A stretch of 63,998 nt of DNA, the filler included, from Dirinaria sp. TL-2023a (taxonomy: Eukaryota): the NCBI GenBank assembly GCA_051941275.1. It is 9 parts of 9 records of this genome, joined end to end, with 100 filler letters (N's around TTAATTAATTAA, not from the genome) between each part and the next. Parts side by side here need not be neighbours in the genome. Positions count along the whole stretch, not along the records: positions 14,341 to 21,391 come from JAVEBF010001373.1; 8 more parts are not named here. One strand, written 5' to 3'. The notes below the pieces were generated by a model. That model did no database searches and was not told where the DNA came from. It saw nothing but the letters and a program-made list of their open reading frames with translations. Shown in pieces: positions 1 through 63,998 of this stretch; position 1 is the stretch's first letter, and each line of letters opens with the position of its first letter. Position numbers and translations under genes: made by a program.

Positions 1-1374
1 GCTCATCGCGCCCAAATCGCGGGATGCAGATGAAGGCAAATCAAAGACATTCGTTCAGTGTGGAGATTTGTTGGGAAATATGGTTATGGGTATGGGCGGG
101 AATGGTAGAGTGGATAGATTGAACTTTAGAGTGGGGTGGGGATGGGATATATATCACCACATATGAACCATTTCCCTAACAAAATCTTTGGGCTATGGAC
201 GTGACTGTGATTATCAACGCATGTAGTAATATTTTCATCGGTTTTGGCGGTGGATTATATTCGACTTATGGAATGATACGAGGTACAGAATATTTTGCGG
301 AAATGGTAGCACTGAGAATAAAAAGCATCGAAGAGATGTCTTTAAAGTCGTATCAGATTTTAGAATCATCTTAATCGTACCAGCCCTCTAGATCCACTTC
401 CACGAAGAAGAAAAAAAATCCTTTTCTCCTAGTAAACTCGACCGCGAGTCTCACACTCCACTTCCCAATCCCAGAAATTACCGAAGGACCTGCATTCCCG
501 AGCTTAAAAAAGCTTGTAATTGTGAATGATACCCTTTAGAGACAGGGAGATTGAATATTTATGTGATGTGAAACTTAATCAGTATGTTATGACAATTAAA
601 AAATCGTATTTTCTTGATCGAGCGAGATTTTCAGATTACCGAACTGAGATTGTATTTAGGGAATGGATAGCATGGGAAGAAGCGGACTTTTGATGCAAGG
701 GTATTGAGGAATGTTGGGACCAAGTATGGGTTAATACATGATGATGTTTGAGTTATCCTAATTGCTGAATTCGTGGCTTCTACTGGTTTTTTATTCTGGG
801 TTCACTAGACAAGAAAAAAAAGGTTGTGAGAAATACCGGTGACGAGTGCTGGATTTTTTAAGGTTTGGCAGAGAAAAGTTCATTCCTGTAGGTGAAACGC
901 GGGGATGCTTGTGAAGAGCACATTGAAGTACGTTAGGAGTGTTTCTCCTTTGCTTCCCTCGAACAACCTCGGTTGTCTTCGACTCTGACGAGCCTCTTGA
1001 TGCACAGAGGAAGGTATCTGCGGCGGCGGGAGTCAAGCGTTGGAAACAGGGGGAAACACGGATTCAGGGCTGCGAGGTTCTTTGTTTGAACATCCTTTCT
1101 TAGTTTTAGACAAGGCCATCCAGTAACTGCTTTGTGTTTCTGGTATAGCCGGGACAATCTCATTGTGCATTGTTTCGATAGCAAGATAGGTTGAACAATT
1201 TCATTGTATGCTGTTTCAATGGCGTTTGACTCGAGACTTTGCCGTAGTACATATTCGTGCTCGGTCTCCGTTTCCTTGTCCTGTAAGCTGTATCCTACTC
1301 GAGCGTTAGAAGCATATATTAGTCATACCCTCGTATATTTGCTCTCCACCGCTCCTTTCGAAGCGACAAACAAG

Positions 1375-2358
1375 ATGCATCCCTCATCCACGCTGCTGGC
1401 AGCGACATTCGCTCTGTCCCCCTTGGTCTCAGCTTACACCCTCACCGACTCCTTCCACCCAGGTAACTTCTTCTCTTCCTTCGACTTTTTCACAGGGCAG
1501 GACCCTACCTCTGGCTTCGTCGTGTACCAAAACCAGCAACAGGCCACCGCCTCCAAGCTCATCGGCACAGCGCCCCAAGCCAACAACTCCATCTACATGG
1601 GCGTGGACACCTCAAACAATGACCCCCAAGGCCGTGCATCGGTGCGGATCTCCAGCAAGAAGAGCTGGAGCAAAGGCCTCTTCATCGCCGATATCCAGCA
1701 CATGCCCGAGGGCTGTGGCACATGGCCCGCCTTCTGGCTTCTAGGCTCAGGGACGTGGCCGATGAACGGTGAGATCGATATCTTAGAAGGCGTCAACGAA
1801 GCCAATAATAACAGTATCACCTTACATACTAATGCCGGCTGCGCCATCCAAGGGTCTAGCGGCTTCAGTGGCAAAGTCATGACGCCCAACTGCGACGTCA
1901 ATGATCCCGCACAGTCCAAGAACGCCGGGTGCCAGGTCCAAAATCCATCGACTCAGAGCTACGGCGCTGGATTCAATGCCGTCAATGGCGGTGTGGTCGC
2001 TACCGAAGTTACGTCGCAGGGCATCAAGGTCTGGTTTTGGCCCCGCAGTACCATCCCCTCGGATATCGAGTCGGGCAACCCGAATCCTGCGGGCTGGCAG
2101 CAGCCCGTGGCCGCTTTTCCAGCCGCGGGATGTAATATCGACCAGCATTTCAAGGATATGAGTATCATCTTCGATACGACTTTTTGCGGCCAGTGGGCTG
2201 GTGAGGTCTGGAGCCAGAGCTCGTGCGCGGCAAAAGCACCCACTTGCCAGCAGTACGTGCAGTCGAATGGTGCGGCTTTTTCGGAGGCGTATTGGCTTGT
2301 GAATTCAGTGAATGTCTATCAGCAGACACCTAGTCGGATTATGCGGAGGAATTATTAA
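1375..2358 (+). CDS. Secreted GH16 endo-1,3(4)-beta-glucanase (fungal Lam16A-like)
   Basis: Intronless ORF from ATG 1375 with signal peptide MHPSSTLLAATFALSPLVSA; GTWPAFW and catalytic GEIDILEG (ExDxxE) motifs; DTTFCGQWAG C-terminal motif. Confidence 0.93.
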   Translation: MHPSSTLLAATFALSPLVSAYTLTDSFHPGNFFSSFDFFTGQDPTSGFVVYQNQQQATASKLIGTAPQANNSIYMGVDTSNNDPQGRASVRISSKKSWSKGLFIADIQHMPEGCGTWPAFWLLGSGTWPMNGEIDILEGVNEANNNSITLHTNAGCAIQGSSGFSGKVMTPNCDVNDPAQSKNAGCQVQNPSTQSYGAGFNAVNGGVVATEVTSQGIKVWFWPRSTIPSDIESGNPNPAGWQQPVAAFPAAGCNIDQHFKDMSIIFDTTFCGQWAGEVWSQSSCAAKAPTCQQYVQSNGAAFSEAYWLVNSVNVYQQTPSRIMRRNY

Positions 2359-4480
2359 TCTGCAGGTTGTTGCTAGGTTTTTGGGTGTCGAGTAAAAAGG
2401 AGCCTCCATGAATAGTGAGCAGGATATGTTCGATTTAGGATATATGTCTCTAGAACAACGTAATTGATTATTGCCTCGAAGCCATTGCATGTTTCCCTTC
2501 CATTTTCTTTTTCTTAGCACATGTTCCACCTCTTGTATTAGACTCTCTCGTCTGCCAAGCCTCTGATTTCGAAATCCAAATAAATCGTGATCTGTCTGAC
2601 TTGGCTTTTCGGATCTCGATTCTTTTTGAGGGTTTTAGACTCGACTCAAACCCACACCGACTCTTCTTGGAGACTTGTGTCATGTGATTTTTTTCATCAG
2701 CTGCTAGATCATCGTATTCTGACTTTCTACCTTTTTTCCCAACTGCTGACTCTTGTGGAGGTTACAGTCGTAAAAGCCTTGGCTGAGAACACACCGACTC
2801 CTTCATGGTACTGCTGGCATCTGCTACGCAGCCATGGATGTCGCACAATGTTATCACATGTTGATGAGCACAGACTGTAAGGGGCAAAGGTATCCAAAAC
2901 GCCCTTCTCTCGGCCAGTCGCTAGTGGAGCGTGTCCCATAGCTCGGAGGAGATCTTGGGCTTTCGGCTACCGATATTCAGCTTCCATAGTCGATGACGAG
3001 TGCGTCATATTCCGCTTCTCGGATGCTGTCGGTGATCCAGTCTGACTACCGTGCTGTCTCAGTGGATCCATCATGAGACAAAGAGTCAGGTCGTTCCTCG
3101 ATCCTCCAACACCGCCTTATGACAGGGCTAATGCCCGAAGTTATGCCGACAAGCGACAGACTAAGCATTCCCTGACCCACATGTCAGGTGACCTATACTT
3201 TCTACATGCCAGAGCCTCAATCGACGATGAAGCTTCATGATCGATAAATGCAGGATCAAAAGAGGACTCTGCTCAAAAGCCTGTCCATTTCTCATTCGTC
3301 TAAAATCATACAGCTTGGAGCGAGGCACAACATCGAGAATGACAGCTTTGTAATCTATGCTTTACCTCTGCTCTCCTCGCAAGCTTCTCAGTGATCCAGC
3401 TTCATGTGGGTCCCGGCGAGCTCCCTCAGGTCATACACAGCTTCATCGGTGTCATCGATATCGTGTTTGCTTGACCCCTATTCCATGCTTCGGACGTGTC
3501 AATCGAGACTTGATGACGAGCACGCATTAGCCGCGCGTATCAAAGAAACCTGGTAGCGAAAGCCTGTGACATCCGCGGGAAGGCTCAGCCAAACGGGATA
3601 TCTCGACACCGCCTCACTGGTCCCAAAGTGATTTAACGTTACATTTTTAGGATGGATCGAATGGACAGGATCGCACCATCCGGCAAACCCCGGCGTGGCC
3701 ATAGCGGCTAATATGCGATCACGAAGTCGATATGATGCCTTGATACAACTCGCGAAAATGTTCCGTGTCTGCAAGGGCAGCCCACGTGCTGCGGCCTCTG
3801 CTGGTCATCCATACGCATTTGGGCTCGTTCGCCGACGTCGTTCCTTTCACTCGCAGATTACTGCGTGATCTGCGCCTCGAATAATGTAATCTTCGGTCTG
3901 ACGTCCGATATGCGCTTGCTCGAGATTGGCTGCTGAGGCGGGGCTGCCCTTTCCACGGTTCATCCCACGCCTGCCAACTCGGAGTATTCATTCCTTGTTA
4001 TTGATCACTCAATCCTTTGACTACACTCTACCCCTATTATACGCCTTACTCGTACACCATCGTACTTCAAACACGGCTGATCGCTGCAGCCTGCGTTTTG
4101 TACAACGGCATGCATCAAACCTTCGGCAGCTCAATCTACAAGGCTTTCCATGCAGCGGCCCTGCACATCATCCCACTTCCCAAGAACTTTAAATAGACAT
4201 TAGACTGATGTACGACCTGGACATACGGATTATCGTATCCGGCTCACAAGGTATGGATCGCTTGTACGGACATCAAAAAGATTAGATATCCTCAGGATCA
4301 GGGTGAGCAGGCTGTGGTAATATCCTGCCTTCACCGCAGGCCGGTCGGCGAGGTATATAATGATGTTGTAGACCAAGCATGTGTGTAAGTTGACAGTCTT
4401 CCACGAAAACTTGGGACTTCTCTCTGAGGAATCTTCCTCACTTCTCGACGTCCATCAGTCTCATTCTCCTTTTCAAGAAT

Positions 4481-6694
4481 ATGCATCTGAATATTCGCCT
4501 AAGCCCTTGGGCTACATATGTCATTTTCACTGCCTTCCTGGTTCAAGAGGCCGCAACGGATGGCTTCATATACCCAAATGTCTCGGCTACCAATTTTCAC
4601 GTCAGGGACACAGTCAATGTATCATGGACGTCATCATTCAGTCAACCGTTTCTTCAATTATATTGTGGTTTTCAGAGTAACGGTAAGTGATCTCGTCATG
4701 GTATGATTCGAGCATACCGGAATGACCGAGAAATAGCACTGGTAAGCCACTCAGTCTCAGAGAGTGGCTCATACGAACTTGACCTACGTCCTAATTGGGT
4801 CGACAACAATTGCTATTTCCAGCTGACCGAAGGACCCAACCATTTCTCGACAAGAATATTTCAGATATCAGGGAGAAGTGGAGTGCGAAGGATTTGGAGC
4901 GCGCCTCCTTCGGCACAAGCTCCGCCTTCTGTTAGCAGCAATGTTACTGGCTCCGAGAGTCCGGCTGCCAACGACACCACCAACAGCCGGGCCACAGCAT
5001 CTGCCAAACGAAGACCACCAGTCACTTTGGATAGTGACGGCCCGGATAGCCACTATAAATGGAACGACATAGACTGCCTGGATAACAGTGACCTCTATTA
5101 TCCGGGATGCTGGGAAGTCCTGAACATAAGCTCTTGGCTACCCAAATGGTTCCTGGAAACGCCTGTTTGTCAACCTGGAGAGAGCGAGGCTGACTGCAAT
5201 CTCAAAAATCCGGGCGAGACTCCCGAACCATGGACAATGACATTCCTTCGTGAGGCTGTTGGAGGAGCTAGTGGGGACTGCACAATAATAGGCAGCAATC
5301 TCTGTGCTTATTATTTTAACGCTGACGATGGCGCTGATGATAAGCCATTAGAGCGCGCCAGGTTTAGATATGTGCGCTACAACATCTATAGTAAGTTATC
5401 CAACAGAGCCCCAAACTACGACGGTATGAAAGGCGCTAAATTATGCCAGTGATCAGTGGCTTCTTCAATGGCTGGTACACGGCGATCAACACCGCCATGC
5501 AGGAGGCTTCATTAAGCATCGACGGGATCATCCACCTCGTCGATCCACAGAAAAAGACTCACGTGGGCTTGAATGCCTTCTTAACCGTCTTGGGTCTCGG
5601 TTTAGGCTTCTTACCGGCCATTGGTCCCGAACTCGAAGGAGTGAGTGAACTTGCTATTACGGCTGCTAACATCGCGCTGGACGGCATCAAGAAAGCTCCC
5701 GGGATCGCTCAGCAAATTTGGCCGGTGGGAACACAGAACTCTCAGAGTACGCAGATTGATGAACTACAAGGCGATGTCCCAATTGTATTGTCTGAGCTTC
5801 AGTCAAACCTCCAAAAGGGGCTAGAACTCGTACAAGGCGTCAACCAGAGCGATGTGTCCAGCTTTCTGGCTTTTACGGGCAACGGCAACTTTTCCACATC
5901 CCCTGGAACTGCACCCACTGTAACAGCCTCAACGGGCACTGAAATTCAACCTTTGCTGATAGCATTCACGACGTATCTGGTGTCCACAGCGCTATCTCAG
6001 AATGGATGGCATGCTCTTGTGCTCCCGGGTAAGTTCAAATATGCAGCAGCTTGCGCTCCTCCTTCGATTAGTGATCAAAGCTGACATCGAAACCCAAACA
6101 GGCGTCAACCCAATGGGCTACACAAACGGCTCCTCAGGCTGTCCCTCCTGGGCAGACGGCTGCCACGGGTCGAGCGACCTACAATGCGACGGCTACGACG
6201 AGCACGGCCAATGCAACGGGACATACTGGTGGTACAGCACGGCGCACAACAGCGCCTACACACTAAACCACAACGACAAAACCTCCTCGACAGAGATCAT
6301 CCAGAAGATCTTCTCAAACGGCTGGTCCACGGGCCCGCTCCTGTTCGAAAACGCCGCCGTGTGCGAAATCCAAAACATGCTCCAGATCGCCAACTCGTCC
6401 CTCAACTACACTTCCCGCAGCGGGACTTCCGGATTTACCTTCTCCGGCACGATCCCGGATTTGGATCCGGGCGATATCGTGACCGTGAATTCGACGACGA
6501 CGTTTTTGCCCTTCAACGGTGGCGGGTTGAGTCATTTGAGTACGATCCCCGCGTACGCGCATCTAATGTTCCATCCCAACAACACGTTTTGGAAATTCGA
6601 TAACGAGGGCTTGGATTTCAGCTGCACGAGTCAGTTGAATACGAGTATTGCGAACAGTTGGGGCGGGTCGTGGACTGCGAATTCGCCTTCTTGA
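4481..6694 (+). CDS. Secreted protein of unknown function, 4 exons (4481-4682, 4737-5390, 5450-6028, 6102-6694)
   Basis: N-terminal signal-peptide-like segment; three GTAAGT...AG introns that join the listed ORFs in frame; Cys-rich segments and many N-glycosylation sequons. Confidence 0.8.
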
Positions 6695-7075
6695 GGAGAA
6701 GGGCGCGAGCGAAGCGAGCTTTGAGCGACTCTTGGAGTACGGGTTCTGGGGCGGAGGTTTTCGGGGTTTTTTGCTTGGGTTTGGGGTTCGAGTTGAATGC
6801 GGCAACGCTGGCGTTGCATTATTCTTTTTTTTTTTTGTTTGTACGATTTTTCAAGGTCAGAGCGTTTTCGATTCGTGTATTTACTTCTCTTCTATATCAT
6901 TTGTAAAGATCTATGTTCTTGGCTATATCACGATCAGAATTCTCTCACCCCGAAAATCCCCACACGAATTCGATACTAACTCCACACCTGCGTGCGTATC
7001 AAATCCCCCTGGTCCCTTGAAAGAGAGAGAAGCCGAAATGACCACATCTTTGAACACCAAGCCCCGAAAGTCCAA

Positions 7076-7175
7076 NNNNNNNNNNNNNNNNNNNNNNNNN
7101 NNNNNNNNNNNNNNNNNNNTTAATTAATTAANNNNNNNNNNNNNNNNNNNNNNNNNNNNNNNNNNNNNNNNNNNN
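7076..7175. other. Artificial contig spacer N44-TTAATTAATTAA-N44 (also 14241-14340, 21392-21491, 28539-28638, 35682-35781, 42811-42910, 49930-50029, 57048-57147)
   Basis: Identical 100-nt linker with stops in all six frames; contigs between linkers are sorted by decreasing length. Confidence 0.98.
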
Positions 7176-7254
7176 AACTCTGCATTAGTAGCCCATGTCC
7201 TTTGTGGAATCTGAGGGTGTAGCAATTCGAGTATCGGCTGGCCCCTTTCTTTTG
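7176..7254 (+). ncRNA. Putative Pol III small structured RNA, family A copy 0 (5'-truncated by contig end)
   Basis: AACTCTGCATTAGTAGCCCATGTCCTTTGTGGAATCTGAGGGTGTAGCAATT is identical to the reverse complement of the 12488-12593 copy; followed by T-rich terminator and B box GGTTCAATCC at 7276-7285. Confidence 0.7.
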
Positions 7255-8515
7255 CCTTTTGCGGAAGTGGTCCAGGGTTCAATCCCCACAGAGTTCAATT
7301 CAAATTTTTCACCCCTTTTTCACTTCTTGCTTTCTAAATTATTTTTCGACCTAAAGTTTTCTTTTTTTCCTTTGTCACTTTCGTATCCAAAACTTCAGCC
7401 ATCCCATCGCGTGTCTCTAAAACCAAGAACCGAAGGGGGGAAAAGCAAATCTATACCGCGTACAACCAACCCCTTTCATCCATCCCCACATGACCTTTCC
7501 CACTTTCTATTTTTCTATTAAGGGAGATATGGGATCCTACTGCCGCTGCAACACCTACTCTACTGGCATTCCAGCGCTGCTCACTACTAATTCTCACCTG
7601 GTAATGCATCCGATCCCTATTTCAGTATCTTCGTTTCTATGTCTCTGGCACAATGCGAGTTTTCTAGCAAGAATGGTTTCATGGAGTGATGAGGGACCGA
7701 TCTACCTTGAAAGTGATGCGGTTCAGCAGACTAGTTCTCAAAAGCTGAATGTGACATAAGAAATATCAGAGAGGCATTGATAAATTGACATTGGTAGTTA
7801 GAGGGGAAGGGGATGGGGGGTAATGGGTGGCAGCAAATTGGAGGTGGTTTGGCAGCAAAATATGATGTTGTTGCGTTACTGGGACCCTCAATTTCTTGCT
7901 ACCACCACCAGTGGATAGTAAAAAGGGAATATGAATTCGAGAAAGCAGAGGATGGGCACGGAAAAAGATAGTTGTACGCAGCATGACGCTCCACCCCCCA
8001 CCGTGTGCTCAGACAGATGGCATTAATGGGCTCTCTGTGTCGCAGCTCCGCTATGAGTTTGGGGTGGGTGAGACGTGAGCATAGAGGATGGATAGACGGA
8101 GTCTGGGATCGGACATGGTGAGATATCGAATAGCAGAGTTCGTGCCAGAGTGGAGTGAAGTAGATTTGATATTGTGAGCCTTAATTGGTCTTAAACTAAG
8201 GCTATGGACTACCGGATAGAGACAAATCAGATCAAATTTGATCTTGTAGAGAAACTTGATTGTAGTTGTGCCGCCGCCTGGGAAACTTGACGTGTCGGAA
8301 GATGATGAAAACCCGCTCGATTGCCAATGAGATCGCGGAAGCAATAGTGATGGAGTGTAGTTGAGTTAGTCTATGCGTCGAGATCTTCAGATAAAAGTAG
8401 TATGGGATGATGATATACACCCTATACGCGTTCTTCTTAGACTTGCATCGCATTTCGCTCGAGCCAAGTCATGAACCCTTCCAATCCCAGGCTGAATATC
8501 TTGTCTTCAAAGATA

Positions 8516-9406
8516 TCAAGGGTAATTCCGAGGACCGAGGAGTGAGGGAAGTTCGAAGTATGTCCATGCTGCAATGCCTCCTGAATATTCTGTGAGATCT
8601 ATGTCGATATCCATGAACACACTCTCCGTGTCATAAGATGCTAGAAATACAAACTCAAACGAGCATTTCAGCGGGCTGACCGATTGGCCGCGAAAGAAAG
8701 GTTCATACTGATTATTATAGCACCGTTCATGGCTTGTTTGATAGTCCTGATTGAGTGCTGGAATGAGTGCCTCAGCCAGATCTCGGACCCACGAAAGGAC
8801 CTCAGATGTTACGGATACTCGATTCTGTTGTACCATTCCGATTCCAAATCGCCAGCGACCGAAAATGGTTGGAGATTTGCGTTGGCTCTATAAGTTAGAT
8901 GTCCCAACGTCTCTGTTAACACCCTCGATGTATTGTACGTCTCTCGTGTGTCACGTCCCCACAGATCAACGAAGCTGCATTCAATCGCAAAACCTTTTAT
9001 CAGCTTGATGATATTCTTATTGGATACCTCTCACGAAATTAAAAATATGAGCGAAAGGTCCTGCAGGGAGGTGAAAGCTATTCGAAGCGTAGTACAAATG
9101 GTAGCCTTCTTCACAAGCTTGCTGGCAGGTTGCAAGGATCTGAACACCGTGATGTGATTTGGGTCGAGTGTCTGGACCCTGCCCAGGACCGGTGGCAGGT
9201 GGAAAATAGATGTGTCCAGGACGCAACACGAGCTTCGTGATCACATCACGGGTTTCGCGAGGAAGGGAATGGTAACCGAAGCCTGGGACGGTACCTGGTT
9301 GAGTCCTGGATAAAGATGTCAGAGTAGACCGTGGCAAAGGATATTTGGAGCGCACCGGGTAGTTCGAACTTTTGAACCTCATGTTGGAAATTGTCACTCC
9401 ATGCAC
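8516..9406 (-). pseudogene. Degenerate gene for a fungal protein with an F-box-like LPRExR N-terminal motif
   Basis: GFGYHSLPRETRDVITKLVL...ILATCQQACEEGYHLYYASNSFHLP resembles common fungal hypothetical families; reading frame broken by TAA at 9017 with protein-like sequence continuing in another frame. Confidence 0.4.
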
Positions 9407-12400
9407 ATTACCTATTTATTATTAGCTAGGCAAGTGGTCAGATACTAAATATTCGCGACCCTTTTTAAGGGGTAAAAGTTATTATAGTTAAATAGGGGCC
9501 CAGTAGGGCCCAGAAAACATCATGGCGTTCAACGATTTCTAACACCTCACTAGTTGACGGCTCATCGATCGCAGACAAGCCTTGGGCGCCCTCGTCTTGA
9601 ATGCAGTCTGTCGGCTCTGGCAAGTACGGGGACTGAACTTTAGTGTTCATGGGTGCACCAAGGTCACTAGAGAGCTTTTCCAACTGAGAGAAGCTCCCCG
9701 CATCCTCTTCTTGCGTAGTATTAGGCTAAGTTTTGTTGCTAGTACGAAGATAATGACCGTCTCTTGGTGCACTGTTAGTCCTTGCTTCGAGATAGAAGAC
9801 AGAGAAGGTTTTGAAAGCGATATTAAAATCACCTTAACGGAACAATGACCTACAACGTGATATGACATCGCTGTGTGTTATCGATATATCAGAAATATAG
9901 TGCCGAAATTCAAGAGGCTCCCTGTACTCAACCCATAGTTCACTCAGACGCCATCACCAAGACATCACGGAGGCAAGCCTTCATTATAATGAAGTTGGAT
10001 CACAGGTGTAAATCGTTCTCGCAGGCTGAGCTGGCAGGCGGTTCTCTATTGACTGAATCAAGCAAATAAGAGGTGTCTAGACGCATAGACGCCTAGAATT
10101 ACACAATTTCAGTATGGGTGTCTATGACTGTTATGGAAAGAAGTCCATGGAACGCGGTGTTAGAAAGACTGGTGGCAACTGACATGGCACAAGAACCCTC
10201 TCGTTAGGTTCTTAAAGTCGAGTTCTGCTCTTCTTCTAAGGTGTAATTAGTCAAAATCTGTTTGCAAATACTGCCACCAACATTATCTTCAAAAGAAGAA
10301 TCGCTACCATAGAGCAGAAGTTGAAAACGCCAAAAGTGCTATGAATAGAATTTCAGCTGAAGCATTGACAGTGGTTCTATCTAACAACGCGAATTCTTAA
10401 CTTACGCAGAAGGAGATATAGGATCGACAGATGCTAATTCTATCAAAAATTCGGATGGGTACTAATTTCCTTGAAAAAATGAATTGATATCGACTTCTTA
10501 TGAGGGAAAAAGGGGAAGAATCATCAATGAGCCGGTAATCTAGGAGAACCATACAATATATCGATGTTCGTGCTGGATGCGTCAACTACAGGATCAGTAT
10601 GAATGTGTAGCAGTCGAAAGGAATGCTCCGATCACGGTTTCATCTCATGGTTTTCGCCGCCAACGTTAGTGGCAGGCAGAAGGCACAATTGAGTCAATCT
10701 TGACTGCCTGTCAAGTGTGACAGCACAATCGCATCATGGCTTAAGACCCTTAGAGATAGGTCCACAGGGATATAATTAAGTTTAATAACTGCGAGAAATC
10801 GAAGTGATTAGTCTAAGGATTCTCTACTATTCTGCGGCTTATTGATCAGGGTTTAGTCAAGGATCTCACACCAGGTTTCAAGAAGCGTAGAGAAGGCACA
10901 AACTTGTCAAGTTCCCATAGCGGAAGAAAGCATCCTGCATAAAAGAGTTTGCCTCCTTCGCTCAGACAATATCGACAGAGAAGATGTCAAGCGCTAGGCA
11001 TGGCCATCATGTGCATTTTTTTGGAACGGGGGTGTTTTTAAGATAAGGGCGTGTCCACGTGACTGAGATTAACGTGAAGCATACCCTGCCATTAATAAGT
11101 CGTTTATAGCTCTACTGAAAGGTATTTCACTGTACAGGTGACTCCAATGAGAGGTGAAACGGTTCCTGCTTAGTATTCCAACATTGATAGAGATGAGAGC
11201 ATGGAAATTACTTACGTCGTCCGATCGCGGCGTCGCAAACTAGGCAATGCAACGAATTAATATCGATTCAGTGCCTAGCTGAGCCAGAGGGCAGTGTCTT
11301 GATGTTTATGCCTAGGCCATCAGGGTCATCGATGTCACCCTGGATGTCACCTCCGCTGTCCAAATCTCGATGTGTGCGCCCGATTGCCATTGTGTGTCCA
11401 TATTGACATGATGATATCGCCACCCTTTCTGATGTGTAATTGCCAACGCATGCGCGTACATATATGAATGTTGCCACGGCATTGCAATTGACTGATCGAG
11501 GCTCGACATTGTGGGCAAATACAACGCCGGCGCCATTATTGCCAACATAAGCGTCTTGGCGTCGGGAGGGGTCAAAAGCCCTTCCTTCTGGCTTTGCGTT
11601 TCCTTCCTTCTTGGGAATAGCAATAGATAGGATTTGACCATCATTGCTGCACTCTATGTTACCGTATCGTTTCAAAGCCGAAGACGGGACAGACTTAAAG
11701 TCCAACCAAGAAAACATGCCTATAACTGTGTGTGCCGCCTTGAGATTGCGTGTGCATGTGCTTTGAGTGATTGTTCCCGGTGCTTCTGCCGATCTCAGCT
11801 GTGTCTTTGCCGGTCAGCGCAGTTTTTCAATCGTCTTTTATCTCATGATCAGGTTCTCCACCAGATCTCACTTATCGACGGATGACTTGGTCCCTTCCGT
11901 TTCAAATCTATAGGGACATCGAAGTCCAGTATTTACTTCAGGGAAGTTGACTCAGGACCACCCGGAGCCAAGAACCTGTTTGGCTTGGAGCATCTTATTC
12001 ACAGAGACACTGCAGTTCGAGGTCCGTCAGAGGAACCCGCGTTCTAGATATGCTGGACCTGTATGATGCAATTTAGCAGTGCTTTGGACAGTGTGTATGG
12101 CGACGAGTATACGTAGCACCTTCAGCACCTCCTCTTGCTTTCACAAGTGCTTTGATATCGTCTGCGTCCATTATTACATTTGATTTTGCGTTGCGGAAGC
12201 TTTCGTGTTGCACATCAGCTCATCCGCTCCAAATATAGTCGCATATGAGTAGGTAGAGGGACTTATTAACGCGAAGTTGCAGCATTGGCCTTTGATGCAA
12301 TTGCTGTATTGTTAAATATGTAGTCTGATCTGACGCCGACGAAGACCCAAATCAATCATGTCGCTTCTGGTTCCAAGAAAGTATCGAAAGGAACATCGTG

Positions 12401-12487
12401 GAGTAGATTGTGTTAAGGAACAAGGAAAAAGGAAAAGAAAAAGAAAAAAGTTGACTAACCCGAGAATCGAACACTGAGCAAAAAAAA

Positions 12488-12593
12488 GACGGCTACCGAT
12501 ACCCCAATTGCTACACCCTCAGATTCCACAAAGGACATGGGCTACTAATGCAGAGTTGGAGCTCTGTTCAACTTGAACCAACACGGCTGCCGT
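12488..12593 (-). ncRNA. Putative Pol III small structured RNA, family A copy 1
   Basis: 5' ACGGCAGCCG pairs with 3' CGGTAGCCGT; A-box-like CAGCCGTGTTGG; T8 terminator (A-run 12480-12487); B box GTTCGATTC downstream at 12464-12472; AT-rich TATA-like element about 30 nt upstream. Confidence 0.75.
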
Positions 12594-12779
12594 GAAAACC
12601 TTGGGTAATATTATTTTACATAAATACAAATTTTTTTGTTTTCCATTGGGCGATCCTTCGTTAATTTGCTTCTGACTAACGACCATATCCCTTCTATCTC
12701 TTTACTGTCCTTACTCTATGTTTTTACCAAAAAAAAAGCTCATTTGACCTCTGTCTGAATCGAGCACTGCGCAAAAAAA

Positions 12780-12889
12780 GGGGCAGCCGATACCCCAATT
12801 CCTGCCTCCTCAGATTCCACAAAGAATATAGACTGTACGATGCAGAGTTGGAGCTCTGATCAAATTACATGAACCACCACGGCTATCGT
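12780..12889 (-). ncRNA. Putative Pol III small structured RNA, family A copy 2 (most diverged)
   Basis: 5' GATAGCCG / 3' CGGCTGCC stem; T7 terminator (12773-12779); B-box variant GCTCGATTC at 12757-12765; TATATA at 12911-12917. Confidence 0.75.
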
Positions 12890-13139
12890 AAAATATCTCC
12901 TTCAAATAATTATATATGAATTTACAAATATAGTCTTGATATTTTGTAATAGATAGTTGTATCCTTATCAAGGGACGTCGGGCAGGGATGACTTAGCGAG
13001 GGCAACACAAACAAGATGAATAAATGAAAAACCTTGTATTTTTTGTTTGAAGCAAAATCAGAAAAGAGCTGGCTCCAAAAAAAAAAAAAGGTTAAGGTTG
13101 CTTAACCTCTGTCAGAATCGAACACGGCTCCAAAAAAAA

Positions 13140-13249
13140 GTGGGCGACCGATACCCCAATTGCTACACCCTCAGATTCCACAAAGGACATAGGCTACTAA
13201 TGCAGAGTTGGAGCTCTGTTCAAATAACTTGAACCAACACGGCTACCGT
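13140..13249 (-). ncRNA. Putative Pol III small structured RNA, family A copy 3
   Basis: 5' GGTAGCCG / 3' CGGTCGCC stem; A-box-like TAGCCGTGTTGG; T8 terminator (13132-13139); B box GTTCGATTC at 13115-13123; TTTATATAA at 13271-13279. Confidence 0.75.
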
Positions 13250-13594
13250 GAAAATCTTTGCAATATTATCTTATATAAACACAAAATCTGATTTCTTTTA
13301 CCGAACCGCGAATTTGCACTGTGCTGATCGTATAATCAATTGACGACCTGTCACATCTACAGTATTTTATGTTGTTCTTGCTCTTTGAATTTTGTAACTC
13401 TGTATACTAACCACCAAGCGAAGCTGCCTGAATGGCTCTTCCTATCTTCAGCACGTCGATGCAATAATTCAAGTATAGAATCTAGTCCTACCCAAAACCA
13501 TGTTCTCGACTCTATTTGATAATAAGTGCTTAGGTCCAAGCATAAGGACTTCAAAATCAACGTTTCTCAACAAGATCTATCACGCTCTAGATTA

Positions 13595-14119
13595 TCACGC
13601 AAGCAGTAATGATGTCGGTGAATACATGATCATTATTCTACCAGTATTACATGAAAAAGCCAATGCGCATGACAAGGAAAAATCACCGCAAGAAATGGAG
13701 GCAAAGGTCAGTTCATCAAGTGGCTTTGGATGAGCTTCTGTCTTGACATACATGGAGGGAACCCCCTTTTTGACAGCGAATAAGATCATCATTTCACTCA
13801 CAGGACACAGGATCTGTGTCCTTGGTGCTAGAAGGTAGCTCTTCAGTTTAAAAGATCTACCGATATACGTATCCTGTATTTGGTTTTGGACCTCTGTTGA
13901 TCTGTGCGGGCATACTAGATGGGTAGAGACATTTACAGATACTTCTCGAGGACCCCAGGGCTCACGGAGGAAGAAACGAATGGGAACAATTCTTATTGTA
14001 GCGTCGGAAAGCACCCCTTCCCACCGCCTGACCTTGTTGTTAGCTAAAGCACTGGATGGTAGTTGATGTTCGGCCATTGTCCCAAGACCTTGATTGTGAA
14101 AGCTAATCTTGTTGAGCAT
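13595..14119 (-). CDS. Possible fragment or relic of a hypothetical protein gene
   Basis: 174-codon ORF near the contig end; no firm motif recognised. Confidence 0.2.
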   Translation of the reverse strand: MLNKISFHNQGLGTMAEHQLPSSALANNKVRRWEGVLSDATIRIVPIRFFLREPWGPREVSVNVSTHLVCPHRSTEVQNQIQDTYIGRSFKLKSYLLAPRTQILCPVSEMMILFAVKKGVPSMYVKTEAHPKPLDELTFASISCGDFSLSCALAFSCNTGRIMIMYSPTSLLLA

Positions 14120-15992
14120 TGACTTATCTTATGAGATGTTGATGCCGAATACGATCTTGCTTACTGGAAGGGAAAAGGAAATTGTCATACTAAGACTGAG
14201 TCCCAGTGCAAGGCTCTGTATCCTCGCTGGAAAAGCTTCCNNNNNNNNNNNNNNNNNNNNNNNNNNNNNNNNNNNNNNNNNNNNTTAATTAATTAANNNN
14301 NNNNNNNNNNNNNNNNNNNNNNNNNNNNNNNNNNNNNNNNACTGATGAATGGCTGACGTTCTTAAACAGTACATGCTCCCTAGCTCTCTATTTCAGTTTT
14401 AGAAAAATCAAGGTTGTCTACAACAGAATGAGGAAGATGTTTAAAGCACCGAGAGGGTAGTCGAAATAGCTGCTCGCTCTCCCAGACTTAGGATGATAGG
14501 GTTCCGTCACCAAAGACTATTCTTAGTATCGAATATATATCATTCATAACGGCCTCACTGCAGGTCTTTATAATTTGGTCGATCTGACAGGGCTATATGG
14601 TTGCTGATTGGCCTTCATTGCCGATTTGATTCAGATTTGATCCATATGACATTCCTCCGTGTGGGTAGAACAGCACGCTAGTGTTTCAATTTCAGGCTTT
14701 GGGGGCGATTGCTGTATATTCGAGAGCATGTCCCAGTGAATTCGATAGGAAGGTTGTGCTCGTGCCCAGGACTTGAGATTTCGGAGGTACATAGCGGTGC
14801 GAGAGGCCTACCAAATCATTCAAAGGATTATATCATGGCGGCACAGGTCCTTGTCAATAGCTGCGAACCTAGTCTAATATACCATGTAGTAGATTTATTC
14901 TTTGCTGAAAATAATCCGGTATAAATTCTCGTGGGCGAGACGCTCAATATCCTGATGCTTTGTCACACTCTCATGAATTCCATTGTCGATGAACAAAGAA
15001 TCTTATTCTCAATCTCAGCGCTCCTGTCCGAATCTTCTTTCAAAATGGCTGCATCAGGTTTTCTTTGTCATGGATACTTAAACGCCGATCTTGCTTCAAC
15101 AAATGCTGTAAAAACATTTTCAACTTCTAGACTCAGCACGGACTGAGAAACCCATCATCATGTTCCACTCATATTCTAAATACTGCCTGCTGTCGATTGC
15201 TAGATTGAAAAATTGCTGTCAAGACGTCTTACTGTTTTTGTAATATTCGATCGCTCAGCATACGTCTCGCATTAACGGCTCGTTCGGTATTCTCGAATGT
15301 AAGGCCCGCCCTTGTTCAAGCAGATGTGTTGCCCCATAGTGTTGTGCCTAGAGTGTTGCTTGGCACTAGCGTGGTTGCCTCGGTGAGTTCTACATATGTA
15401 GAACTCACACAGATACATTCATAGACTTTTGACAATGGCATGCTTCATGTATGCTAGCAAGTGCATTGCTCAGTGCTTCAACAGCCCTTTGTTCAAGCAA
15501 GACATGGAAACCATCGATCCTTTTGAGGTTTGTTTTCCCATCTCTCGTTCTCCCTATCCGACGTTCTCTTTGCGCTTTGGTCACCCTCCAACTATGATTT
15601 CACTGCATTGTCCCTGTCATCATGCTTGCTAATGCTGCAACCATGGAGGTCAGTATGAGGTCCCTATATGCATTTAGACTATGCTTACAGCTAAATTTTC
15701 ATTCCTGAAGGGGTTGTCAAATCAGGCGTTTTCCATACTTGAGGCGCCCGATCTGGCAAATCCGACAAGGAATCCGGAGAACATTATCTTCAAGCCGGAA
15801 ATGTAAGATGGTGTTTATGGTGCCTGAAAAATGAGTAGGTAAATTCGAGGTTGAGAGCTTAGAAAATTAAATGAAAGAAGTCTACAATGGAGAAAGATAG
15901 ATAAGGGGGCATAGACAGCTTCATGTAGGCAATGATGAGCCTTGCAGAAAATATTTCGCTGTTCTTGGCCATCTGTTCTGGGCTCTCGCCTA

Positions 15993-16846
15993 CTATGCAT
16001 GATAGAAACTGCATGCACGCGCAACTAATCTATGTCATTTCGGGTAACCGGAGCATTGAGCTTTGATCGCTATTGTCGAGGAATCAGCTAGGAAATTCTG
16101 TATATGCGAGGAGAAGACTCACACGAAGCGAAGTAATTATAATTCTCTGCGTTCTGAAGCTGCTCAGCTTCTGGTAAAAGAATACAGTCTCGAAGATCAT
16201 AGCTCTCTGGTCGATCCAAAGACTCGAAGTGCAGGTATTTGTCCATCAGCTCATGGATCATGGTCCCATACTGCGTAAGGCTGAGTGTATCATCCGAGTT
16301 CCTCAGAATGGCATTCCGCCGGAACAAAGGACAGCGGGAGGGCGCGGGGGTCCGGGAGATTTTATCGAAGAAGGATGGAGGCAGATATATATTGGGAGAA
16401 CCGAATTCGTTGAATGCTACCGCGCGTGGTTGAGTGCTAATCATGAAGTTATATATTGGAGCCGTAAGCCGGTGTCCGGGTTCGACGCAAACGAACATGA
16501 TCTGTACTTGCTGTCCGTCAACCATGATGCTTGTCGCATTCGAGAGTCGAGCAAAGTTCGCGGTCACTGCAGGAATAGCCTCGTCGGATGTAAAGAGAGA
16601 CTTGAAGCCGTGCGACGAGTTAGTACCCGTATTGGCTTCGGAGATGATTACTGGAAGATCGCGTCCGATCTCTTGTAGCAATGAGATCAGTTGGTCTGCT
16701 TTTCCGCCTGAAATATCTTTGCTACACCGAGCGATGAGATAATTTCCATTGTTTGTGACATCGTCACCCCACGGATTTTGAGCCAGAGAGAGCTGAGCTA
16801 CAGTGCATGCAATCAGTACGGTGCGTACTCGTACATGGAACCACAT
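15993..16846 (-). CDS. Secreted deuterolysin/M35 (aspzincin)-like protein with altered zinc motif
   Basis: Signal peptide from ATG 16846 (MWFHVRVRTVLIACTVAQLSLA); TMIHELMD in the HEXXH position; NAENYNYFAS resembles the M35 NADSY-type motif; likely 3' intron (GTGAGT about 16121 to TAG about 16025) and short final exon. Confidence 0.6.
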
Positions 16847-19171
16847 GGCCAAGGGGATCGTAATCATCTGAGCAGTCCGAGCCCATGGGTATTCGAGCTG
16901 AGTTTCAAGGTGGTGCTTGTCCGAGTGTTCCAGAACAAATTGGACCGCGCGAAAAATATCATGCACGGGCTTTCTTAAAAAAAGCATTGAATAACAGTGC
17001 TTCGAATTGTCGGGTAACTCATCAGCGCAAATGTCAAGAAACGCGAAACACGGTGCGCGGGTAAAAATGGCTTTGCGACACCCACGAAGCTATCCAGCGC
17101 TACTCACCGCCCGAAATTTTTTACTCAGAAGATGGATAGCAAGAGCCTCACGTCAAATGAGGCAAAGATGAACTCTCACAAATAGCGGCAAGAGGTGATG
17201 AATAACTTAAAGCCTGCGTTCGATTGCGGTAACCAGAAGCTCTGAGAAATATGAGACCCGCCGAATAGCTCAGGGAAAAGCTTCAGACTCCGATTGAACT
17301 AGAAGGGTTGAAGATCGGCAGACTTTTCGTAGAGATTATGGGAGGCACCGTCAAGTCTTCATAACGACTGTCAACCCTCTTCATCTTAACTAATCCAGCT
17401 CATTCAATCATCCGCTTTCCTTGAGAATCTACTTCTTAGCCGAGTTGGCATTTTGGTAATTCGGTAGAGGTTGGATCTGACAACCTATCCGCTAATATTG
17501 AATATTGAAACTTGGTCGCGTGAGGGGCTCTTCGGAAGCGATGAGGATGATATCTGCGCTGAGGCTTGAGACGAGAGTGTTTGAGTCTTCCGTAGTGCGT
17601 GAGAGGAGACCATTTAGCTGACTGTGGGACTTGCATTGGAATAGTCGCAGGTGCAATGTAGAAACGGCGAATTGTCAGGTCTTTCTGACCAACTTCGAAC
17701 AACGTGCATCTTTGCATATTGTTGTAATAGAATGCCAATTCTAAGTCTTGAACAGCACGAAACTTGGACGAAAGACGGAATTCAAATCAACAAAATCTCG
17801 CACATTGGAGACAAATATGATCTGCTTTCCTGTGCCGAGATGTTAGCGAGGAAAGTATAGACGGCATATCCTGTCAGAAGCAACTGTTCGGAAAGAATTC
17901 AGCGGTTGCAGAAAGATTGTGAAATAATTTCCAGTGGTACATGAGATATTTGGAAATCTATCGTACTAAAACAGCGATAATAAGCCCATCATCTGCTCCT
18001 ATACTGGCAGCGAATCTAGCCCTGGCGACTAATCACGAAATAACTCCGCAATAGGCAATGGTAAGGTTAGAAACCACCACAACAATCATGTTGGGTCGGC
18101 GGTTGTCCTTTGCATGCGCTTTGTAATATTGAACACCTGCCGGGGTAAGAGGGGACGACTTCTCTGTATATTGTTAATCAGAAGTGTTCGTCGAATTTTG
18201 TTGACTGCATTTGGAACCGAGCGATGTCGTGCTCAAGCATAGAGCGAGAAGCCTTCTTTGATCAATAGTGACCACCAATGTCAAGCTCCTCAAGAGATTT
18301 TGAAACTTCTCCTCACGACGCCTCTGGAGGCGAGAAGGGCAAGTGACAGTAACAGAACAATGGCGATTCTGCTGGACGCTGGGCATCAGGTGCAATGGTT
18401 ACAGTCCTCACTAACGACAACAAATCGATGTGCTATATTGCACGAGTCTCAGCGAACGATACCGGAACCGTCGTTCGTTGACTAGTCTTGACCTTAGCCT
18501 TGTACTTTCTGCCTGGTGTAGAAGTATCGAGCTTGCTAATTATGAGAGGTTGTGCTGCGTGTTTTCCGACTAGTGCTGCTGGGCCACCCCCAGCGGAAGG
18601 CAAGCGCTTGGAAGCTGGTACGGAGGTACTGTACATAGGCTGATCATATATCTGGCCACGCACCAAGGCCGCAGTGAGCGGCACATGCTACATGCAGATG
18701 GATGTATGTCTGATCCTTCCTACATATCGGTATCCGTCTTGGAAACCCCTCACACCCTTTTTTCAATCCTTTCGGAGAGAGAAGCGCAGATCGTTGACTC
18801 GAAGCAGACATTTTGTGGTGCAGGATGCTCATGGAGGTGTGTGCGTGGACTGTTTTATCATCCGTTTGGGTACATGATTTGCAGTGCTAAGCTGCCAGGT
18901 CAACAAGGGGAAAGCCGTTAGGAGGGGCGTCGTCAAGTGCCTGCACCTGCCTTATAATCATTCTCGAAGTGAAAAGCTCGAAAGATTTCGCTACCTTACC
19001 TTAAGTGACGCAACTTTGTTTGACATAATCTTGTTAAATACTGCAGTAATACAGTACGGAGCGACTTTGCTCTTCCACCACCCTATCTCTGCAGATTTCC
19101 CTAAAATGTCTCTTGATATTTAGAGATTGTTCTTGCATCTTCCGTTAGCTATAGATTATCTGGTCTGCGCC

Positions 19172-20269
19172 ATGGAGCGCGAGAAAACAGCCGAAGATCA
19201 ATTGGGAGTAGCATCGGCCCCTTCAGGAGTTCTCCTCGTTGGAAGTGTCCCACTCGCCTCGACCCAGGATGTCTTCGTCAAATTGTGCTCTGCTCTGCCT
19301 CAACGCCTCCATACAATTCCAGACGGCGAAACTGGGGTGCGGTACAACTATATCGGTTGGCAGCTTGGTTGTTTTCCGCGCGAAACCATTCACACATTTC
19401 TCGGGGGTGTCGAGAGGTCACAGAAGGATTTAGATCTCTATACAATCGATTCAATTCAGCCCACGAGATACGACGAAATGGCCATATCCTCTTACGGTAT
19501 CTTCACCAGAATGCGTAACGAAGGCATTATACCATCGGACGTGCGCTTCCAAGTTTCCCTTCCTACGCCCTTTAATTCAATTCAGGGACACGTTAGGCCT
19601 GAGTTCCATCGTCAATTGGAGCCACTCTATGAGAAGCGATTTGAAGAGTCTCTCAGACGTATTTTTGAAGCAATTCCTGCGAGGGATCTGGCTATTCAAT
19701 GGGATCTGACATTTGACGTGATTGCGTTGGAATACGATCGAGGCGGAACGGAGGACCCACGGTTCAAGCCCCATTTCTCGCCCATTCAACGGGGAATCCT
19801 TGATCGCATATCTAGTTTCTGTGCGATGATCCCTGCAGAAGTCATGTTGGCGTTCCACTTGTGCTATGGAGATCTTCGCCACAAGCATTTCGTGGAGCCT
19901 GCCGATACGACTCTGCTTGTAGACCTGGCCAACAGCATCACACAGGAAATTGGAAATATGCACCCTATAGAATGGTTTCATATGCCCGTACCCAAAAGCA
20001 GAATCGATAACTCGTACTTTCAACCTTTGACTGGACTCGATCTTCGCGGTGCCCGCTTGTATCTCTGTTTAGTTCATGCGAATGACGAAGAAGGCACAAG
20101 GAACAGGATCCGAACAGTACAGAAGATATATACACGGCCTTTTGGCGTAGCCACAGAGTGCGGCATGGGGAGAACACCCCAGGCCGAGTTAGACAGTATA
20201 CTTCAGATATGCAAGGACGTGACGGTGCCAAAGAATGCGTCCATGTTGCAGACAGCAGGGATTCAATAG
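19172..20269 (+). CDS. UROD/MetE-like superfamily protein (cobalamin-independent methionine synthase catalytic-domain-like)
   Basis: Intronless ORF; VLLVGSVPL, PDGETG, RFQVSLPTP, LAIQWD, HLCYGD (H-x-C) and C-terminal ECGMGR motifs. Confidence 0.8.
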   Translation: MEREKTAEDQLGVASAPSGVLLVGSVPLASTQDVFVKLCSALPQRLHTIPDGETGVRYNYIGWQLGCFPRETIHTFLGGVERSQKDLDLYTIDSIQPTRYDEMAISSYGIFTRMRNEGIIPSDVRFQVSLPTPFNSIQGHVRPEFHRQLEPLYEKRFEESLRRIFEAIPARDLAIQWDLTFDVIALEYDRGGTEDPRFKPHFSPIQRGILDRISSFCAMIPAEVMLAFHLCYGDLRHKHFVEPADTTLLVDLANSITQEIGNMHPIEWFHMPVPKSRIDNSYFQPLTGLDLRGARLYLCLVHANDEEGTRNRIRTVQKIYTRPFGVATECGMGRTPQAELDSILQICKDVTVPKNASMLQTAGIQ

Positions 20270-21035
20270 CTCTCTTCGAGCTTGACCGAGGGAAAGTTCT
20301 CTGTTAGTATGTCACATACTTGAGCCAGCTGTCTGATCTAAACGTCGTGATCTAGAGTGCCGTGGTTCGAACCGACTAACATTTCTCATGGAAGCTGGTA
20401 ATTGTATTCACTGTATGTTACCCAGATGACACCAGCTGCTGTATCGATGGAACTGGAAGCCATGTGAGGCGTCAGTATGGCCGCGTGCCATCCTTCATCG
20501 CTCCGAACTCTTCCAATCTTTCCCGGGAAGCCTCACAGATGGATCAAATCCTTCATGGCTCCCTTCCGCCCAGCTCTGGCCCATTGTCTACAGAACTGCC
20601 ACACGGCGCAAACTTTCGCCCTTACCAATAGCAAAGACCGATATGAGCCAACCGTGGGGCGATATACAGTAGAGGTGATAAACCATACTGAGAAGTTCTC
20701 GCTCACGCGATCGGCGCGGGTATGCTGGCAGAGCGCCTAGAGATGCGTTTTGAGTGGTCTCAAGGGACGCTTTAGTGTTCACACAGCCGCTGCTTTTAGT
20801 GGCCCTGGCTGCGCTAGCTAGGGACTTATGGCGCAGGTACGAGTACCTACTTTAGCCTTGATATATCACTGCAAGCTCTTGCTCTTATTTATTCTACTTT
20901 AATTTAGCTTAGCTTAAAGTATGTATGCAAATCCCTGTCTTCCCCGTCTGTAGACTATGAAGAATCCGAAAAAAAAAAAAGGAAGAGAAAGAGAGGATAG
21001 TGGTGAGATTCGAACGTACGACCTGGAGCCAAAAA

Positions 21036-21128
21036 GGAATCCGACTGCACATCAGCGCCAGCACTCCAGGCTAGCGGGCCTTATCCCGTGCTACTTGAAG
21101 CAGCCCTCTGCACCATCATCGGAATTCC
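21036..21128 (-). ncRNA. Putative Pol III small structured RNA, family B
   Basis: 5' GGAATTCCGA pairs with 3' TCGGATTCC; three internal hairpins; T5 terminator (21031-21035); downstream B box GTTCGAATC (21007-21015); TATATAA at 21158-21164. Confidence 0.65.
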
Positions 21129-21491
21129 TTGAAAAGCAATACCCAATTAAAAATTACTTATATATTTTGTGTTTCTCTAACCCTAGAGGTAGGATCAAAT
21201 ATGCAGAATCGGAAAACCAACAATTGCGCCAAGCTGGCTCGGCGCAGCGGAACTGCACATCACCTACCTTAATTTTCGTGCCTCGGCTCAAAACTTCCGC
21301 CCTCAAAAAACCTCCCCATTCATCACATGAATCCGCGTTTCCAGCATCAACCTCCCCTCTCCCCCGTCTCTTCTCTCAAAAAACCTCCCACNNNNNNNNN
21401 NNNNNNNNNNNNNNNNNNNNNNNNNNNNNNNNNNNTTAATTAATTAANNNNNNNNNNNNNNNNNNNNNNNNNNNNNNNNNNNNNNNNNNNN

Positions 21492-24007
21492 CCTTTCACC
21501 CCCTGGCCGCCAACCAAAACGAACGAGCCCCCCCTCCCGAGTCTCCAAGACTGGACACGTTGAATACGAGTTTCCTACTTCAAGCACCAGCCGCAATAGC
21601 GCCTCCATCTCCGCTCTCGATGCCATCGCTGCCGCTCCCCGTCCCGCTGCCGCTGGTGTTACTCAAGCCTTCGGTAGCGGAACTGAATCTCTTGGTGGTG
21701 CCGGTAGGATCGCGTTTCAAGGTTTTGCTATTATTGGGACTGATGACAGCGGGTATGGCGGGAGCGTTCTCCTGGTTACTACTGCTGCTATTGTTGCCGG
21801 TGCTGGTGGTATTGTTTGTTGGAAGGGGTTTATCCTTGGATTTGGTCGCGGCTGCGCTGTCAGAGGCGGTGTTGGTGGTGGTATTAGAGAAGTCTTTCCA
21901 TTTGCGCCAACCGTCGAAGTCGATCAGGGCTTGCATGCAGCCCCATTCCGTGACTTTGCGCTCGAGCCAGACGAAGTTGACGGGCTGTTTTCCATATGAT
22001 ATCAGCTTCTTTTTGGATTTGGTGACTCAATTGGAGAAAAAATTGGGGGGGTTGTGGTTTTGCAGCGGCAAGGTGTGAGATTAGTGTAAGAAAACGAGGA
22101 CGTACCTTGGTTAGGAAGTCGTTACAACCAGCCGCCAATGCTTCATGTCGGTCACTCTGCAAAGAGCTGGCTGTAAGTGCGACGATAATGACGGGGCTTT
22201 TGAACAATTCGCTGTTGACGAGATTGTCGTCCCCTTCGGGTTTTTCAGACTCTCGGCCCTCTTCAAGCTTATCGGTACCTCCAAATGTGGTTGGAGTCGA
22301 TGCAGCACTACCACTGAACACACCAATATTATTCACCCTCTCAAGCCGTCGAATCTCTTTCGTAGCATCCAGCCCGTTCATGACAGGAAGCTGTATATCC
22401 ATCAGCACCAAATGAAACCCTCCAGCCCTCCACTTGGTGACGGCTTCTCGACCATTCATGGCAGTATGCCATCGGACCTTGAGACGCTTCATGAAGGCCT
22501 CAAGAAGTTTGAGATTGATAATGTTGTCTTCGACGATGAGAACGCTGATCGGTGGGACGGCGCCGTCGAGAAGGCCGGCTGGAAGCTTGGGCGTGTCCGC
22601 TTTGGGTTTGCGCTTCGTGCGAGTGGGTTTGGTACCAGGAGATGAGGATCGAGGTGGAGGAGTAGCGGTGCGATGGGGAACATCAGTTGGGAGAGGTGGT
22701 GTGGGAATAGGGGGTGGGGCAGGGACACCGTTGGAGTGGGGTTTCTGCGTTTCTACCGTATGCGATCAGTTTAATGTCGATCTAAAAGCGGAACCTGAAG
22801 GGCATCTACCATGTGATTGAGAACCGGATGCTGTGCTTAGCACCGTGGGAGAGGTGGTATGAGTGCGTCCGTACTTTGGCCGGTGAGGATGCCGAAGGCC
22901 GCGCGCCGCACCCGGTGATGGTAAAGGAGGGACTTGACCCGTATTGAGGACTGATATTGAATGCATTGGCAAGTGATGTGCGGGATTATGGCCGGTGCCT
23001 ACTGCGAGAGTCGAAGGGAGATGAGGAGAGTGCTGTCCAGCTGGCATGACCGGAAAATAGTCCGACGCACTTTCCATAGGCCGTTGATCTTCGGTGTAGT
23101 AGGGCACTGGCCTGGGAGAATGTCTTGGTGTGCGCCGTGGGACATCAATGACGAGAGCCTCTTCGACCTTTTGTCCACCAGGATAGTATGAATCGAGTGT
23201 CCTTGACATGGGCTCGTCCGGGCCTAGCGTACGCTCGGTGTAAGATTGCCGGTGTGGATGAGAATGCTCTCTAGGCATTATTCGCAGCGTAACGTCGGGT
23301 GCATCGAAGCTGCGTCCTAAAGAATTGGCATACTTCTTCAGTATCCTGTCCCTGACATCATCCACCAGATCATCTTCATTTATAGACACCAATGTTGCCG
23401 AAGCCCCTGATCTTTTGACCCATATCTTTCGGTGCAGCATGCTTGCACTGAGCGGCGGTCCCAGGAAGTCACCGCTGCCCGCTTGCGAACCGGCCTTCTC
23501 GGATTCCAACAAGGTCTCGAGGAACTCCTTTTGACTGTTGTTTGTGATAGATTGCCTCCTCGCTACATCTGGTCTTGCAAGATTTATCTCCGGTCCAGCA
23601 TCTGATTCTACCGGCGGCTCATGGCCGCTCGTCCCTGTCTCTGGTATGACTGTGCTGGCAACGGCTGTCAAGAGGTCTGGGGTGGGTGCCTGGACTGTGA
23701 GGACAGGATTGCTGCTGTCTTCCAAGGGTGTGGTACGCGGCGTCTCGAAATCTGGGTCCGGGGTTTGTTCACGCTCTCCGCCGATGAATTGACCTTCCGT
23801 GATGCGTGGAACAGCCGGTGGTTGAGCAACGGCCTCTTCGGTAATCGGAGTCACACCGAGGGACGACTTCCTCGATTTGGAGAGTAGAAGGGAGGTTTTG
23901 CTTCTGTTGCGTTTGTCTTCCAAGGCATTGGAGTTGGCCGATGCGGAAGAACTAGCGGATGAAGATCGACGGAATAAGGGCGCGAGTCGTGCCTTCAGAT
24001 CGCCCAT
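21492..24007 (-). CDS. SSK1: Two-component response regulator Ssk1 (HOG pathway); 3' end runs into contig gap
   Basis: KIWVKR...DDLVDDVRD domain; receiver domain VLIVEDNIINLKLLEAFMKRL...LVLMDIQLPVMNG...VALTASSL...GCNDFLTKP; introns at about 22753-22809 and 21986-22105. Confidence 0.92.
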
Positions 24008-25280
24008 CACGCCTATTCTTCAACGTGAAGAGCGCTAGTTAGAAGACATTGAGGTTCCGGGAGCTATAGGATCATTGACATATTGTTGTCATTTTCGCCG
24101 CGAAGAAACAGGGTGTTCAAACTCTTTCTCTACGCTGAAACTTGCAGTTGCTTTTCCTGCCCATCGCTGACGCGGCAGTTGCTGCTGCAGGCTTGCTTGA
24201 CTGAGAACTCCGGCATGAAGTGGAATATTGGCAATACAAGTACCGTAAGGATCGTATTCAAACAATGACTCAGTGGCTTCCTTCAATTTGTCGTTTCTGG
24301 GAGAGAGCACATGGCAAATTGGCAAATATTGCCTTACGGCGCAGCTTTTACACCAGACAATGACAATTACCTATCGTCACCCTCCCTGTGCTGTACCTTA
24401 CCTTTAGGCTCGACGGGATTTCAAACACGGAAAGATTATTTGTGCAACTTGCATGGGGGCGTTTCTTGTTTCCTGGTCTTCAGGTCTGGCCCGTTTCCAT
24501 AAGCTTCAAAGTGTGGCTGCACCTCCTTCCTTGCGCAGATCATTGGTTGCTGTATACGCCCTCGACCCTTATATATATATACTCGTACTGTGTCAGTAGT
24601 GTATCTTCTGCCTGTACTCCTCGCCAACAGAAACTCGTCAATCGGAACAACACTATGAACCGTTTATCAAAAGACCCCAATAATATCCTCAATCTACATT
24701 TGGATTCAATATGATCAACGCTTGGGGGAGAAACTTCATTCTATGTCTAGCTTGTCATTAAGGCTCCGAGCCAAAGCACGCACCTGGCTTGCACGGCAAC
24801 AACATGATGTAAGCCCATATTCATATGTAATGCATTGTTCTATGTCAGCGCGGGGTGCACAGTGTGGCAACGCAAAGTCGTCATGCTTGCTGCATAGCTT
24901 GCAAAAATCGTCCAGATGTGGTCGGGTTCAGCAAATGGAAATGACGCCGAATCCTGTGCAAAGAAGAAGACGCCGGTGGCAGAACCAGAGAGAAACACCA
25001 CCAGCCCAGCAGTCGGAGAAATGGAAGATGTACGCAAAGGGGGAATCATCGCAAAATGCCCTGCAAAAGCCATCCATCCCGCCCACGCTTTTCCTCCCAC
25101 CCGATCATACATCACCTTCCCAGCTAGGTGTCGGTGCCTTTGCCATGTAGTGCATGTCGTGAAACGGAGAAGATAAGAGAGAACCGACATCGCATCGCAA
25201 CCGTCGAAGACCCTGATAAACACCCAGAACGCCGCGCCAATGGTTCGCAGCACAATCCAACCCAAGGAGGCGCTTCTTCG

Positions 25281-26936
25281 TCAACGCCCGAGCATGTAGT
25301 CAGGGAATGACCCGCCATGGTTTGCCCATTGATTGCCTTGATTGCCGGCCATGCTACCGCCGGTTGGACTTCTCATCGGCATCCCAAAAGAACTCGCACC
25401 AAAGCCGTTAGCCATCATGTTCGCATGCATTGGGTTGCCCATCCCGTTCATGTTCCCATTCCCTTGGTTTTGGCCAAGTCCGGGTGGAGCAGTCAGCCCC
25501 GGAGGAGGACCGTTAGCGGTAGAGAATGCTGAAATGCTTCCCATTTCATTCATACCAGGCATCGGTCCCTGAGGTGACATGGGGGTCGGCATGCCCATGC
25601 TTCCGGGTTGTCCCGTCCTCACTCCCAGTGGATTCTTGGAGAAGCTCAAACGAATACCGCCCTTAACACTATTGTGGAGGGGGTGACCATAGAGTTCATT
25701 CAAAGCCTTCGTAGCGAACGAGACATCCTCGAATTCTACGAAGCACATGGGGCCGTTCTGTTTTGTCCTGAAACAAAGCCTTTTGTAACCACGTTGCTTC
25801 GAGAACATTGCCTTTAGCTCATCTTCGGACGTATCAATTGGCAAATTGCCCACGTAAAGCGTATTGCAAGGAGGATTCTGATCCGCTGGATTCACAGGAG
25901 GATAATTGTGGCGCTGATAATGCGCATTCGGTAGCTGATATGGCATATTCGGGCCCATATTTGACATGCTTGTTGGCGATAAGGCGGCTGTCGGACTTTG
26001 CATAGGCGGAATCGATCTTGGGGAACCAAAGCCTTGCAGTGGTGGCGAAGTCATACCGTTCGTACTGAGAGACAAGCCGGCAAATCGCGAAGTCGGAAGC
26101 TGGCTGCTCGTAGGACGTCGATTCATAGAGTCAGAAAGATCACTCTTAGCATAAGCGACTGGATCCTTGAGAAGGTCTACAGGCTCGTCATCAGCCCCAT
26201 CTTCTCCGATGACGGCTTTGCCCGATACACGTTGGCGCTCAGGGAAGCCTTGTCCATTGGGCGACTGGGGTGGGAAAAAGCTCTGGAAAGGGGAATTGAT
26301 GTCCGGCGACGGCAATTCGCTTGCGGATAAAGGAGCACCATTTGGCATGTTCATGGATCCATTGCCGGGCGAAATACGATCCATTGGCTGAAAAGCGCCG
26401 TTGTAACGCAAGGACTGGCGCGCAGCTTGTCCGCTGGATGAGTTCGTAGAAGAAGCCGAACTGGTCGCCCCACGATTTGTAGCGTTATCAAAAGTGCCGC
26501 GACGCTGGCCGATACCTCCTGCAGGAGTCAAAGGGAGAACATCAACAATCATGTTGGCTTCATTGGCGCTATTTTGCTTTCCGTCAAGCATATTGCGAGC
26601 CTCATGAGCAGCATTCGATGTTCGGAAGCGTGCGATAGCGGAGAGGTATCCTTTATCATTCGGCGATTCAGTAGGGACAAATTCTGCGCCAATGAAATCC
26701 TTCGCAAACAGCAGCATCGTCCTCACGGCGTCGAGGCTCGTGTGGCGCGGAAGGTTCCGTATGAGAATAGCGGAGGGGCCATCTGCGTCTGCTCGGCCTT
26801 GGTTCATTCCTACGGAAAAATTGTTCGCTTCGACACCGGACTCGAAAGGGCTGATCTGGTTTCTCGATTGCGCTGTCGGCACCCTGAATCCATACTGGTT
26901 AGACCCACTGGTGTTGACAAAGGTTTCAGCTGCCAT
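25281..26936 (-). CDS. RRM RNA-binding protein, Whi3/Whi4/Scw1 family
   Basis: NPADQNPPCNTLYVGNLP...GPMCFVEFED...GGIRLSFSKNPLG signature; intronless 551 aa. Confidence 0.92.
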   Translation of the reverse strand: MAAETFVNTSGSNQYGFRVPTAQSRNQISPFESGVEANNFSVGMNQGRADADGPSAILIRNLPRHTSLDAVRTMLLFAKDFIGAEFVPTESPNDKGYLSAIARFRTSNAAHEARNMLDGKQNSANEANMIVDVLPLTPAGGIGQRRGTFDNATNRGATSSASSTNSSSGQAARQSLRYNGAFQPMDRISPGNGSMNMPNGAPLSASELPSPDINSPFQSFFPPQSPNGQGFPERQRVSGKAVIGEDGADDEPVDLLKDPVAYAKSDLSDSMNRRPTSSQLPTSRFAGLSLSTNGMTSPPLQGFGSPRSIPPMQSPTAALSPTSMSNMGPNMPYQLPNAHYQRHNYPPVNPADQNPPCNTLYVGNLPIDTSEDELKAMFSKQRGYKRLCFRTKQNGPMCFVEFEDVSFATKALNELYGHPLHNSVKGGIRLSFSKNPLGVRTGQPGSMGMPTPMSPQGPMPGMNEMGSISAFSTANGPPPGLTAPPGLGQNQGNGNMNGMGNPMHANMMANGFGASSFGMPMRSPTGGSMAGNQGNQWANHGGSFPDYMLGR

Positions 26937-29900
26937 GCTGTAGGGTGAACTCCTCGGGCAATTGGAGTGAACAGCAAGGACCGCAGCCAGAAGTCCGTAG
27001 TAAAGTCAATTGCTCAGTCAGACGGCTCTCCACGATATCCGACGACTTGGACGGCAAACAGTCGGGTTCATATGATCATAACGCGTCACCTGGGTCTTCC
27101 TATTACGAGTCTGTCTGCGGCCAATATACCGAGCGCGGCGACTTCAGGATGGATAGAAGGCAGCACTGCGACCCTGGCCTGGAACGGATTTGAACGAGAG
27201 ACTTGCGCGTCGATGAGATAGTACTGGTGGAGGATTTCTAAGTCAGCATCAACGGCGCGCGACCCAGAATAAAGTAGATTTTTAGGGATGGGAAAGGTAC
27301 CGCATACAAGGTTTAGACCGTTGCGGACGCGCGCGGAGGTTTGCACAAGGAGCCTGGGGAAGCTTCCAATGGATGATTGCCGGAGGATGCAAGATGGCAG
27401 AACAAGTGGAAAGTCAATCGCTGGTGGCCAGAGATGGTCATCTGTGAGCTGGAGTGGGCAGTAGGTGCGCTTGAGGGAGGTTTCGCATGCGCCTTGTGAA
27501 AATGCGACCGGGCGGGGAAAGAACGAGGAAAGATAGTACTTCTATGGATTGGCGAGCTTGACAGGCAGGGGTGTTGTCGAATAGCGCGTCGCTGATAACG
27601 AAAGAACGAGCTTGATTCGCGCAATGTGGGGGGGTGGGAAGGGGGAGAATGGAAAGAGAAGGCTTCAGTGAGGGGGAAGCAGGTCAAAGGGCGAAATTGA
27701 TATTCTTCTGAATGTGGGTTAAATTTTGATCGTTTTGGAAGTGAGTAAGACGGAGGAAAGAATGAAGTAAGGTAAGGCAGGTAAGGTCGGGTAGGGTAAG
27801 TTGAGTACCTAGATACTTTGGTTTGGATTTTTAGCAGTGCTGGAAGGGGTGTGTCGAGGGTGTGTTTTAGAAAGAAGAGAACAGGGTGGTGGTTCCTAGT
27901 GGGTGCTGTGGACTGTAGTGGGCTGGTGGGCTGTCGAGAGCCGTTGGGGAGCTGCGGGTTGATTGGTCCGTGTCCGACCCAATGCGATTGTTAGCGGGGA
28001 ATTTTAGTGAGAAGCCAATCGTTCCCGCACGACGATCTCGATTGCCAGGTACGAGGACGAGGACGAGTCCGAAGGGGTTAAGGTAGGGAAAGAAATTCTT
28101 GAGTCGGGATGATTTTCCGAGACAAAAGAAAAGAATAATGGGAAAAGACGGATAATCGATCAAGAAGGAGGAAGACTGGAGGGAAAGTGGGAGTGTGTGG
28201 AGTGGAAAAGAGAGAAAAGGTGATTTATCAGGTAAAGTACTGTACTACCGTAAAGTGTAACATGTGAAGGAATCGCAGTGTGAACGGCAGCCCAGAACAA
28301 GACAGTACGCTGATTGGCCTGGAGAGATAAGTATCCTGGACATAGGGCGCATTCACCCAATTCACCCCATGAATATTCAACCACTCCCTCTCTCCCTCTC
28401 TCCCTCTCTCCCTCTGTCCCTCTGTCCCTCTGCAAAATGCCCCCTACGGAAGTACGGAGTTGCGTGGTGATGGCGTTACGGTGGGGCTTGATTTGGTGGG
28501 ATCAAAAAATCACCTTATCAATAATAATGCATTCCGGTNNNNNNNNNNNNNNNNNNNNNNNNNNNNNNNNNNNNNNNNNNNNTTAATTAATTAANNNNNN
28601 NNNNNNNNNNNNNNNNNNNNNNNNNNNNNNNNNNNNNNCCCTTCGCAGCTTCTGTTTTCCTGCTTCCCTTCCCAACATGCCCGTAGTGCAGGCATTCTTG
28701 GGGAGCGGCATCAAACACCCATTATTTCCTTCCACAAAGAAAATTAAAGCTTCCTTAGAAGAGAAAATGCATGGTGCACGCACAGTCCATTTGCTCTTTC
28801 CTGCTGAGCGGCAGTCTACCGTTTTTGCGCCATGACATAAGGTAAGGTAGGTAGGGTAGGTAGCTCCAACAACAAGGTAATTTCTCAGAGCGGCTGAGAC
28901 ACATTATTTGCCCTTACGCGTTGCTTTGTCCTCTTCAGCTTTCACCACTACTGCCCATCGTGCCGGCTTAATCTGCTGGGCATTGACCCATCATTGCCGT
29001 CCTCGCGCAGCTGAGTTCCTTCCTTACATGATATTCCCCTTTAAAGTTCTTTCAAGCGATCTGCGCCGCCGTTACATGCAATAATGCCCACTCACCAAAA
29101 GTAAGCCCGGGCTGCCAAAAAATGATAACGGATCACGTGGGTTTCCCGATTGGGCTGGGAATTAGGGTTTGAATAGATTTCTCCGGTGATTTAAGGTACC
29201 TGTGGTACCTTAGACGTACACTTACCTTACCTTGGGTACCATATCTCACTTCAATAATCGGCAGCAAAGTACAACTCCACGAGTCCGGCAATATTTGGCT
29301 TTTCCTGGATCTCATTTGGGTATCCCGTCCTCCTTGACCAAGCTTATAGACATCTACTATGAGCCATTGTTGGAAGCAGCTAATCCAGCAGATCGAGCTC
29401 TGGCTCCGACTCTGACCCAAAAATCGTTATTTTAGACTAATGTATGGGCTGTATACTGACTCGCTTGCAAATATGCAGGTCAAATGAATCTCAGAAGGAT
29501 CGGTTTCAAGAATTTGGCTGTTCCGAAGTCAGCTTGTGGAGCGGAGCATTATTGCTCTAACTATCTCTTCCTTCAGTGTCTGTTTTCTGGCCTGGTAATA
29601 CTTCGTTTGGCTCAGGTACGGTCGTGACCGAACGAGTCAATTTTTGGATATCTTCAATTCAGGACTTGACGAATGTGTTGTAAAATATTTGGCATGCTCA
29701 AGTTTGACTGTCTGAGTGTCCATCTCCTAGAAACACAGGTGTTTAGATCATTCAAAACTTCCGTACGTCAGCGAACACGAAATCAACCCAACAAGATAAC
29801 TTTCCTGCGACAATTTTATACTTGAAGTCATATGAAAAGGGCGCACAGATCTCTAATAACCCAGAGGCATACCTTACTGCTGACGGTGATATCCAACTGC

Positions 29901-30125
29901 CATTAATATTCCGCAATATCCGCAAAGTCCGGCTTAGCTCAGCAGTACTGCGATCGGTAATCGGTCCGTCTTTCCACTATACCTCCTGTACTTATCTTAC
30001 AAAGAAGAGGTACCACGTTCAGCTTGTCCATACTTGTCTGTGCTCTGCGCCTGCGGTACCTGGAGTATCGCTGGAGGCTGACCAGCACCAGTCAAGGCCA
30101 GTGGTGATGCGGAAAGCCTAGGGTG

Positions 30126-33100
30126 ATGTCACTTACCATATACGTAGCTCATACAGGATTGCGACTAGTTGCAGACTCTCGAAAAGTCTCCTCGTAAGCG
30201 TGCGCCTCCTCGTCCATGAGCAGTAGGTTGCTGATAACTTCCACAGTATTGAACAACTGCAGTCATGGGTTTCCCAGAAGGCCTCTATAGATACTTCCAA
30301 CCAGATACTGATGACTGCTCGGGGAAAGCAGGTCAAGCCACAGACGTTGCTGCAAGAGGTAATCAAACCCTAATATCCAGCTGTGCACCGGCTAATTTGA
30401 GAGGAAGACTGAGATATTTGTATACGATAGGCAGATACTGTCACCATCTGCTACAAGAAGCACAAGCGCCCTCCTACCGGTAGCGCGAACTCCTCCAACT
30501 TACAATCTTGGCGAACCTCCTCAGAACTCTACAGAGAGCAAAACCTTTCAAGCATGGCAGATTTTGTTCAAGCAGCGGAGAGCCTGGGCCCTCGAAGTCG
30601 TCGATGTCACTGGGCACTTGGTCGAGGAAGTGAAGGGCGTCGATGCAGAAGCAGGCATAATCCAACGCAGCGCCGCAATTGCGGTCGAGAATGTTAAGCA
30701 ACACGTTGGGAGCTTGAGGCCCCGATACGAGGAGTCAAAAGCGTGGGCCGATAGCGTATTGAAGGATCAGACGTTCCTGCTCAACAACTGGGAAAAAGGG
30801 TTAGGAACGCTTGCGCAGATAACGGTTGTTCCTGAACTTGGCCGATGTCTGTCTGGCGGAAATGACGCTTTTCAGGCGCAAAAGCCAAGCAAACTTCCCA
30901 ACACTACAAATACGCTACATGATTTCGTGCATATAGCAGATGTTCGGAAGGCCAGCTCAATTGCCAAGGACATCTCTGATCGCTTTACTAATCGGGTCGA
31001 GGAGCTAGCTAGTTTATTTGAAGACATCGCGCATGACTCTTTCGATGTTGTCGACAATTTTGGTCAAGTTGTTGCCTTGTCAGACAGTGATGTGGGAGAT
31101 CAGGCAATGCGTCTAATGGAAGAGGTCGAAGTTGTGGCGCGGAAAATCAATGCGGACTACGAGCACACCTTGACCCTTTCGAACTCGCAAAAGTCTGTGA
31201 ATGACATGTCCAGAACTGCTTTGTTACACACTCGCAATTTCTTGCCTGCTTTGCAACAGACAAGTGCGGAGATCGATCAGTTGCTCCGGCATAGCATAGA
31301 ACGAGAAAACGACATCATGTCTTCCGCAATCACCTACTTGCAACGAGTCTCATTGATTGAATCATCAATCGCGCAGGTGCACTCTCAACTAGCAGACCTT
31401 GACGTGGATAACGATGAAGGGCAATCCTTTGATCTGCTCAATCATGTTGTTAAGCTTCCTCTCACCTATGGCTTACTTTTGGTTGAATGTATAAGGCGGC
31501 GTGAGTGGACAGAGAAAATGACCGCGGACTCGTCCGCACTTGTTGAGGAAGTTGCGGTATTCAAAGACGAAGAGGCCAGGAGACGGAAGAAATGGGCGAA
31601 AGACTTTGGTGAAGCAGTCGATCTTGCGTCTATAGATGATATGGCGCTTGGTATTGATATCAACTTACAAGCGCAGAAGCAAAAATGGCCGGACGTCAGC
31701 AGGCAAACCCTCACAGAACTGTTGCAAAGTCTGAAAAGAATCGAAGGATCAGAAGATGCATTGCAGATTATTGACAATGAGTTCCAGACCCTGGATGCTC
31801 CTACCAAACAGCAAACACGAAGGGCTAAGGCCTTCAAGAATGGTAGCGTCTATGATGCATCTTTCGGCAAACAGTCACTCTTACTCCGAGGAAACGAGGA
31901 GCTTGTCGAATCATTGAAAAGTGATAACTCGAAACTTGAGGATCGACTGAAGAGTTCGGAAAGCCGGATTCGGAAGTTAGAAGACTTGCTACACAGACAG
32001 ACGCAAACTTCCAGGCCACCAAGCAGCCACGCTTATAATGGAAATGATGGTCCGGCAACTCCCAGGCATGCCTCATCGCCAATCTCACATTATGTGACGG
32101 CAAAACCTCAAGAAAATAATTCCCGTAGATCTTCCTTATCCTCGCGAAGATTACCGAATGAGTTTGAAGAAAGGGCCTTAGCGCAGAGGATAGTGGATCT
32201 TGAAGCTGAACTAGCTGCCATTAAACAGGATGCAGTCTCCAAAGTGAAAGTCGAGGAAGATCTTAAACGTCAAATACAGGAGGCGCTCTCTACTAAAGAG
32301 GATCTTCTGAACAATATGGAAGCGCAGCAGCGAGAGTTTGACGAAGAGCGTCGACTCATAGAAGAAGAAAATGGCAAATTGAAGATCAAACTAGAGGAAG
32401 TGGAGGATGAGATGGACCGCATGCTCGAAAGTAGGGAACAGGACAACCGAGTTCTCGCACTTGAGGGAGAGCTTGAGACATGGCAGAAGAAAGCGGCTAC
32501 CGAAGCTCAGGATGCGCTAGAGCTAGTCGACCGTCTCAGAGGGGAGCACGCTGGACAGCGAGGGAAGGCGGATGCTCTTCAGCGTCAAGTTCAAGAACAA
32601 GACGAGGAGATAGCTCGGTTGTCCCTGCGGTTGCAGAAGCGAGATCTGAGTGCTGCGACCAACCATAGAGCTCTCCGGTCGGTCATGCTCCGATTGTCGC
32701 AAGATAGCGTCGCACCTGAAGACCTAGACTCTTTAGTGGAGACGGTCGAAGAGCTCGCCCAGCAGTCAGCAGCTCATGCGGCGGAGGTCGAGAGAGCTCT
32801 TGAGACTGCTCGCGCTGACACCGCGGCCCTTGAGACACGACTAACAAGCCAAATCGAAGAGGCATCTGAACTCAAAGAGAGACTTAGGTCTGAGGAGTCA
32901 GCGGCATGTTCACTACGAGAGGACCTGGTTGCGCAAAGGCGGCAAGTCACGGCAGTGCAAACCGAGCTCGAAACTGAACGGAGCGAGCACAGTCAGTTAA
33001 GATCCAAATTCGCGAATGACGAGGCAGATGCAGAATCATTACGCGGATTACTGGCCGTCAAAGAGGAGAAGATTGCCGGTTTGACAGGCAAAATCGCTGA

Positions 33101-34670
33101 ACTGGAAGATGGCATTCGAAACCTGGAAAGCTCAAAGATCCAAATGCAGAACAAGCATCGCGAGACTGAACAAAGCCTGGAGCGCACCTTATCAGATCGA
33201 GAAACAGACCATAAGACCTTGCAGCGGAAGCTTGAGTCAGAAGCGACGGAACGACAAGCTAAGGTAGATGAGCTGCAGGACATGCATTCTGCCCTTAAAG
33301 AGGCTTTCGAGACCCGTGGGCTTCGTGCTGAAGAGGTTTCAGGCCGGCTATACGGCCTCAAAAACAGCCTCGGACGCCTCCTTGAGCAGGTAGGCTTCAC
33401 AATCTCAAAACAGGGCAGCACTATGGTCTTTCAGCGAACATCCAAAGCGGCCACTGCTAGTGCCATTCTAAGTGAGCCCTCTTCAATGGTGCGCAGCGTT
33501 TCCGCGTCTCTTCCAGTACAGAGCGCTTTCGATGCTGCGGTTGATTCGAATTTGCCTCTCTGGACTACCGAAAGCAACCCGAAAGCAGAATCGGAACACT
33601 TTGCGACCTTCATGCACGACATTACTAGCTTTGAATCCGAATCTTTCACCGAAGCTATCATCAAACGGATCAAAGATATCGATCACACAGCTCGCAAATG
33701 CTTCAAGGATGCCCGTGCTTATCGTGACAAGTACAAGCGGGTCCAAAGCGAAACACACGAAAAGATTACGGTGCGGGCGTTCAAGGAAGGTGACCTCGCT
33801 CTTTTCCTACCCACCAGGAACCAAGCGACAAAGCCGTGGGCAGCATTCAATGTTGGCTACCCTCACTACTTTCTCCGAGAGCAAGACTCACATAAGCTTC
33901 CTGGGCGAGACTGGCTGCTGGCTAGGATTAACAAGATCGAACCCCGGGTTGTGGACTTGACTCGATCGATGAGTGGTCTTCGGCCTTCTAGCGATGGCGC
34001 AAGTGAAGTTGCCGTGTCCTTCGACGACGAGAACCCTTTTGAACTCTCAGATGGCCTCAGGTGGAACCTTGTTGACGCAGCTGAGGAAAAACTTGGCCCG
34101 CCAATGTCCATTGGCTCAAGCAAATCCACAGTGGCATCAGCAAATGTGGATGCTACCGGTAGCATTCGGATGAAGAAGAGTAAGGATGGCAATGGTGCAA
34201 CGCTTACACTGGCACGGAGCTTGGATAGCAGAAGGAACAGCTCTAATTCGAAAGTGGGGTCCACTGTCAATACACCTCGACCGACAACGGCGACTGATTC
34301 AGAGGATCGACAAGAACCAGATAAGGCTCGGCAAATAGGGGACAATTCAGCAGCAAAGCTATCACAGCCTGCGCCGTTTGATCAAGTACGAGCCGATCTT
34401 CTCTATGGTCCATGATATTCATACTTCCGCTCCGCAGCTGACCGGACAAACTAGACAAACCCCGCCGTCACGACTTCGCCCAATAAGTCCCAGCCCCGAG
34501 CAATATCACCCTCAAAAGCCTCCCATTTAACCGGCTCGCCATCTAAAGCACCCCTACCACCACCATCTAGTCCGACAACCTCTCGTAAATCCTCACCTGA
34601 GAAACCTAAGCCGAAGGCCTGGGATAGTCTCTGGTCCCTTGACTACAACCTTGAAAGCAGGAAGCATTGA
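30126..34670 (+). CDS. ATG11: Autophagy-related protein 11 (selective autophagy scaffold)
   Basis: Start MSLTIYVAHTG at 30126 with two short 5' introns (30194-30246 and about 30359-30406); long coiled coil; C-terminal claw FKEGDLALFLPTRN...WAAFNVG.PHYFL...DDENPFELSDGLRW; unspliced stop at 34415 or spliced end at 34670. Confidence 0.93.
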
Positions 34671-36423
34671 TCTTTCGTGCTGCTTACTTATTACCGATAA
34701 CAACAGATCCCGTGGGTTTGGGGCTTGGAAGATCCTTAGCGAGGCGTATCGGCGGCTTTGTGTTAGGCACTGGTATTGCCGCGACAACTGTACAGATTTT
34801 TTTCTACAACATGGACTATGTACCTTCAAAAGCTCTTGTTGGAATATTGCATTGCATTGCTTTGAGCGAAATTGCTTTGAGCGAACATCTACCCCTCATA
34901 TTTAGTGGGCTTTTTGGAGTCTCGTATTACTTACTACATTGCCAACGTCATCTGCTATTTTACCATGTAGATCATAGGTACATCTATCTGCACATAGTTC
35001 GAATTACATATCTTCGTTCGGGATCAAGAGAGTCTACCTTGGACTGCCATTATAAAGAGTAGTGAGAATTCCCAAGCGCACTACTGCCTATCAGTCGATA
35101 CTGCTAAATAACGAAAGATCTGGGCATGATGCAAGGCCGGCAAGATGTTACGTATATTAGAGTTGTATGTACGTAGGTAACGTTGAAGTCTCAGCTGAAG
35201 GACAAATACATGGTTGGAATCCAAATTCGTATTTGGTAATCATATCGATTCGAACACTGATTCTGCATTTCATACTGCTTTCACACTAAGAGATCCCTCA
35301 AATGGCTTGACGACGACGCAGTGATTCATGCTCCCAATATCTTCTTTCTTATCCTCGTACCATGATCCACACGACTTGAAGGATGAATCGAATCGATGAG
35401 GACTATTCATTGATGTACTGGTTCATCATCATCTCGTTACTACGATTTTTGTTTTGTTAGAGCGCGAGAGGAAGGAATTATAACCCTAACCCTTGTGAAG
35501 TGAGTTTCGTGGATCTTCTTCAGCTCAATAATTCTTCCCGAGCTGCCAGCGTTCACTAAGGATATCGATATATGGAAGGTAATGCTTGGAACTTACTAAA
35601 GGTTACAACAGGAGGGGAAAAAGCGAGAAGCTGGAGCGAGGTCGGTTGCAATGATTGGAAATATTTGGGGGGCGGGGAACGNNNNNNNNNNNNNNNNNNN
35701 NNNNNNNNNNNNNNNNNNNNNNNNNTTAATTAATTAANNNNNNNNNNNNNNNNNNNNNNNNNNNNNNNNNNNNNNNNNNNNGTTGGCCTTTGGGTGCGTC
35801 GGCCATCCTTTTTTTGTGTGTAGGTTAGGGTGGGAGTGGATGGAGATAGGATGTGCGACTTTGGGGAGCTTTGGTGGTTCACAGGTGTGGTGGGAGCGAG
35901 GGTTTGGTGGGAGGTGATCTGCGCTAGGGATTAAGCGAGGGCTGCTAGGCGCCGTGTCGTTACGGAGTTTATATCACGTGCGCATCCATATACCTTAAGG
36001 TACCTAGGATAAGGTATATGAATACAAGTAAAGCCAATGTGCATATCTTTCGCAGCTCTGTCTGTTCTGCTATAGAGTAGCCCAACCTCAGGTATGTATA
36101 CTATGCGTCACAGCAACTCCTCCATAGCCTTGAGATTAGGACTCCGATACAGACAAACATCTCCATAACTGAAACAAATCTGTGTGTCACTAACAAGCAT
36201 CTGCTTGTCTACCTTGACTCACATCTCTCCAATACACATGATCCACCTTTGCAATAATCCTTCGAAATGAGTCCACGCTGCTCATATATAGTCTCCTTCC
36301 CAAAATCCAACCCTTCCGCCCCCAAACCTCTCTTAAACCCCCATTCCCAGCATTCACGGCCCAGTACACAAATTAGAAACCCCACCCAAAAAAAGGAACA
36401 AAACATCATTCAATTCTCCCACA

Positions 36424-37110
36424 ATGCCACTCCTCACCTGCCCCTCCCAACCCCTTAACCTCATCCCCCGAGACTCCTCCACCACGGGCCCATTAACCAG
36501 CGCAAAGATCCAGCACATGAAGAACTGCATCTGCGAACAGCCGTGGTTCAAGCCCGTGCTCATCGTGCTCATCATCATCGTCCTGCTCACGAGCTGTTTC
36601 TGCGTCAAATGTAAGTTCGTTCCCTTCTTGCGCCACCTCTCCCCTACCTTTTCATACCCGAAATGCGCACGACTAACTACAAAAATCGCATTCCGCAAAG
36701 TTTTCTGCCGTACCCCCGAAAATGGCGGCTGGGGCAAGAGCAGCTGTCTGAACTGCTTTCGAAACCGGAAATCAGGGCCTCGCAAACCGGCCAAGAAGAA
36801 AAGTCCGAGTGAAATGGAGATGGGGAGAGGTAGTGGTGGTGGTGGAGGTGGTTTGACGCCGCGATCGCCCTTGCCAACGCATCCTGGGCCTCGGATGCCT
36901 TCGCCACAGAGGTTTGGCCCTAGGCCGCCCGTCAGGCAGCCTAGTCGTGGGAGGCAGCCGGTTGCCGGTGGGATTGGGGGTGGAGGTGGAGACGGTGGAC
37001 AGTCGGGACGAATTTCAGGTGGAAGTGGAAGGCGTGATCAGGAGGGAGCTGCGGGGGTGCAGGCGCCGAATGTGAGGTCGCCGCCTAGAGGGTATCAGCC
37101 TGGACGTTAA
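36424..37110 (+). CDS. Small single-pass membrane protein with Cys-rich juxtamembrane region and Gly/Pro/Arg-rich tail
   Basis: TM segment VLIVLIIIVLLTSCFC; probable 90-nt intron 36611-36700 (GTAAGT...CTAAC...AAG). Confidence 0.55.
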   Translation: MPLLTCPSQPLNLIPRDSSTTGPLTSAKIQHMKNCICEQPWFKPVLIVLIIIVLLTSCFCVKCKFVPFLRHLSPTFSYPKCARLTTKIAFRKVFCRTPENGGWGKSSCLNCFRNRKSGPRKPAKKKSPSEMEMGRGSGGGGGGLTPRSPLPTHPGPRMPSPQRFGPRPPVRQPSRGRQPVAGGIGGGGGDGGQSGRISGGSGRRDQEGAAGVQAPNVRSPPRGYQPGR

Positions 37111-37842
37111 ATGGGATGGGAGGACCTGATTGATTGGTGGTGTTGGGTAGAAAATCAAGCTGTGTGGAGATTGTCATCTGCTCGTTTCAAGGATTAGGAA
37201 ATGGGTACCTTCTGATACGGCATTACACGTACTGAGACAATACATTCATCCATGCACTCCCTCCCTTAAACTCAAAGTCGGTTCAGGACATTTGGCCTCC
37301 TGTGATGGAAAATGCAGATACGAATAACAATCTGTCTGTCTGGAGGGACGAACTTTCCTTTCTAGGCCTGTAGCCTGTCAGATGGAGATGGGGATGGCAA
37401 AACTTTGTTTTTTTTTTTTGAAACTGTGCGCTTGTTCAGATACTGCATGCGAGCCTCACGAAGTAAGGAAGGGTAAGGAATAACGTAAAGCAAAGCATTG
37501 AAATGCGGAGGATGATATGCAAAAGACTCGAGACATGCAGGAATGATGAACGGTAGAATAGTGCATTAAACTAAAGAGTATCTGTTGGCTTTTCAAAGAT
37601 TGACAGGCTCGGCAAATGAAAAGTATACACCCAGGGGTGACATTTGGAACAAATGTGGTAGTGAGAGCCCATCATGGCCGCTCCCATACAGAGAGACGGG
37701 CAACACAATCTATGTTATACAGCAGCTCAGAAGAGGTTTCGCAGTCAAAGGTCCCTGGACGCGATCCAAAGCCGAATAAATTACCTGCGGGCGACAATTT
37801 CTGTCAAGTAAACGCCACTTTGAAGAGAGAGTCGGAAAGAGG

Positions 37843-39159
37843 TCAACTTCTGTTCCTGTTCCCTTCGACCACACCTACGGCGACAGCGACGACAATAATG
37901 ATGATGAGGACTGTGATAGCCGTGGATTAGCATGCCTACATTGAACCCAGCAGTACTCTGAAACTTACCGCATATAAGCAAGCACCACCACTTCTTCCGG
38001 TTCCGGCTCCTGGCTTGCTTGATACCAGTATCCAACTCGGTGTTTGCCTTATTAACGTCGACCACAACCTGCTCACCCTGCATGTCAATTTGCTCTACCT
38101 GCTCCTCTTGTTGCACCACGTATTGATCCAAGTCTTGGAAGAGCTGGAGCAGCTCTTTCATTTGCTCCTCAATCTGTTGAATGTCCTTGTGTCGGCCCCT
38201 GACGGCTTGCAGAGTGGAATTTGCTTGGCCTTGCCGGTTACCCTGGAGGAGCTGTTTTGATGTCAGAAACGGTGTGATCAATGGATTGAGACACTTACAA
38301 CTTGGCTGAAGACTTGATTGTTGAATGGATCGTCAACTGCTGCGTCGATTTCTGCGCGACTTGCGTCGGGCCTCACAATAAGATACTGTCTCTCAATCTG
38401 TTCCCTGACGTTATTTCTATACTCGCTTTCGGCCTGCTGGTACTGCTGTATGGCACGTTTGAGCTTCCGGTCCACCTTGCCAACCTGAGACGCATTCGTA
38501 GGCTCGCCTGATGCTTTTTGGGATTTGATTTTCCGCAGTCGCTCGGTGAAATTGCGGTAGAGAGTCATCGTCTCCGAGTTCAGAGCGTCCAGCTCGCGGT
38601 TGGTTCGCGCATGTTGACTCGCATCTGGATCATTGATCGCACGCTGCTGTAGAGTTTTCAGAAGCTTCAAATTTTTCTCGATGTTATCGATACCGAGATC
38701 GATGTCTCGACACTCGTTCAGGATGGCATTCGGATCCCGCGGAGCAGGTTGGCCGTAGCCTCCTGCCTGTCCATTCATTGCGCCCATTTCCATCTCGTTG
38801 CCGCCAGCTGCCTCTGTCAGCTATTACGTCGACCGCTCGTCCACGCAAGCTCACCATATGTACCATTAGCGCCACCGCCATACTGCTGCCGGCCACCTTG
38901 GCTCGGTTGTGCACCGCCCTGCTGAGCATACGGATTCCCTGACTGTTGTGCGTATGGATTTCCGGCCCCGGATGAGCTATATGGATTTGCTCCTCCTTGT
39001 TGAGCGTACGGATTGGACTGGCCATAACCACCGTAGTTCTAATTCAAAAATTGTCAGCGAATCCTCCTATGCACGCCTTCCATGCTGGCAGTTGAGAAGC
39101 TACACGGTAGAGCTCTAATGCTAAAGCCTCATAGAGGAACATGGTAGACCTACTGCCAT
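37843..39159 (-). CDS. Plasma-membrane syntaxin t-SNARE (Sso1/Sso2-like)
   Basis: Habc domain, SNARE motif RHKDIQQIEEQMKELLQLFQDL, RKKWWCLLI plus C-terminal TM; multiple GT-AG introns; first coding exon appears to be only ATGGCA. Confidence 0.92.
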
Positions 39160-40849
39160 CCTGGTGCCGATTCGTGGGTTGAACCCTTGGTCTGAGAAAG
39201 TCCCGCTTTCCACCCGGCTGTCAGCTTGGAGCAGCAGAGTCGTTCCTGAAGAAAAGGGTCCGCAAAAAATGAATGGCAGTAATTATCAATGCAGAGAGAG
39301 TTGTGAAGATGATAAAACGGATGCTTGAAGCTGGCTGAGACGAACTTGAGTCGTGGTGTAAAGCGTGGAGTTGAAGCTTTGCTGGTGAGATTTCTCGTTA
39401 GCGCCGCTTCCGCCGACTCGAAACGGCGAAAGTCCTGCCGATCAAACTCGCTGGCCAAGAAGTGAAGAAGGACCCTGAATTTGAATATTACTTGTATTTT
39501 TTAATTGCCAATTTCACGCCTCACATTTCACACACTACTCGATGATGATTGAGATTATTATCATTTGCATGGATGGTAAATTGCTTATTTACGTACTCAT
39601 CATCAGGCTTTCGTATGTCGCAAAAATAAATTCCTGATGCCTTGTGATCTATCTTCAGGCCGCTGCTTTTCGTTCGCTTGCATCGTACATTATGCTGGGC
39701 ACAAGCCACGCTCCTATTCATAGCCGCCTCTTCATAGGCCACTGCGCTTCTTCAAATTCGCCGCAGCGCAGCCGCGTAACTCGAGCAATGCCTTTTCGTT
39801 TACGTCGTCTTTACTCGAGCTTTCGAAAAAGGTACCCAGACGTACGTCTTGTACTTGTCGTGGGACCAGAGTATGTAATGACTTTGCAGGATACGGTACT
39901 CCGTAGTCATGTTAGGAAAGATCAAGGTCACGTGACCTAGGTGGAGCTTTATGCTGTTGTTTGGCCCTACCTTATGTTTCCCGGGTTCCTAGGCAGCAGT
40001 GATATTCATTCGCGTGCTAAGCAAGCAATAGCCGTCGAGGTGAAGATAAGAATTCTCTACCTCAGTCCTATTTCCTTGGCCAGATTTATACACCTCCCGA
40101 TTTTAACCTGATCGGCCAGCAAAAGAAGGCGATCCGTTGTTCTCCAATCTTTTGGTACGGAGCTCGACGCCAGAACTCCTGACTGGCGCCCTCTCCGTCA
40201 AGACCACGCTATTCAGGGTATTACAGGTGCGTTACGGCGAGCACAGCTGCAACGTGGGAAGTGATTTGGTTCGTAGAGGTGGCGACCTCGCGTGATGGCC
40301 CGGATGACTTCCGCTCACTGGCATGAGTGGCAGTGACCCCCCCAGTCTGAGTTTATGGAGTCGAGCTCTGTACGTCCCTGTGGAAACCCTACAGGTTATC
40401 GTTTCGACCCAGCTTAAGAATCTCAGCACACTAGCGCATACCTCGGAGACTATCAGAGAATATTCTACCTTCGTGGTGAGAACAAAGACTGAATTAATGA
40501 ATGAGAAGTGTAAAGTCGCCAGCATCTATCAATCCCTCTTAGCGCATCAACCCATATCAGATAGTCGACGGAGACTATCCTAGATAGTACGAGTACAAGT
40601 AGTGGTGAAACCATCAGTAAAGGAGGTGATCTTAGTACCCAGTACTCACCCAAATGGCTCTGGCCTTGCTTGTATCAGCGTGGCCAATCTTTGCGTGCGG
40701 TGAGGCCATCCTTTTCCAAAGGAGGAAGTCTGTTTTTAGCCATCATATTCCTTGCCGTGCTCTAAAGGAGATACAAGATCTAAAGACCCATAAATTCGTA
40801 TGCTTTCTACACGAATAATAGATCCATAGGAGCGAAACTGCTTCTTCGA

Positions 40850-42730
40850 TCAATCTTTCTTTTTTCGAGGCCGGCCCATTGGACCCCTGGATCTAGGCTT
40901 ATCCACATCATATTTTCTAGGTCGTCCTTTTGGCCCCTTCGGCAGACTCGCATCTCTTCTCTCCACTACCTTTCCCCACCACCTTTTGCCCTGTACTGGC
41001 TGCAAGAAACCATCTACGTGCACGCCTCCACACATAGCCTCTCCATCTCTAGTCTGGCCCAATTTCGAGGATGATTCATCCTCTGTAGACCCATGCTCGC
41101 TGGCGTCTTCCTCATCGTCATTTCTGTCGCGTCCCTTGACTTTCGCCTCATGGCTATCGCTGCTATTAGCAGGTAAGATGTTCATGTCCGCACCCCTCTC
41201 CCTGCGCTCATCCCCGTCCAGGACGTGAAACCGCATTCTTTCGTCGAACAAATCACCACATCTTTGAGCTGCTCTGTGTATCACGCCAGATGACCAGCCC
41301 TGCAACGCCGCAACGCCAAGGACAGTAGACCAGTCAAGTGATGCAAAAGTAGCTTTGTATGACGGCCGTGCAAATTTAGTAGAAGCTTGAGATGAAGATC
41401 GACTTGTCGCTCGCGACTTAGACCCAACATGGCGTGACGAAGGCCGCGAAGCTGAGGCAGTACGCTGTCGTTTGCGACTTCGTGTGTTAACAGAGTAATC
41501 TGTAGCTGGTTCATCAGCACCAAAATCTTTGCCCTGCAGATTTTGAGCTTGTGGGTTCTTTGTAGATTCCTGGGTTGGTCTTCGGCGCTTTCGGCTTGGC
41601 TTTACTGAGCTTGCAACAGGCTCGCTCCCGGTCTCTATTTCCTCGTCCACATCACCAAAAGACCTTTTGGATCTAACTGTAGCGTATGAGACCCGAGCAC
41701 GGTACAAGCCCAGCAGTAATTCGTCAAGCTTAGCTACTAAATGTTGGACGGATGGTCGTAGGATCTTGCTCGCAGCGTCGTCGTCAGCCGCCTCTACGGG
41801 CTTGTACTCCACTTCCTCCTCACTCCCTCCTACAATATTTACGGACGTCTGCGGCCGACCTCTGTGCCACGCTGATGACACCCGCAATCTTTCCCGTTCC
41901 ATTCTCTCTGATGATCTTGAATCCGCTTTACGTTCCTGGGTTGCCCACTCCCGTCCTCGGAATCTTACCTTAGCAGCATTCAAAATCCTTGCGTTCAAAC
42001 AATCCTGTAAGATCTCACTCGACCTCTCAATTCCATGATTTGCCGCCCCCCGCAAAGGGGACTCGTCATCCCATTCACTCCTCGCCCATTCTCTTGGCAC
42101 TTCTTCTACTTGCATCGGCCAAGAAGTCCATACCCTTGGCGGGTGCCAGCCGTAGTCGCCGACTTGCTCATAGGTGATTTCATTATCGTCCACAGCACTA
42201 CTAGGTTCGGCTCTTGAACGTACATTTTTGGATGAATTCTTGCTGCGCTGGTCCCCAAATTCAGGGGTTCGCCTAGGGTTTTTAAAGCGTGCACCAACGC
42301 GGCGTTTCAGGGCGAAGGCATTGAAAAGATGGATACTCAGATCACAGGACGTAAGAGTATCAAGCGAGGCTGCAAGCTCGCGCTCGGGAGCAATGCGAGC
42401 GAGAAAGGCGGATGCTATCGTAGAATTAGGTATTTGCTCTGAATCTCGTGATGAAGAGGAAGAGAGCTGGTGATCTGGATCCGAATGGAGAGTATCTTGT
42501 TGCTGTGCTGATGTAGACTGGTTGGACGCTTCTGAAGCCAAAATACTACTAGAATCGCCTTCTGATAATGAGGCAGGCGATAATTCACTAGGAAGTTCGA
42601 GGTTCGGCAAATCCCGTGGTGATGGCGAGGATGATAGTTCTGCTGCGTATCGGTCTTGGCGGAATCGAAGAGGCTGTAAAGTCGAGCTTTGTGATACGGA
42701 CTCGTCGCTAGATCCTGAAGAGGCAGACAT
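40850..42730 (-). CDS. Rrn9-domain protein (RNA polymerase I upstream activating factor subunit-like) with C-terminal AT-hooks
   Basis: ERELAASLD...DLSIHLFNAFALK...WTSWP motif; DWSTVLGVA...RAAQRC..LF.E; GVHVDGFLQP; two GRPRK motifs. Confidence 0.75.
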   Translation of the reverse strand: MSASSGSSDESVSQSSTLQPLRFRQDRYAAELSSSPSPRDLPNLELPSELSPASLSEGDSSSILASEASNQSTSAQQQDTLHSDPDHQLSSSSSRDSEQIPNSTIASAFLARIAPERELAASLDTLTSCDLSIHLFNAFALKRRVGARFKNPRRTPEFGDQRSKNSSKNVRSRAEPSSAVDDNEITYEQVGDYGWHPPRVWTSWPMQVEEVPREWARSEWDDESPLRGAANHGIERSSEILQDCLNARILNAAKVRFRGREWATQERKADSRSSERMERERLRVSSAWHRGRPQTSVNIVGGSEEEVEYKPVEAADDDAASKILRPSVQHLVAKLDELLLGLYRARVSYATVRSKRSFGDVDEEIETGSEPVASSVKPSRKRRRPTQESTKNPQAQNLQGKDFGADEPATDYSVNTRSRKRQRTASASRPSSRHVGSKSRATSRSSSQASTKFARPSYKATFASLDWSTVLGVAALQGWSSGVIHRAAQRCGDLFDERMRFHVLDGDERRERGADMNILPANSSDSHEAKVKGRDRNDDEEDASEHGSTEDESSSKLGQTRDGEAMCGGVHVDGFLQPVQGKRWWGKVVERRDASLPKGPKGRPRKYDVDKPRSRGPMGRPRKKKD

Positions 42731-43276
42731 CCTGGAGATCTAGGTTTCGCATGCGTTGAATTTTGGCCGTTGGGATACTCTGCCAGGAAGACAGAAATCT
42801 GCCTCGGCCTNNNNNNNNNNNNNNNNNNNNNNNNNNNNNNNNNNNNNNNNNNNNTTAATTAATTAANNNNNNNNNNNNNNNNNNNNNNNNNNNNNNNNNN
42901 NNNNNNNNNNTTTACACAGTGAAGCAGTGAAGCAGTCCCGATGGATGAACAAATTGAGAACAGAAGCCCAACTCTGCCTCTAGATATGGCGGGGATCATG
43001 ACGCTACAAATAACCCAAATGACTGAGTTCGCAGTGTCAAGGGATCCTTGAGCGCCCCCTTCAGAGCCACGACACGATGATGCATTTAGGTTTCCTGTCT
43101 CAGTGATGTTGGTGAAGAAACTACCTCAACAATTCAGCTTCAGGTCGACATCACATTCTTACATACACCTCCTTACTTCGGTCACTCATCGACCCACTTT
43201 CTCACATCCACATCTTCGAATTCGGAGTCCACCTTTCCTCATACAACCCTCACAGGCAGGTAACCAGTCTTCACGA

Positions 43277-43936
43277 ATGGCATCCCAAACAGCCACTGCT
43301 ACCTCCACCGGTGCCCCTCCCATCGTCCGCTTCTACGATCCCCATCTCTGCGCCCCCGACTCCCAATCTCGTACCCTGACAAGTATCCTGCAGTGGCCCA
43401 ACGACCGCCTCGAATACAGCCACGATTACATCCAATGGCTTTTCCCGCTTCCGGAACGCTCCCCCATTGCTCCTTCGGCACCGGTGATCGATCGCCAGAC
43501 CTTCCTTGCGTTCCGTTCACGGCCCGAACTCTATGACCGGCTACGAGACGCCCTTGGGCGCATCTGCCGCTTCTACGGCTTCGAGGCCCGTGGTCCTGGC
43601 CCTGACGGCGGGTTTCGAATGGAGAGGTTGCCGGATACGGAGTTTAGGGCGAGGAGTCGCGGGTGGGTCTCGAGGTTCAATCATAATCATTTGCGCATCA
43701 CACGGATTATCCGGTCCCTGAGGGTTTTGGGGTTGGAGCATGAGGCGAGGGTGTTTTTCGAGGCGGTTGAGGGTGTTTATGAGGATACGGGGAAAATTGG
43801 GCAGCGGAGTTTGATGTTTTGGCGCAGGGCCATGGGGAGGCCTTTGTACCTGGCGCCCGAGGACGAATCGGATGAGGGCAGGGGGAGAGATTTCCTTTAT
43901 GAGTATGAGGCGGAGAAAATAGACCGAGAAAATTAG
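43277..43936 (+). CDS. Opioid growth factor receptor (OGFr) conserved-domain protein
   Basis: LEYSHDYIQWLFPLPE and NHNHLRITRIIRSL motifs; ATG 43277. Confidence 0.85.
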   Translation: MASQTATATSTGAPPIVRFYDPHLCAPDSQSRTLTSILQWPNDRLEYSHDYIQWLFPLPERSPIAPSAPVIDRQTFLAFRSRPELYDRLRDALGRICRFYGFEARGPGPDGGFRMERLPDTEFRARSRGWVSRFNHNHLRITRIIRSLRVLGLEHEARVFFEAVEGVYEDTGKIGQRSLMFWRRAMGRPLYLAPEDESDEGRGRDFLYEYEAEKIDREN

Positions 43937-44234
43937 AATCAGCATGGAGATTGAAGGTTCCCGATGCCTTATGGCAATCTGAGTAAGGAAAACTCTACAG
44001 TCGCCTGGGAAAGCTGGGCTTGGGGATATCAGTGTCAGCAGGGAACTATGGACACCACGTTTTGAAGAGTCCAATGGAGAACGATGGTTCATACTATGGC
44101 GTTAAGACGGTTAGAGCTTAGAGTTGGACGATAGAGTCAGAGCTGCCAAGCTTAGATAGATACCCAAGGGGACAATTTGTGGGCAATTCCAGGGACTGAC
44201 AGCTTTTCACTGCATTAAATATGCTTTGAAACTC

Positions 44235-45203
44235 TCAAGCTTTCGTGACCACATTGACAAGGCTAATCGTTTTCTCTGCCAGCAATGCAGCATCCGGAGG
44301 GAAACGGCCGCTAAGGTAATTGTACTTCTCATCTTCCCGAACAAAGCTTTCTCCTGTAAGCCACCAGCTCAGATGCGAATGTGTCCGAGAGTACTTACGG
44401 AGACATGCTGAGGCTATTGAAATATTGCTTCTCAGGATCATCCAACCTGTTGGAGACCTAGACACAAATTCAGAGCCATCACGCTTTCACATCCCAAAAA
44501 TCACTTACACTTGTTTGAACGCTGTCGCTGTCTGGACCATACGTCTTATAGTAGTCTCCCAGGAAGGCTCTCGTGCCCCAAAAGATGCCTTGTTCCATAG
44601 TTCCCGGCAAAGCAGTTGTCGTGGCATCATGAATCACGCTTTTCCCATCTGGTTGAAGCGATTCAGATAGCACCATGACGCCATGGCAGATTGCCGCAAC
44701 AGACTTATTCGACGGTTTCCTTGTCCTTGGGAAGTATTCTAGCAGAAGCTTGTGAACTTCAGGAGAGTCAATGACTTGCTTCACGCCTTTCTCATGGCCG
44801 CCAGGTAAGAACACAAGGTCATAGGTATCAAGGGAGAAGGACATCTCGGTCCATGCAAGAATTGTGATATCGTGAAAATCCTGCTTCATTTTCTGATACA
44901 GCCCAACGACTTCTGCAGTTGCGCCCTGCGGAAGGTCAATACTAATCTATCCAAGAGGATAGAGAACCACTTTTGGCCTACTAGCATTTTCTGAGTGATG
45001 CCAGTAAGCATTTTAGCATCGCATTCTGGCGCTTGACCGTTTTCTGTGGCGATGTGGACCTCAAACCCCGCCTTTCTGAACTCGGTGAACGGTATAACAG
45101 TCTCTTGGGAGATACCATGAGAAAGCTGTTTATCACAATGGGTGACAGAAATACCTGTGGGATCATGGCCATAGTCGGCCATCAAAAACACAACTCTGGG
45201 CAT
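44235..45203 (-). CDS. DJ-1/PfpI (class I glutamine amidotransferase-like) family protein, multi-exon
   Basis: MADYGHDPTE, FLPGGH and AAICHG (nucleophile Cys) motifs; YLSGRFPPDA C-terminus; several GT-AG introns. Confidence 0.88.
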
Positions 45204-46007
45204 TTCTCAAATGGTGAACATAAGCAGTTAGAAGTGACAATTAGCAAGTCTAAAATAGAACCAAAGAGCCAAATACAAAGTTGCAGCTTCAATAGAAACA
45301 CAGGCAGATGCTAATGTAGAATGAGGAGACGATGACGAAACCTACCGTACCTAAGCTCCTTAGGTAAGGTAATTAAGAGTATGAGATACATTGGGATAAG
45401 CCAACGCAACGGTACGATAGATCGGCAAGATCTGCCGTCTTTTCAGAGCGCTTGACTCATGGAGCCTTCTCGGAGAGACGCTGTAAGATTACTTGCAACA
45501 TACAGTAAAGTGAGTAAGGTACTCCTACTTCATGGAGCTTGCAATCCTGGAATCGACGATGATGGTCCCGCACGAGGTTTTATGCATCTTGTGCACAACC
45601 GAGGCACAAACCGCTGTTTGGGGGCTTGGCGCCAAGCTTTGATGCCTCAATGCTTGGCAGAAACCTCCGACCTTACCATAGCAACGCAAAGGCTCTAATG
45701 AATGGAAGGAGGCAATATGCTATGAACTACATGGTCGTACATCGGCTACGATCGAGTTAAGCTCGATCGTTACAGTAACTGCGATCCTATTAATCATCGA
45801 GCTGTTCTATGGGTGGGTGCAGATGCCAGGGTAGCGCTCAGTCTGGTAACGAAAACGTGAGCAAACACAGTGATTGGTGAATAGACTCGCAACCACCTTC
45901 AACCTGTCATGTACTCTCTTTGACTACTTTATTACAGCTTTTTGCGACTTGCAAATTAACACCTCCACTGGAATCTTTTCTTACCATTAATGGTTGCATT
46001 ATTACCA

Positions 46008-49000
46008 ATGGAGGGTGCAAGTAGGAAAAGACAGCCTAAGCTGGCAGACCTCCCTGCAGAAGTGCAGAGAGGGATCGTTCAATATGTTAGAAGATCATTC
46101 CTGTGTATGTCTTCACGATTTTCCTAACCTCTACAGGTGCCTCGAAAACATCTCTTTAAGCTCCAGCGTACTTCGCGGACCTTCTTCTCGCTGGCTAGCG
46201 CTGAGATATACTCTTGTTTGGATTTCCGCTTTACCTCTACTGGCGCCAAAGACGACGATACACCACCTGCACGGCTTTCCAGTGCCCTTGATGCCATCGT
46301 CACTAGCGACCATGAATATGCACGGTACATCAAGTGCTTCCGGCTTACCATCTCTCAAGAAGACGCCTTCAATGCATACACGCTAGCACGCCTCTTTTGG
46401 CCAGCCGGAGCCAACTCTACTGGGATGCTGAATACAGCACTAGTGTTAATGCTCAAGAGAGCAAAGGCTCTCGAGACCTTCCAGTAAGTAGTTCAGTGAA
46501 CTTAGAGAGCTTCTTCGATTACCGCTATACGACATCACTTAGATTCAGCCACTGAGTTACTCGCAGATGGGACGTGCCCGTGGAACTCAGTCCGTCGGTC
46601 TATCATGCTTTGCACAGGGCTCAGGGTCTTCGAAACTTGCTTGTCAGATCTCCTGGTCTTCCAATTCAACTGGCCATTACGCCAACATACTCGTCAACAA
46701 CGGGCTTTCCCACTGCTTCAAATTCGTCAAATTCAGGAACAGCAACGTTGTCTGCGATACCCGCAGCTTCTTCCGGTTCGGCATCGTCTCAGATGAAGCG
46801 CCTAATTAAAAAGCCCAAAGTATCGGATCCGGCTGATGCCTATTGTCTCTCTGGCTTCTCGAGTCTGGCGATCGTAGCTTTCCTCGAGATTAGCAATCTT
46901 GACGGCCTTTCGAACATTTCTGCCTGTCTGAAAGCATCCTCCGCGAATCTAAGGAGTCTTACCCTATCACTGGCCTGGGAACTGGCTTCCAAAGCCCGGA
47001 AATCGAATCCTCCTACACCACCACCGCCACCTCCTCCGCCTGCAATGTTAGACGATGCAGACATGAGCGATGACGACACTGACGACATGGCCCCGCTTGA
47101 TCCTCCACCACCGCCTCCGCCATCTCAGTCTGTCAGCGCTGCTGAAATTCGAAGGGACAAACTTGCCCAGGAGACTATACTAGCGAAGATCTTTGATTTA
47201 CAAGCTGTAGCAGCAGAGGGAAAGAAAATTGAGAAAGACCTTGTCCTTTCTGTTGACAGCTTCAACAGCACATCCTCCGGCCCCATTGTCGAGACAGAAC
47301 ACCCGATCCTGGCTGAACTCTCGAAATCGCTGACGGCCGTGATGGTTGCAAAGGGTAGAGGAAAGAAGGAAGACATGCAGCGCGCACTGAAACTCATGTA
47401 CAAAGCAGCGAAAGAGCTCGAGAAGTTTGCAACTCCCGGCATAGAACCGGCATCATCCGGAACCTCGAGCAGTGGAACCTCAGGGGCCACTTCGTCCAGC
47501 ACAAACTCAAAACAGCTCCCTTGGCCAAGCAACCCAGTGGCGGCAAACCCCGTAACACCACAACAATCTGCGGCACTAAACGCGGTTGAGGCAGCGCTGC
47601 TCGGCTATGGACCAGACACGAGCCTGCTTAAGAAACAGGTGAAACAGAATTTCCATTCTTAAGACATCTAGGCTGACTAAACCAAGGTCCAGATGACTGA
47701 TGCACCGGTGGAGGAGATAGCTGCAATGATGAAAACCCACGAAACTAAACAAGCCATCAGTAGCACTGTTGAACCATCACAAGGCTTCAACGATTTCCAG
47801 AAGACGCTGCTTGAGGAAGCTGGAGAACTCGCTGGTTTGAATTCTAACACGAATGATCAGCTCCCCCTTACCGATATTAATGGTGAAGAAGACGAAATGG
47901 ATATTGACATGGAACATCCTGACGAAAGCACGGTCGATACTGGCCCAGATCACGAGATGATGGACCATACTGAGGAGCCGGAGAGTCCTTTAGCAAGTCC
48001 CAGAAAGAAAGCCAAATACGAAATTCCAACGATTGAGAGTTCCGTCATCGCCGATCAATTCACTAAGGCCAACGTGATCTCTGAACAATCAAAGGGGAAT
48101 GGAAAGGCCAAAGCGCTTGATGACGCTCCAGAAGGAGATTCAAAGGATGTGCCGATTTCCTCTGAGGACGCGATGCAGAAATATATACGTGCAACGCACG
48201 GGCTTCAGCTAGAGGAATTTGCCCTTTATCTTATACCTCTCAAAGCCTCGATCGTCGGCCGAGCCCTTGACTTGACCGTGCTCAAGCGTATTACCTTACT
48301 AGACGTCGGACCTCAAGTCGCGTTCTGGCACCTCGTACGGCGTCTTCGTAGGAGTGAACCGCGTATCGGATTTCACATGATCCATAGCGATGACGTCTCC
48401 AGTGCTCTGCTCGAGTTCCTTTCCACCTCGGAAGGAGTTCGGGAACTGTACTTCCACAAAAAGAAAAAGAAGGAACCAGAGCCAGAGACGACAGTAAAAG
48501 TTGACATCAAATTGATCTGCAAGCTCGCTCTCCGCAAGCACCTCGACACCCTCACACATCTCATGCTCAAGAACGAAAGCGACGACTCATGGGATGCTGA
48601 CGAACGTATCGTCCGCATGATCAGTTCTCGCGGCGCCGGGCTTGTTGAATTCGCCGTGAGCATGAAGATTAAGCCACTGCACATTCTCCTCCAACACCTG
48701 ACTTCTTTCACATCCCTGCGTGCGCTTCATCTCCTCCACCTCCGCACCTCTTCCACCAGCACCAACACCATCTTCGAGCTGGACGCTATGTCTTTTCTCA
48801 CTGACACTCTGATCCATTTCCCCGCCCGCAAACTCAAATACATCGGGATCGCGGACCATTTCGCCGTCATCGAATCGCCGACGGAGATAGCCAGGCGGGT
48901 CAAAGCCGTCTCGGAAAAGAAGCGTAAATTGCACAAAGGAAAGGGTCGAGCCAAGACGAAGGAACACGCCGCGGTCTCCGTTTCCTCCAAATCCGGAGAA

Positions 49001-49216
49001 GGCGCGGAGAAAGCTCGAGGAGGGGGAGGAGGAGGGGAGAAGATCTGGGATTCGCCAGGAGTAGCAGTAGAGGAAGAAGACAGTTGGGATGAGCTCGGCG
49101 TCGAGCATCAGGAAGTCAAAGCCGGGGAATGCTCGTTCAAGTGGCAGACGAAGTTCTGGGAGGTCAACGATGTGAAGGTCTTCGAGAAGCGGATCCGCAC
49201 GGGCAAGATCGTTTGA
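46008..49216 (+). CDS. Large F-box-like fungal protein, multi-exon
   Basis: N-terminal LADLPAEVQRGIVQY/VPRKHL F-box-like motif; introns at about 46087-46136, 46484-46566 and 47639-47686 link the long ORFs; LRR-like and poly-Pro segments. Confidence 0.75.
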
Positions 49217-49562
49217 AACGAGCGTAAAGCGGGAAAAAAAAAGGGGGGAATACGTTGATCCCGATGGATGGATGGATGAGAGGAAAGTGTAACCCCAAGT
49301 GGCATTAATTCTTCGAAAGTTCGAAGGCGATTTGTATTATTATTATTACCAGCCACCACCCCCCTTAGCTTAGCTACATACTGTATGTTAGCTCCTACTT
49401 TACCTTACCTTGCCTTATCCATGGCAGCATCAGTAATTCGATGGACCCTCTTTTGCTGGGGGGAAGCTGAGTAAGGTAGTAATGAATAATCAACTTTTGC
49501 CCTTCTCTTTTTTTTTTTTCTGTCTCTTTTCACTTCATCTCAAGAAGAGAAGAGAGAAAAGT

Positions 49563-49564
<2 letters not shown>

Positions 49565-49598
<34 letters not shown>
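49565..49598. repeat. (CCTG)n microsatellite
   Basis: About 8 tandem CCTG units. Confidence 0.9.
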
Positions 49599-49599
<1 letters not shown>

Positions 49600-50096
49600 A
49601 GTAGAGTTTAGTTTGCGATTTCAAGAAAGAGAGAATCTTTGTGAAAGTTCGGGGTTACGGTACTCTACGCCGCCGTTTTCCTTCCCCCTCTCCCAAAAAC
49701 CAGATCTAAATATAGATATATATATATAAAATTTTGAAGGACGAGGACGAGGAAAGGAAAGTAGGAACGATATACCCATCCCGCTGTTGGGTGCATGTAT
49801 GCAATATATCGAAGAAACAAAAGAGAAAAAGAAATGCATCAGCAACATATGTATACACATAATCTCCTCCTTACGAACCTAAATCTTACCTTACACCCCC
49901 TCCATCTGTGCGTTAGTTACCTATATACCNNNNNNNNNNNNNNNNNNNNNNNNNNNNNNNNNNNNNNNNNNNNTTAATTAATTAANNNNNNNNNNNNNNN
50001 NNNNNNNNNNNNNNNNNNNNNNNNNNNNNGTCGAAAGGAAAAGGGGACTTTTTATAAACCAAACAAGAAACAAAGGGCTTTGCGTGTAGAGAGTAG

Positions 50097-50119
50097 GAGA
50101 GAGAGAGAGAGAGAGAGAG
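50097..50119. repeat. (GA)n microsatellite
   Basis: Tandem GA dinucleotide run. Confidence 0.9.
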
Positions 50120-53100
50120 TATTCAAGCTCGGGTTTGTGTGTGGGTGTGAATGACCCTTTTTTTTTCCCCCCTTTGGATTCAGTTCGCAGTTTGATATTG
50201 TTTGTGCTGTAGTTGGGTTTCTCTGACTTTGAATAAGGTACTATAAGTAATCTTTAAACACACGCGGTTGAAGTTGATTTTTTTTTTTTTTCTCGCAATT
50301 CCACCGTTCTCTCCCCGCTCGTAGGGTTTCCTGATTGTCCTACTTTTCTTTAAAAAAAATTTCTCTGGAATTCAGGTATTTATTCACTCACTCATGACCT
50401 TTTTTTTTTTTTCTTTTCTTTTTTTAAAAGGGCGGAAAGGGGGGATTTGATTCAGCTTTGAGCGATAGCGATGAAATACCTTATGTGCATTCTACTCGCT
50501 GCTTTATATGTTTGGAATCAGTTTGCTACCTAACCATCCCTAATATCAACGTTGTCAATTTACGACGACATCTCAGTCCTGGGTGGCTACGATTTCAATA
50601 GATAAGTTTTAGTCTTAGCTCTATCGAGGTCAGGGAGATAAAGTGTGACATAGTCCTGGAAGCGCGGTGTAGGAATGTACACGTATCTTTGAAAAGAGAA
50701 GCTGATTTCCTTTTTTCTTATCTGATCTTCAACTTCATCTTGGAAATCTCTCCGTTGCTTTTGAGAAGGTAGAGTTTGATTGGTAAGGATGGTCTCTTTT
50801 TTTCCTCCCTTTTCTTTTCTCTGTCTTCCTCGACGACATTACTGAGCAATTAGAGAAGACGTATGTACTCGCATCCCAGCCAATCGGATAGGGAAGGTGG
50901 AACTTTGTGCTTTTCATGCAGTTAGGTTCTATATTCTATCGTTACGTATCAATTGGAAACTCGGCTACTATTCACCAAGCGCCGAAGTGTGGATGTTAAC
51001 GACACAGGCTTCTTCCCAGGAATAGGATCGGTCGAAAGCAAGTGTATGATATGCTTGTATATACTGTAATTTTGATGGTCGCTACCTTATATTGGCCGAG
51101 AAGACGCGATTCTTGTATCGAATTGATACGAGAGCTCTCGATAATATTGATTTGTAGTCCAGTGTCCGTCTTTGCGACATCTCAAGAATCATGTGACCTC
51201 AATGATGCTTTTGGAGAATTATCAAGGGCTATTCGGCGTACCCGATGTATGAACTACGCATGACATAATCTGGCCTTTCTAGAGCTGTTACGTCCCACGC
51301 GGAAGAGAAACGTTCCGCACCCGGGGGTACACCCTTAGACTTACCTGATATAAAGTCGAGTAAAGCCGGATATAGGTTTTGCTGTTACAGAATTTATGAT
51401 CTCGATGCAAGCGGGGGTGATCAACGTTAACTATGATGAAAATACGGAGTCTGCTCGGTATCCAGAGCCGAGTACTCTGTATGTCCAGGCATGTGGCGAT
51501 CTAAGCGGCCGCTAGGAAGCATCAAGCGACTCATGCACTACCTAAGGTACTACTGCCCGGGATGAAGAAGATACCTAGAGCTACCTACCCTAGATAGATG
51601 AATTGAGCAAGCGGGCGGGCTTCATTGGACCACAAATAGTGTACGGAGCTGTCTCCGGTCCTCAATCTGTATGCGGCCTATCACAGAATGCTGGATTTAT
51701 TCATAATTGCTTATAGATAGACCTCGAATAAATATGCATATTCAGTAGTGTTTTGAGCAATCAATTGTTCGGCTTGCTCATTTTAAATACTTCTTAAGGG
51801 ATGTTTTACGGTTCGCCATGTATGCGGAGAACTCAATAAGAAGCAGTGTCTAGCCCGCTCAGATAGGACAGACCGGAGAACGACGACGCGAGAAGACGTA
51901 ATGATAGGGCCGAAAACGACCGACTATTTGGTTCTGAGGTCTGGTCGGCGGGCGAGGTCATTAAGCTCTTTTGAGAACCAGGGCAGTCGCTGCCGATAGC
52001 CATCAGTGCACCGATCCGAGCGGGTGCTATTCAATTTTGCAAGGTAAGGGGAAGTAGCTTTACACCTTCTGTGTGTTCCCCGCAATCAAGATAAATCGCC
52101 AGTGACTACCGTTCACGGGCTACCTGTACGGTCGACCGAAAGGTTCCAAAGTGAGGGGAACATTACGCATAGAGCGATGGAGCGGCAATTCAGTGTCTAA
52201 GATTACACTTACCTCATAGCAGCTAGTAATATCTGCTAAGGCGTAGCTTGGCAAGAACGTGGGAACTGGGAAGTACAGTACTTTAGATAGCTGGGTACAC
52301 GTTACGTAGGTACTTTGAATTTTTAGCAGCTGGACGATCGTTCGATATTCTATCATCTTCAATGGCCCACAAATAAGGCAAGTCAACAACGATTCCTTCT
52401 TGTTTCCTGTGGTTGCTCAATTCCTAAAACAGTTGGCGTGTCGGTTATGAGTGTCAACCCCACTCATCCAACGGTTTTCCCAGGGCCACGCGGGCTAAAG
52501 AAGGGGCTAAGGTTTTCTTAGATCGAAAGAAGCAAAAATGGGATTTCTCGGGCCCATGAAATTACTCGATGACGTTACAACAGTGGCGAGCGTTCTCATT
52601 CGTCGGATTCGTGCCCTGCTATGCGGACGTCAGTCCGCGCTTCCCAGGTTAGTACCCTGGGTGCAAAACCGTGCTTTTGTTTCGATGAAGATGGTGGCGC
52701 ATGCATGCTTATCTGAGGTGTTTGATGCACGAATCCGCAGGGAGGCGGAGATGGCTCCCGGGCTGTTCTTGGGGAACTACCTTACACACACGATACCGAT
52801 TGCCGTTTTGGATCCCTTAAACCTTTTCGAGCATCTCTTCTCTCTCCAAGAGAATAATGGTGACCCTTCACAGTGATGAGGTTTTTTTCTATGGAGACTA
52901 CATTAGCCATCCGCAGCTGGCCGTGATCTGAATATATGATGTTCGTTCGAAATTCCAATAATAATGGGCCAGATCAAAAAGGCAGGTCAAGATGCAATAA
53001 TGGTGGATGTTTCGGCTTGTCCTGATTGCCAGGAGCGAGCCCGGTTGCGATTGGAGACCCTGAGACCCTTTTCAAAGGCAGGGACTCGAGGGACTATTTT

Positions 53101-53724
53101 GACTAGCCCATGAGGAGCATGGGATTTGGGTGAAAGAATGCCATGGCTTAGCGAAGGTCGATAAGTTAGTATCGGATGTTGTTCCTTAGGGCTACTGCAT
53201 CATCTCCATCTTCTTGCAGCCGACTCCCACCCCCTATGCAGATTGACTTAGGACCCTCTTCTGTAATTCGTAACGGATATCTTCCGTGCCCCCATGCCCC
53301 CCTACTGACTCTGATACGTCTGATCCGTCTGATCTTTCTACCAGAACCGCGACTTTTCCAGTGGAGATGCCAGTCAGCCAGTGCCACCCTCTCCACACTT
53401 CCCTCTGCATAGTTAAATAGCATTGGACACCACAAGCCTCATTATCTGTTCCGCTCGTAACATAAAATCTCTTGTCCCTCTTGTCGCACGACCGCTTGGG
53501 GCGGCCACCCCTGCGGACACACTATCCACCCATGTTCCAATAACGACGTCGCGTGGGGTCGCTGTGGTCGCTGTGCAGACACATGAGAAGTCAGCAAGTA
53601 CGCTGGATCGAACTGAAGGCTCTACATTGAAGGTGTCGTTGAGCGATTCGAAAGGCATTTGGTGTGCGTTACCTGCGACAAGGAGTCATCAATTGTCGGG
53701 CACTCCGGTCTTAGTATCCGCAGC

Positions 53725-54939
53725 ATGAGCATCGCGACAATGTTTGGTGAAGACTCGGCAGGTCGAAGAGTGTCGTTGCTCAACGACCTGCCATTCATCA
53801 AAGAGCTACCTCACTTACATCAACAACCATCATCTTCTCACAACCATCTTCCCTCAACATCATCACCTGCTGTACCCAAGGCGCATCGCTACTATAGTAT
53901 TCGCACGTCGCAACCAAGCAGGTCAGATTCTTCGTCTCCCGAGAATTTGCCAAGCACGCCACCACTAGTCCGCCTGAACTCGATCTCTTCCTCCGGCACT
54001 CAATCCACCCCATCACCAATGACGCCAACCTATCCTTTCGACCCCTTGGAGCAGACGAAAACTGGCCCTCCGTACTACACCAACAGTTTCCAACCTAATG
54101 GATCAGGCTATCCCGCCCCGCAGGCCCAGGACCCGTCGGGTCCGCCTTACTTCCACCTGCAGAACCCTCCCATGTCCCCGGGAATGGAAGAGGCCCTCAA
54201 CAACTTGAACCCTCTACAACCAATCCAGCCTCAAGCGCAGTTCGCCAATACCACCGATCCTTCACTCACGCTGTCATCATCAGCCCCCATCGTGCCCCCT
54301 GCCGTCGCTGCACCACCTCCGTCGAAGCCGTCAACAACGACAAGTAAGCCGACTCCGAATACCTCAGCTCCAACCCCACCGAACTCCAAGACGATCAAAA
54401 AGAAATATCCGTGCCCTCATGCTACGCGCTTCAACTGCCACGACACCTTCACCACCTCCGGCCACGCCGCGCGTCACGGCAAGAAACACACTGGCGAGAA
54501 GAACATCCATTGCCCAACGTGCAACAAAGCCTTTACTCGGAAAGACAATATGAAGCAACACGAGCGTACACACAAATCATCGAAAGGAGGAGCAGGAGCA
54601 GCAGCAGCAGCAGACCTTCCCAGTCCTACCACCCCCACGACGTCAGCCAGCAAACCCTTATCCGCTTCCGGTCATCCACGAAAGCCTCCGACAAGTGCAT
54701 CGAATTCGGACGAGCCTGGCCGACACATCAACGATGCTCCGATGGAATTTGACGGGGACAGCAGCAAGCTGCAGCTTTCGAACCCGCCGGTGCTGCCGGA
54801 CTTGATGCAAGATGTGAGGTCGACGCCGAACGGGAGGATACCGAGTATCAGCGGGAGGAGCGAGGTAGATGGGGAAGGCGACAGCCCGGGTCTTGATGCT
54901 TTGGCTGTCGCAAGTGCCATCGCAAGCGACGCAAGGTGA
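53725..54939 (+). CDS. C2H2 zinc-finger transcription factor, Nrg1-like
   Basis: CPHATRFNCHDTFTTSGHAARHGKKHTGEK and CPTCNKAFTRKDNMKQHERTH fingers; Pro/Ser-rich N-terminus; C-terminal GLDALA motif. Confidence 0.88.
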   Translation: MSIATMFGEDSAGRRVSLLNDLPFIKELPHLHQQPSSSHNHLPSTSSPAVPKAHRYYSIRTSQPSRSDSSSPENLPSTPPLVRLNSISSSGTQSTPSPMTPTYPFDPLEQTKTGPPYYTNSFQPNGSGYPAPQAQDPSGPPYFHLQNPPMSPGMEEALNNLNPLQPIQPQAQFANTTDPSLTLSSSAPIVPPAVAAPPPSKPSTTTSKPTPNTSAPTPPNSKTIKKKYPCPHATRFNCHDTFTTSGHAARHGKKHTGEKNIHCPTCNKAFTRKDNMKQHERTHKSSKGGAGAAAAADLPSPTTPTTSASKPLSASGHPRKPPTSASNSDEPGRHINDAPMEFDGDSSKLQLSNPPVLPDLMQDVRSTPNGRIPSISGRSEVDGEGDSPGLDALAVASAIASDAR

Positions 54940-56596
54940 TACCCTTCTTGGCGACACATTAGATGATGGTTGCTCTTGTCCGGGATACACACCTCTGGAG
55001 GAGTGTTTCACCAAATTTTCGGCTTCTGGGATCTGTTTCGGCATGCTTCTGTTTTTTTCATTTCTGATTTTTTGCAGCGAGGTGGAATCGCTCCGGCAGT
55101 ATAAGCGAAGATTATCAGGTTGGTGGGGGGCTTATGTGTCTTGATGTTAGACTACTGTGTAGGCGCCATTTTTGGTAGGCACCTTGCGAAAACTACAGTA
55201 TTCTCCGTGCAAAATCCATCGGATACCAAAAAAAAAAAAAAAAGAGTTGTATGATTGTGTGATAAAATCGTAGCATTTCGAATTCCACAGCATGCTTTGA
55301 TATCCTCTCCACTCTTATGTCTATCACAAGGCGTTCCACTGCTTTATTCCAAAGTAGCAAAAACACACCTCTTCTCACCTGAGTCGGTCGCTTTATGTAG
55401 CGAAAATACTTTGTCACACAGTACGAGTACCTCCCATATCCGCATATAGCAGAAAGAGAACCCTAGACTACATGGCCTTACGACACCTCACATCGAGAAC
55501 AGTGAGCATCACACTTTACCATATCCCCCTTCACCAGTAATACCAATCACCGGAACGGTACCCTCCTCTACAATTCCCCAGCTCCCCACCATAATTCTCC
55601 CATACAGAAGAAACTATATCAGCAGCTAAGCTATATCATCCACTCAAAGCTAGCTCTGAAAACAAACGCCGGATATCTTCTCCTCTATTCCCAAAACCCG
55701 AATTCCTTCCCTCTGCGTTCTTTACATTGCTGCGAACAAATCGTTTGCTACTTCGTATACGACAAGTTATGGTCGCCTACCAATCTAAAGCTGGAGGGTA
55801 TCTGAGATAGAGGGTGAAAATTTTTTGGTGCTTGATGACTCTTCTTGAGCGTGTGGGAAGGGAGGTTTGATACTGTTGTCATACTTATCATGCCGGTTTG
55901 AATCGTAGAAAATCAAGAGTTCAGAATGAGATCTAGGAACTGTAAGGGTTGATTGATGCCATGGCAGTTTTGACTTTATAATTTTGATATGCGGGAAATG
56001 GCGTTCTTCTGTTCGAATCTTGCGATCCGTGTCGGCTTTTTGGGGAAAGTTAGGATAATTGGCACTGCCGGGCGTTGTGGTAGGTTCCTAACTTCTCTAT
56101 ACAAAGTGTTGCTGTCTTTCTCGAAGTAAAATTATGTACTACCCGTGTCACCCAGAAAGATGTGTACTTTACAATATAGAGAAGCATATCAAAAGGGCGG
56201 GTTGCTTAAGGGCTGGCTAGCGCGAAAAGCGCCAAGACTTAGCTGACGGTGCTCCTACAGGTTGCTTTCGGGTGAGCTAAATACCCCCCAGGTAGTAAAA
56301 TGTACGTCTAAGTGGTGGTGATAGGGGACCCCCCAGGCGACCTTCAGTTAGCCACATTTATGGCGTTGATCGCACTTATGTCGGCCAATAACCCTATCAC
56401 TTGTCTCTCGCCGATGCCAGCGTTGTCAGCCGCGTATGTTGCTGCAGCTGATGATCAGCTAGGCGATGCACTTCTTTGAAATTGGAATGAGCACCTCGAT
56501 CGAAGTCTTTTAAAGCCAAAACAGCAGTAATAGCTTTCAAGAATTGCTCATTTATAGAAGTGAACAACACCATTGAACTAGTATACATAGGCCATC

Positions 56597-57047
56597 ATGG
56601 CAGATATCACCGTGATTAGTGTCGCAATTTCTACAGCAGCTAGCGTAACAAAGACCCTCGTCGGTCTTAATTATGCATCCTTGTTAAGGAACTACGGCCC
56701 TTTGGTTGCTTTGTTCGTCTCTGCCCTCCTCCCCGACACAGCCAAATACTATAACCGAGTCCAGAGAATTATACTTAATGGCAGTGAGGAAGACACTGCG
56801 GCATTCAGGCAATCCGTGACAGATGAGTGTAACATGACCGCAGTTGCGGTGCGTCAATCTCTGCCTATAGAACTGCGATGCTAAGATTCTTATGGAGCTT
56901 CCAGGGCGCTATTATCGCACAAGTTGCCATAACTGGTTTGTCGTTACCAAGTCTGAGTTCTACCCACTGGGTGGCTCGCGCATGCCTTCTCTTCGCTGTC
57001 GCTTCTGGGTGCCTTACCGTCTACTATTGTTGCGTCCTGCAAAGGAT
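56597..57047 (+). CDS. Membrane protein of unknown function, truncated by contig end
   Basis: Exon 56597-56848, intron GTGCGT...CTAAG...CAG, then GAIIAQVAITGLSLPSL..THWVARA hydrophobic segments. Confidence 0.65.
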
Positions 57048-58911
57048 NNNNNNNNNNNNNNNNNNNNNNNNNNNNNNNNNNNNNNNNNNNNTTAATTAAT
57101 TAANNNNNNNNNNNNNNNNNNNNNNNNNNNNNNNNNNNNNNNNNNNNCACACTCTCAGAGTCGCACCTGTCCTCAGACTTACATGGTCCACCGTTCGATA
57201 CTTCTTTTGTGAAGAGCATGCACTGCCTCAACATTTGATAGGACTTCAAGATAAGTATGACATAAACAACAGAGATCTAAAAAAAGTAGTTGACTTCAAG
57301 AACCGAGGATCATGTAGAACCCCCAACACATCCTATCAACAGAAAACGTAATTGCAAGGCAATGGAGGCAAGAAACTCCCGCTTCGACCACTTCACTTCA
57401 CGAACAAATCGATTAATCTTAATTAACAGCTTGCAGACCCTTGAGTTAGGCTTCATACCCTATCGGACAAAATAAACGAACATATACAGCAATAATCACC
57501 CACCAACTAAGGGGCCCCCTTTTGGTGCAACCTGAAATTTTGCTGTCTGACATACTCCTTCTCCACAGACTCACCGCAACGTGCCACGATCCAATATTTA
57601 CCTCCTCCTTCCTCCTCCTAGACTCGGATCACAGCGTGAAATCGAAACTCAGGATCCAGTAAAGCGGTTCAGAGAAGAATTGAAGAAACATCAAGGTGTA
57701 AGATCCTAAAGGACAACTGTGAACGTAAACCGGAATAGATCAAGAAATGGACTTTTGTTTCTTTTTATGGAACATATGAGCCTACTTATATGATGGGCAG
57801 AGGCCATCGTGAAAACTTTGATATCAGTCAGCTATGTTTCAGCGTTCTTTATGAGATATATATAGTAGTAAAAAAGCAGTCTGTCTGTCTAAATGGAATC
57901 GACCTTAGGTTGGCAGAACCAAGCGCAGCTTTTTTCTTATTACTTCGGCATCTTTGCTGTGCATGATTAAGGTAGACGTATCTGCGGTCATATCGCTCTT
58001 GCTTGATAGCTTAGTACTCGGCTAGTTGACTATTTGAGCGTGATGGCCAGGTACTACGACTTGGCTTGCAGACTTTGTAGTGTTGGAGTAGAGCACGTCT
58101 AATAACGAGAATGTGTCATAGTTCAAAGAGCGCGTGAAGAGTCGTGTATATCCACATACATGTAGGTATGATTGAGGAGTGGATTTTGTGCTATGACTCT
58201 TACGGGCGAGTCGGATAGGTCATCCTGCTTTGAGTAATGGCATGTCTTGAGGGTCCTACTGTTGTCACACTACCCGAATCAGTATTCATTTTCTTTTGGT
58301 ATTGCATCTAATCCCTTTAATGCCTCTGCCTCGAAATAAAGTATATCCCCAATTCCCTGCATTGACAGGGTGCGGATTTTAAAGCAAAGACGGTTTGACG
58401 AAGTAGAGATGGGCTGATTCGCCGTAAAAGTGCCACCATCGAATAGATTAAACGTTAAATTTTAAAGACAGTTAATGGAGAAATTTGAGAGGCATTGATA
58501 GATGAAAACAAGTAGTGGGGAGATGTTCGCGGCAGCAACGTGAAGGTGGTTTGCTAGCAGTGGACCCTATCTTGAAGCTGAGTTTGATTTTATAAGTACT
58601 GCTGAAACTTCTTGTACCCTCTGGCTAATGCAGTGTTTATCACTTGTAGTGATTGAGATGTCGTTAGCCTCCTCCGGCTGTCAATGGGCTTTGTAATACA
58701 TGCTAGCAGCCGTTCAATGTGCTTTACGCCCAAAGTACCAGCATTTTCAATAATACAACTCTACTCGGATGTAAAATCTGTCAGAGTCGAAGCTCTCCGC
58801 TCTGCCATGATCTGCGTCAGAGAAAGACAGAGTCTGTTAAGAAGTTCACCATTGAGTCTGACTGGTGCTGGATTTTACTTTCCTTGGTTTATCACATCTT
58901 AATCGTTAATA

Positions 58912-60043
58912 CTATGAAGCTACTTTTGGTGAATACTTGGTTGCAGCTTGGTCGAATTGGTCACTCTTCTCTTCGATGTCCGTCAGTAGCACATGGCGAG
59001 GCGCTGTAGACTTGAGTGATCTGAAAGTATTAGCACCTAGCAGCAGAAGAATATTGTTGATCTATGACCTACCTTAACAGCGCTGAAGTATCCTTACCCG
59101 ACAATACATTGAGCACAATCGAATTGGCGATCGCCTCCGTGTGTTTTGGATCCTTTTCGATGGCTTGCTGAAGGGCTGCTTCGGCCTCGGGCAGGCGGCC
59201 GAGATGGAGCTCCGACACAGCTTGGCCAATGAGGCTTTTCGCTGCAGATGTCGAGGGAGTTTGCGCCATTTCTTCAAATACGTAAAACGCTTGTTGGTAC
59301 TTTTCTCCGCCCTAAGATGCACATACATCAGCCAAGCAAATTATGTCGACCTATCGGCGCAGTGAAGATGTAATTGCCATACCACTCGCAAGCCCACCCA
59401 AGACTCGGCAATGTTTACCAGAAGGCTATCTTGGGCCCACTTTCTGGCTCCGGTGGCCTCCTTCAGAGCGAGATCTGTACGGTTTTGCTGGAGGTGGATC
59501 TGTACAATCAAGGCTATACTAAAATGCAGGCGAGTCAGTTTAGATATATTTTTAATCGCTACCTTTAATTGTCGTAGGGCTCTACGCACGCTTCTAGGTT
59601 CCCCTGATGCTTACTCAAGAGGCCAAGTGCATCATCCGTCCGGCCGATTGCCTGCAGTACTGTGGCACCCAGGATCTGCACGACTGCATTCTCTGATGAA
59701 TCTTCGACCAGTCTGTCTACTTCCTGCTGAGCTTCGTCCACATTGCCGAGAGAGTAGTGCGCGAATGCTTTGATTGCGGAAAACTCTGGTTGGTTGGCGT
59801 CTTTCCCAACATGATCCAACACAGCTTTGGCTTGACCATTTGCAATCTGGGCTCTGTACTTCAGAACTTGGGCGGGAACGGCGTTCTGGGAGGATAGAGA
59901 CGTGGTATCGAAGTCAATGGTTTCTTGAAATTGGCCTTGATGAAAGGCGTTGTGAATGTTCAGTAGCTCTAGAAAGCTGTCAGCGATTGCTGGCGTGTGC
60001 AGAATCGTATTGAAATACCTCCTTCTGCTGAGAATGGATCCAT
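58912..60043 (-). CDS. SEC28: Coatomer subunit epsilon (COPI), multi-exon
   Basis: MDPFSAEG/ELLNIHNAFHQGQFQ start; WAQDSLLVNIAESW; YQQAFYVFEEMAQ; TPR-like ELHLGRLPEAEAAL; GT-AG introns. Confidence 0.9.
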
Positions 60044-60562
60044 TGCGATCGAAAGACAATTTAATCGTGTCCAATTCAGCCAGATTTCGTCGTGTTGTTG
60101 ATGACACGCCTCGACGCTATTTGAGCTGGATATGCCGAAGTATCGCCGGGCGTGGGGTCCGCCGGTGGTGCCGCGGTCTGGTACGCAATTGGTGGATGGC
60201 GAACTTAGAGGATTGGGTCGAGGGTTTCGCCCCTCATGAGGACAAATGGTCTACAGCTTCTAGATCTACCACAGGAAGCCTTGTCTATTCCCAATCGTTC
60301 ATTGAGGGACCAAGGTATCTTGATTGACATGTGAGCCAGGTGTCCTAATGGCATATCGCTGGGTACGAATCCAAGTGCAAGTTCCCGCTGATTGTTTGCC
60401 CCGCAGTGTTCACGACTTAATGAGCCGGACAATTGCCAGTCCCAAGGTCAATTGACCGAGTGCTGCGACCCTTCCGCCTATCTCATCATCGAAAACCTGC
60501 CACGGCAGCTGAAAACCCCTCCTGCCTGATTGAACAGCAAAGACTATATCCCGTCGTTCACC

Positions 60563-63500
60563 ATGGTTCGAATTGCCTTACCCAACCGTTTGAAGAACTC
60601 CAATGGCAAATTTGATGAGCCCCATCAAGACACCAGTCGAAGCTCGAGCCCCATGCGGTCTGCTACGGATGGGAAAAGCTTAGTTCTGAGAACAAATGTC
60701 TTGAGGGTGAGGTTGCGAGCATGGTCCTAGCACAATGAAACAGATGGCTAATGTCTTTGTCGAACGACACAGGCGCGGAATCTCGCAGCCAAAGACAAAG
60801 GTGGAACCAGCGATCCAGTACGATTTATCTTTTATAATCTATGGCTCATTTCTAACCAGTGTCGATGTAGTTTCTTGTCGTTACATTGGGCGAGGCAGGA
60901 CAGTCGACGCCCACGATCAGCAAAAATTTGAACCCCGAATGGAACGTCTCATTCGATCTTCCCATCATCGGACTACAGAGTCTACTTCTAGAGGCTATCT
61001 GCTGGGACAAGGACCGGTTCGGTAAAGACTACCTAGGAGAATTTGCGTTGCCTCTTGATGAAATATTTGCGGACGGAAGGACCACGCAAGAGGTAAGCCA
61101 CAGCCTTTACGCCAAGCATATGACGCTAATTGCACTAGCCGAAATGGTATAAATTGAAGTCTCGACGTAGAGGGGCGGGAAAAAAGGATGGGGAGGTGTC
61201 TGGAGAAGTTCAACTACAATTCACTCTTGCCGATCCAGCAAACCCGACATCGCCCGACGTACTCCAAAGACTACATTCGATGATCAACATCACCTCGGAG
61301 GAAGAAGATGACGACGAGGATGAAGAGATATCGAGGCTCGATAGCCAAGACCTTGAAGAGGATGATGACGACGATGCCGATCCGGATCCTGATACGTCTG
61401 ATGAGACGGATGATCCTACAAAGCCTGGCAAGGCAGAGAAGAAGAGAAAGAGGAAACTTAAGCTCGCTAAGCTGAAGAGAAAGACAAAAGCTAGGGCGTA
61501 TGAGTTTTCTGGAGGGAGCGATGTGGTTGGAATGATATTTCTGGAGGTATCTAAGGTTCTGGATCTTCCCCCCGAGCGGAACAGTAAGAACCACCATTCG
61601 TATCGATCAGTGGCTCAAATCCTTGTGTTGACTTAATGTACTAGTCACGAGAACATCTTTTGATATGGACCCTTTTGTGGTCACTTCACTTGGGCGCAAG
61701 ACATACAGGACCAGAGTCATCCGTCACAATCTGAATCCAGTATTCGATGAGAAGATGGTCTTCCAAGTCCTCCGACATGAGCAAAATTACACGTTGCACT
61801 TTTCGATTGTCGATAGGGACAAACTGTCCGGTAACGATTTTGTGGGTACCACGAGCCTACCATTGTCAACAGTGGCAGATGCGGCGCCAGACGCCGACCC
61901 TGAAACAGGCTTGTACCGGCTGCCAGACCCTCCAGAGGCAATGGCTTTACCACTGGCCAGCAAATCGAGATTCAAACTCCCGCTATCGCGATCATCGTCC
62001 GCTACGAGCCTCAACAAGCTATCAAGGCCAAACCTTAACTCGAAGAACTCTCAAATGTCTGTTACCGGCAACGTACAGTCAGACGTCACTCAAGCGTCAA
62101 CGCATGCCCCTCCTGACCCGAACCATTTAACACCAAGTAGAAGTGATCTGAGTCAGGATCTGCAGGACGAAAATTGTACGCATGGCGATGATCCTGACTT
62201 GAAAGCTTATACATTACCTTTGACGTTGAAGAACAAGGATCGCTGGGAAGCTAAGCATAATCCTCAGCTCTTCATAAAGGCGAAGTATTTACCATATCCG
62301 GCGCTCCGACAGCAATTTTGGCGGGCTATGCTCAAGCAATACGATTCAGACGACAACGCTTGGCTCAGTAAAGTTGAAATGACTACAATGTTGGACACAC
62401 TTGGCTCCACGCTCAAGGAATCCACTATTGATAGCTTCTTCGAGAGATTTGCAAAAGAGAACGGGTACGATGAATCCGGGATACTACATCTCACATTTGA
62501 TCAGGCAGTCATCTGTTTAGAAGATCAGTTGCAGCAGACAAACCAGAAGAAGTCCTGGGGAGACACTGTCAAGGGTTACATGTCCCATGCTCATTTCTCA
62601 ACTGTCAGCAATAGTGAGAAGCCCAGTAAGTCACCGAGTATACCGCCAATGGAAGGTGATTCAAAACTCCCACTCAACCATAGGGAAGACCGCTCAGCTG
62701 TGCCAGCAATCTCTCAGGACAATCTTGGTACGCCTGGCGAGGCTGGAGATCCCTTGGAGCGTGATGACCTTGTTGATGAACGCGGCGAAGAACATGTGGT
62801 CGAGATCAGAGAGTGTCCGCTATGTCATCAACCTCGACTCAATAAGAAGACTGACGCGGATATCATTACGCATATTGCAACCTGTGCGAGTCAAGACTGG
62901 CGACAAATTAATAGTCTTGTAATGGCAGGCTTCGTGACCTCCAGCCAAGCGCAACGGAAGTGGTACTCCAAAGTTATCACGAAGATTTCCTATGGCGGCT
63001 ACAAATTAGGCGCAAATTCAGCGAACATCCTGGTCCAGGACAGAACAACCGGGCAGATCAATGAAGAAAGGATGAGCGTCTATGTAAGGATCGGAATACG
63101 CCTTCTCTACAAGGGCTTGAAGAGCAGGGAAATGGAGAAAAAACGAAGTATGTAATTTGGCAGCAGACTTCCCAGAACCATACTGACGGAGATTATAGTC
63201 CGCAAACTTCTTCGTTCTCTGAGCTTCAAGCAAGGAAGGAAATACGACGACCCAGCATCTGCGAGGGAAATCCAAGGCTTCATCAACTTCCACCAACTGG
63301 ACATGTCCGAAGTCCTGAAAGACGTTGACCAATTCAAGAACTTCAATGAGTTCTTCTACCGAGAGCTCAAGCCTGGCGCAAGACCTCCTTCCGCACCCAA
63401 GAACCCCAAAATCATAGTATCCCCAGCCGACTGTCGATCAGTGGTGTTCAACTCCATCGACGAAGCAACTAAAATATGGGTCAAGGGCCGCGACTTCTCG

Positions 63501-63950
63501 ATCGCCAGACTGCTCGGGAACGCCTACCCCGACGACGCGAAGCGCTACATCAACGGCTCGCTGGGCATCTTCCGGCTAGCACCGCAAGACTATCACCGCT
63601 TCCACATCCCCGTGGACGGGGTGCTCGATAAACCGAAACTCATAGAAGGCGAATACTACACCGTCAACCCGATGGCCATCCGCTCCGCGCTCGACGTCTA
63701 CAGCGAAAATATACGGTACATCGTGCCGATCGACTCCGTCGCGCACGGGCGCGTCATGGTCATCTGCGTCGGCGCAATGATGGTCGGCAGCACGGTGATC
63801 ACACGCAAACCAGGGGAGCACGTAGGCCGGGCCGAAGAGCTGGGCTATTTCCAATTCGGAGGCAGCACTCTGATCCTACTCTTCGAGCCGGGCGTGATGA
63901 CATTCGATGATGATATCGTGGATAATTCGAACGGCGCTGTCGAGACGCTG
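60563..63950 (+). CDS. PSD2: Phosphatidylserine decarboxylase 2 (C2 domains, EF-hand-like segment, PSD domain); 3' end beyond window
   Basis: C2 motifs (AKDKGGTSDP, WDKDRFGKDYLGEF, FDMDPFVV); FNEFFYRELK, SPADCR, RLAPQDYHRFH and FGGST autocleavage motif. Confidence 0.95.
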
Positions 63951-63998
63951 GTATATCTCCCCTCCTCCCCTACCCCGGCTTCCCTTTTTTTTTTTGTT

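What the first reader, a model, noticed from the sequence alone, without database searches (positions are those of the whole stretch)
12464..13279. Tandem cluster of three non-tRNA Pol III-type structured small RNA genes (family A)
Seen in sequence: three ~105-110 nt homologous units on the minus strand, about 290 and 360 nt apart, with largely unrelated spacers. Consensus is roughly GGYAGCCGTGKTGG-TTCA(loop)TGAAC-AGAGCTCCAACTCTGCAT...TTTGTGGAATCTGAGG...AATTGGGGTATCGGY..CC-T7/8. The 5' and 3' ends pair in every copy despite substitutions. The GTTCA/TGAAC hairpin keeps its stem while the loop varies in length and sequence (AGT, AGTTATT, TGTAATT). CTCCAACTCTGC pairs with GTAGCAATTGGGG in copies 1 and 3 and with GCAGGAATTGGGG in copy 2, where a G-U pair becomes G-C. 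Established knowledge: TATA + A box + oligo-T + B box is RNA polymerase III promoter grammar. Inference: a multicopy, structure-conserved small RNA family that is not a tRNA, 5S, U6 or SRP RNA. It could be a Y/vault-like RNA, a Pol III milRNA precursor as described in Neurospora, or a relative of the uncharacterised Aspergillus fumigatus 'Afu' sRNAs. This is the best candidate for an undescribed system in the window.
Basis: partly seen in the sequence, partly recalled or inferred. Interest (0 to 1): 0.85.

Follow-up and report, generated by a model that had tools for sequence, protein, structure and literature searches.

The report
Orphan Pol III-type small RNA genes
One contig of a lichen-type fungus carries three full copies and one cut-off copy of a ~105-base gene that has every DNA signal of RNA polymerase III transcription and matches no known RNA family, but nothing available here shows that it is expressed or conserved in other species.

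Summary
Three homologous units lie on the minus strand, with RNA bodies at 13140-13247, 12780-12887 and 12488-12591.

Each full unit has the same layout:
- a TATA-like box at -29 to -31;
- an A-box-like TAGCCGTGKTGGT at +3;
- a T7-8 run at about +105;
- a B-box-like GTTCGATTC about 120 nt from the start;
- a second T run.

No other site in the 64 kb has a T run followed by a B box. RNA bodies are 77-92% identical, while distal spacers are at shuffle level.

ARAGORN and Rfam (gathering and E<=10) find no tRNA, 5S, U6, SRP, Y or Afu match. No target-site duplications, C box or A-rich tail were found.

"Structure-conserved" is not shown:
- 0 of 36 predicted pairs covary;
- whole-RNA fold z-scores are -0.3 to -0.7.

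No homologue, sequencing run or paper could be found, so expression and conservation remain untested.

Best reading (0.6): a lineage-restricted Pol III ncRNA gene family with an SNR6-like split promoter.

The window is nine contigs joined by N linkers.

The parts
13140..13247 (-). Copy 3: predicted RNA body (108 nt, GGTAGCC...GCCCAC)
   Evidence: The covariance model scores 136 bits.
13270..13277 (-). Copy 3: TATA box TATATAAG, first T at -30
13233..13245 (-). Copy 3: A-box-like TAGCCGTGTTGGT at +3
   Evidence: It was read by eye against the fungal tRNA A-box TAGCTCAGTTG quoted: 8 of 11 match.
13132..13139 (-). Copy 3: T8 run, the predicted Pol III terminator
13115..13124 (-). Copy 3: downstream B-box-like TGTTCGATTC, at +124
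13077..13089 (-). Copy 3: second T run (T13) after a 10-bp hairpin
12780..12887 (-). Copy 2, the most divergent: predicted RNA body (108 nt)
   Evidence: 125.2 bits.
12909..12916 (-). Copy 2: TATA box TATATAAT, first T at -29
12773..12779 (-). Copy 2: T7 run
12757..12766 (-). Copy 2: downstream B-box-like TGCTCGATTC (weaker, T to C), at +122
12729..12737 (-). Copy 2: second T run (T9)
12488..12591 (-). Copy 1: predicted RNA body (104 nt)
   Evidence: 129.7 bits.
12615..12622 (-). Copy 1: degenerate TATA-like TATGTAAA, first T at -31
12480..12487 (-). Copy 1: T8 run
12464..12473 (-). Copy 1: downstream B-box-like TGTTCGATTC, at +119
12438..12449 (-). Copy 1: second T-rich run (T6, then T5)
7176..7245 (+). 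Copy 4: 5'-truncated copy at the very start of piece 2. Its first 52 nt match copy 1, read by eye. Its first T run is interrupted (TTTCTTTT..TTTT).
   Evidence: (48.8 bits, model positions 41-92).
7276..7285 (+). Copy 4: downstream B box GGTTCAATCC, the best B-box match of the four copies
7305..7309 (+). Copy 4: T5 run after the B box

Best explanation
This is a small gene family for a ~104-108-nt non-coding RNA transcribed by RNA polymerase III. It has at least four copies on one 7-kb contig of a lecanoromycete (lichen-type) fungus. The promoter is split in the manner of yeast SNR6.

Proposed mechanism:
1. TFIIIC binds the intragenic A-box-like TAGCCGTGKTGGT (+3) and the B-box-like GTTCGATTC / GGTTCAATCC. 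The B box lies about 10-30 nt beyond the terminator, 119-124 nt from the start in the three full copies.
2. TFIIIC places TFIIIB on the TATA element at about -30.
3. Pol III starts at the purine about 30 nt downstream and stops in the T7-8 run. The second T run acts as a back-up stop.
4. The product would end in oligo-U, which is the La-binding end.
5. It is predicted to fold as a three-way junction: a 7-pair terminal stem, a short variable hairpin and a ~62-nt long arm.
6. The invariant apical segment CUUUGUGGAAUCUGAGG of the long arm is the most likely recognition surface, for a protein or for a complementary RNA.

Shown here: the repeat, the motif layout, its uniqueness in the window, the stronger conservation of the RNA body than of the flanks, and the absence of any known-family match.

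Inferred: transcription, the polymerase, the RNA ends, the fold, and any function of the RNA.
For: - Layout: 3 of 3 full copies have a TATA-like box at -29 to -31, an A-box-like 13-mer at +3, a T7-8 run, a B-box-like 10-mer at +119 to +124 and a second T run. Copy 4 has the B box and the T runs.
- Uniqueness: in a scan of both strands of the 64 kb for T>=6 followed within 45 nt by a B-box-like word, the only sites were the first T runs of the 3 full units. The two other rows of the output were the second T runs of copies 3 and 2, listed for their A box and TATA.
- Conservation: RNA bodies are 77-92% identical, and +9..+60 is 56-67% identical with 0 of 200 shuffles as high in 3 of 3 pairs. Distal spacers are 39-49%, at shuffle level. 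The spacers have therefore randomised while the body and the B-box module have not.
- Divergent copy: copy 2 keeps all four signals. It also predicts the same long-arm hairpin, with better energy (z -2.65, 2 of 200 shuffles as good). In that arm, 6 variable pairs stay paired and 1 breaks.
- Precedent: TATA, intragenic A block and B block downstream of the coding region is the documented S. cerevisiae SNR6 layout (PMC5855946, passages read).
- Not a retroposed element: 0 of 3 copies have flank repeats above chance, and the transcribed strand ends in T, not A.
- No known family.
Against: - No expression data: no sequencing run was listed.
- No homologue was found in any collection that could be searched, so conservation beyond this contig is unknown.
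- Whole-RNA folds are no more stable than shuffles (z -0.71, -0.35, -0.26). The long arm is significant in only 1 of 3 copies.
- 0 of 36 predicted pairs show changes on both sides. The 8 one-sided changes that keep pairing against 4 breaks are close to what transitions alone would give.
- The copy 1 TATA is degenerate, and the copy 2 B box has GCTC in place of GTTC.
- Upstream similarity of copy 2 to the others is barely above composition-matched shuffles (10/200 and 26/200).
- Gene conversion between neighbouring paralogues could keep the cores alike without selection. The cores of copies 1, 3 and 4 are nearly identical while their last ~12 nt differ.
- The contig has no recognisable protein gene: 0 of 6 ORFs hit Pfam. 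Its assignment to the fungus rests on a tetranucleotide profile that is not an outlier.
Confidence: 0.6

Rival explanations
1. This is a relic or selfish repeat derived from a tRNA gene. It keeps Pol III promoter pieces (A box and B box) but makes no RNA with a function of its own. The copies stay alike through recent tandem duplication and gene conversion.
For: - The A-box-like 13-mer and the B-box-like 10-mers resemble the fungal tRNA consensus quoted (7-8 of 11 and 8-9 of 11, read by eye).
- The 5' module of the RNA and the downstream module share G.GTTC(A/G)...ACAGAG.T, which suggests an internal duplication of a T-arm-like piece.
- The cores of copies 1, 3 and 4 are nearly identical while the ends differ, a mosaic typical of conversion tracts.
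- The contig breaks inside copy 4, so more copies may exist.
- No covariation and no fold-energy signal.
Against: - ARAGORN finds no tRNA with or without introns at default thresholds, and the Rfam tRNA model gives no hit at E<=10.
- Copy 2 is 17-23% diverged in the body with randomised spacers, yet keeps the TATA, the T run, the B-box word and three invariant 14-18-nt blocks. That is hard to explain without selection.
- No target-site duplications and no A-rich tail.
Confidence: 0.17
2. This is a Pol III-transcribed precursor of microRNA-like small RNAs, as at Neurospora milR loci. The ~62-nt long arm would be diced, and the invariant 3' strand (UUUGUGGAAUCUGAGG...) would give the mature small RNA.
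For: - Pol III transcribes the major Neurospora milRNAs from loci with TATA-like elements, poly-T and sometimes A and B boxes (PMC3547838, passages read).
- The long arm is a hairpin of suitable length in all 3 copies.
- Its 3' strand is invariant while the 5' strand varies and stays paired.
Against: - The hairpin is G-U-rich and bulged. It is no more stable than shuffles in 2 of 3 copies (z -0.62 and -0.47).
- The invariant block includes the terminal loop, which mature-strand selection would not conserve.
- The terminal stem and the 5' hairpin are extra parts that a simple precursor does not need.
- No small-RNA data are available.
Confidence: 0.1
3. This is a very divergent member of a known RNA class (5S- or SRP-derived RNA, Y-like RNA, or a Pol III-made snoRNA) that the Rfam models miss.
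For: Lineage-specific Pol III RNAs in other organisms often derive from tRNA, 5S or 7SL (recalled). The three-way junction with paired ends is a common topology.
Against: - No hit to any of 4227 Rfam models at E<=10, even when single units of 155-176 nt were searched.
- No C box RUGAUGA lies in the units: 0 of 32 window matches fall in 12464-13279.
- There is no ACA or Sm-like 3' end (read directly).
Confidence: 0.07
4. It is not transcribed. It would be a local low-copy tandem repeat whose promoter-like words are chance matches.
For: - B-box-like words alone are common: 12 in the window against 8.6 expected.
- AT-rich upstream DNA easily yields TATA-like words.
- There are 17 and 14 T>=7 runs on the two strands.
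Against: - The full ordered set of TATA, A box, T run and B box at fixed distances occurs only at these units.
- The set is kept in the divergent copy 2.
- Conservation peaks exactly between the TATA box and the T run.
Confidence: 0.06

Closest known systems
Saccharomyces cerevisiae SNR6 (U6 snRNA gene) promoter architecture
   Same: An upstream TATA box, an intragenic A block, a T-run terminator and a B block placed downstream of the coding region. A short T stretch lies just after the TATA box. (PMC5855946, passages read; the units here.)
   Different: The RNA is not U6: no Rfam U6 hit at E<=10. The A-B distance here is about 116-121 nt, against about 200 bp in SNR6. The genes are clustered and multicopy.
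tRNA genes (type 2 Pol III promoters)
   Same: A-box-like TAGCCGTGKTGGT and B-box-like GTTCGATTC / GGTTCAATCC words, close to the fungal tRNA consensus TAGCTCAGTTG and GGTTCGATTCC / GGTTCAAATCC (table in PMC12498455, passage read).
   Different: No cloverleaf is found. The B box lies beyond a T7-8 terminator and its flanks do not form a T stem (read directly). A TATA box is present.
Neurospora crassa Pol III-transcribed milRNA loci (milR-1 to milR-4)
   Same: A fungal Pol III unit outside the classical set, with TATA-like elements, a poly-T run and a hairpin-forming transcript (PMC3547838).
   Different: There is no sequence relation. The hairpin is weak in 2 of 3 copies. Extra structural parts are present. 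No small-RNA evidence exists.
Fungal SINEs (for example AfuSINE2 and AfuSINE3 of Aspergillus fumigatus)
   Same: Short, low-copy elements with Pol III promoter features derived from tRNA or 5S (PMC5063351, abstract read).
   Different: No target-site duplications. The B box is outside the predicted transcript. The tail is T-rich, not a simple-repeat or A-rich tail. The three copies in the cluster are in tandem at a 291-361 nt period, with a shared TATA position.
Y RNAs, vault RNAs and other ~100-nt Pol III RNAs with paired ends (recalled, not from a call)
   Same: The size, the oligo-U 3' end, and 5' and 3' ends predicted to pair.
   Different: No Rfam Y_RNA or vault hit. The partner proteins (Ro60, MVP) could not be sought because no genome is held.

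Membership tests
tRNA | Cloverleaf detectable by a tRNA finder or covariance model | tested here: not met
   ARAGORN found 0 genes in the window. It also found 0 in piece 2 with introns allowed at default thresholds; only noise (20-46 calls across 7 kb) appeared at lowered thresholds. There is no Rfam tRNA hit at E<=10.
5S rRNA / U6 snRNA / SRP RNA / Y RNA / Afu_* sRNAs (Rfam models) | Match to the family covariance model | tested here: not met
   0 hits at gathering score in 64 kb. At E<=10 only unrelated bacterial, viral and miRNA noise appears, and none reaches a third of its gathering score (14-21 bits against 50-111).
SNR6-type split Pol III promoter | TATA box about 30 bp upstream of the start | tested here: met
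   TATATAAG at -30, TATATAAT at -29 and TATGTAAA (degenerate) at -31. The start site itself is inferred.
SNR6-type split Pol III promoter | Intragenic A block | tested here: met
   [T/C]AGCCGTG[G/T]TGGT at +3 in 3 of 3 copies. 7-8 of 11 match TAGCTCAGTTG, read by eye.
SNR6-type split Pol III promoter | B block downstream of the terminator | tested here: met
   TGTTCGATTC (two copies), TGCTCGATTC and GGTTCAATCC lie after the first T run in 4 of 4 copies. TFIIIC binding was not tested.
SNR6-type split Pol III promoter | The product is U6 snRNA | tested here: not met
   No U6 model hit. The unit therefore works like SNR6 at the promoter level but is not a U6 gene.
SINE | Target-site duplications flanking each copy | tested here: not met
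   The longest shared flank words are 7-8 nt, reached by 27, 168 and 32 of 200 shuffles.
SINE | Internal A and B boxes both inside the transcribed element, and an A-rich or simple-repeat 3' tail | tested here: not met
   The B box lies beyond the T7-8 run, and the element ends in T on the promoter strand.
SINE | Many dispersed copies in the genome | not testable with these tools
   No whole genome is held. Only 4 copies were found in 64 kb, all on one contig.
Box C/D snoRNA | C box RUGAUGA near the 5' end, paired with a D box CUGA near the 3' end | tested here: not met
   0 of 32 RTGATGA matches lie in 12464-13279. A CUGA exists, but about 35 nt from the 3' end.
Pol III milRNA precursor (Neurospora type) | Stable stem-loop giving Dicer- or Argonaute-bound small RNAs | tested here: inconclusive
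   Long-arm z-scores are -0.62, -2.65 and -0.47. Small RNAs are not testable, because no run was listed.
Structured functional ncRNA (generic) | Compensatory base changes supporting the fold | tested here: inconclusive
   3 sequences only: 0 of 36 pairs changed on both sides, 8 changed on one side and kept pairing, and 4 are broken.

The most novel reading that the evidence does not exclude
A family of structured ~105-nt Pol III RNAs restricted to lichen-forming fungi. It would have been born from a tRNA-type gene whose B box was stranded beyond a new terminator, and it would now make an abundant La-bound RNP RNA. Its invariant apical loop, CUUUGUGGAAUCUGAGG, would recognise a specific protein or RNA target. 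That would be a fungal counterpart of the Y, vault and BC1 type of lineage-specific Pol III regulators, and the first non-U6 gene shown to use the SNR6-style downstream B block.
Probability: 0.3. Interest if true: 0.6.

Novelty: new member of a known kind. Interest (0 to 1): 0.45.

Why it matters
The known Pol III transcriptome of fungi is small: tRNA, 5S, U6, SRP RNA, RNase P RNA and a few others. Filamentous and lichen-forming fungi have barely been surveyed.

A new multicopy Pol III RNA would add a member to that set. It would also show that the unusual SNR6 layout, with the B block beyond the terminator, is used for other genes. And it would give a compact, self-contained Pol III promoter and terminator cassette for lecanoromycetes.

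If the family proves to be only a decaying tRNA-derived repeat, it is of minor interest.

Tried and rejected
- Whole-genome search: no genome is held for this window.
- Sequencing runs: none was listed for 12400-13330, and no RNA holder was listed. Read laying therefore could not be used.
- Metagenome contig scan with a two-block pattern: 2 loci, both chance matches inside unrelated sequence.
- Prokaryote genome contigs: 0 hits with two different two-block patterns.
- Viral contigs: 0 hits.
- Earlier findings of the scan, by place, by sequence, by relatives and by words: nothing.
- Full-text paper search for six 14-15-nt words of the RNA, in DNA and RNA letters: 0 papers.
- Paper searches on fungal or lichen Pol III ncRNAs: nothing that describes such a family. 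These searches cover only the held open-access library.
- tRNA-with-intron reading: rejected.
- SINE reading: rejected, because there are no TSDs and the tail and B-box position are wrong.
- C/D snoRNA reading: rejected.
- Protein context of the contig: 0 of 6 ORFs hit Pfam. The 132-aa ORF at 9020-9415 had no homologue among longer proteins.
- Other Pol III-like units in the other eight pieces: none. The B-box-like words at 35.2, 55.9 and 60.4 kb have no T run or TATA context.

Full report
**What the window is.** The 63,998-base window is not one stretch of genome. It is nine pieces of 6.85-7.08 kb joined by linkers of N with TTAATTAATTAA in the middle. The finding lies in piece 2 (7176-14240).

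An ATG11 homologue in another piece (31107-34415) has its best named relatives in lichen-forming Lecanoromycetes: Heterodermia at 57%, and Pseudocyphellaria, Alectoria and Letharia at about 50%. Unnamed relatives reach 86%.

Piece 2 has the lowest G+C of the pieces (44.3%). Its tetranucleotide profile is not an outlier, with mean correlation 0.69 against 0.67-0.76 for the other pieces. None of six of its ORFs hits Pfam.

**The observation.** Start-to-start spacings are 291-296 and 360-361 nt. The predicted RNA bodies are 13140-13247 (copy 3), 12780-12887 (copy 2) and 12488-12591 (copy 1).

A covariance model built from the three copies scores them at 125-136 bits. Over all 64 kb and both strands, it finds one other significant match. 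This is a fourth copy on the plus strand at 7176-7227, scoring 48.8 bits. It starts in the middle of the RNA because the contig starts there. The next hit scores 14 bits.

The invariant 17-mer CTTTGTGGAATCTGAGG occurs four times against 0.31 expected. A contig breaking inside a copy suggests that further copies exist elsewhere in the genome.

**Anatomy.** Every full copy has the following parts:
- A TATA-like octamer whose first T is at -29 to -31: TATATAAG, TATATAAT, and a degenerate TATGTAAA in copy 1.
- A short T stretch just before the start.
- [T/C]AGCCGTG[G/T]TGGT at +3.
- A T7 or T8 run at about +105.
- TGTTCGATTC (copies 1 and 3) or TGCTCGATTC (copy 2) at +119 to +124.
- A second T run.

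Copy 4 has an interrupted first T run. It is followed by GGTTCAATCC, the best B-box match of the four, and then T5.

Against the fungal tRNA consensus quoted in PMC12498455, the A-box word matches 7-8 of 11 positions and the B-box words 8-9 of 11 (my reading).

I scanned both strands of the window for T>=6 followed within 45 nt by a B-box-like word. The only sites returned were the first T runs of the three full units; the two other output rows were the second T runs of copies 3 and 2, listed for their A box and TATA. B-box-like words alone are not rare, with 12 found against 8.6 expected. It is the ordered set of signals that is specific.

**Conservation pattern.**
- RNA bodies: 77%, 83% and 92% identical.
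- The 52 nt after the first T run, which hold the B-box module: 56-67%, with 0 of 200 composition-matched shuffles as high in all three pairs.
- The 60 nt upstream: clearly alike only for copies 1 and 3 (69%, 0/200). Copy 2 gives 58% against each, with 10/200 and 26/200 shuffles as high.
- Segments further out: 39-49%, which is shuffle level.

The spacers of this array have therefore lost all similarity, while the RNA body and the downstream module have not. This is the main argument for constraint.

The caveat is gene conversion. Copies 1, 3 and 4 are nearly identical in the central 52-62 nt but differ in the last ~12 nt, and that mosaic could reflect conversion tracts. Copy 2 is the better witness. 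It is 17-23% diverged, yet it keeps all four signals and three invariant blocks: AGAGCTCCAACTCTGCAT, CTTTGTGGAATCTGAGG and AATTGGGGTATCGG.

**Structure.** RNAalifold gives a three-way junction of 36 pairs:
- a 7-pair terminal stem;
- a 6-pair hairpin whose loop varies in length;
- a ~62-nt long arm.

Of the 36 pairs, none changes on both sides. Eight change on one side and stay paired (G-U to G-C or A-U), and four are broken in one copy. The breaks include two in the small hairpin of copy 2 and one in its terminal stem. Transitions at G-U or Watson-Crick pairs keep pairing about half the time or more, so 8 against 4 is not evidence.

The full RNAs fold no better than dinucleotide shuffles, with z of -0.71, -0.35 and -0.26. 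The long arm alone is significant only in copy 2 (z -2.65; the others are -0.62 and -0.47). In that arm, 6 variable pairs stay paired and 1 breaks.

A local hairpin, CAGAG/CUCUG, competes with the long-range pairing, and no variation discriminates between them.

The fold is plausible, but "structure-conserved" is not demonstrated. Three close paralogues cannot demonstrate it.

**What it is not.**
- Not a tRNA. ARAGORN finds none in the window. It finds none in piece 2 even with introns allowed, and lowered thresholds give only noise along the whole contig.
- Not any Rfam family. There is no hit at gathering score in the window. At E<=10 on the 1.1-kb region, or on single units of 155-176 nt, only unrelated bacterial, viral and miRNA models appear, at 14-21 bits. 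That excludes recognisable 5S, U6, U6atac, SRP, Y, vault, RNase P/MRP and the Afu_* families.
- Not a box C/D snoRNA. No C box lies in the units.
- Not a SINE. There are no target-site duplications. The promoter strand ends in T, not A. The B box lies outside the predicted transcript. Three of the four copies are in tandem and share a TATA position.

**What it most likely is.** The layout of TATA box, intragenic A block, T-run terminator and B block downstream of the coding region is that of the S. cerevisiae U6 gene SNR6. [quoted passage not shown] Here the A-B distance is about 116-121 nt, against about 200 bp in SNR6.

I therefore read the units as Pol III genes with an SNR6-like split promoter. 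They would make a ~104-108-nt RNA with an oligo-U end. The invariant apical segment of the long arm would be the likely functional surface.

The 5' module of the RNA and the downstream module share G.GTTC(A/G)...ACAGAG.T. Together with the tRNA-like A and B words, this hints that the family arose from a tRNA-type gene in which the B box ended up beyond a new terminator. That origin is an inference, at about one chance in three.

The flanks of the B boxes do not form a T stem (my reading). This fits a role at the DNA level only.

**What could not be done.**
- No genome is held and no sequencing run was listed.
- The only eukaryote-containing collection, the metagenome contigs, gave two chance matches. 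The prokaryote and viral collections gave none.
- The scan's own index gave nothing.
- No paper in the held library contains words of the sequence or describes such a family.

Expression, the RNA ends, copy number and conservation in other Lecanoromycetes are all open. The claim that the family is undescribed rests on Rfam 15 and on these searches only.

**Verdict.** The Pol III-gene reading is well supported by the DNA grammar and by the conservation pattern. The structural and functional claims are not yet supported.

It is best filed as a new family within a known kind: lineage-restricted Pol III small RNA genes with an SNR6-type promoter. Interest is moderate at 0.45. It would rise with an RNA-seq signal and with orthologues that show covariation.

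Noticed in passing
window 7076-7175, 14241-14340, 21392-21491, 28539-28638, 35682-35781, 42811-42910, 49930-50029, 57048-57147: The window is nine separate pieces of ~7 kb, in descending length, joined by N runs around TTAATTAATTAA. The apparent 7.1-kb periodicity (repeat family D1) is this linker. Adjacency across the linkers is artificial.
   Followed up: yes
window 7176-7320 (+): A fourth family member is cut at its 5' end by the contig start. It has an interrupted first T run and a near-canonical B box, GGTTCAATCC. An assembly break inside the repeat suggests more copies elsewhere.
   Followed up: partly
window 31107-34415 (+): An ATG11 homologue (Pfam ATG11 and ATG17_like). Its closest named relatives are lichen-forming Lecanoromycetes, which places the source organism.
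   Followed up: partly
window 40850-42730 (-), 25281-26936 (-), 61665-63155 (+): ORFs with RRN9 (Pol I initiation factor), RRM_1 and C2 domains. These are ordinary fungal genes in other pieces.
   Followed up: no
window 13087-13110 (-): In copy 3 only, a perfect 10-bp hairpin (AGAGGTTAAG/CTTAACCTTT) lies between the B box and the T13 run. It is not shared by the other copies.
   Followed up: no
window 9020-9415 (-): A 132-aa open frame on the same contig. It has no Pfam match and no homologue among longer proteins. Apart from the RNA genes, the 7-kb contig looks gene-poor.
   Followed up: partly

Follow-up and report, generated by a model that had tools for sequence, protein, structure and literature searches.

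A putative RNA polymerase III gene for an orphan, stem-closed small RNA, with a split promoter of the SNR6 type, in Dirinaria sp. TL-2023a

To our knowledge, only a few products of RNA polymerase III (Pol III) are known from filamentous ascomycetes, namely tRNAs, 5S, U6, 7SL, RNase P RNA and the Neurospora milRNA precursors. For the split promoter of budding yeast SNR6, the relevant passages of PMC9136082 describe a TATA box at -30, a box A within the gene and, past the terminator, an extragenic box B, with 202 bp from box A to box B and a T7 tract between the TATA box and the start. In Neurospora crassa, Pol III makes the major milRNAs according to the sections of PMC3547838 on this subject, and the milR loci are drawn there with putative A and B boxes in addition to TATA-like elements and poly-T. 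At the RNA level, the Y RNAs are characterized by a bulged C in the lower stem with a 3-nt bulge opposite (the Ro60 site) and by an upper-stem RUG/CAY motif, as outlined in part of the review PMC4726728; the same part states that no fungal Y RNA or stem-bulge RNA (sbRNA) had been identified by 2015. Here, we describe a locus that resembles each of these systems in some respects and differs from each of them in others.

The window analyzed in this study (i.e., the whole stretch of DNA, 63,998 bases) consists of nine draft contigs of about 7 kb each, with N44-TTAATTAATTAA-N44 spacers between them. Two putative Pol III gene families, A and B, were considered. The family B contig corresponds to positions 14341-21391 and the family A contig to 7176-14240, and the two families are therefore located on different contigs, as a preliminary description of the locus had pointed out. 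Fungal open reading frames (ORFs) in the window encode ATG11, an RRN9-like Pol I factor, a syntaxin/SNARE protein, coatomer epsilon and phosphatidylserine decarboxylase. The nearest named relatives of the ATG11 product all belong to lichen-forming ascomycetes (55% for Heterodermia, and 48-49% for Pseudocyphellaria, Letharia, Alectoria and Stereocaulon), and further relatives reach up to 85%.

The family B unit is intergenic, lies 225 nt from the contig end and is convergent with an ORF at 19124-20266 on the plus strand. This ORF matched no Pfam family, and its only lead was one from a language model, to MetE-like proteins. A Pfam scan covered five ORFs of the contig other than the frame over the unit and gave no family. 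The sole open frame overlapping the unit has 146 codons and is on the plus strand (20954-21391); a search for homologues of it gave 15 candidates, none of them at E ≤ 0.01, and a coding reading of this frame was rejected for lack of a homologue in this search. The 226 nt upstream of the family B TATA box contain an exact 15-nt direct repeat (GGGAGGTTTTTTGAG, two occurrences) as well as one 11-mer in common with the 3' part of the RNA. The possibility of a degenerate paralogue in this upstream segment (21166-21391) was discarded: the local alignment score was 26 against a shuffle mean of 26.9, and 172 of 300 shuffles scored at least as high. In blastn searches, family B is single-copy within the window.

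All elements of the family B unit are on the minus strand, where they are arranged in the order TATATAA, 29 nt, a 93-nt RNA body, T5, 15 nt, GTTCGAATC, 26 nt and T12. The letters, coordinates and strand given in the preliminary description, from TATATAA to the T12 at 20969, were all recovered in the sequence. The TATA-box candidate TATATAA is located at 21158-21164, and its first T precedes the initial G of the RNA's closing stem by 36 nt and the T of the A box by 49 nt. The 29 nt that separate it from the stem start (21128) include a T5 tract. A TATA box is thus present about 30 nt upstream of the predicted start site, and only 47 TATAWAW sites occur on both strands of the window. The predicted RNA body of 93 nt (GGAAUUCC...CGGAUUCC) occupies 21036-21128, with its ends placed according to the TATA spacing and the T5; this segment begins with GGAATTCC at 21128 and ends with CGGATTCC at 21036. 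The RNA likely starts 1-2 nt upstream of 21128, at CAA, and its 3' end would carry up to five U residues.

The consensus of the A box is T-R-G-Y-N-N-A-R-N-N-G, and all constrained positions of it fit the A-box-like element TGGTGCAGAGG (21105-21115, RNA +14 to +24). The corresponding regular expression has 72 sites in approximately 128 kb (both strands). Downstream of the RNA body, the T5 at 21031-21035 is a candidate for the first Pol III terminator, which is short and possibly leaky; in budding yeast, about 6-7 T are needed for efficient termination. Both the shortness of this terminator and the TATA-to-stem distance of 36 nt (30 nt in family A) were counted against a Pol III reading. The B-box-like element lies within AGGTCGTACGTTCGAATCTCAC (21003-21024), with the core GTTCGAATC at 21015-21007, in a context that looks like the variable loop and T-arm of a tRNA; as read from the sequence, the T-arm-like stem no longer pairs. 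Compared with the B-box consensus GGTTCGANTCC, the element agrees at 9 of 11 positions, the flanking G and C being absent. The second, fail-safe terminator candidate is the T12 at 20969-20980, 26 nt past the B-box-like element, and only eight runs of T12 or longer are present on both strands of the window. The distance from the A box to the B box is 100 nt. The window has no tRNA, U6 or 5S gene by which the Pol III promoter habits of this organism could be calibrated.

Three sequence features of SNR6-type genes are thus found in family B, namely the TATA box, the intragenic box A and the box B past the T-run. As far as SNR6 is described in the passages of PMC9136082, the two genes share an upstream TATA box, an intragenic A box, a T-run terminator and a B box beyond it, as well as a T tract between the TATA box and the start (T7 in SNR6 and T5 in family B). 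By the same passages, they differ in the A-to-B distance (202 bp in SNR6 but 100 nt in family B, whose B box is 15 nt past the terminator); moreover, the family B RNA is not U6, and family B has a further long T-run past its B box. The likeness to tRNA genes includes the A-box-like element, which has the pattern of tRNA positions 8-19, the T-arm-like context of the B box and the paired ends of the RNA, whereas the cloverleaf and a T-arm within the RNA are absent and the B box is outside the transcript. Family B also resembles the milRNA loci of N. crassa, as drawn in PMC3547838, in that both come from Pezizomycotina, are intergenic and possess TATA-like elements, putative A/B boxes and poly-T, but the family B RNA is not a simple hairpin.

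The co-occurrence of these elements was examined using a composite pattern (T5 or longer, 8-20 nt, GYTCGAWTC, 15-45 nt, and T6 or longer). Three loci in the window (family B and two family A units) contain this pattern, compared with none in 100 dinucleotide shuffles. Since the two family A units are paralogues, the number of independent families among these loci is two; a third unit of family A falls outside the pattern only because its second T-run begins 14 nt, instead of 15 nt, past the box. In a stricter test, the real T-run distribution of the window served as the background. T-run flanks of this kind are present at only 116 of 124,532 positions, which nevertheless contain three of the seven B-box-like 9-mers (binomial 2.8e-8). 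On the upstream side, a TATAWAW site plus the A-box expression at compatible spacing was found for only 50 of 122,292 positions, family B being among them. The promoter/terminator grammar of family B is therefore far beyond chance, and its non-random co-occurrence is the strongest result of our analysis. The recurrence of a Pol III-type grammar in a second, sequence-distinct family, as originally proposed, is borne out by these composite and enrichment tests, together with the failure of a family A model to detect family B at E ≤ 10.

With regard to the RNA body, the MFE structure and the pair probabilities indicate a closing stem (P1) formed by nt 1-11 (21118-21128), which include a bulged U6, and nt 84-93 (21036-21045), which abut the T5. 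In this stem, G1-U5 would pair with A89-C93 and C7-U11 with G84-G88, with pair probabilities of 0.47-1.0. The paired ends with one bulge that had been noted earlier are thus present, with 10 bp (nine Watson-Crick pairs and one U-G pair) rather than the 9 bp first counted. The duplex of the two 11-nt ends has a predicted energy of -11.5 kcal/mol, which is matched by 26 of 2000 dinucleotide shuffles, a statistic that is post hoc since the ends were chosen by the stem. A 4x1 internal loop in the MFE structure separates P1 from a second helix, whose 5' strand (21105-21113) consists of P2 (nt 16-20, GUGCA), GA at nt 21-22 and two paired positions at nt 23-24, and whose 3' strand (21047-21055, nt 74-82, CUGAUGUGC) includes CUGA. 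In P2, G16-A20 would pair with U78-C82 (GUGCA/UGUGC, including two G-U pairs) with pair probabilities of 0.61-0.78. Past P2, the MFE structure contains a 2x2 loop with GA facing GA, followed by two more pairs and then by a distal domain of three adjacent hairpins (21057-21104; nt 25-39, 41-54 and 54-72).

The three inner hairpins appear in the MFE structure as written in the preliminary description, with pair probabilities of about 0.40 for GCUGC/GUAGC, about 0.9 for GGG/CCC and 0.46 for GCUAGC/GCUGGC. The cloverleaf-like fold that was built on them is not supported as described: it is one MFE structure with an ensemble frequency of 0.02. For the whole molecule, an MFE of -34.7 kcal/mol was obtained (z = -1.34), and 20 of 200 shuffles reached an equal or lower energy. 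A fold window shifted by one base gives z = -0.43. When the transcript was extended to the T12, z was -0.65 and 50 of 200 shuffles were as good, and a structured trailer up to the T12 is unsupported. As modelled, the multibranch fold of the family B RNA is indistinguishable from shuffles.

Family A provides a second example of the same grammar. It comprises three full tandem units on the minus strand (12479-13280) and a partial, inverted copy at 7176-7237 that is cut by the contig start. Its genes follow the scheme TATA box, stem-closed RNA, T7-8, a gap of about 10 nt, GYTCGATTC and a second T-run, with 30 nt from the TATA box to the stem. The partial copy has an interrupted T-run and carries GGTTCAATCC at 7276-7285, an element that is more tRNA-like than that of family B. 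The family A RNA body appears as one long irregular hairpin plus a short one. Among the 36 predicted pairs in the three paralogues, 24 are invariant, eight show a one-sided change that keeps the pairing, four are broken in one copy and none shows a double change, a pattern compatible with, but not proof of, a kept structure.

The two families are alike in gene grammar and unlike in their RNAs and in copy number (family A being multi-copy and tandem), with no detectable homology between them. A family A covariance model (R1) recovered the three full copies and the partial copy (E 1.8e-30 to 3.5e-10) and found nothing at 21036-21128 up to an E value of 10. A blastn comparison of A and B yielded short T-run matches only, and an ungapped pattern search with up to two mismatches did not return B. 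The 5' segments of the two RNAs agree in 11 of 14 columns, with one gap and two mismatches, and TGGTNCA is present at RNA +12 to +14 in both families. It had been suggested that this 5' likeness hints at a shared A box or protein-binding site. The former part stands: the likeness falls on the A box (TGGTNCA) and the final bases of the closing stem, and promoter constraint accounts for it. The motif is no evidence of an RNA-protein site common to both families. Most simply, the common 5' motif would represent an A box plus the end of the closing stem.

Searches against known families did not assign the unit. With Rfam 15 at gathering thresholds, no match was obtained in the whole window, and a relaxed search of 20800-21350 gave five matches only (E 2.1-9.8), with 9-14 bits versus gathering scores of 40-55. 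In 20800-21350, the U6 covariance model had no match at E ≤ 10. The Rfam tRNA model, too, had none in the window or, at E ≤ 10, in this same region. ARAGORN detected no tRNA in the window and, with a 90% threshold, no genes in three regions; at 80% with introns allowed, it returned only overlapping models on opposite strands, which are regarded as noise. No Rfam family and, with ARAGORN and Rfam, no tRNA model thus claims the unit, and no cloverleaf with a T-arm inside the transcript is found in family B. A tRNA-Sec, as might be considered from the loop CUUCAAG (UCA), was dismissed in view of the lack of a T-arm, of a 6-bp D stem and of ARAGORN or Rfam support. The idea of a MITE, with the closing stem as terminal inverted repeats, was also rejected, since the flanks show no target-site duplication and the window contains no further copy.

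Homologues of family B were found neither in a metagenome scan nor in prokaryotic genome contigs. The metagenome scan, which used two repeated RNA motifs with a gap of 42-72 nt, identified two loci (L001 and L002), and these are bacterial-like coding sequences that are alike only in the query motifs and are attributed to chance. The same applies to eight bacterial MAG loci detected in prokaryotic genome contigs with a 20-mer of the stem plus A box, in which only this 20-21-mer is alike. A word search of the literature, which cannot query sequence, yielded no description of such an RNA in lichen fungi or Pezizomycotina, and a report on small RNAs of A. fumigatus (PMC2377427) does not mention polymerase III, TATA, a T-stretch, a B-box, 'unknown function' or 'no sequence or structure'. 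Judged by its sequence, the family B RNA is an orphan, i.e., it is not a U6, tRNA, Y RNA or canonical C/D snoRNA.

Family B has all of the above elements in the expected order and spacing, their co-occurrence is non-random and recurs in an unrelated family, and the unit shows no known RNA family or coding signal. We consider that it is probably an independent Pol III unit with a split promoter of the SNR6 type, whose product is an orphan small RNA, closed by a stem and about 93-98 nt long. The observation reported in the preliminary description is confirmed, and its interpretation is partly supported. We infer factor binding, the start and end points, and the stability and function of the RNA as follows. 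TFIIIC would bind the A-box-like element within the gene (RNA +14) and the B-box-like element outside it, 15 nt past the T5, and TFIIIC and TATATAA would place TFIIIB approximately 30-35 nt upstream of the start. Pol III would start at the CAA just before GGAAUUCC and stop at the T5, and read-through would be caught by the T12, before the convergent gene. The transcript ends would then pair to give a 10-bp stem that has one bulged U and runs straight into an oligo-U tail, which is the expected La-binding end, and the second helix with its tandem G-A/A-G loop would bear three small hairpins. The product would be a stable La-type substrate through its paired termini and oligo-U tail. The selected product would be the RNA as such and not its transcription, and a stable RNP-forming small RNA is the most likely functional reading. 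As the B-box element looks like a relic of a tRNA T-arm, the promoters of both families were probably recruited from tRNA genes.

Several other explanations for this locus were weighed; after the stable RNP-forming RNA, they rank in the order milRNA precursor, non-functional relic, chance assembly and C/D or Y-like RNA. The tRNA-like character of the downstream element, which has the appearance of a tRNA variable loop and T-arm with an unpaired stem, is also what would be expected of a decaying tRNA-derived Pol III relic or of a TFIIIC-bound chromatin element whose RNA has no function of its own. Such an origin would agree with a fold that is no better than shuffles and with the single copy in the window, and the partial family A copy at 7176 with its interrupted T-run shows that units of this kind do decay in this genome. 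Nevertheless, all five signals of family B are preserved at the correct spacing, the closing stem ends right at the terminator and ARAGORN found no tRNA even at the 90% threshold (0 genes in the three regions), which makes a relic rather unlikely. It is also rather unlikely that the Pol III transcript is a milRNA precursor as at the milR loci of N. crassa, in which an irregular stem of about 20 bp (nt 1-24/74-93) would be diced. Pol III does make the major milRNAs in another member of Pezizomycotina, as stated in the sections of PMC3547838 cited above, and nt 1-24 and 74-93 (P1, P2, the GA/AG loop and two pairs) form a stem of miRNA-arm length that is closed at the Pol III start and stop. This stem, however, is broken by the 4x1 and 2x2 loops, its 'loop' would be a 49-nt domain of three hairpins, unlike simple hairpin precursors, and no target-like sequence was found in the window.

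A chance assembly of AT-rich motifs around a fortuitous GTTCGAATC, within a Pol II promoter/terminator region, has to be considered as well, given that the exact GTTCGAATC is also present at 56011 (plus strand) and 35255 (minus strand) with no such context, that the window contains 146 runs of T5 or longer and that 20 of 200 shuffles match the whole fold (z -1.34). It is very unlikely in light of the joint flank probabilities per position (about 9e-4 for the T-run/B-box combination and ≤4e-4 for the TATA/A-box combination), the absence of the composite from all 100 shuffles and the recurrence of the grammar in family A. A further proposal invokes known RNA classes, namely a Pol III-made box C/D snoRNA or a Y-RNA-like RNA of fungi to which Ro and La would bind, and is highly improbable. 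snR52 of budding yeast is a Pol III-transcribed box C/D snoRNA, and the C box has the consensus RUGAUGA. In the family B RNA, AUGAUGG at nt 10-16 agrees with this consensus at six of seven positions, CUGA is found at nt 74-77, and the sole weak Rfam match on the unit (sR22, 14 bits, E 5.4) rests on CCGAUGAUG. In the MFE structure, however, 6-8 unpaired or otherwise paired nt intervene between the closing stem and CUGA, the bulge would be on the wrong strand for a K-turn and hairpin 3 takes up the presumed guide upstream of CUGA; all Rfam snoRNA models also remain below threshold, the best with 14 bits versus a gathering score of 40. As to a Y RNA, the length near 100 nt, the termini that pair as a lower and an upper stem on either side of an internal loop, the bulged pyrimidine in the lower stem, the variable distal domain or loop, the oligo-U tail and the (for family B, predicted) Pol III origin resemble the layout of Y RNAs and nematode stem-bulge RNAs given in part of PMC4726728. 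Compared with the details provided there, the bulge is a U and not the conserved C, and the opposite 3-nt bulge of the Ro60 site and the upper-stem RUG/CAY motif are lacking; furthermore, no Rfam Y_RNA match was obtained at E ≤ 10, and none was known in fungi by 2015 according to the same part of this review.

The preferred reading of family B as an independent Pol III unit with an orphan RNA also allows a broader and more tentative proposal. With families A and B, an undescribed class of stem-closed small RNAs made by Pol III in lichen-forming Pezizomycotina might possibly have its first members. Their genes would share a compact, U6-like split promoter (a TATA box, an A box inside the RNA, a B box that is a T-arm relic just past the terminator, and a second terminator as a fail-safe), and the RNAs may act as stable La-bound RNP scaffolds, as fungal counterparts of Y/vault-type RNAs or as small-RNA precursors made by Pol III. 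If this is true, two unrelated orphan RNAs on one compact U6-like promoter would enlarge the Pol III transcriptome of fungi, and the extragenic box B would be a general way to keep TFIIIC control while the RNA body is freed from tRNA-like sequence. The arrangement TATA, A box, T-run, B box and T-run could then serve as a simple key in genome-wide searches for more genes of this kind. If the RNA proves to be Y-like, it would also bear on the conservation of small stem-loop RNAs in fungi, a question raised in the part of PMC4726728 considered here.

The window consists of nine ~7-kb contigs, arranged in descending length and concatenated via N44-TTAATTAATTAA-N44 linkers, so that any feature seemingly crossing a linker is an artefact. 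Genes for tRNA, rRNA or known snRNAs were found nowhere in it.

Two short repeats involve the predicted 93-nt RNA body of unit B (21036-21128, minus strand), the candidate Pol III-type small RNA gene. The 11-mer TGATGTGCAGT from its 3' part (21044-21054) occurs again at 21252-21262, 208 nt upstream. Within the RNA itself, UGAUGGUGCAG in the 5' part (nt 11-21, numbered from 21128) and UGAUGUGCAG in the 3' part (nt 75-84) constitute a near-direct repeat, and the UGCA cores of the same two segments also form P2, the second predicted helix. The repetition could mean that a protein site is present twice, or it could be coincidental.

The region around the two terminator candidates, T5 (21031-21035) and T12 (20969-20980), contains an imperfect 22-nt direct repeat (20948-20969 and 21023-21044; 73% identity). 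On the minus strand, TCGGATTC is common to the RNA 3' end plus the T5 region and to the sequence directly after T12; chance alone would be expected to produce a repeated 8-mer in a stretch this long. In addition, CUCCAGG (21022-21028, minus strand), which lies in the trailer directly after T5, is the exact complement of CCUGGAG (21065-21071, minus strand) within the hairpin 3 loop. Judging from this complementarity, a transcript reading through T5 could therefore refold; the fold of the extended transcript was not significant (z -0.65).

Upstream of unit B and on the same strand, the exact 15-nt direct repeat GGGAGGTTTTTTGAG is present in two copies 73 nt apart (21302-21316 and 21375-21389), each of which includes a T6 run. 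Between them lies GTGATGA (21326-21320, minus strand), a perfect match to the C-box consensus. An Rfam search around these elements returned only weak archaeal sRNA matches, with E values of 8-10. On the other side, a 381-codon open frame (19124-20266, plus strand) is convergent with unit B. It matched no Pfam family, and its nearest language-model clusters are an Ascomycota 'hypothetical protein' and MetE C-terminal-like proteins (scores 0.96), which amounts to a lead only.

Family A, the sequence-distinct units sharing the gene grammar of unit B, includes three tandem units on the minus strand (12479-13280), each with a TATA element, a ~108-nt RNA, T7-8, GYTCGATTC and a second T-run, and had no Rfam match. 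A fourth, inverted copy (7176-7285, plus strand) is cut by the contig start; its T-run is interrupted, and GGTTCAATCC at 7276-7285 is more canonical. Because the contig breaks inside a copy, family A is suggested to be a multi-copy family in this genome.
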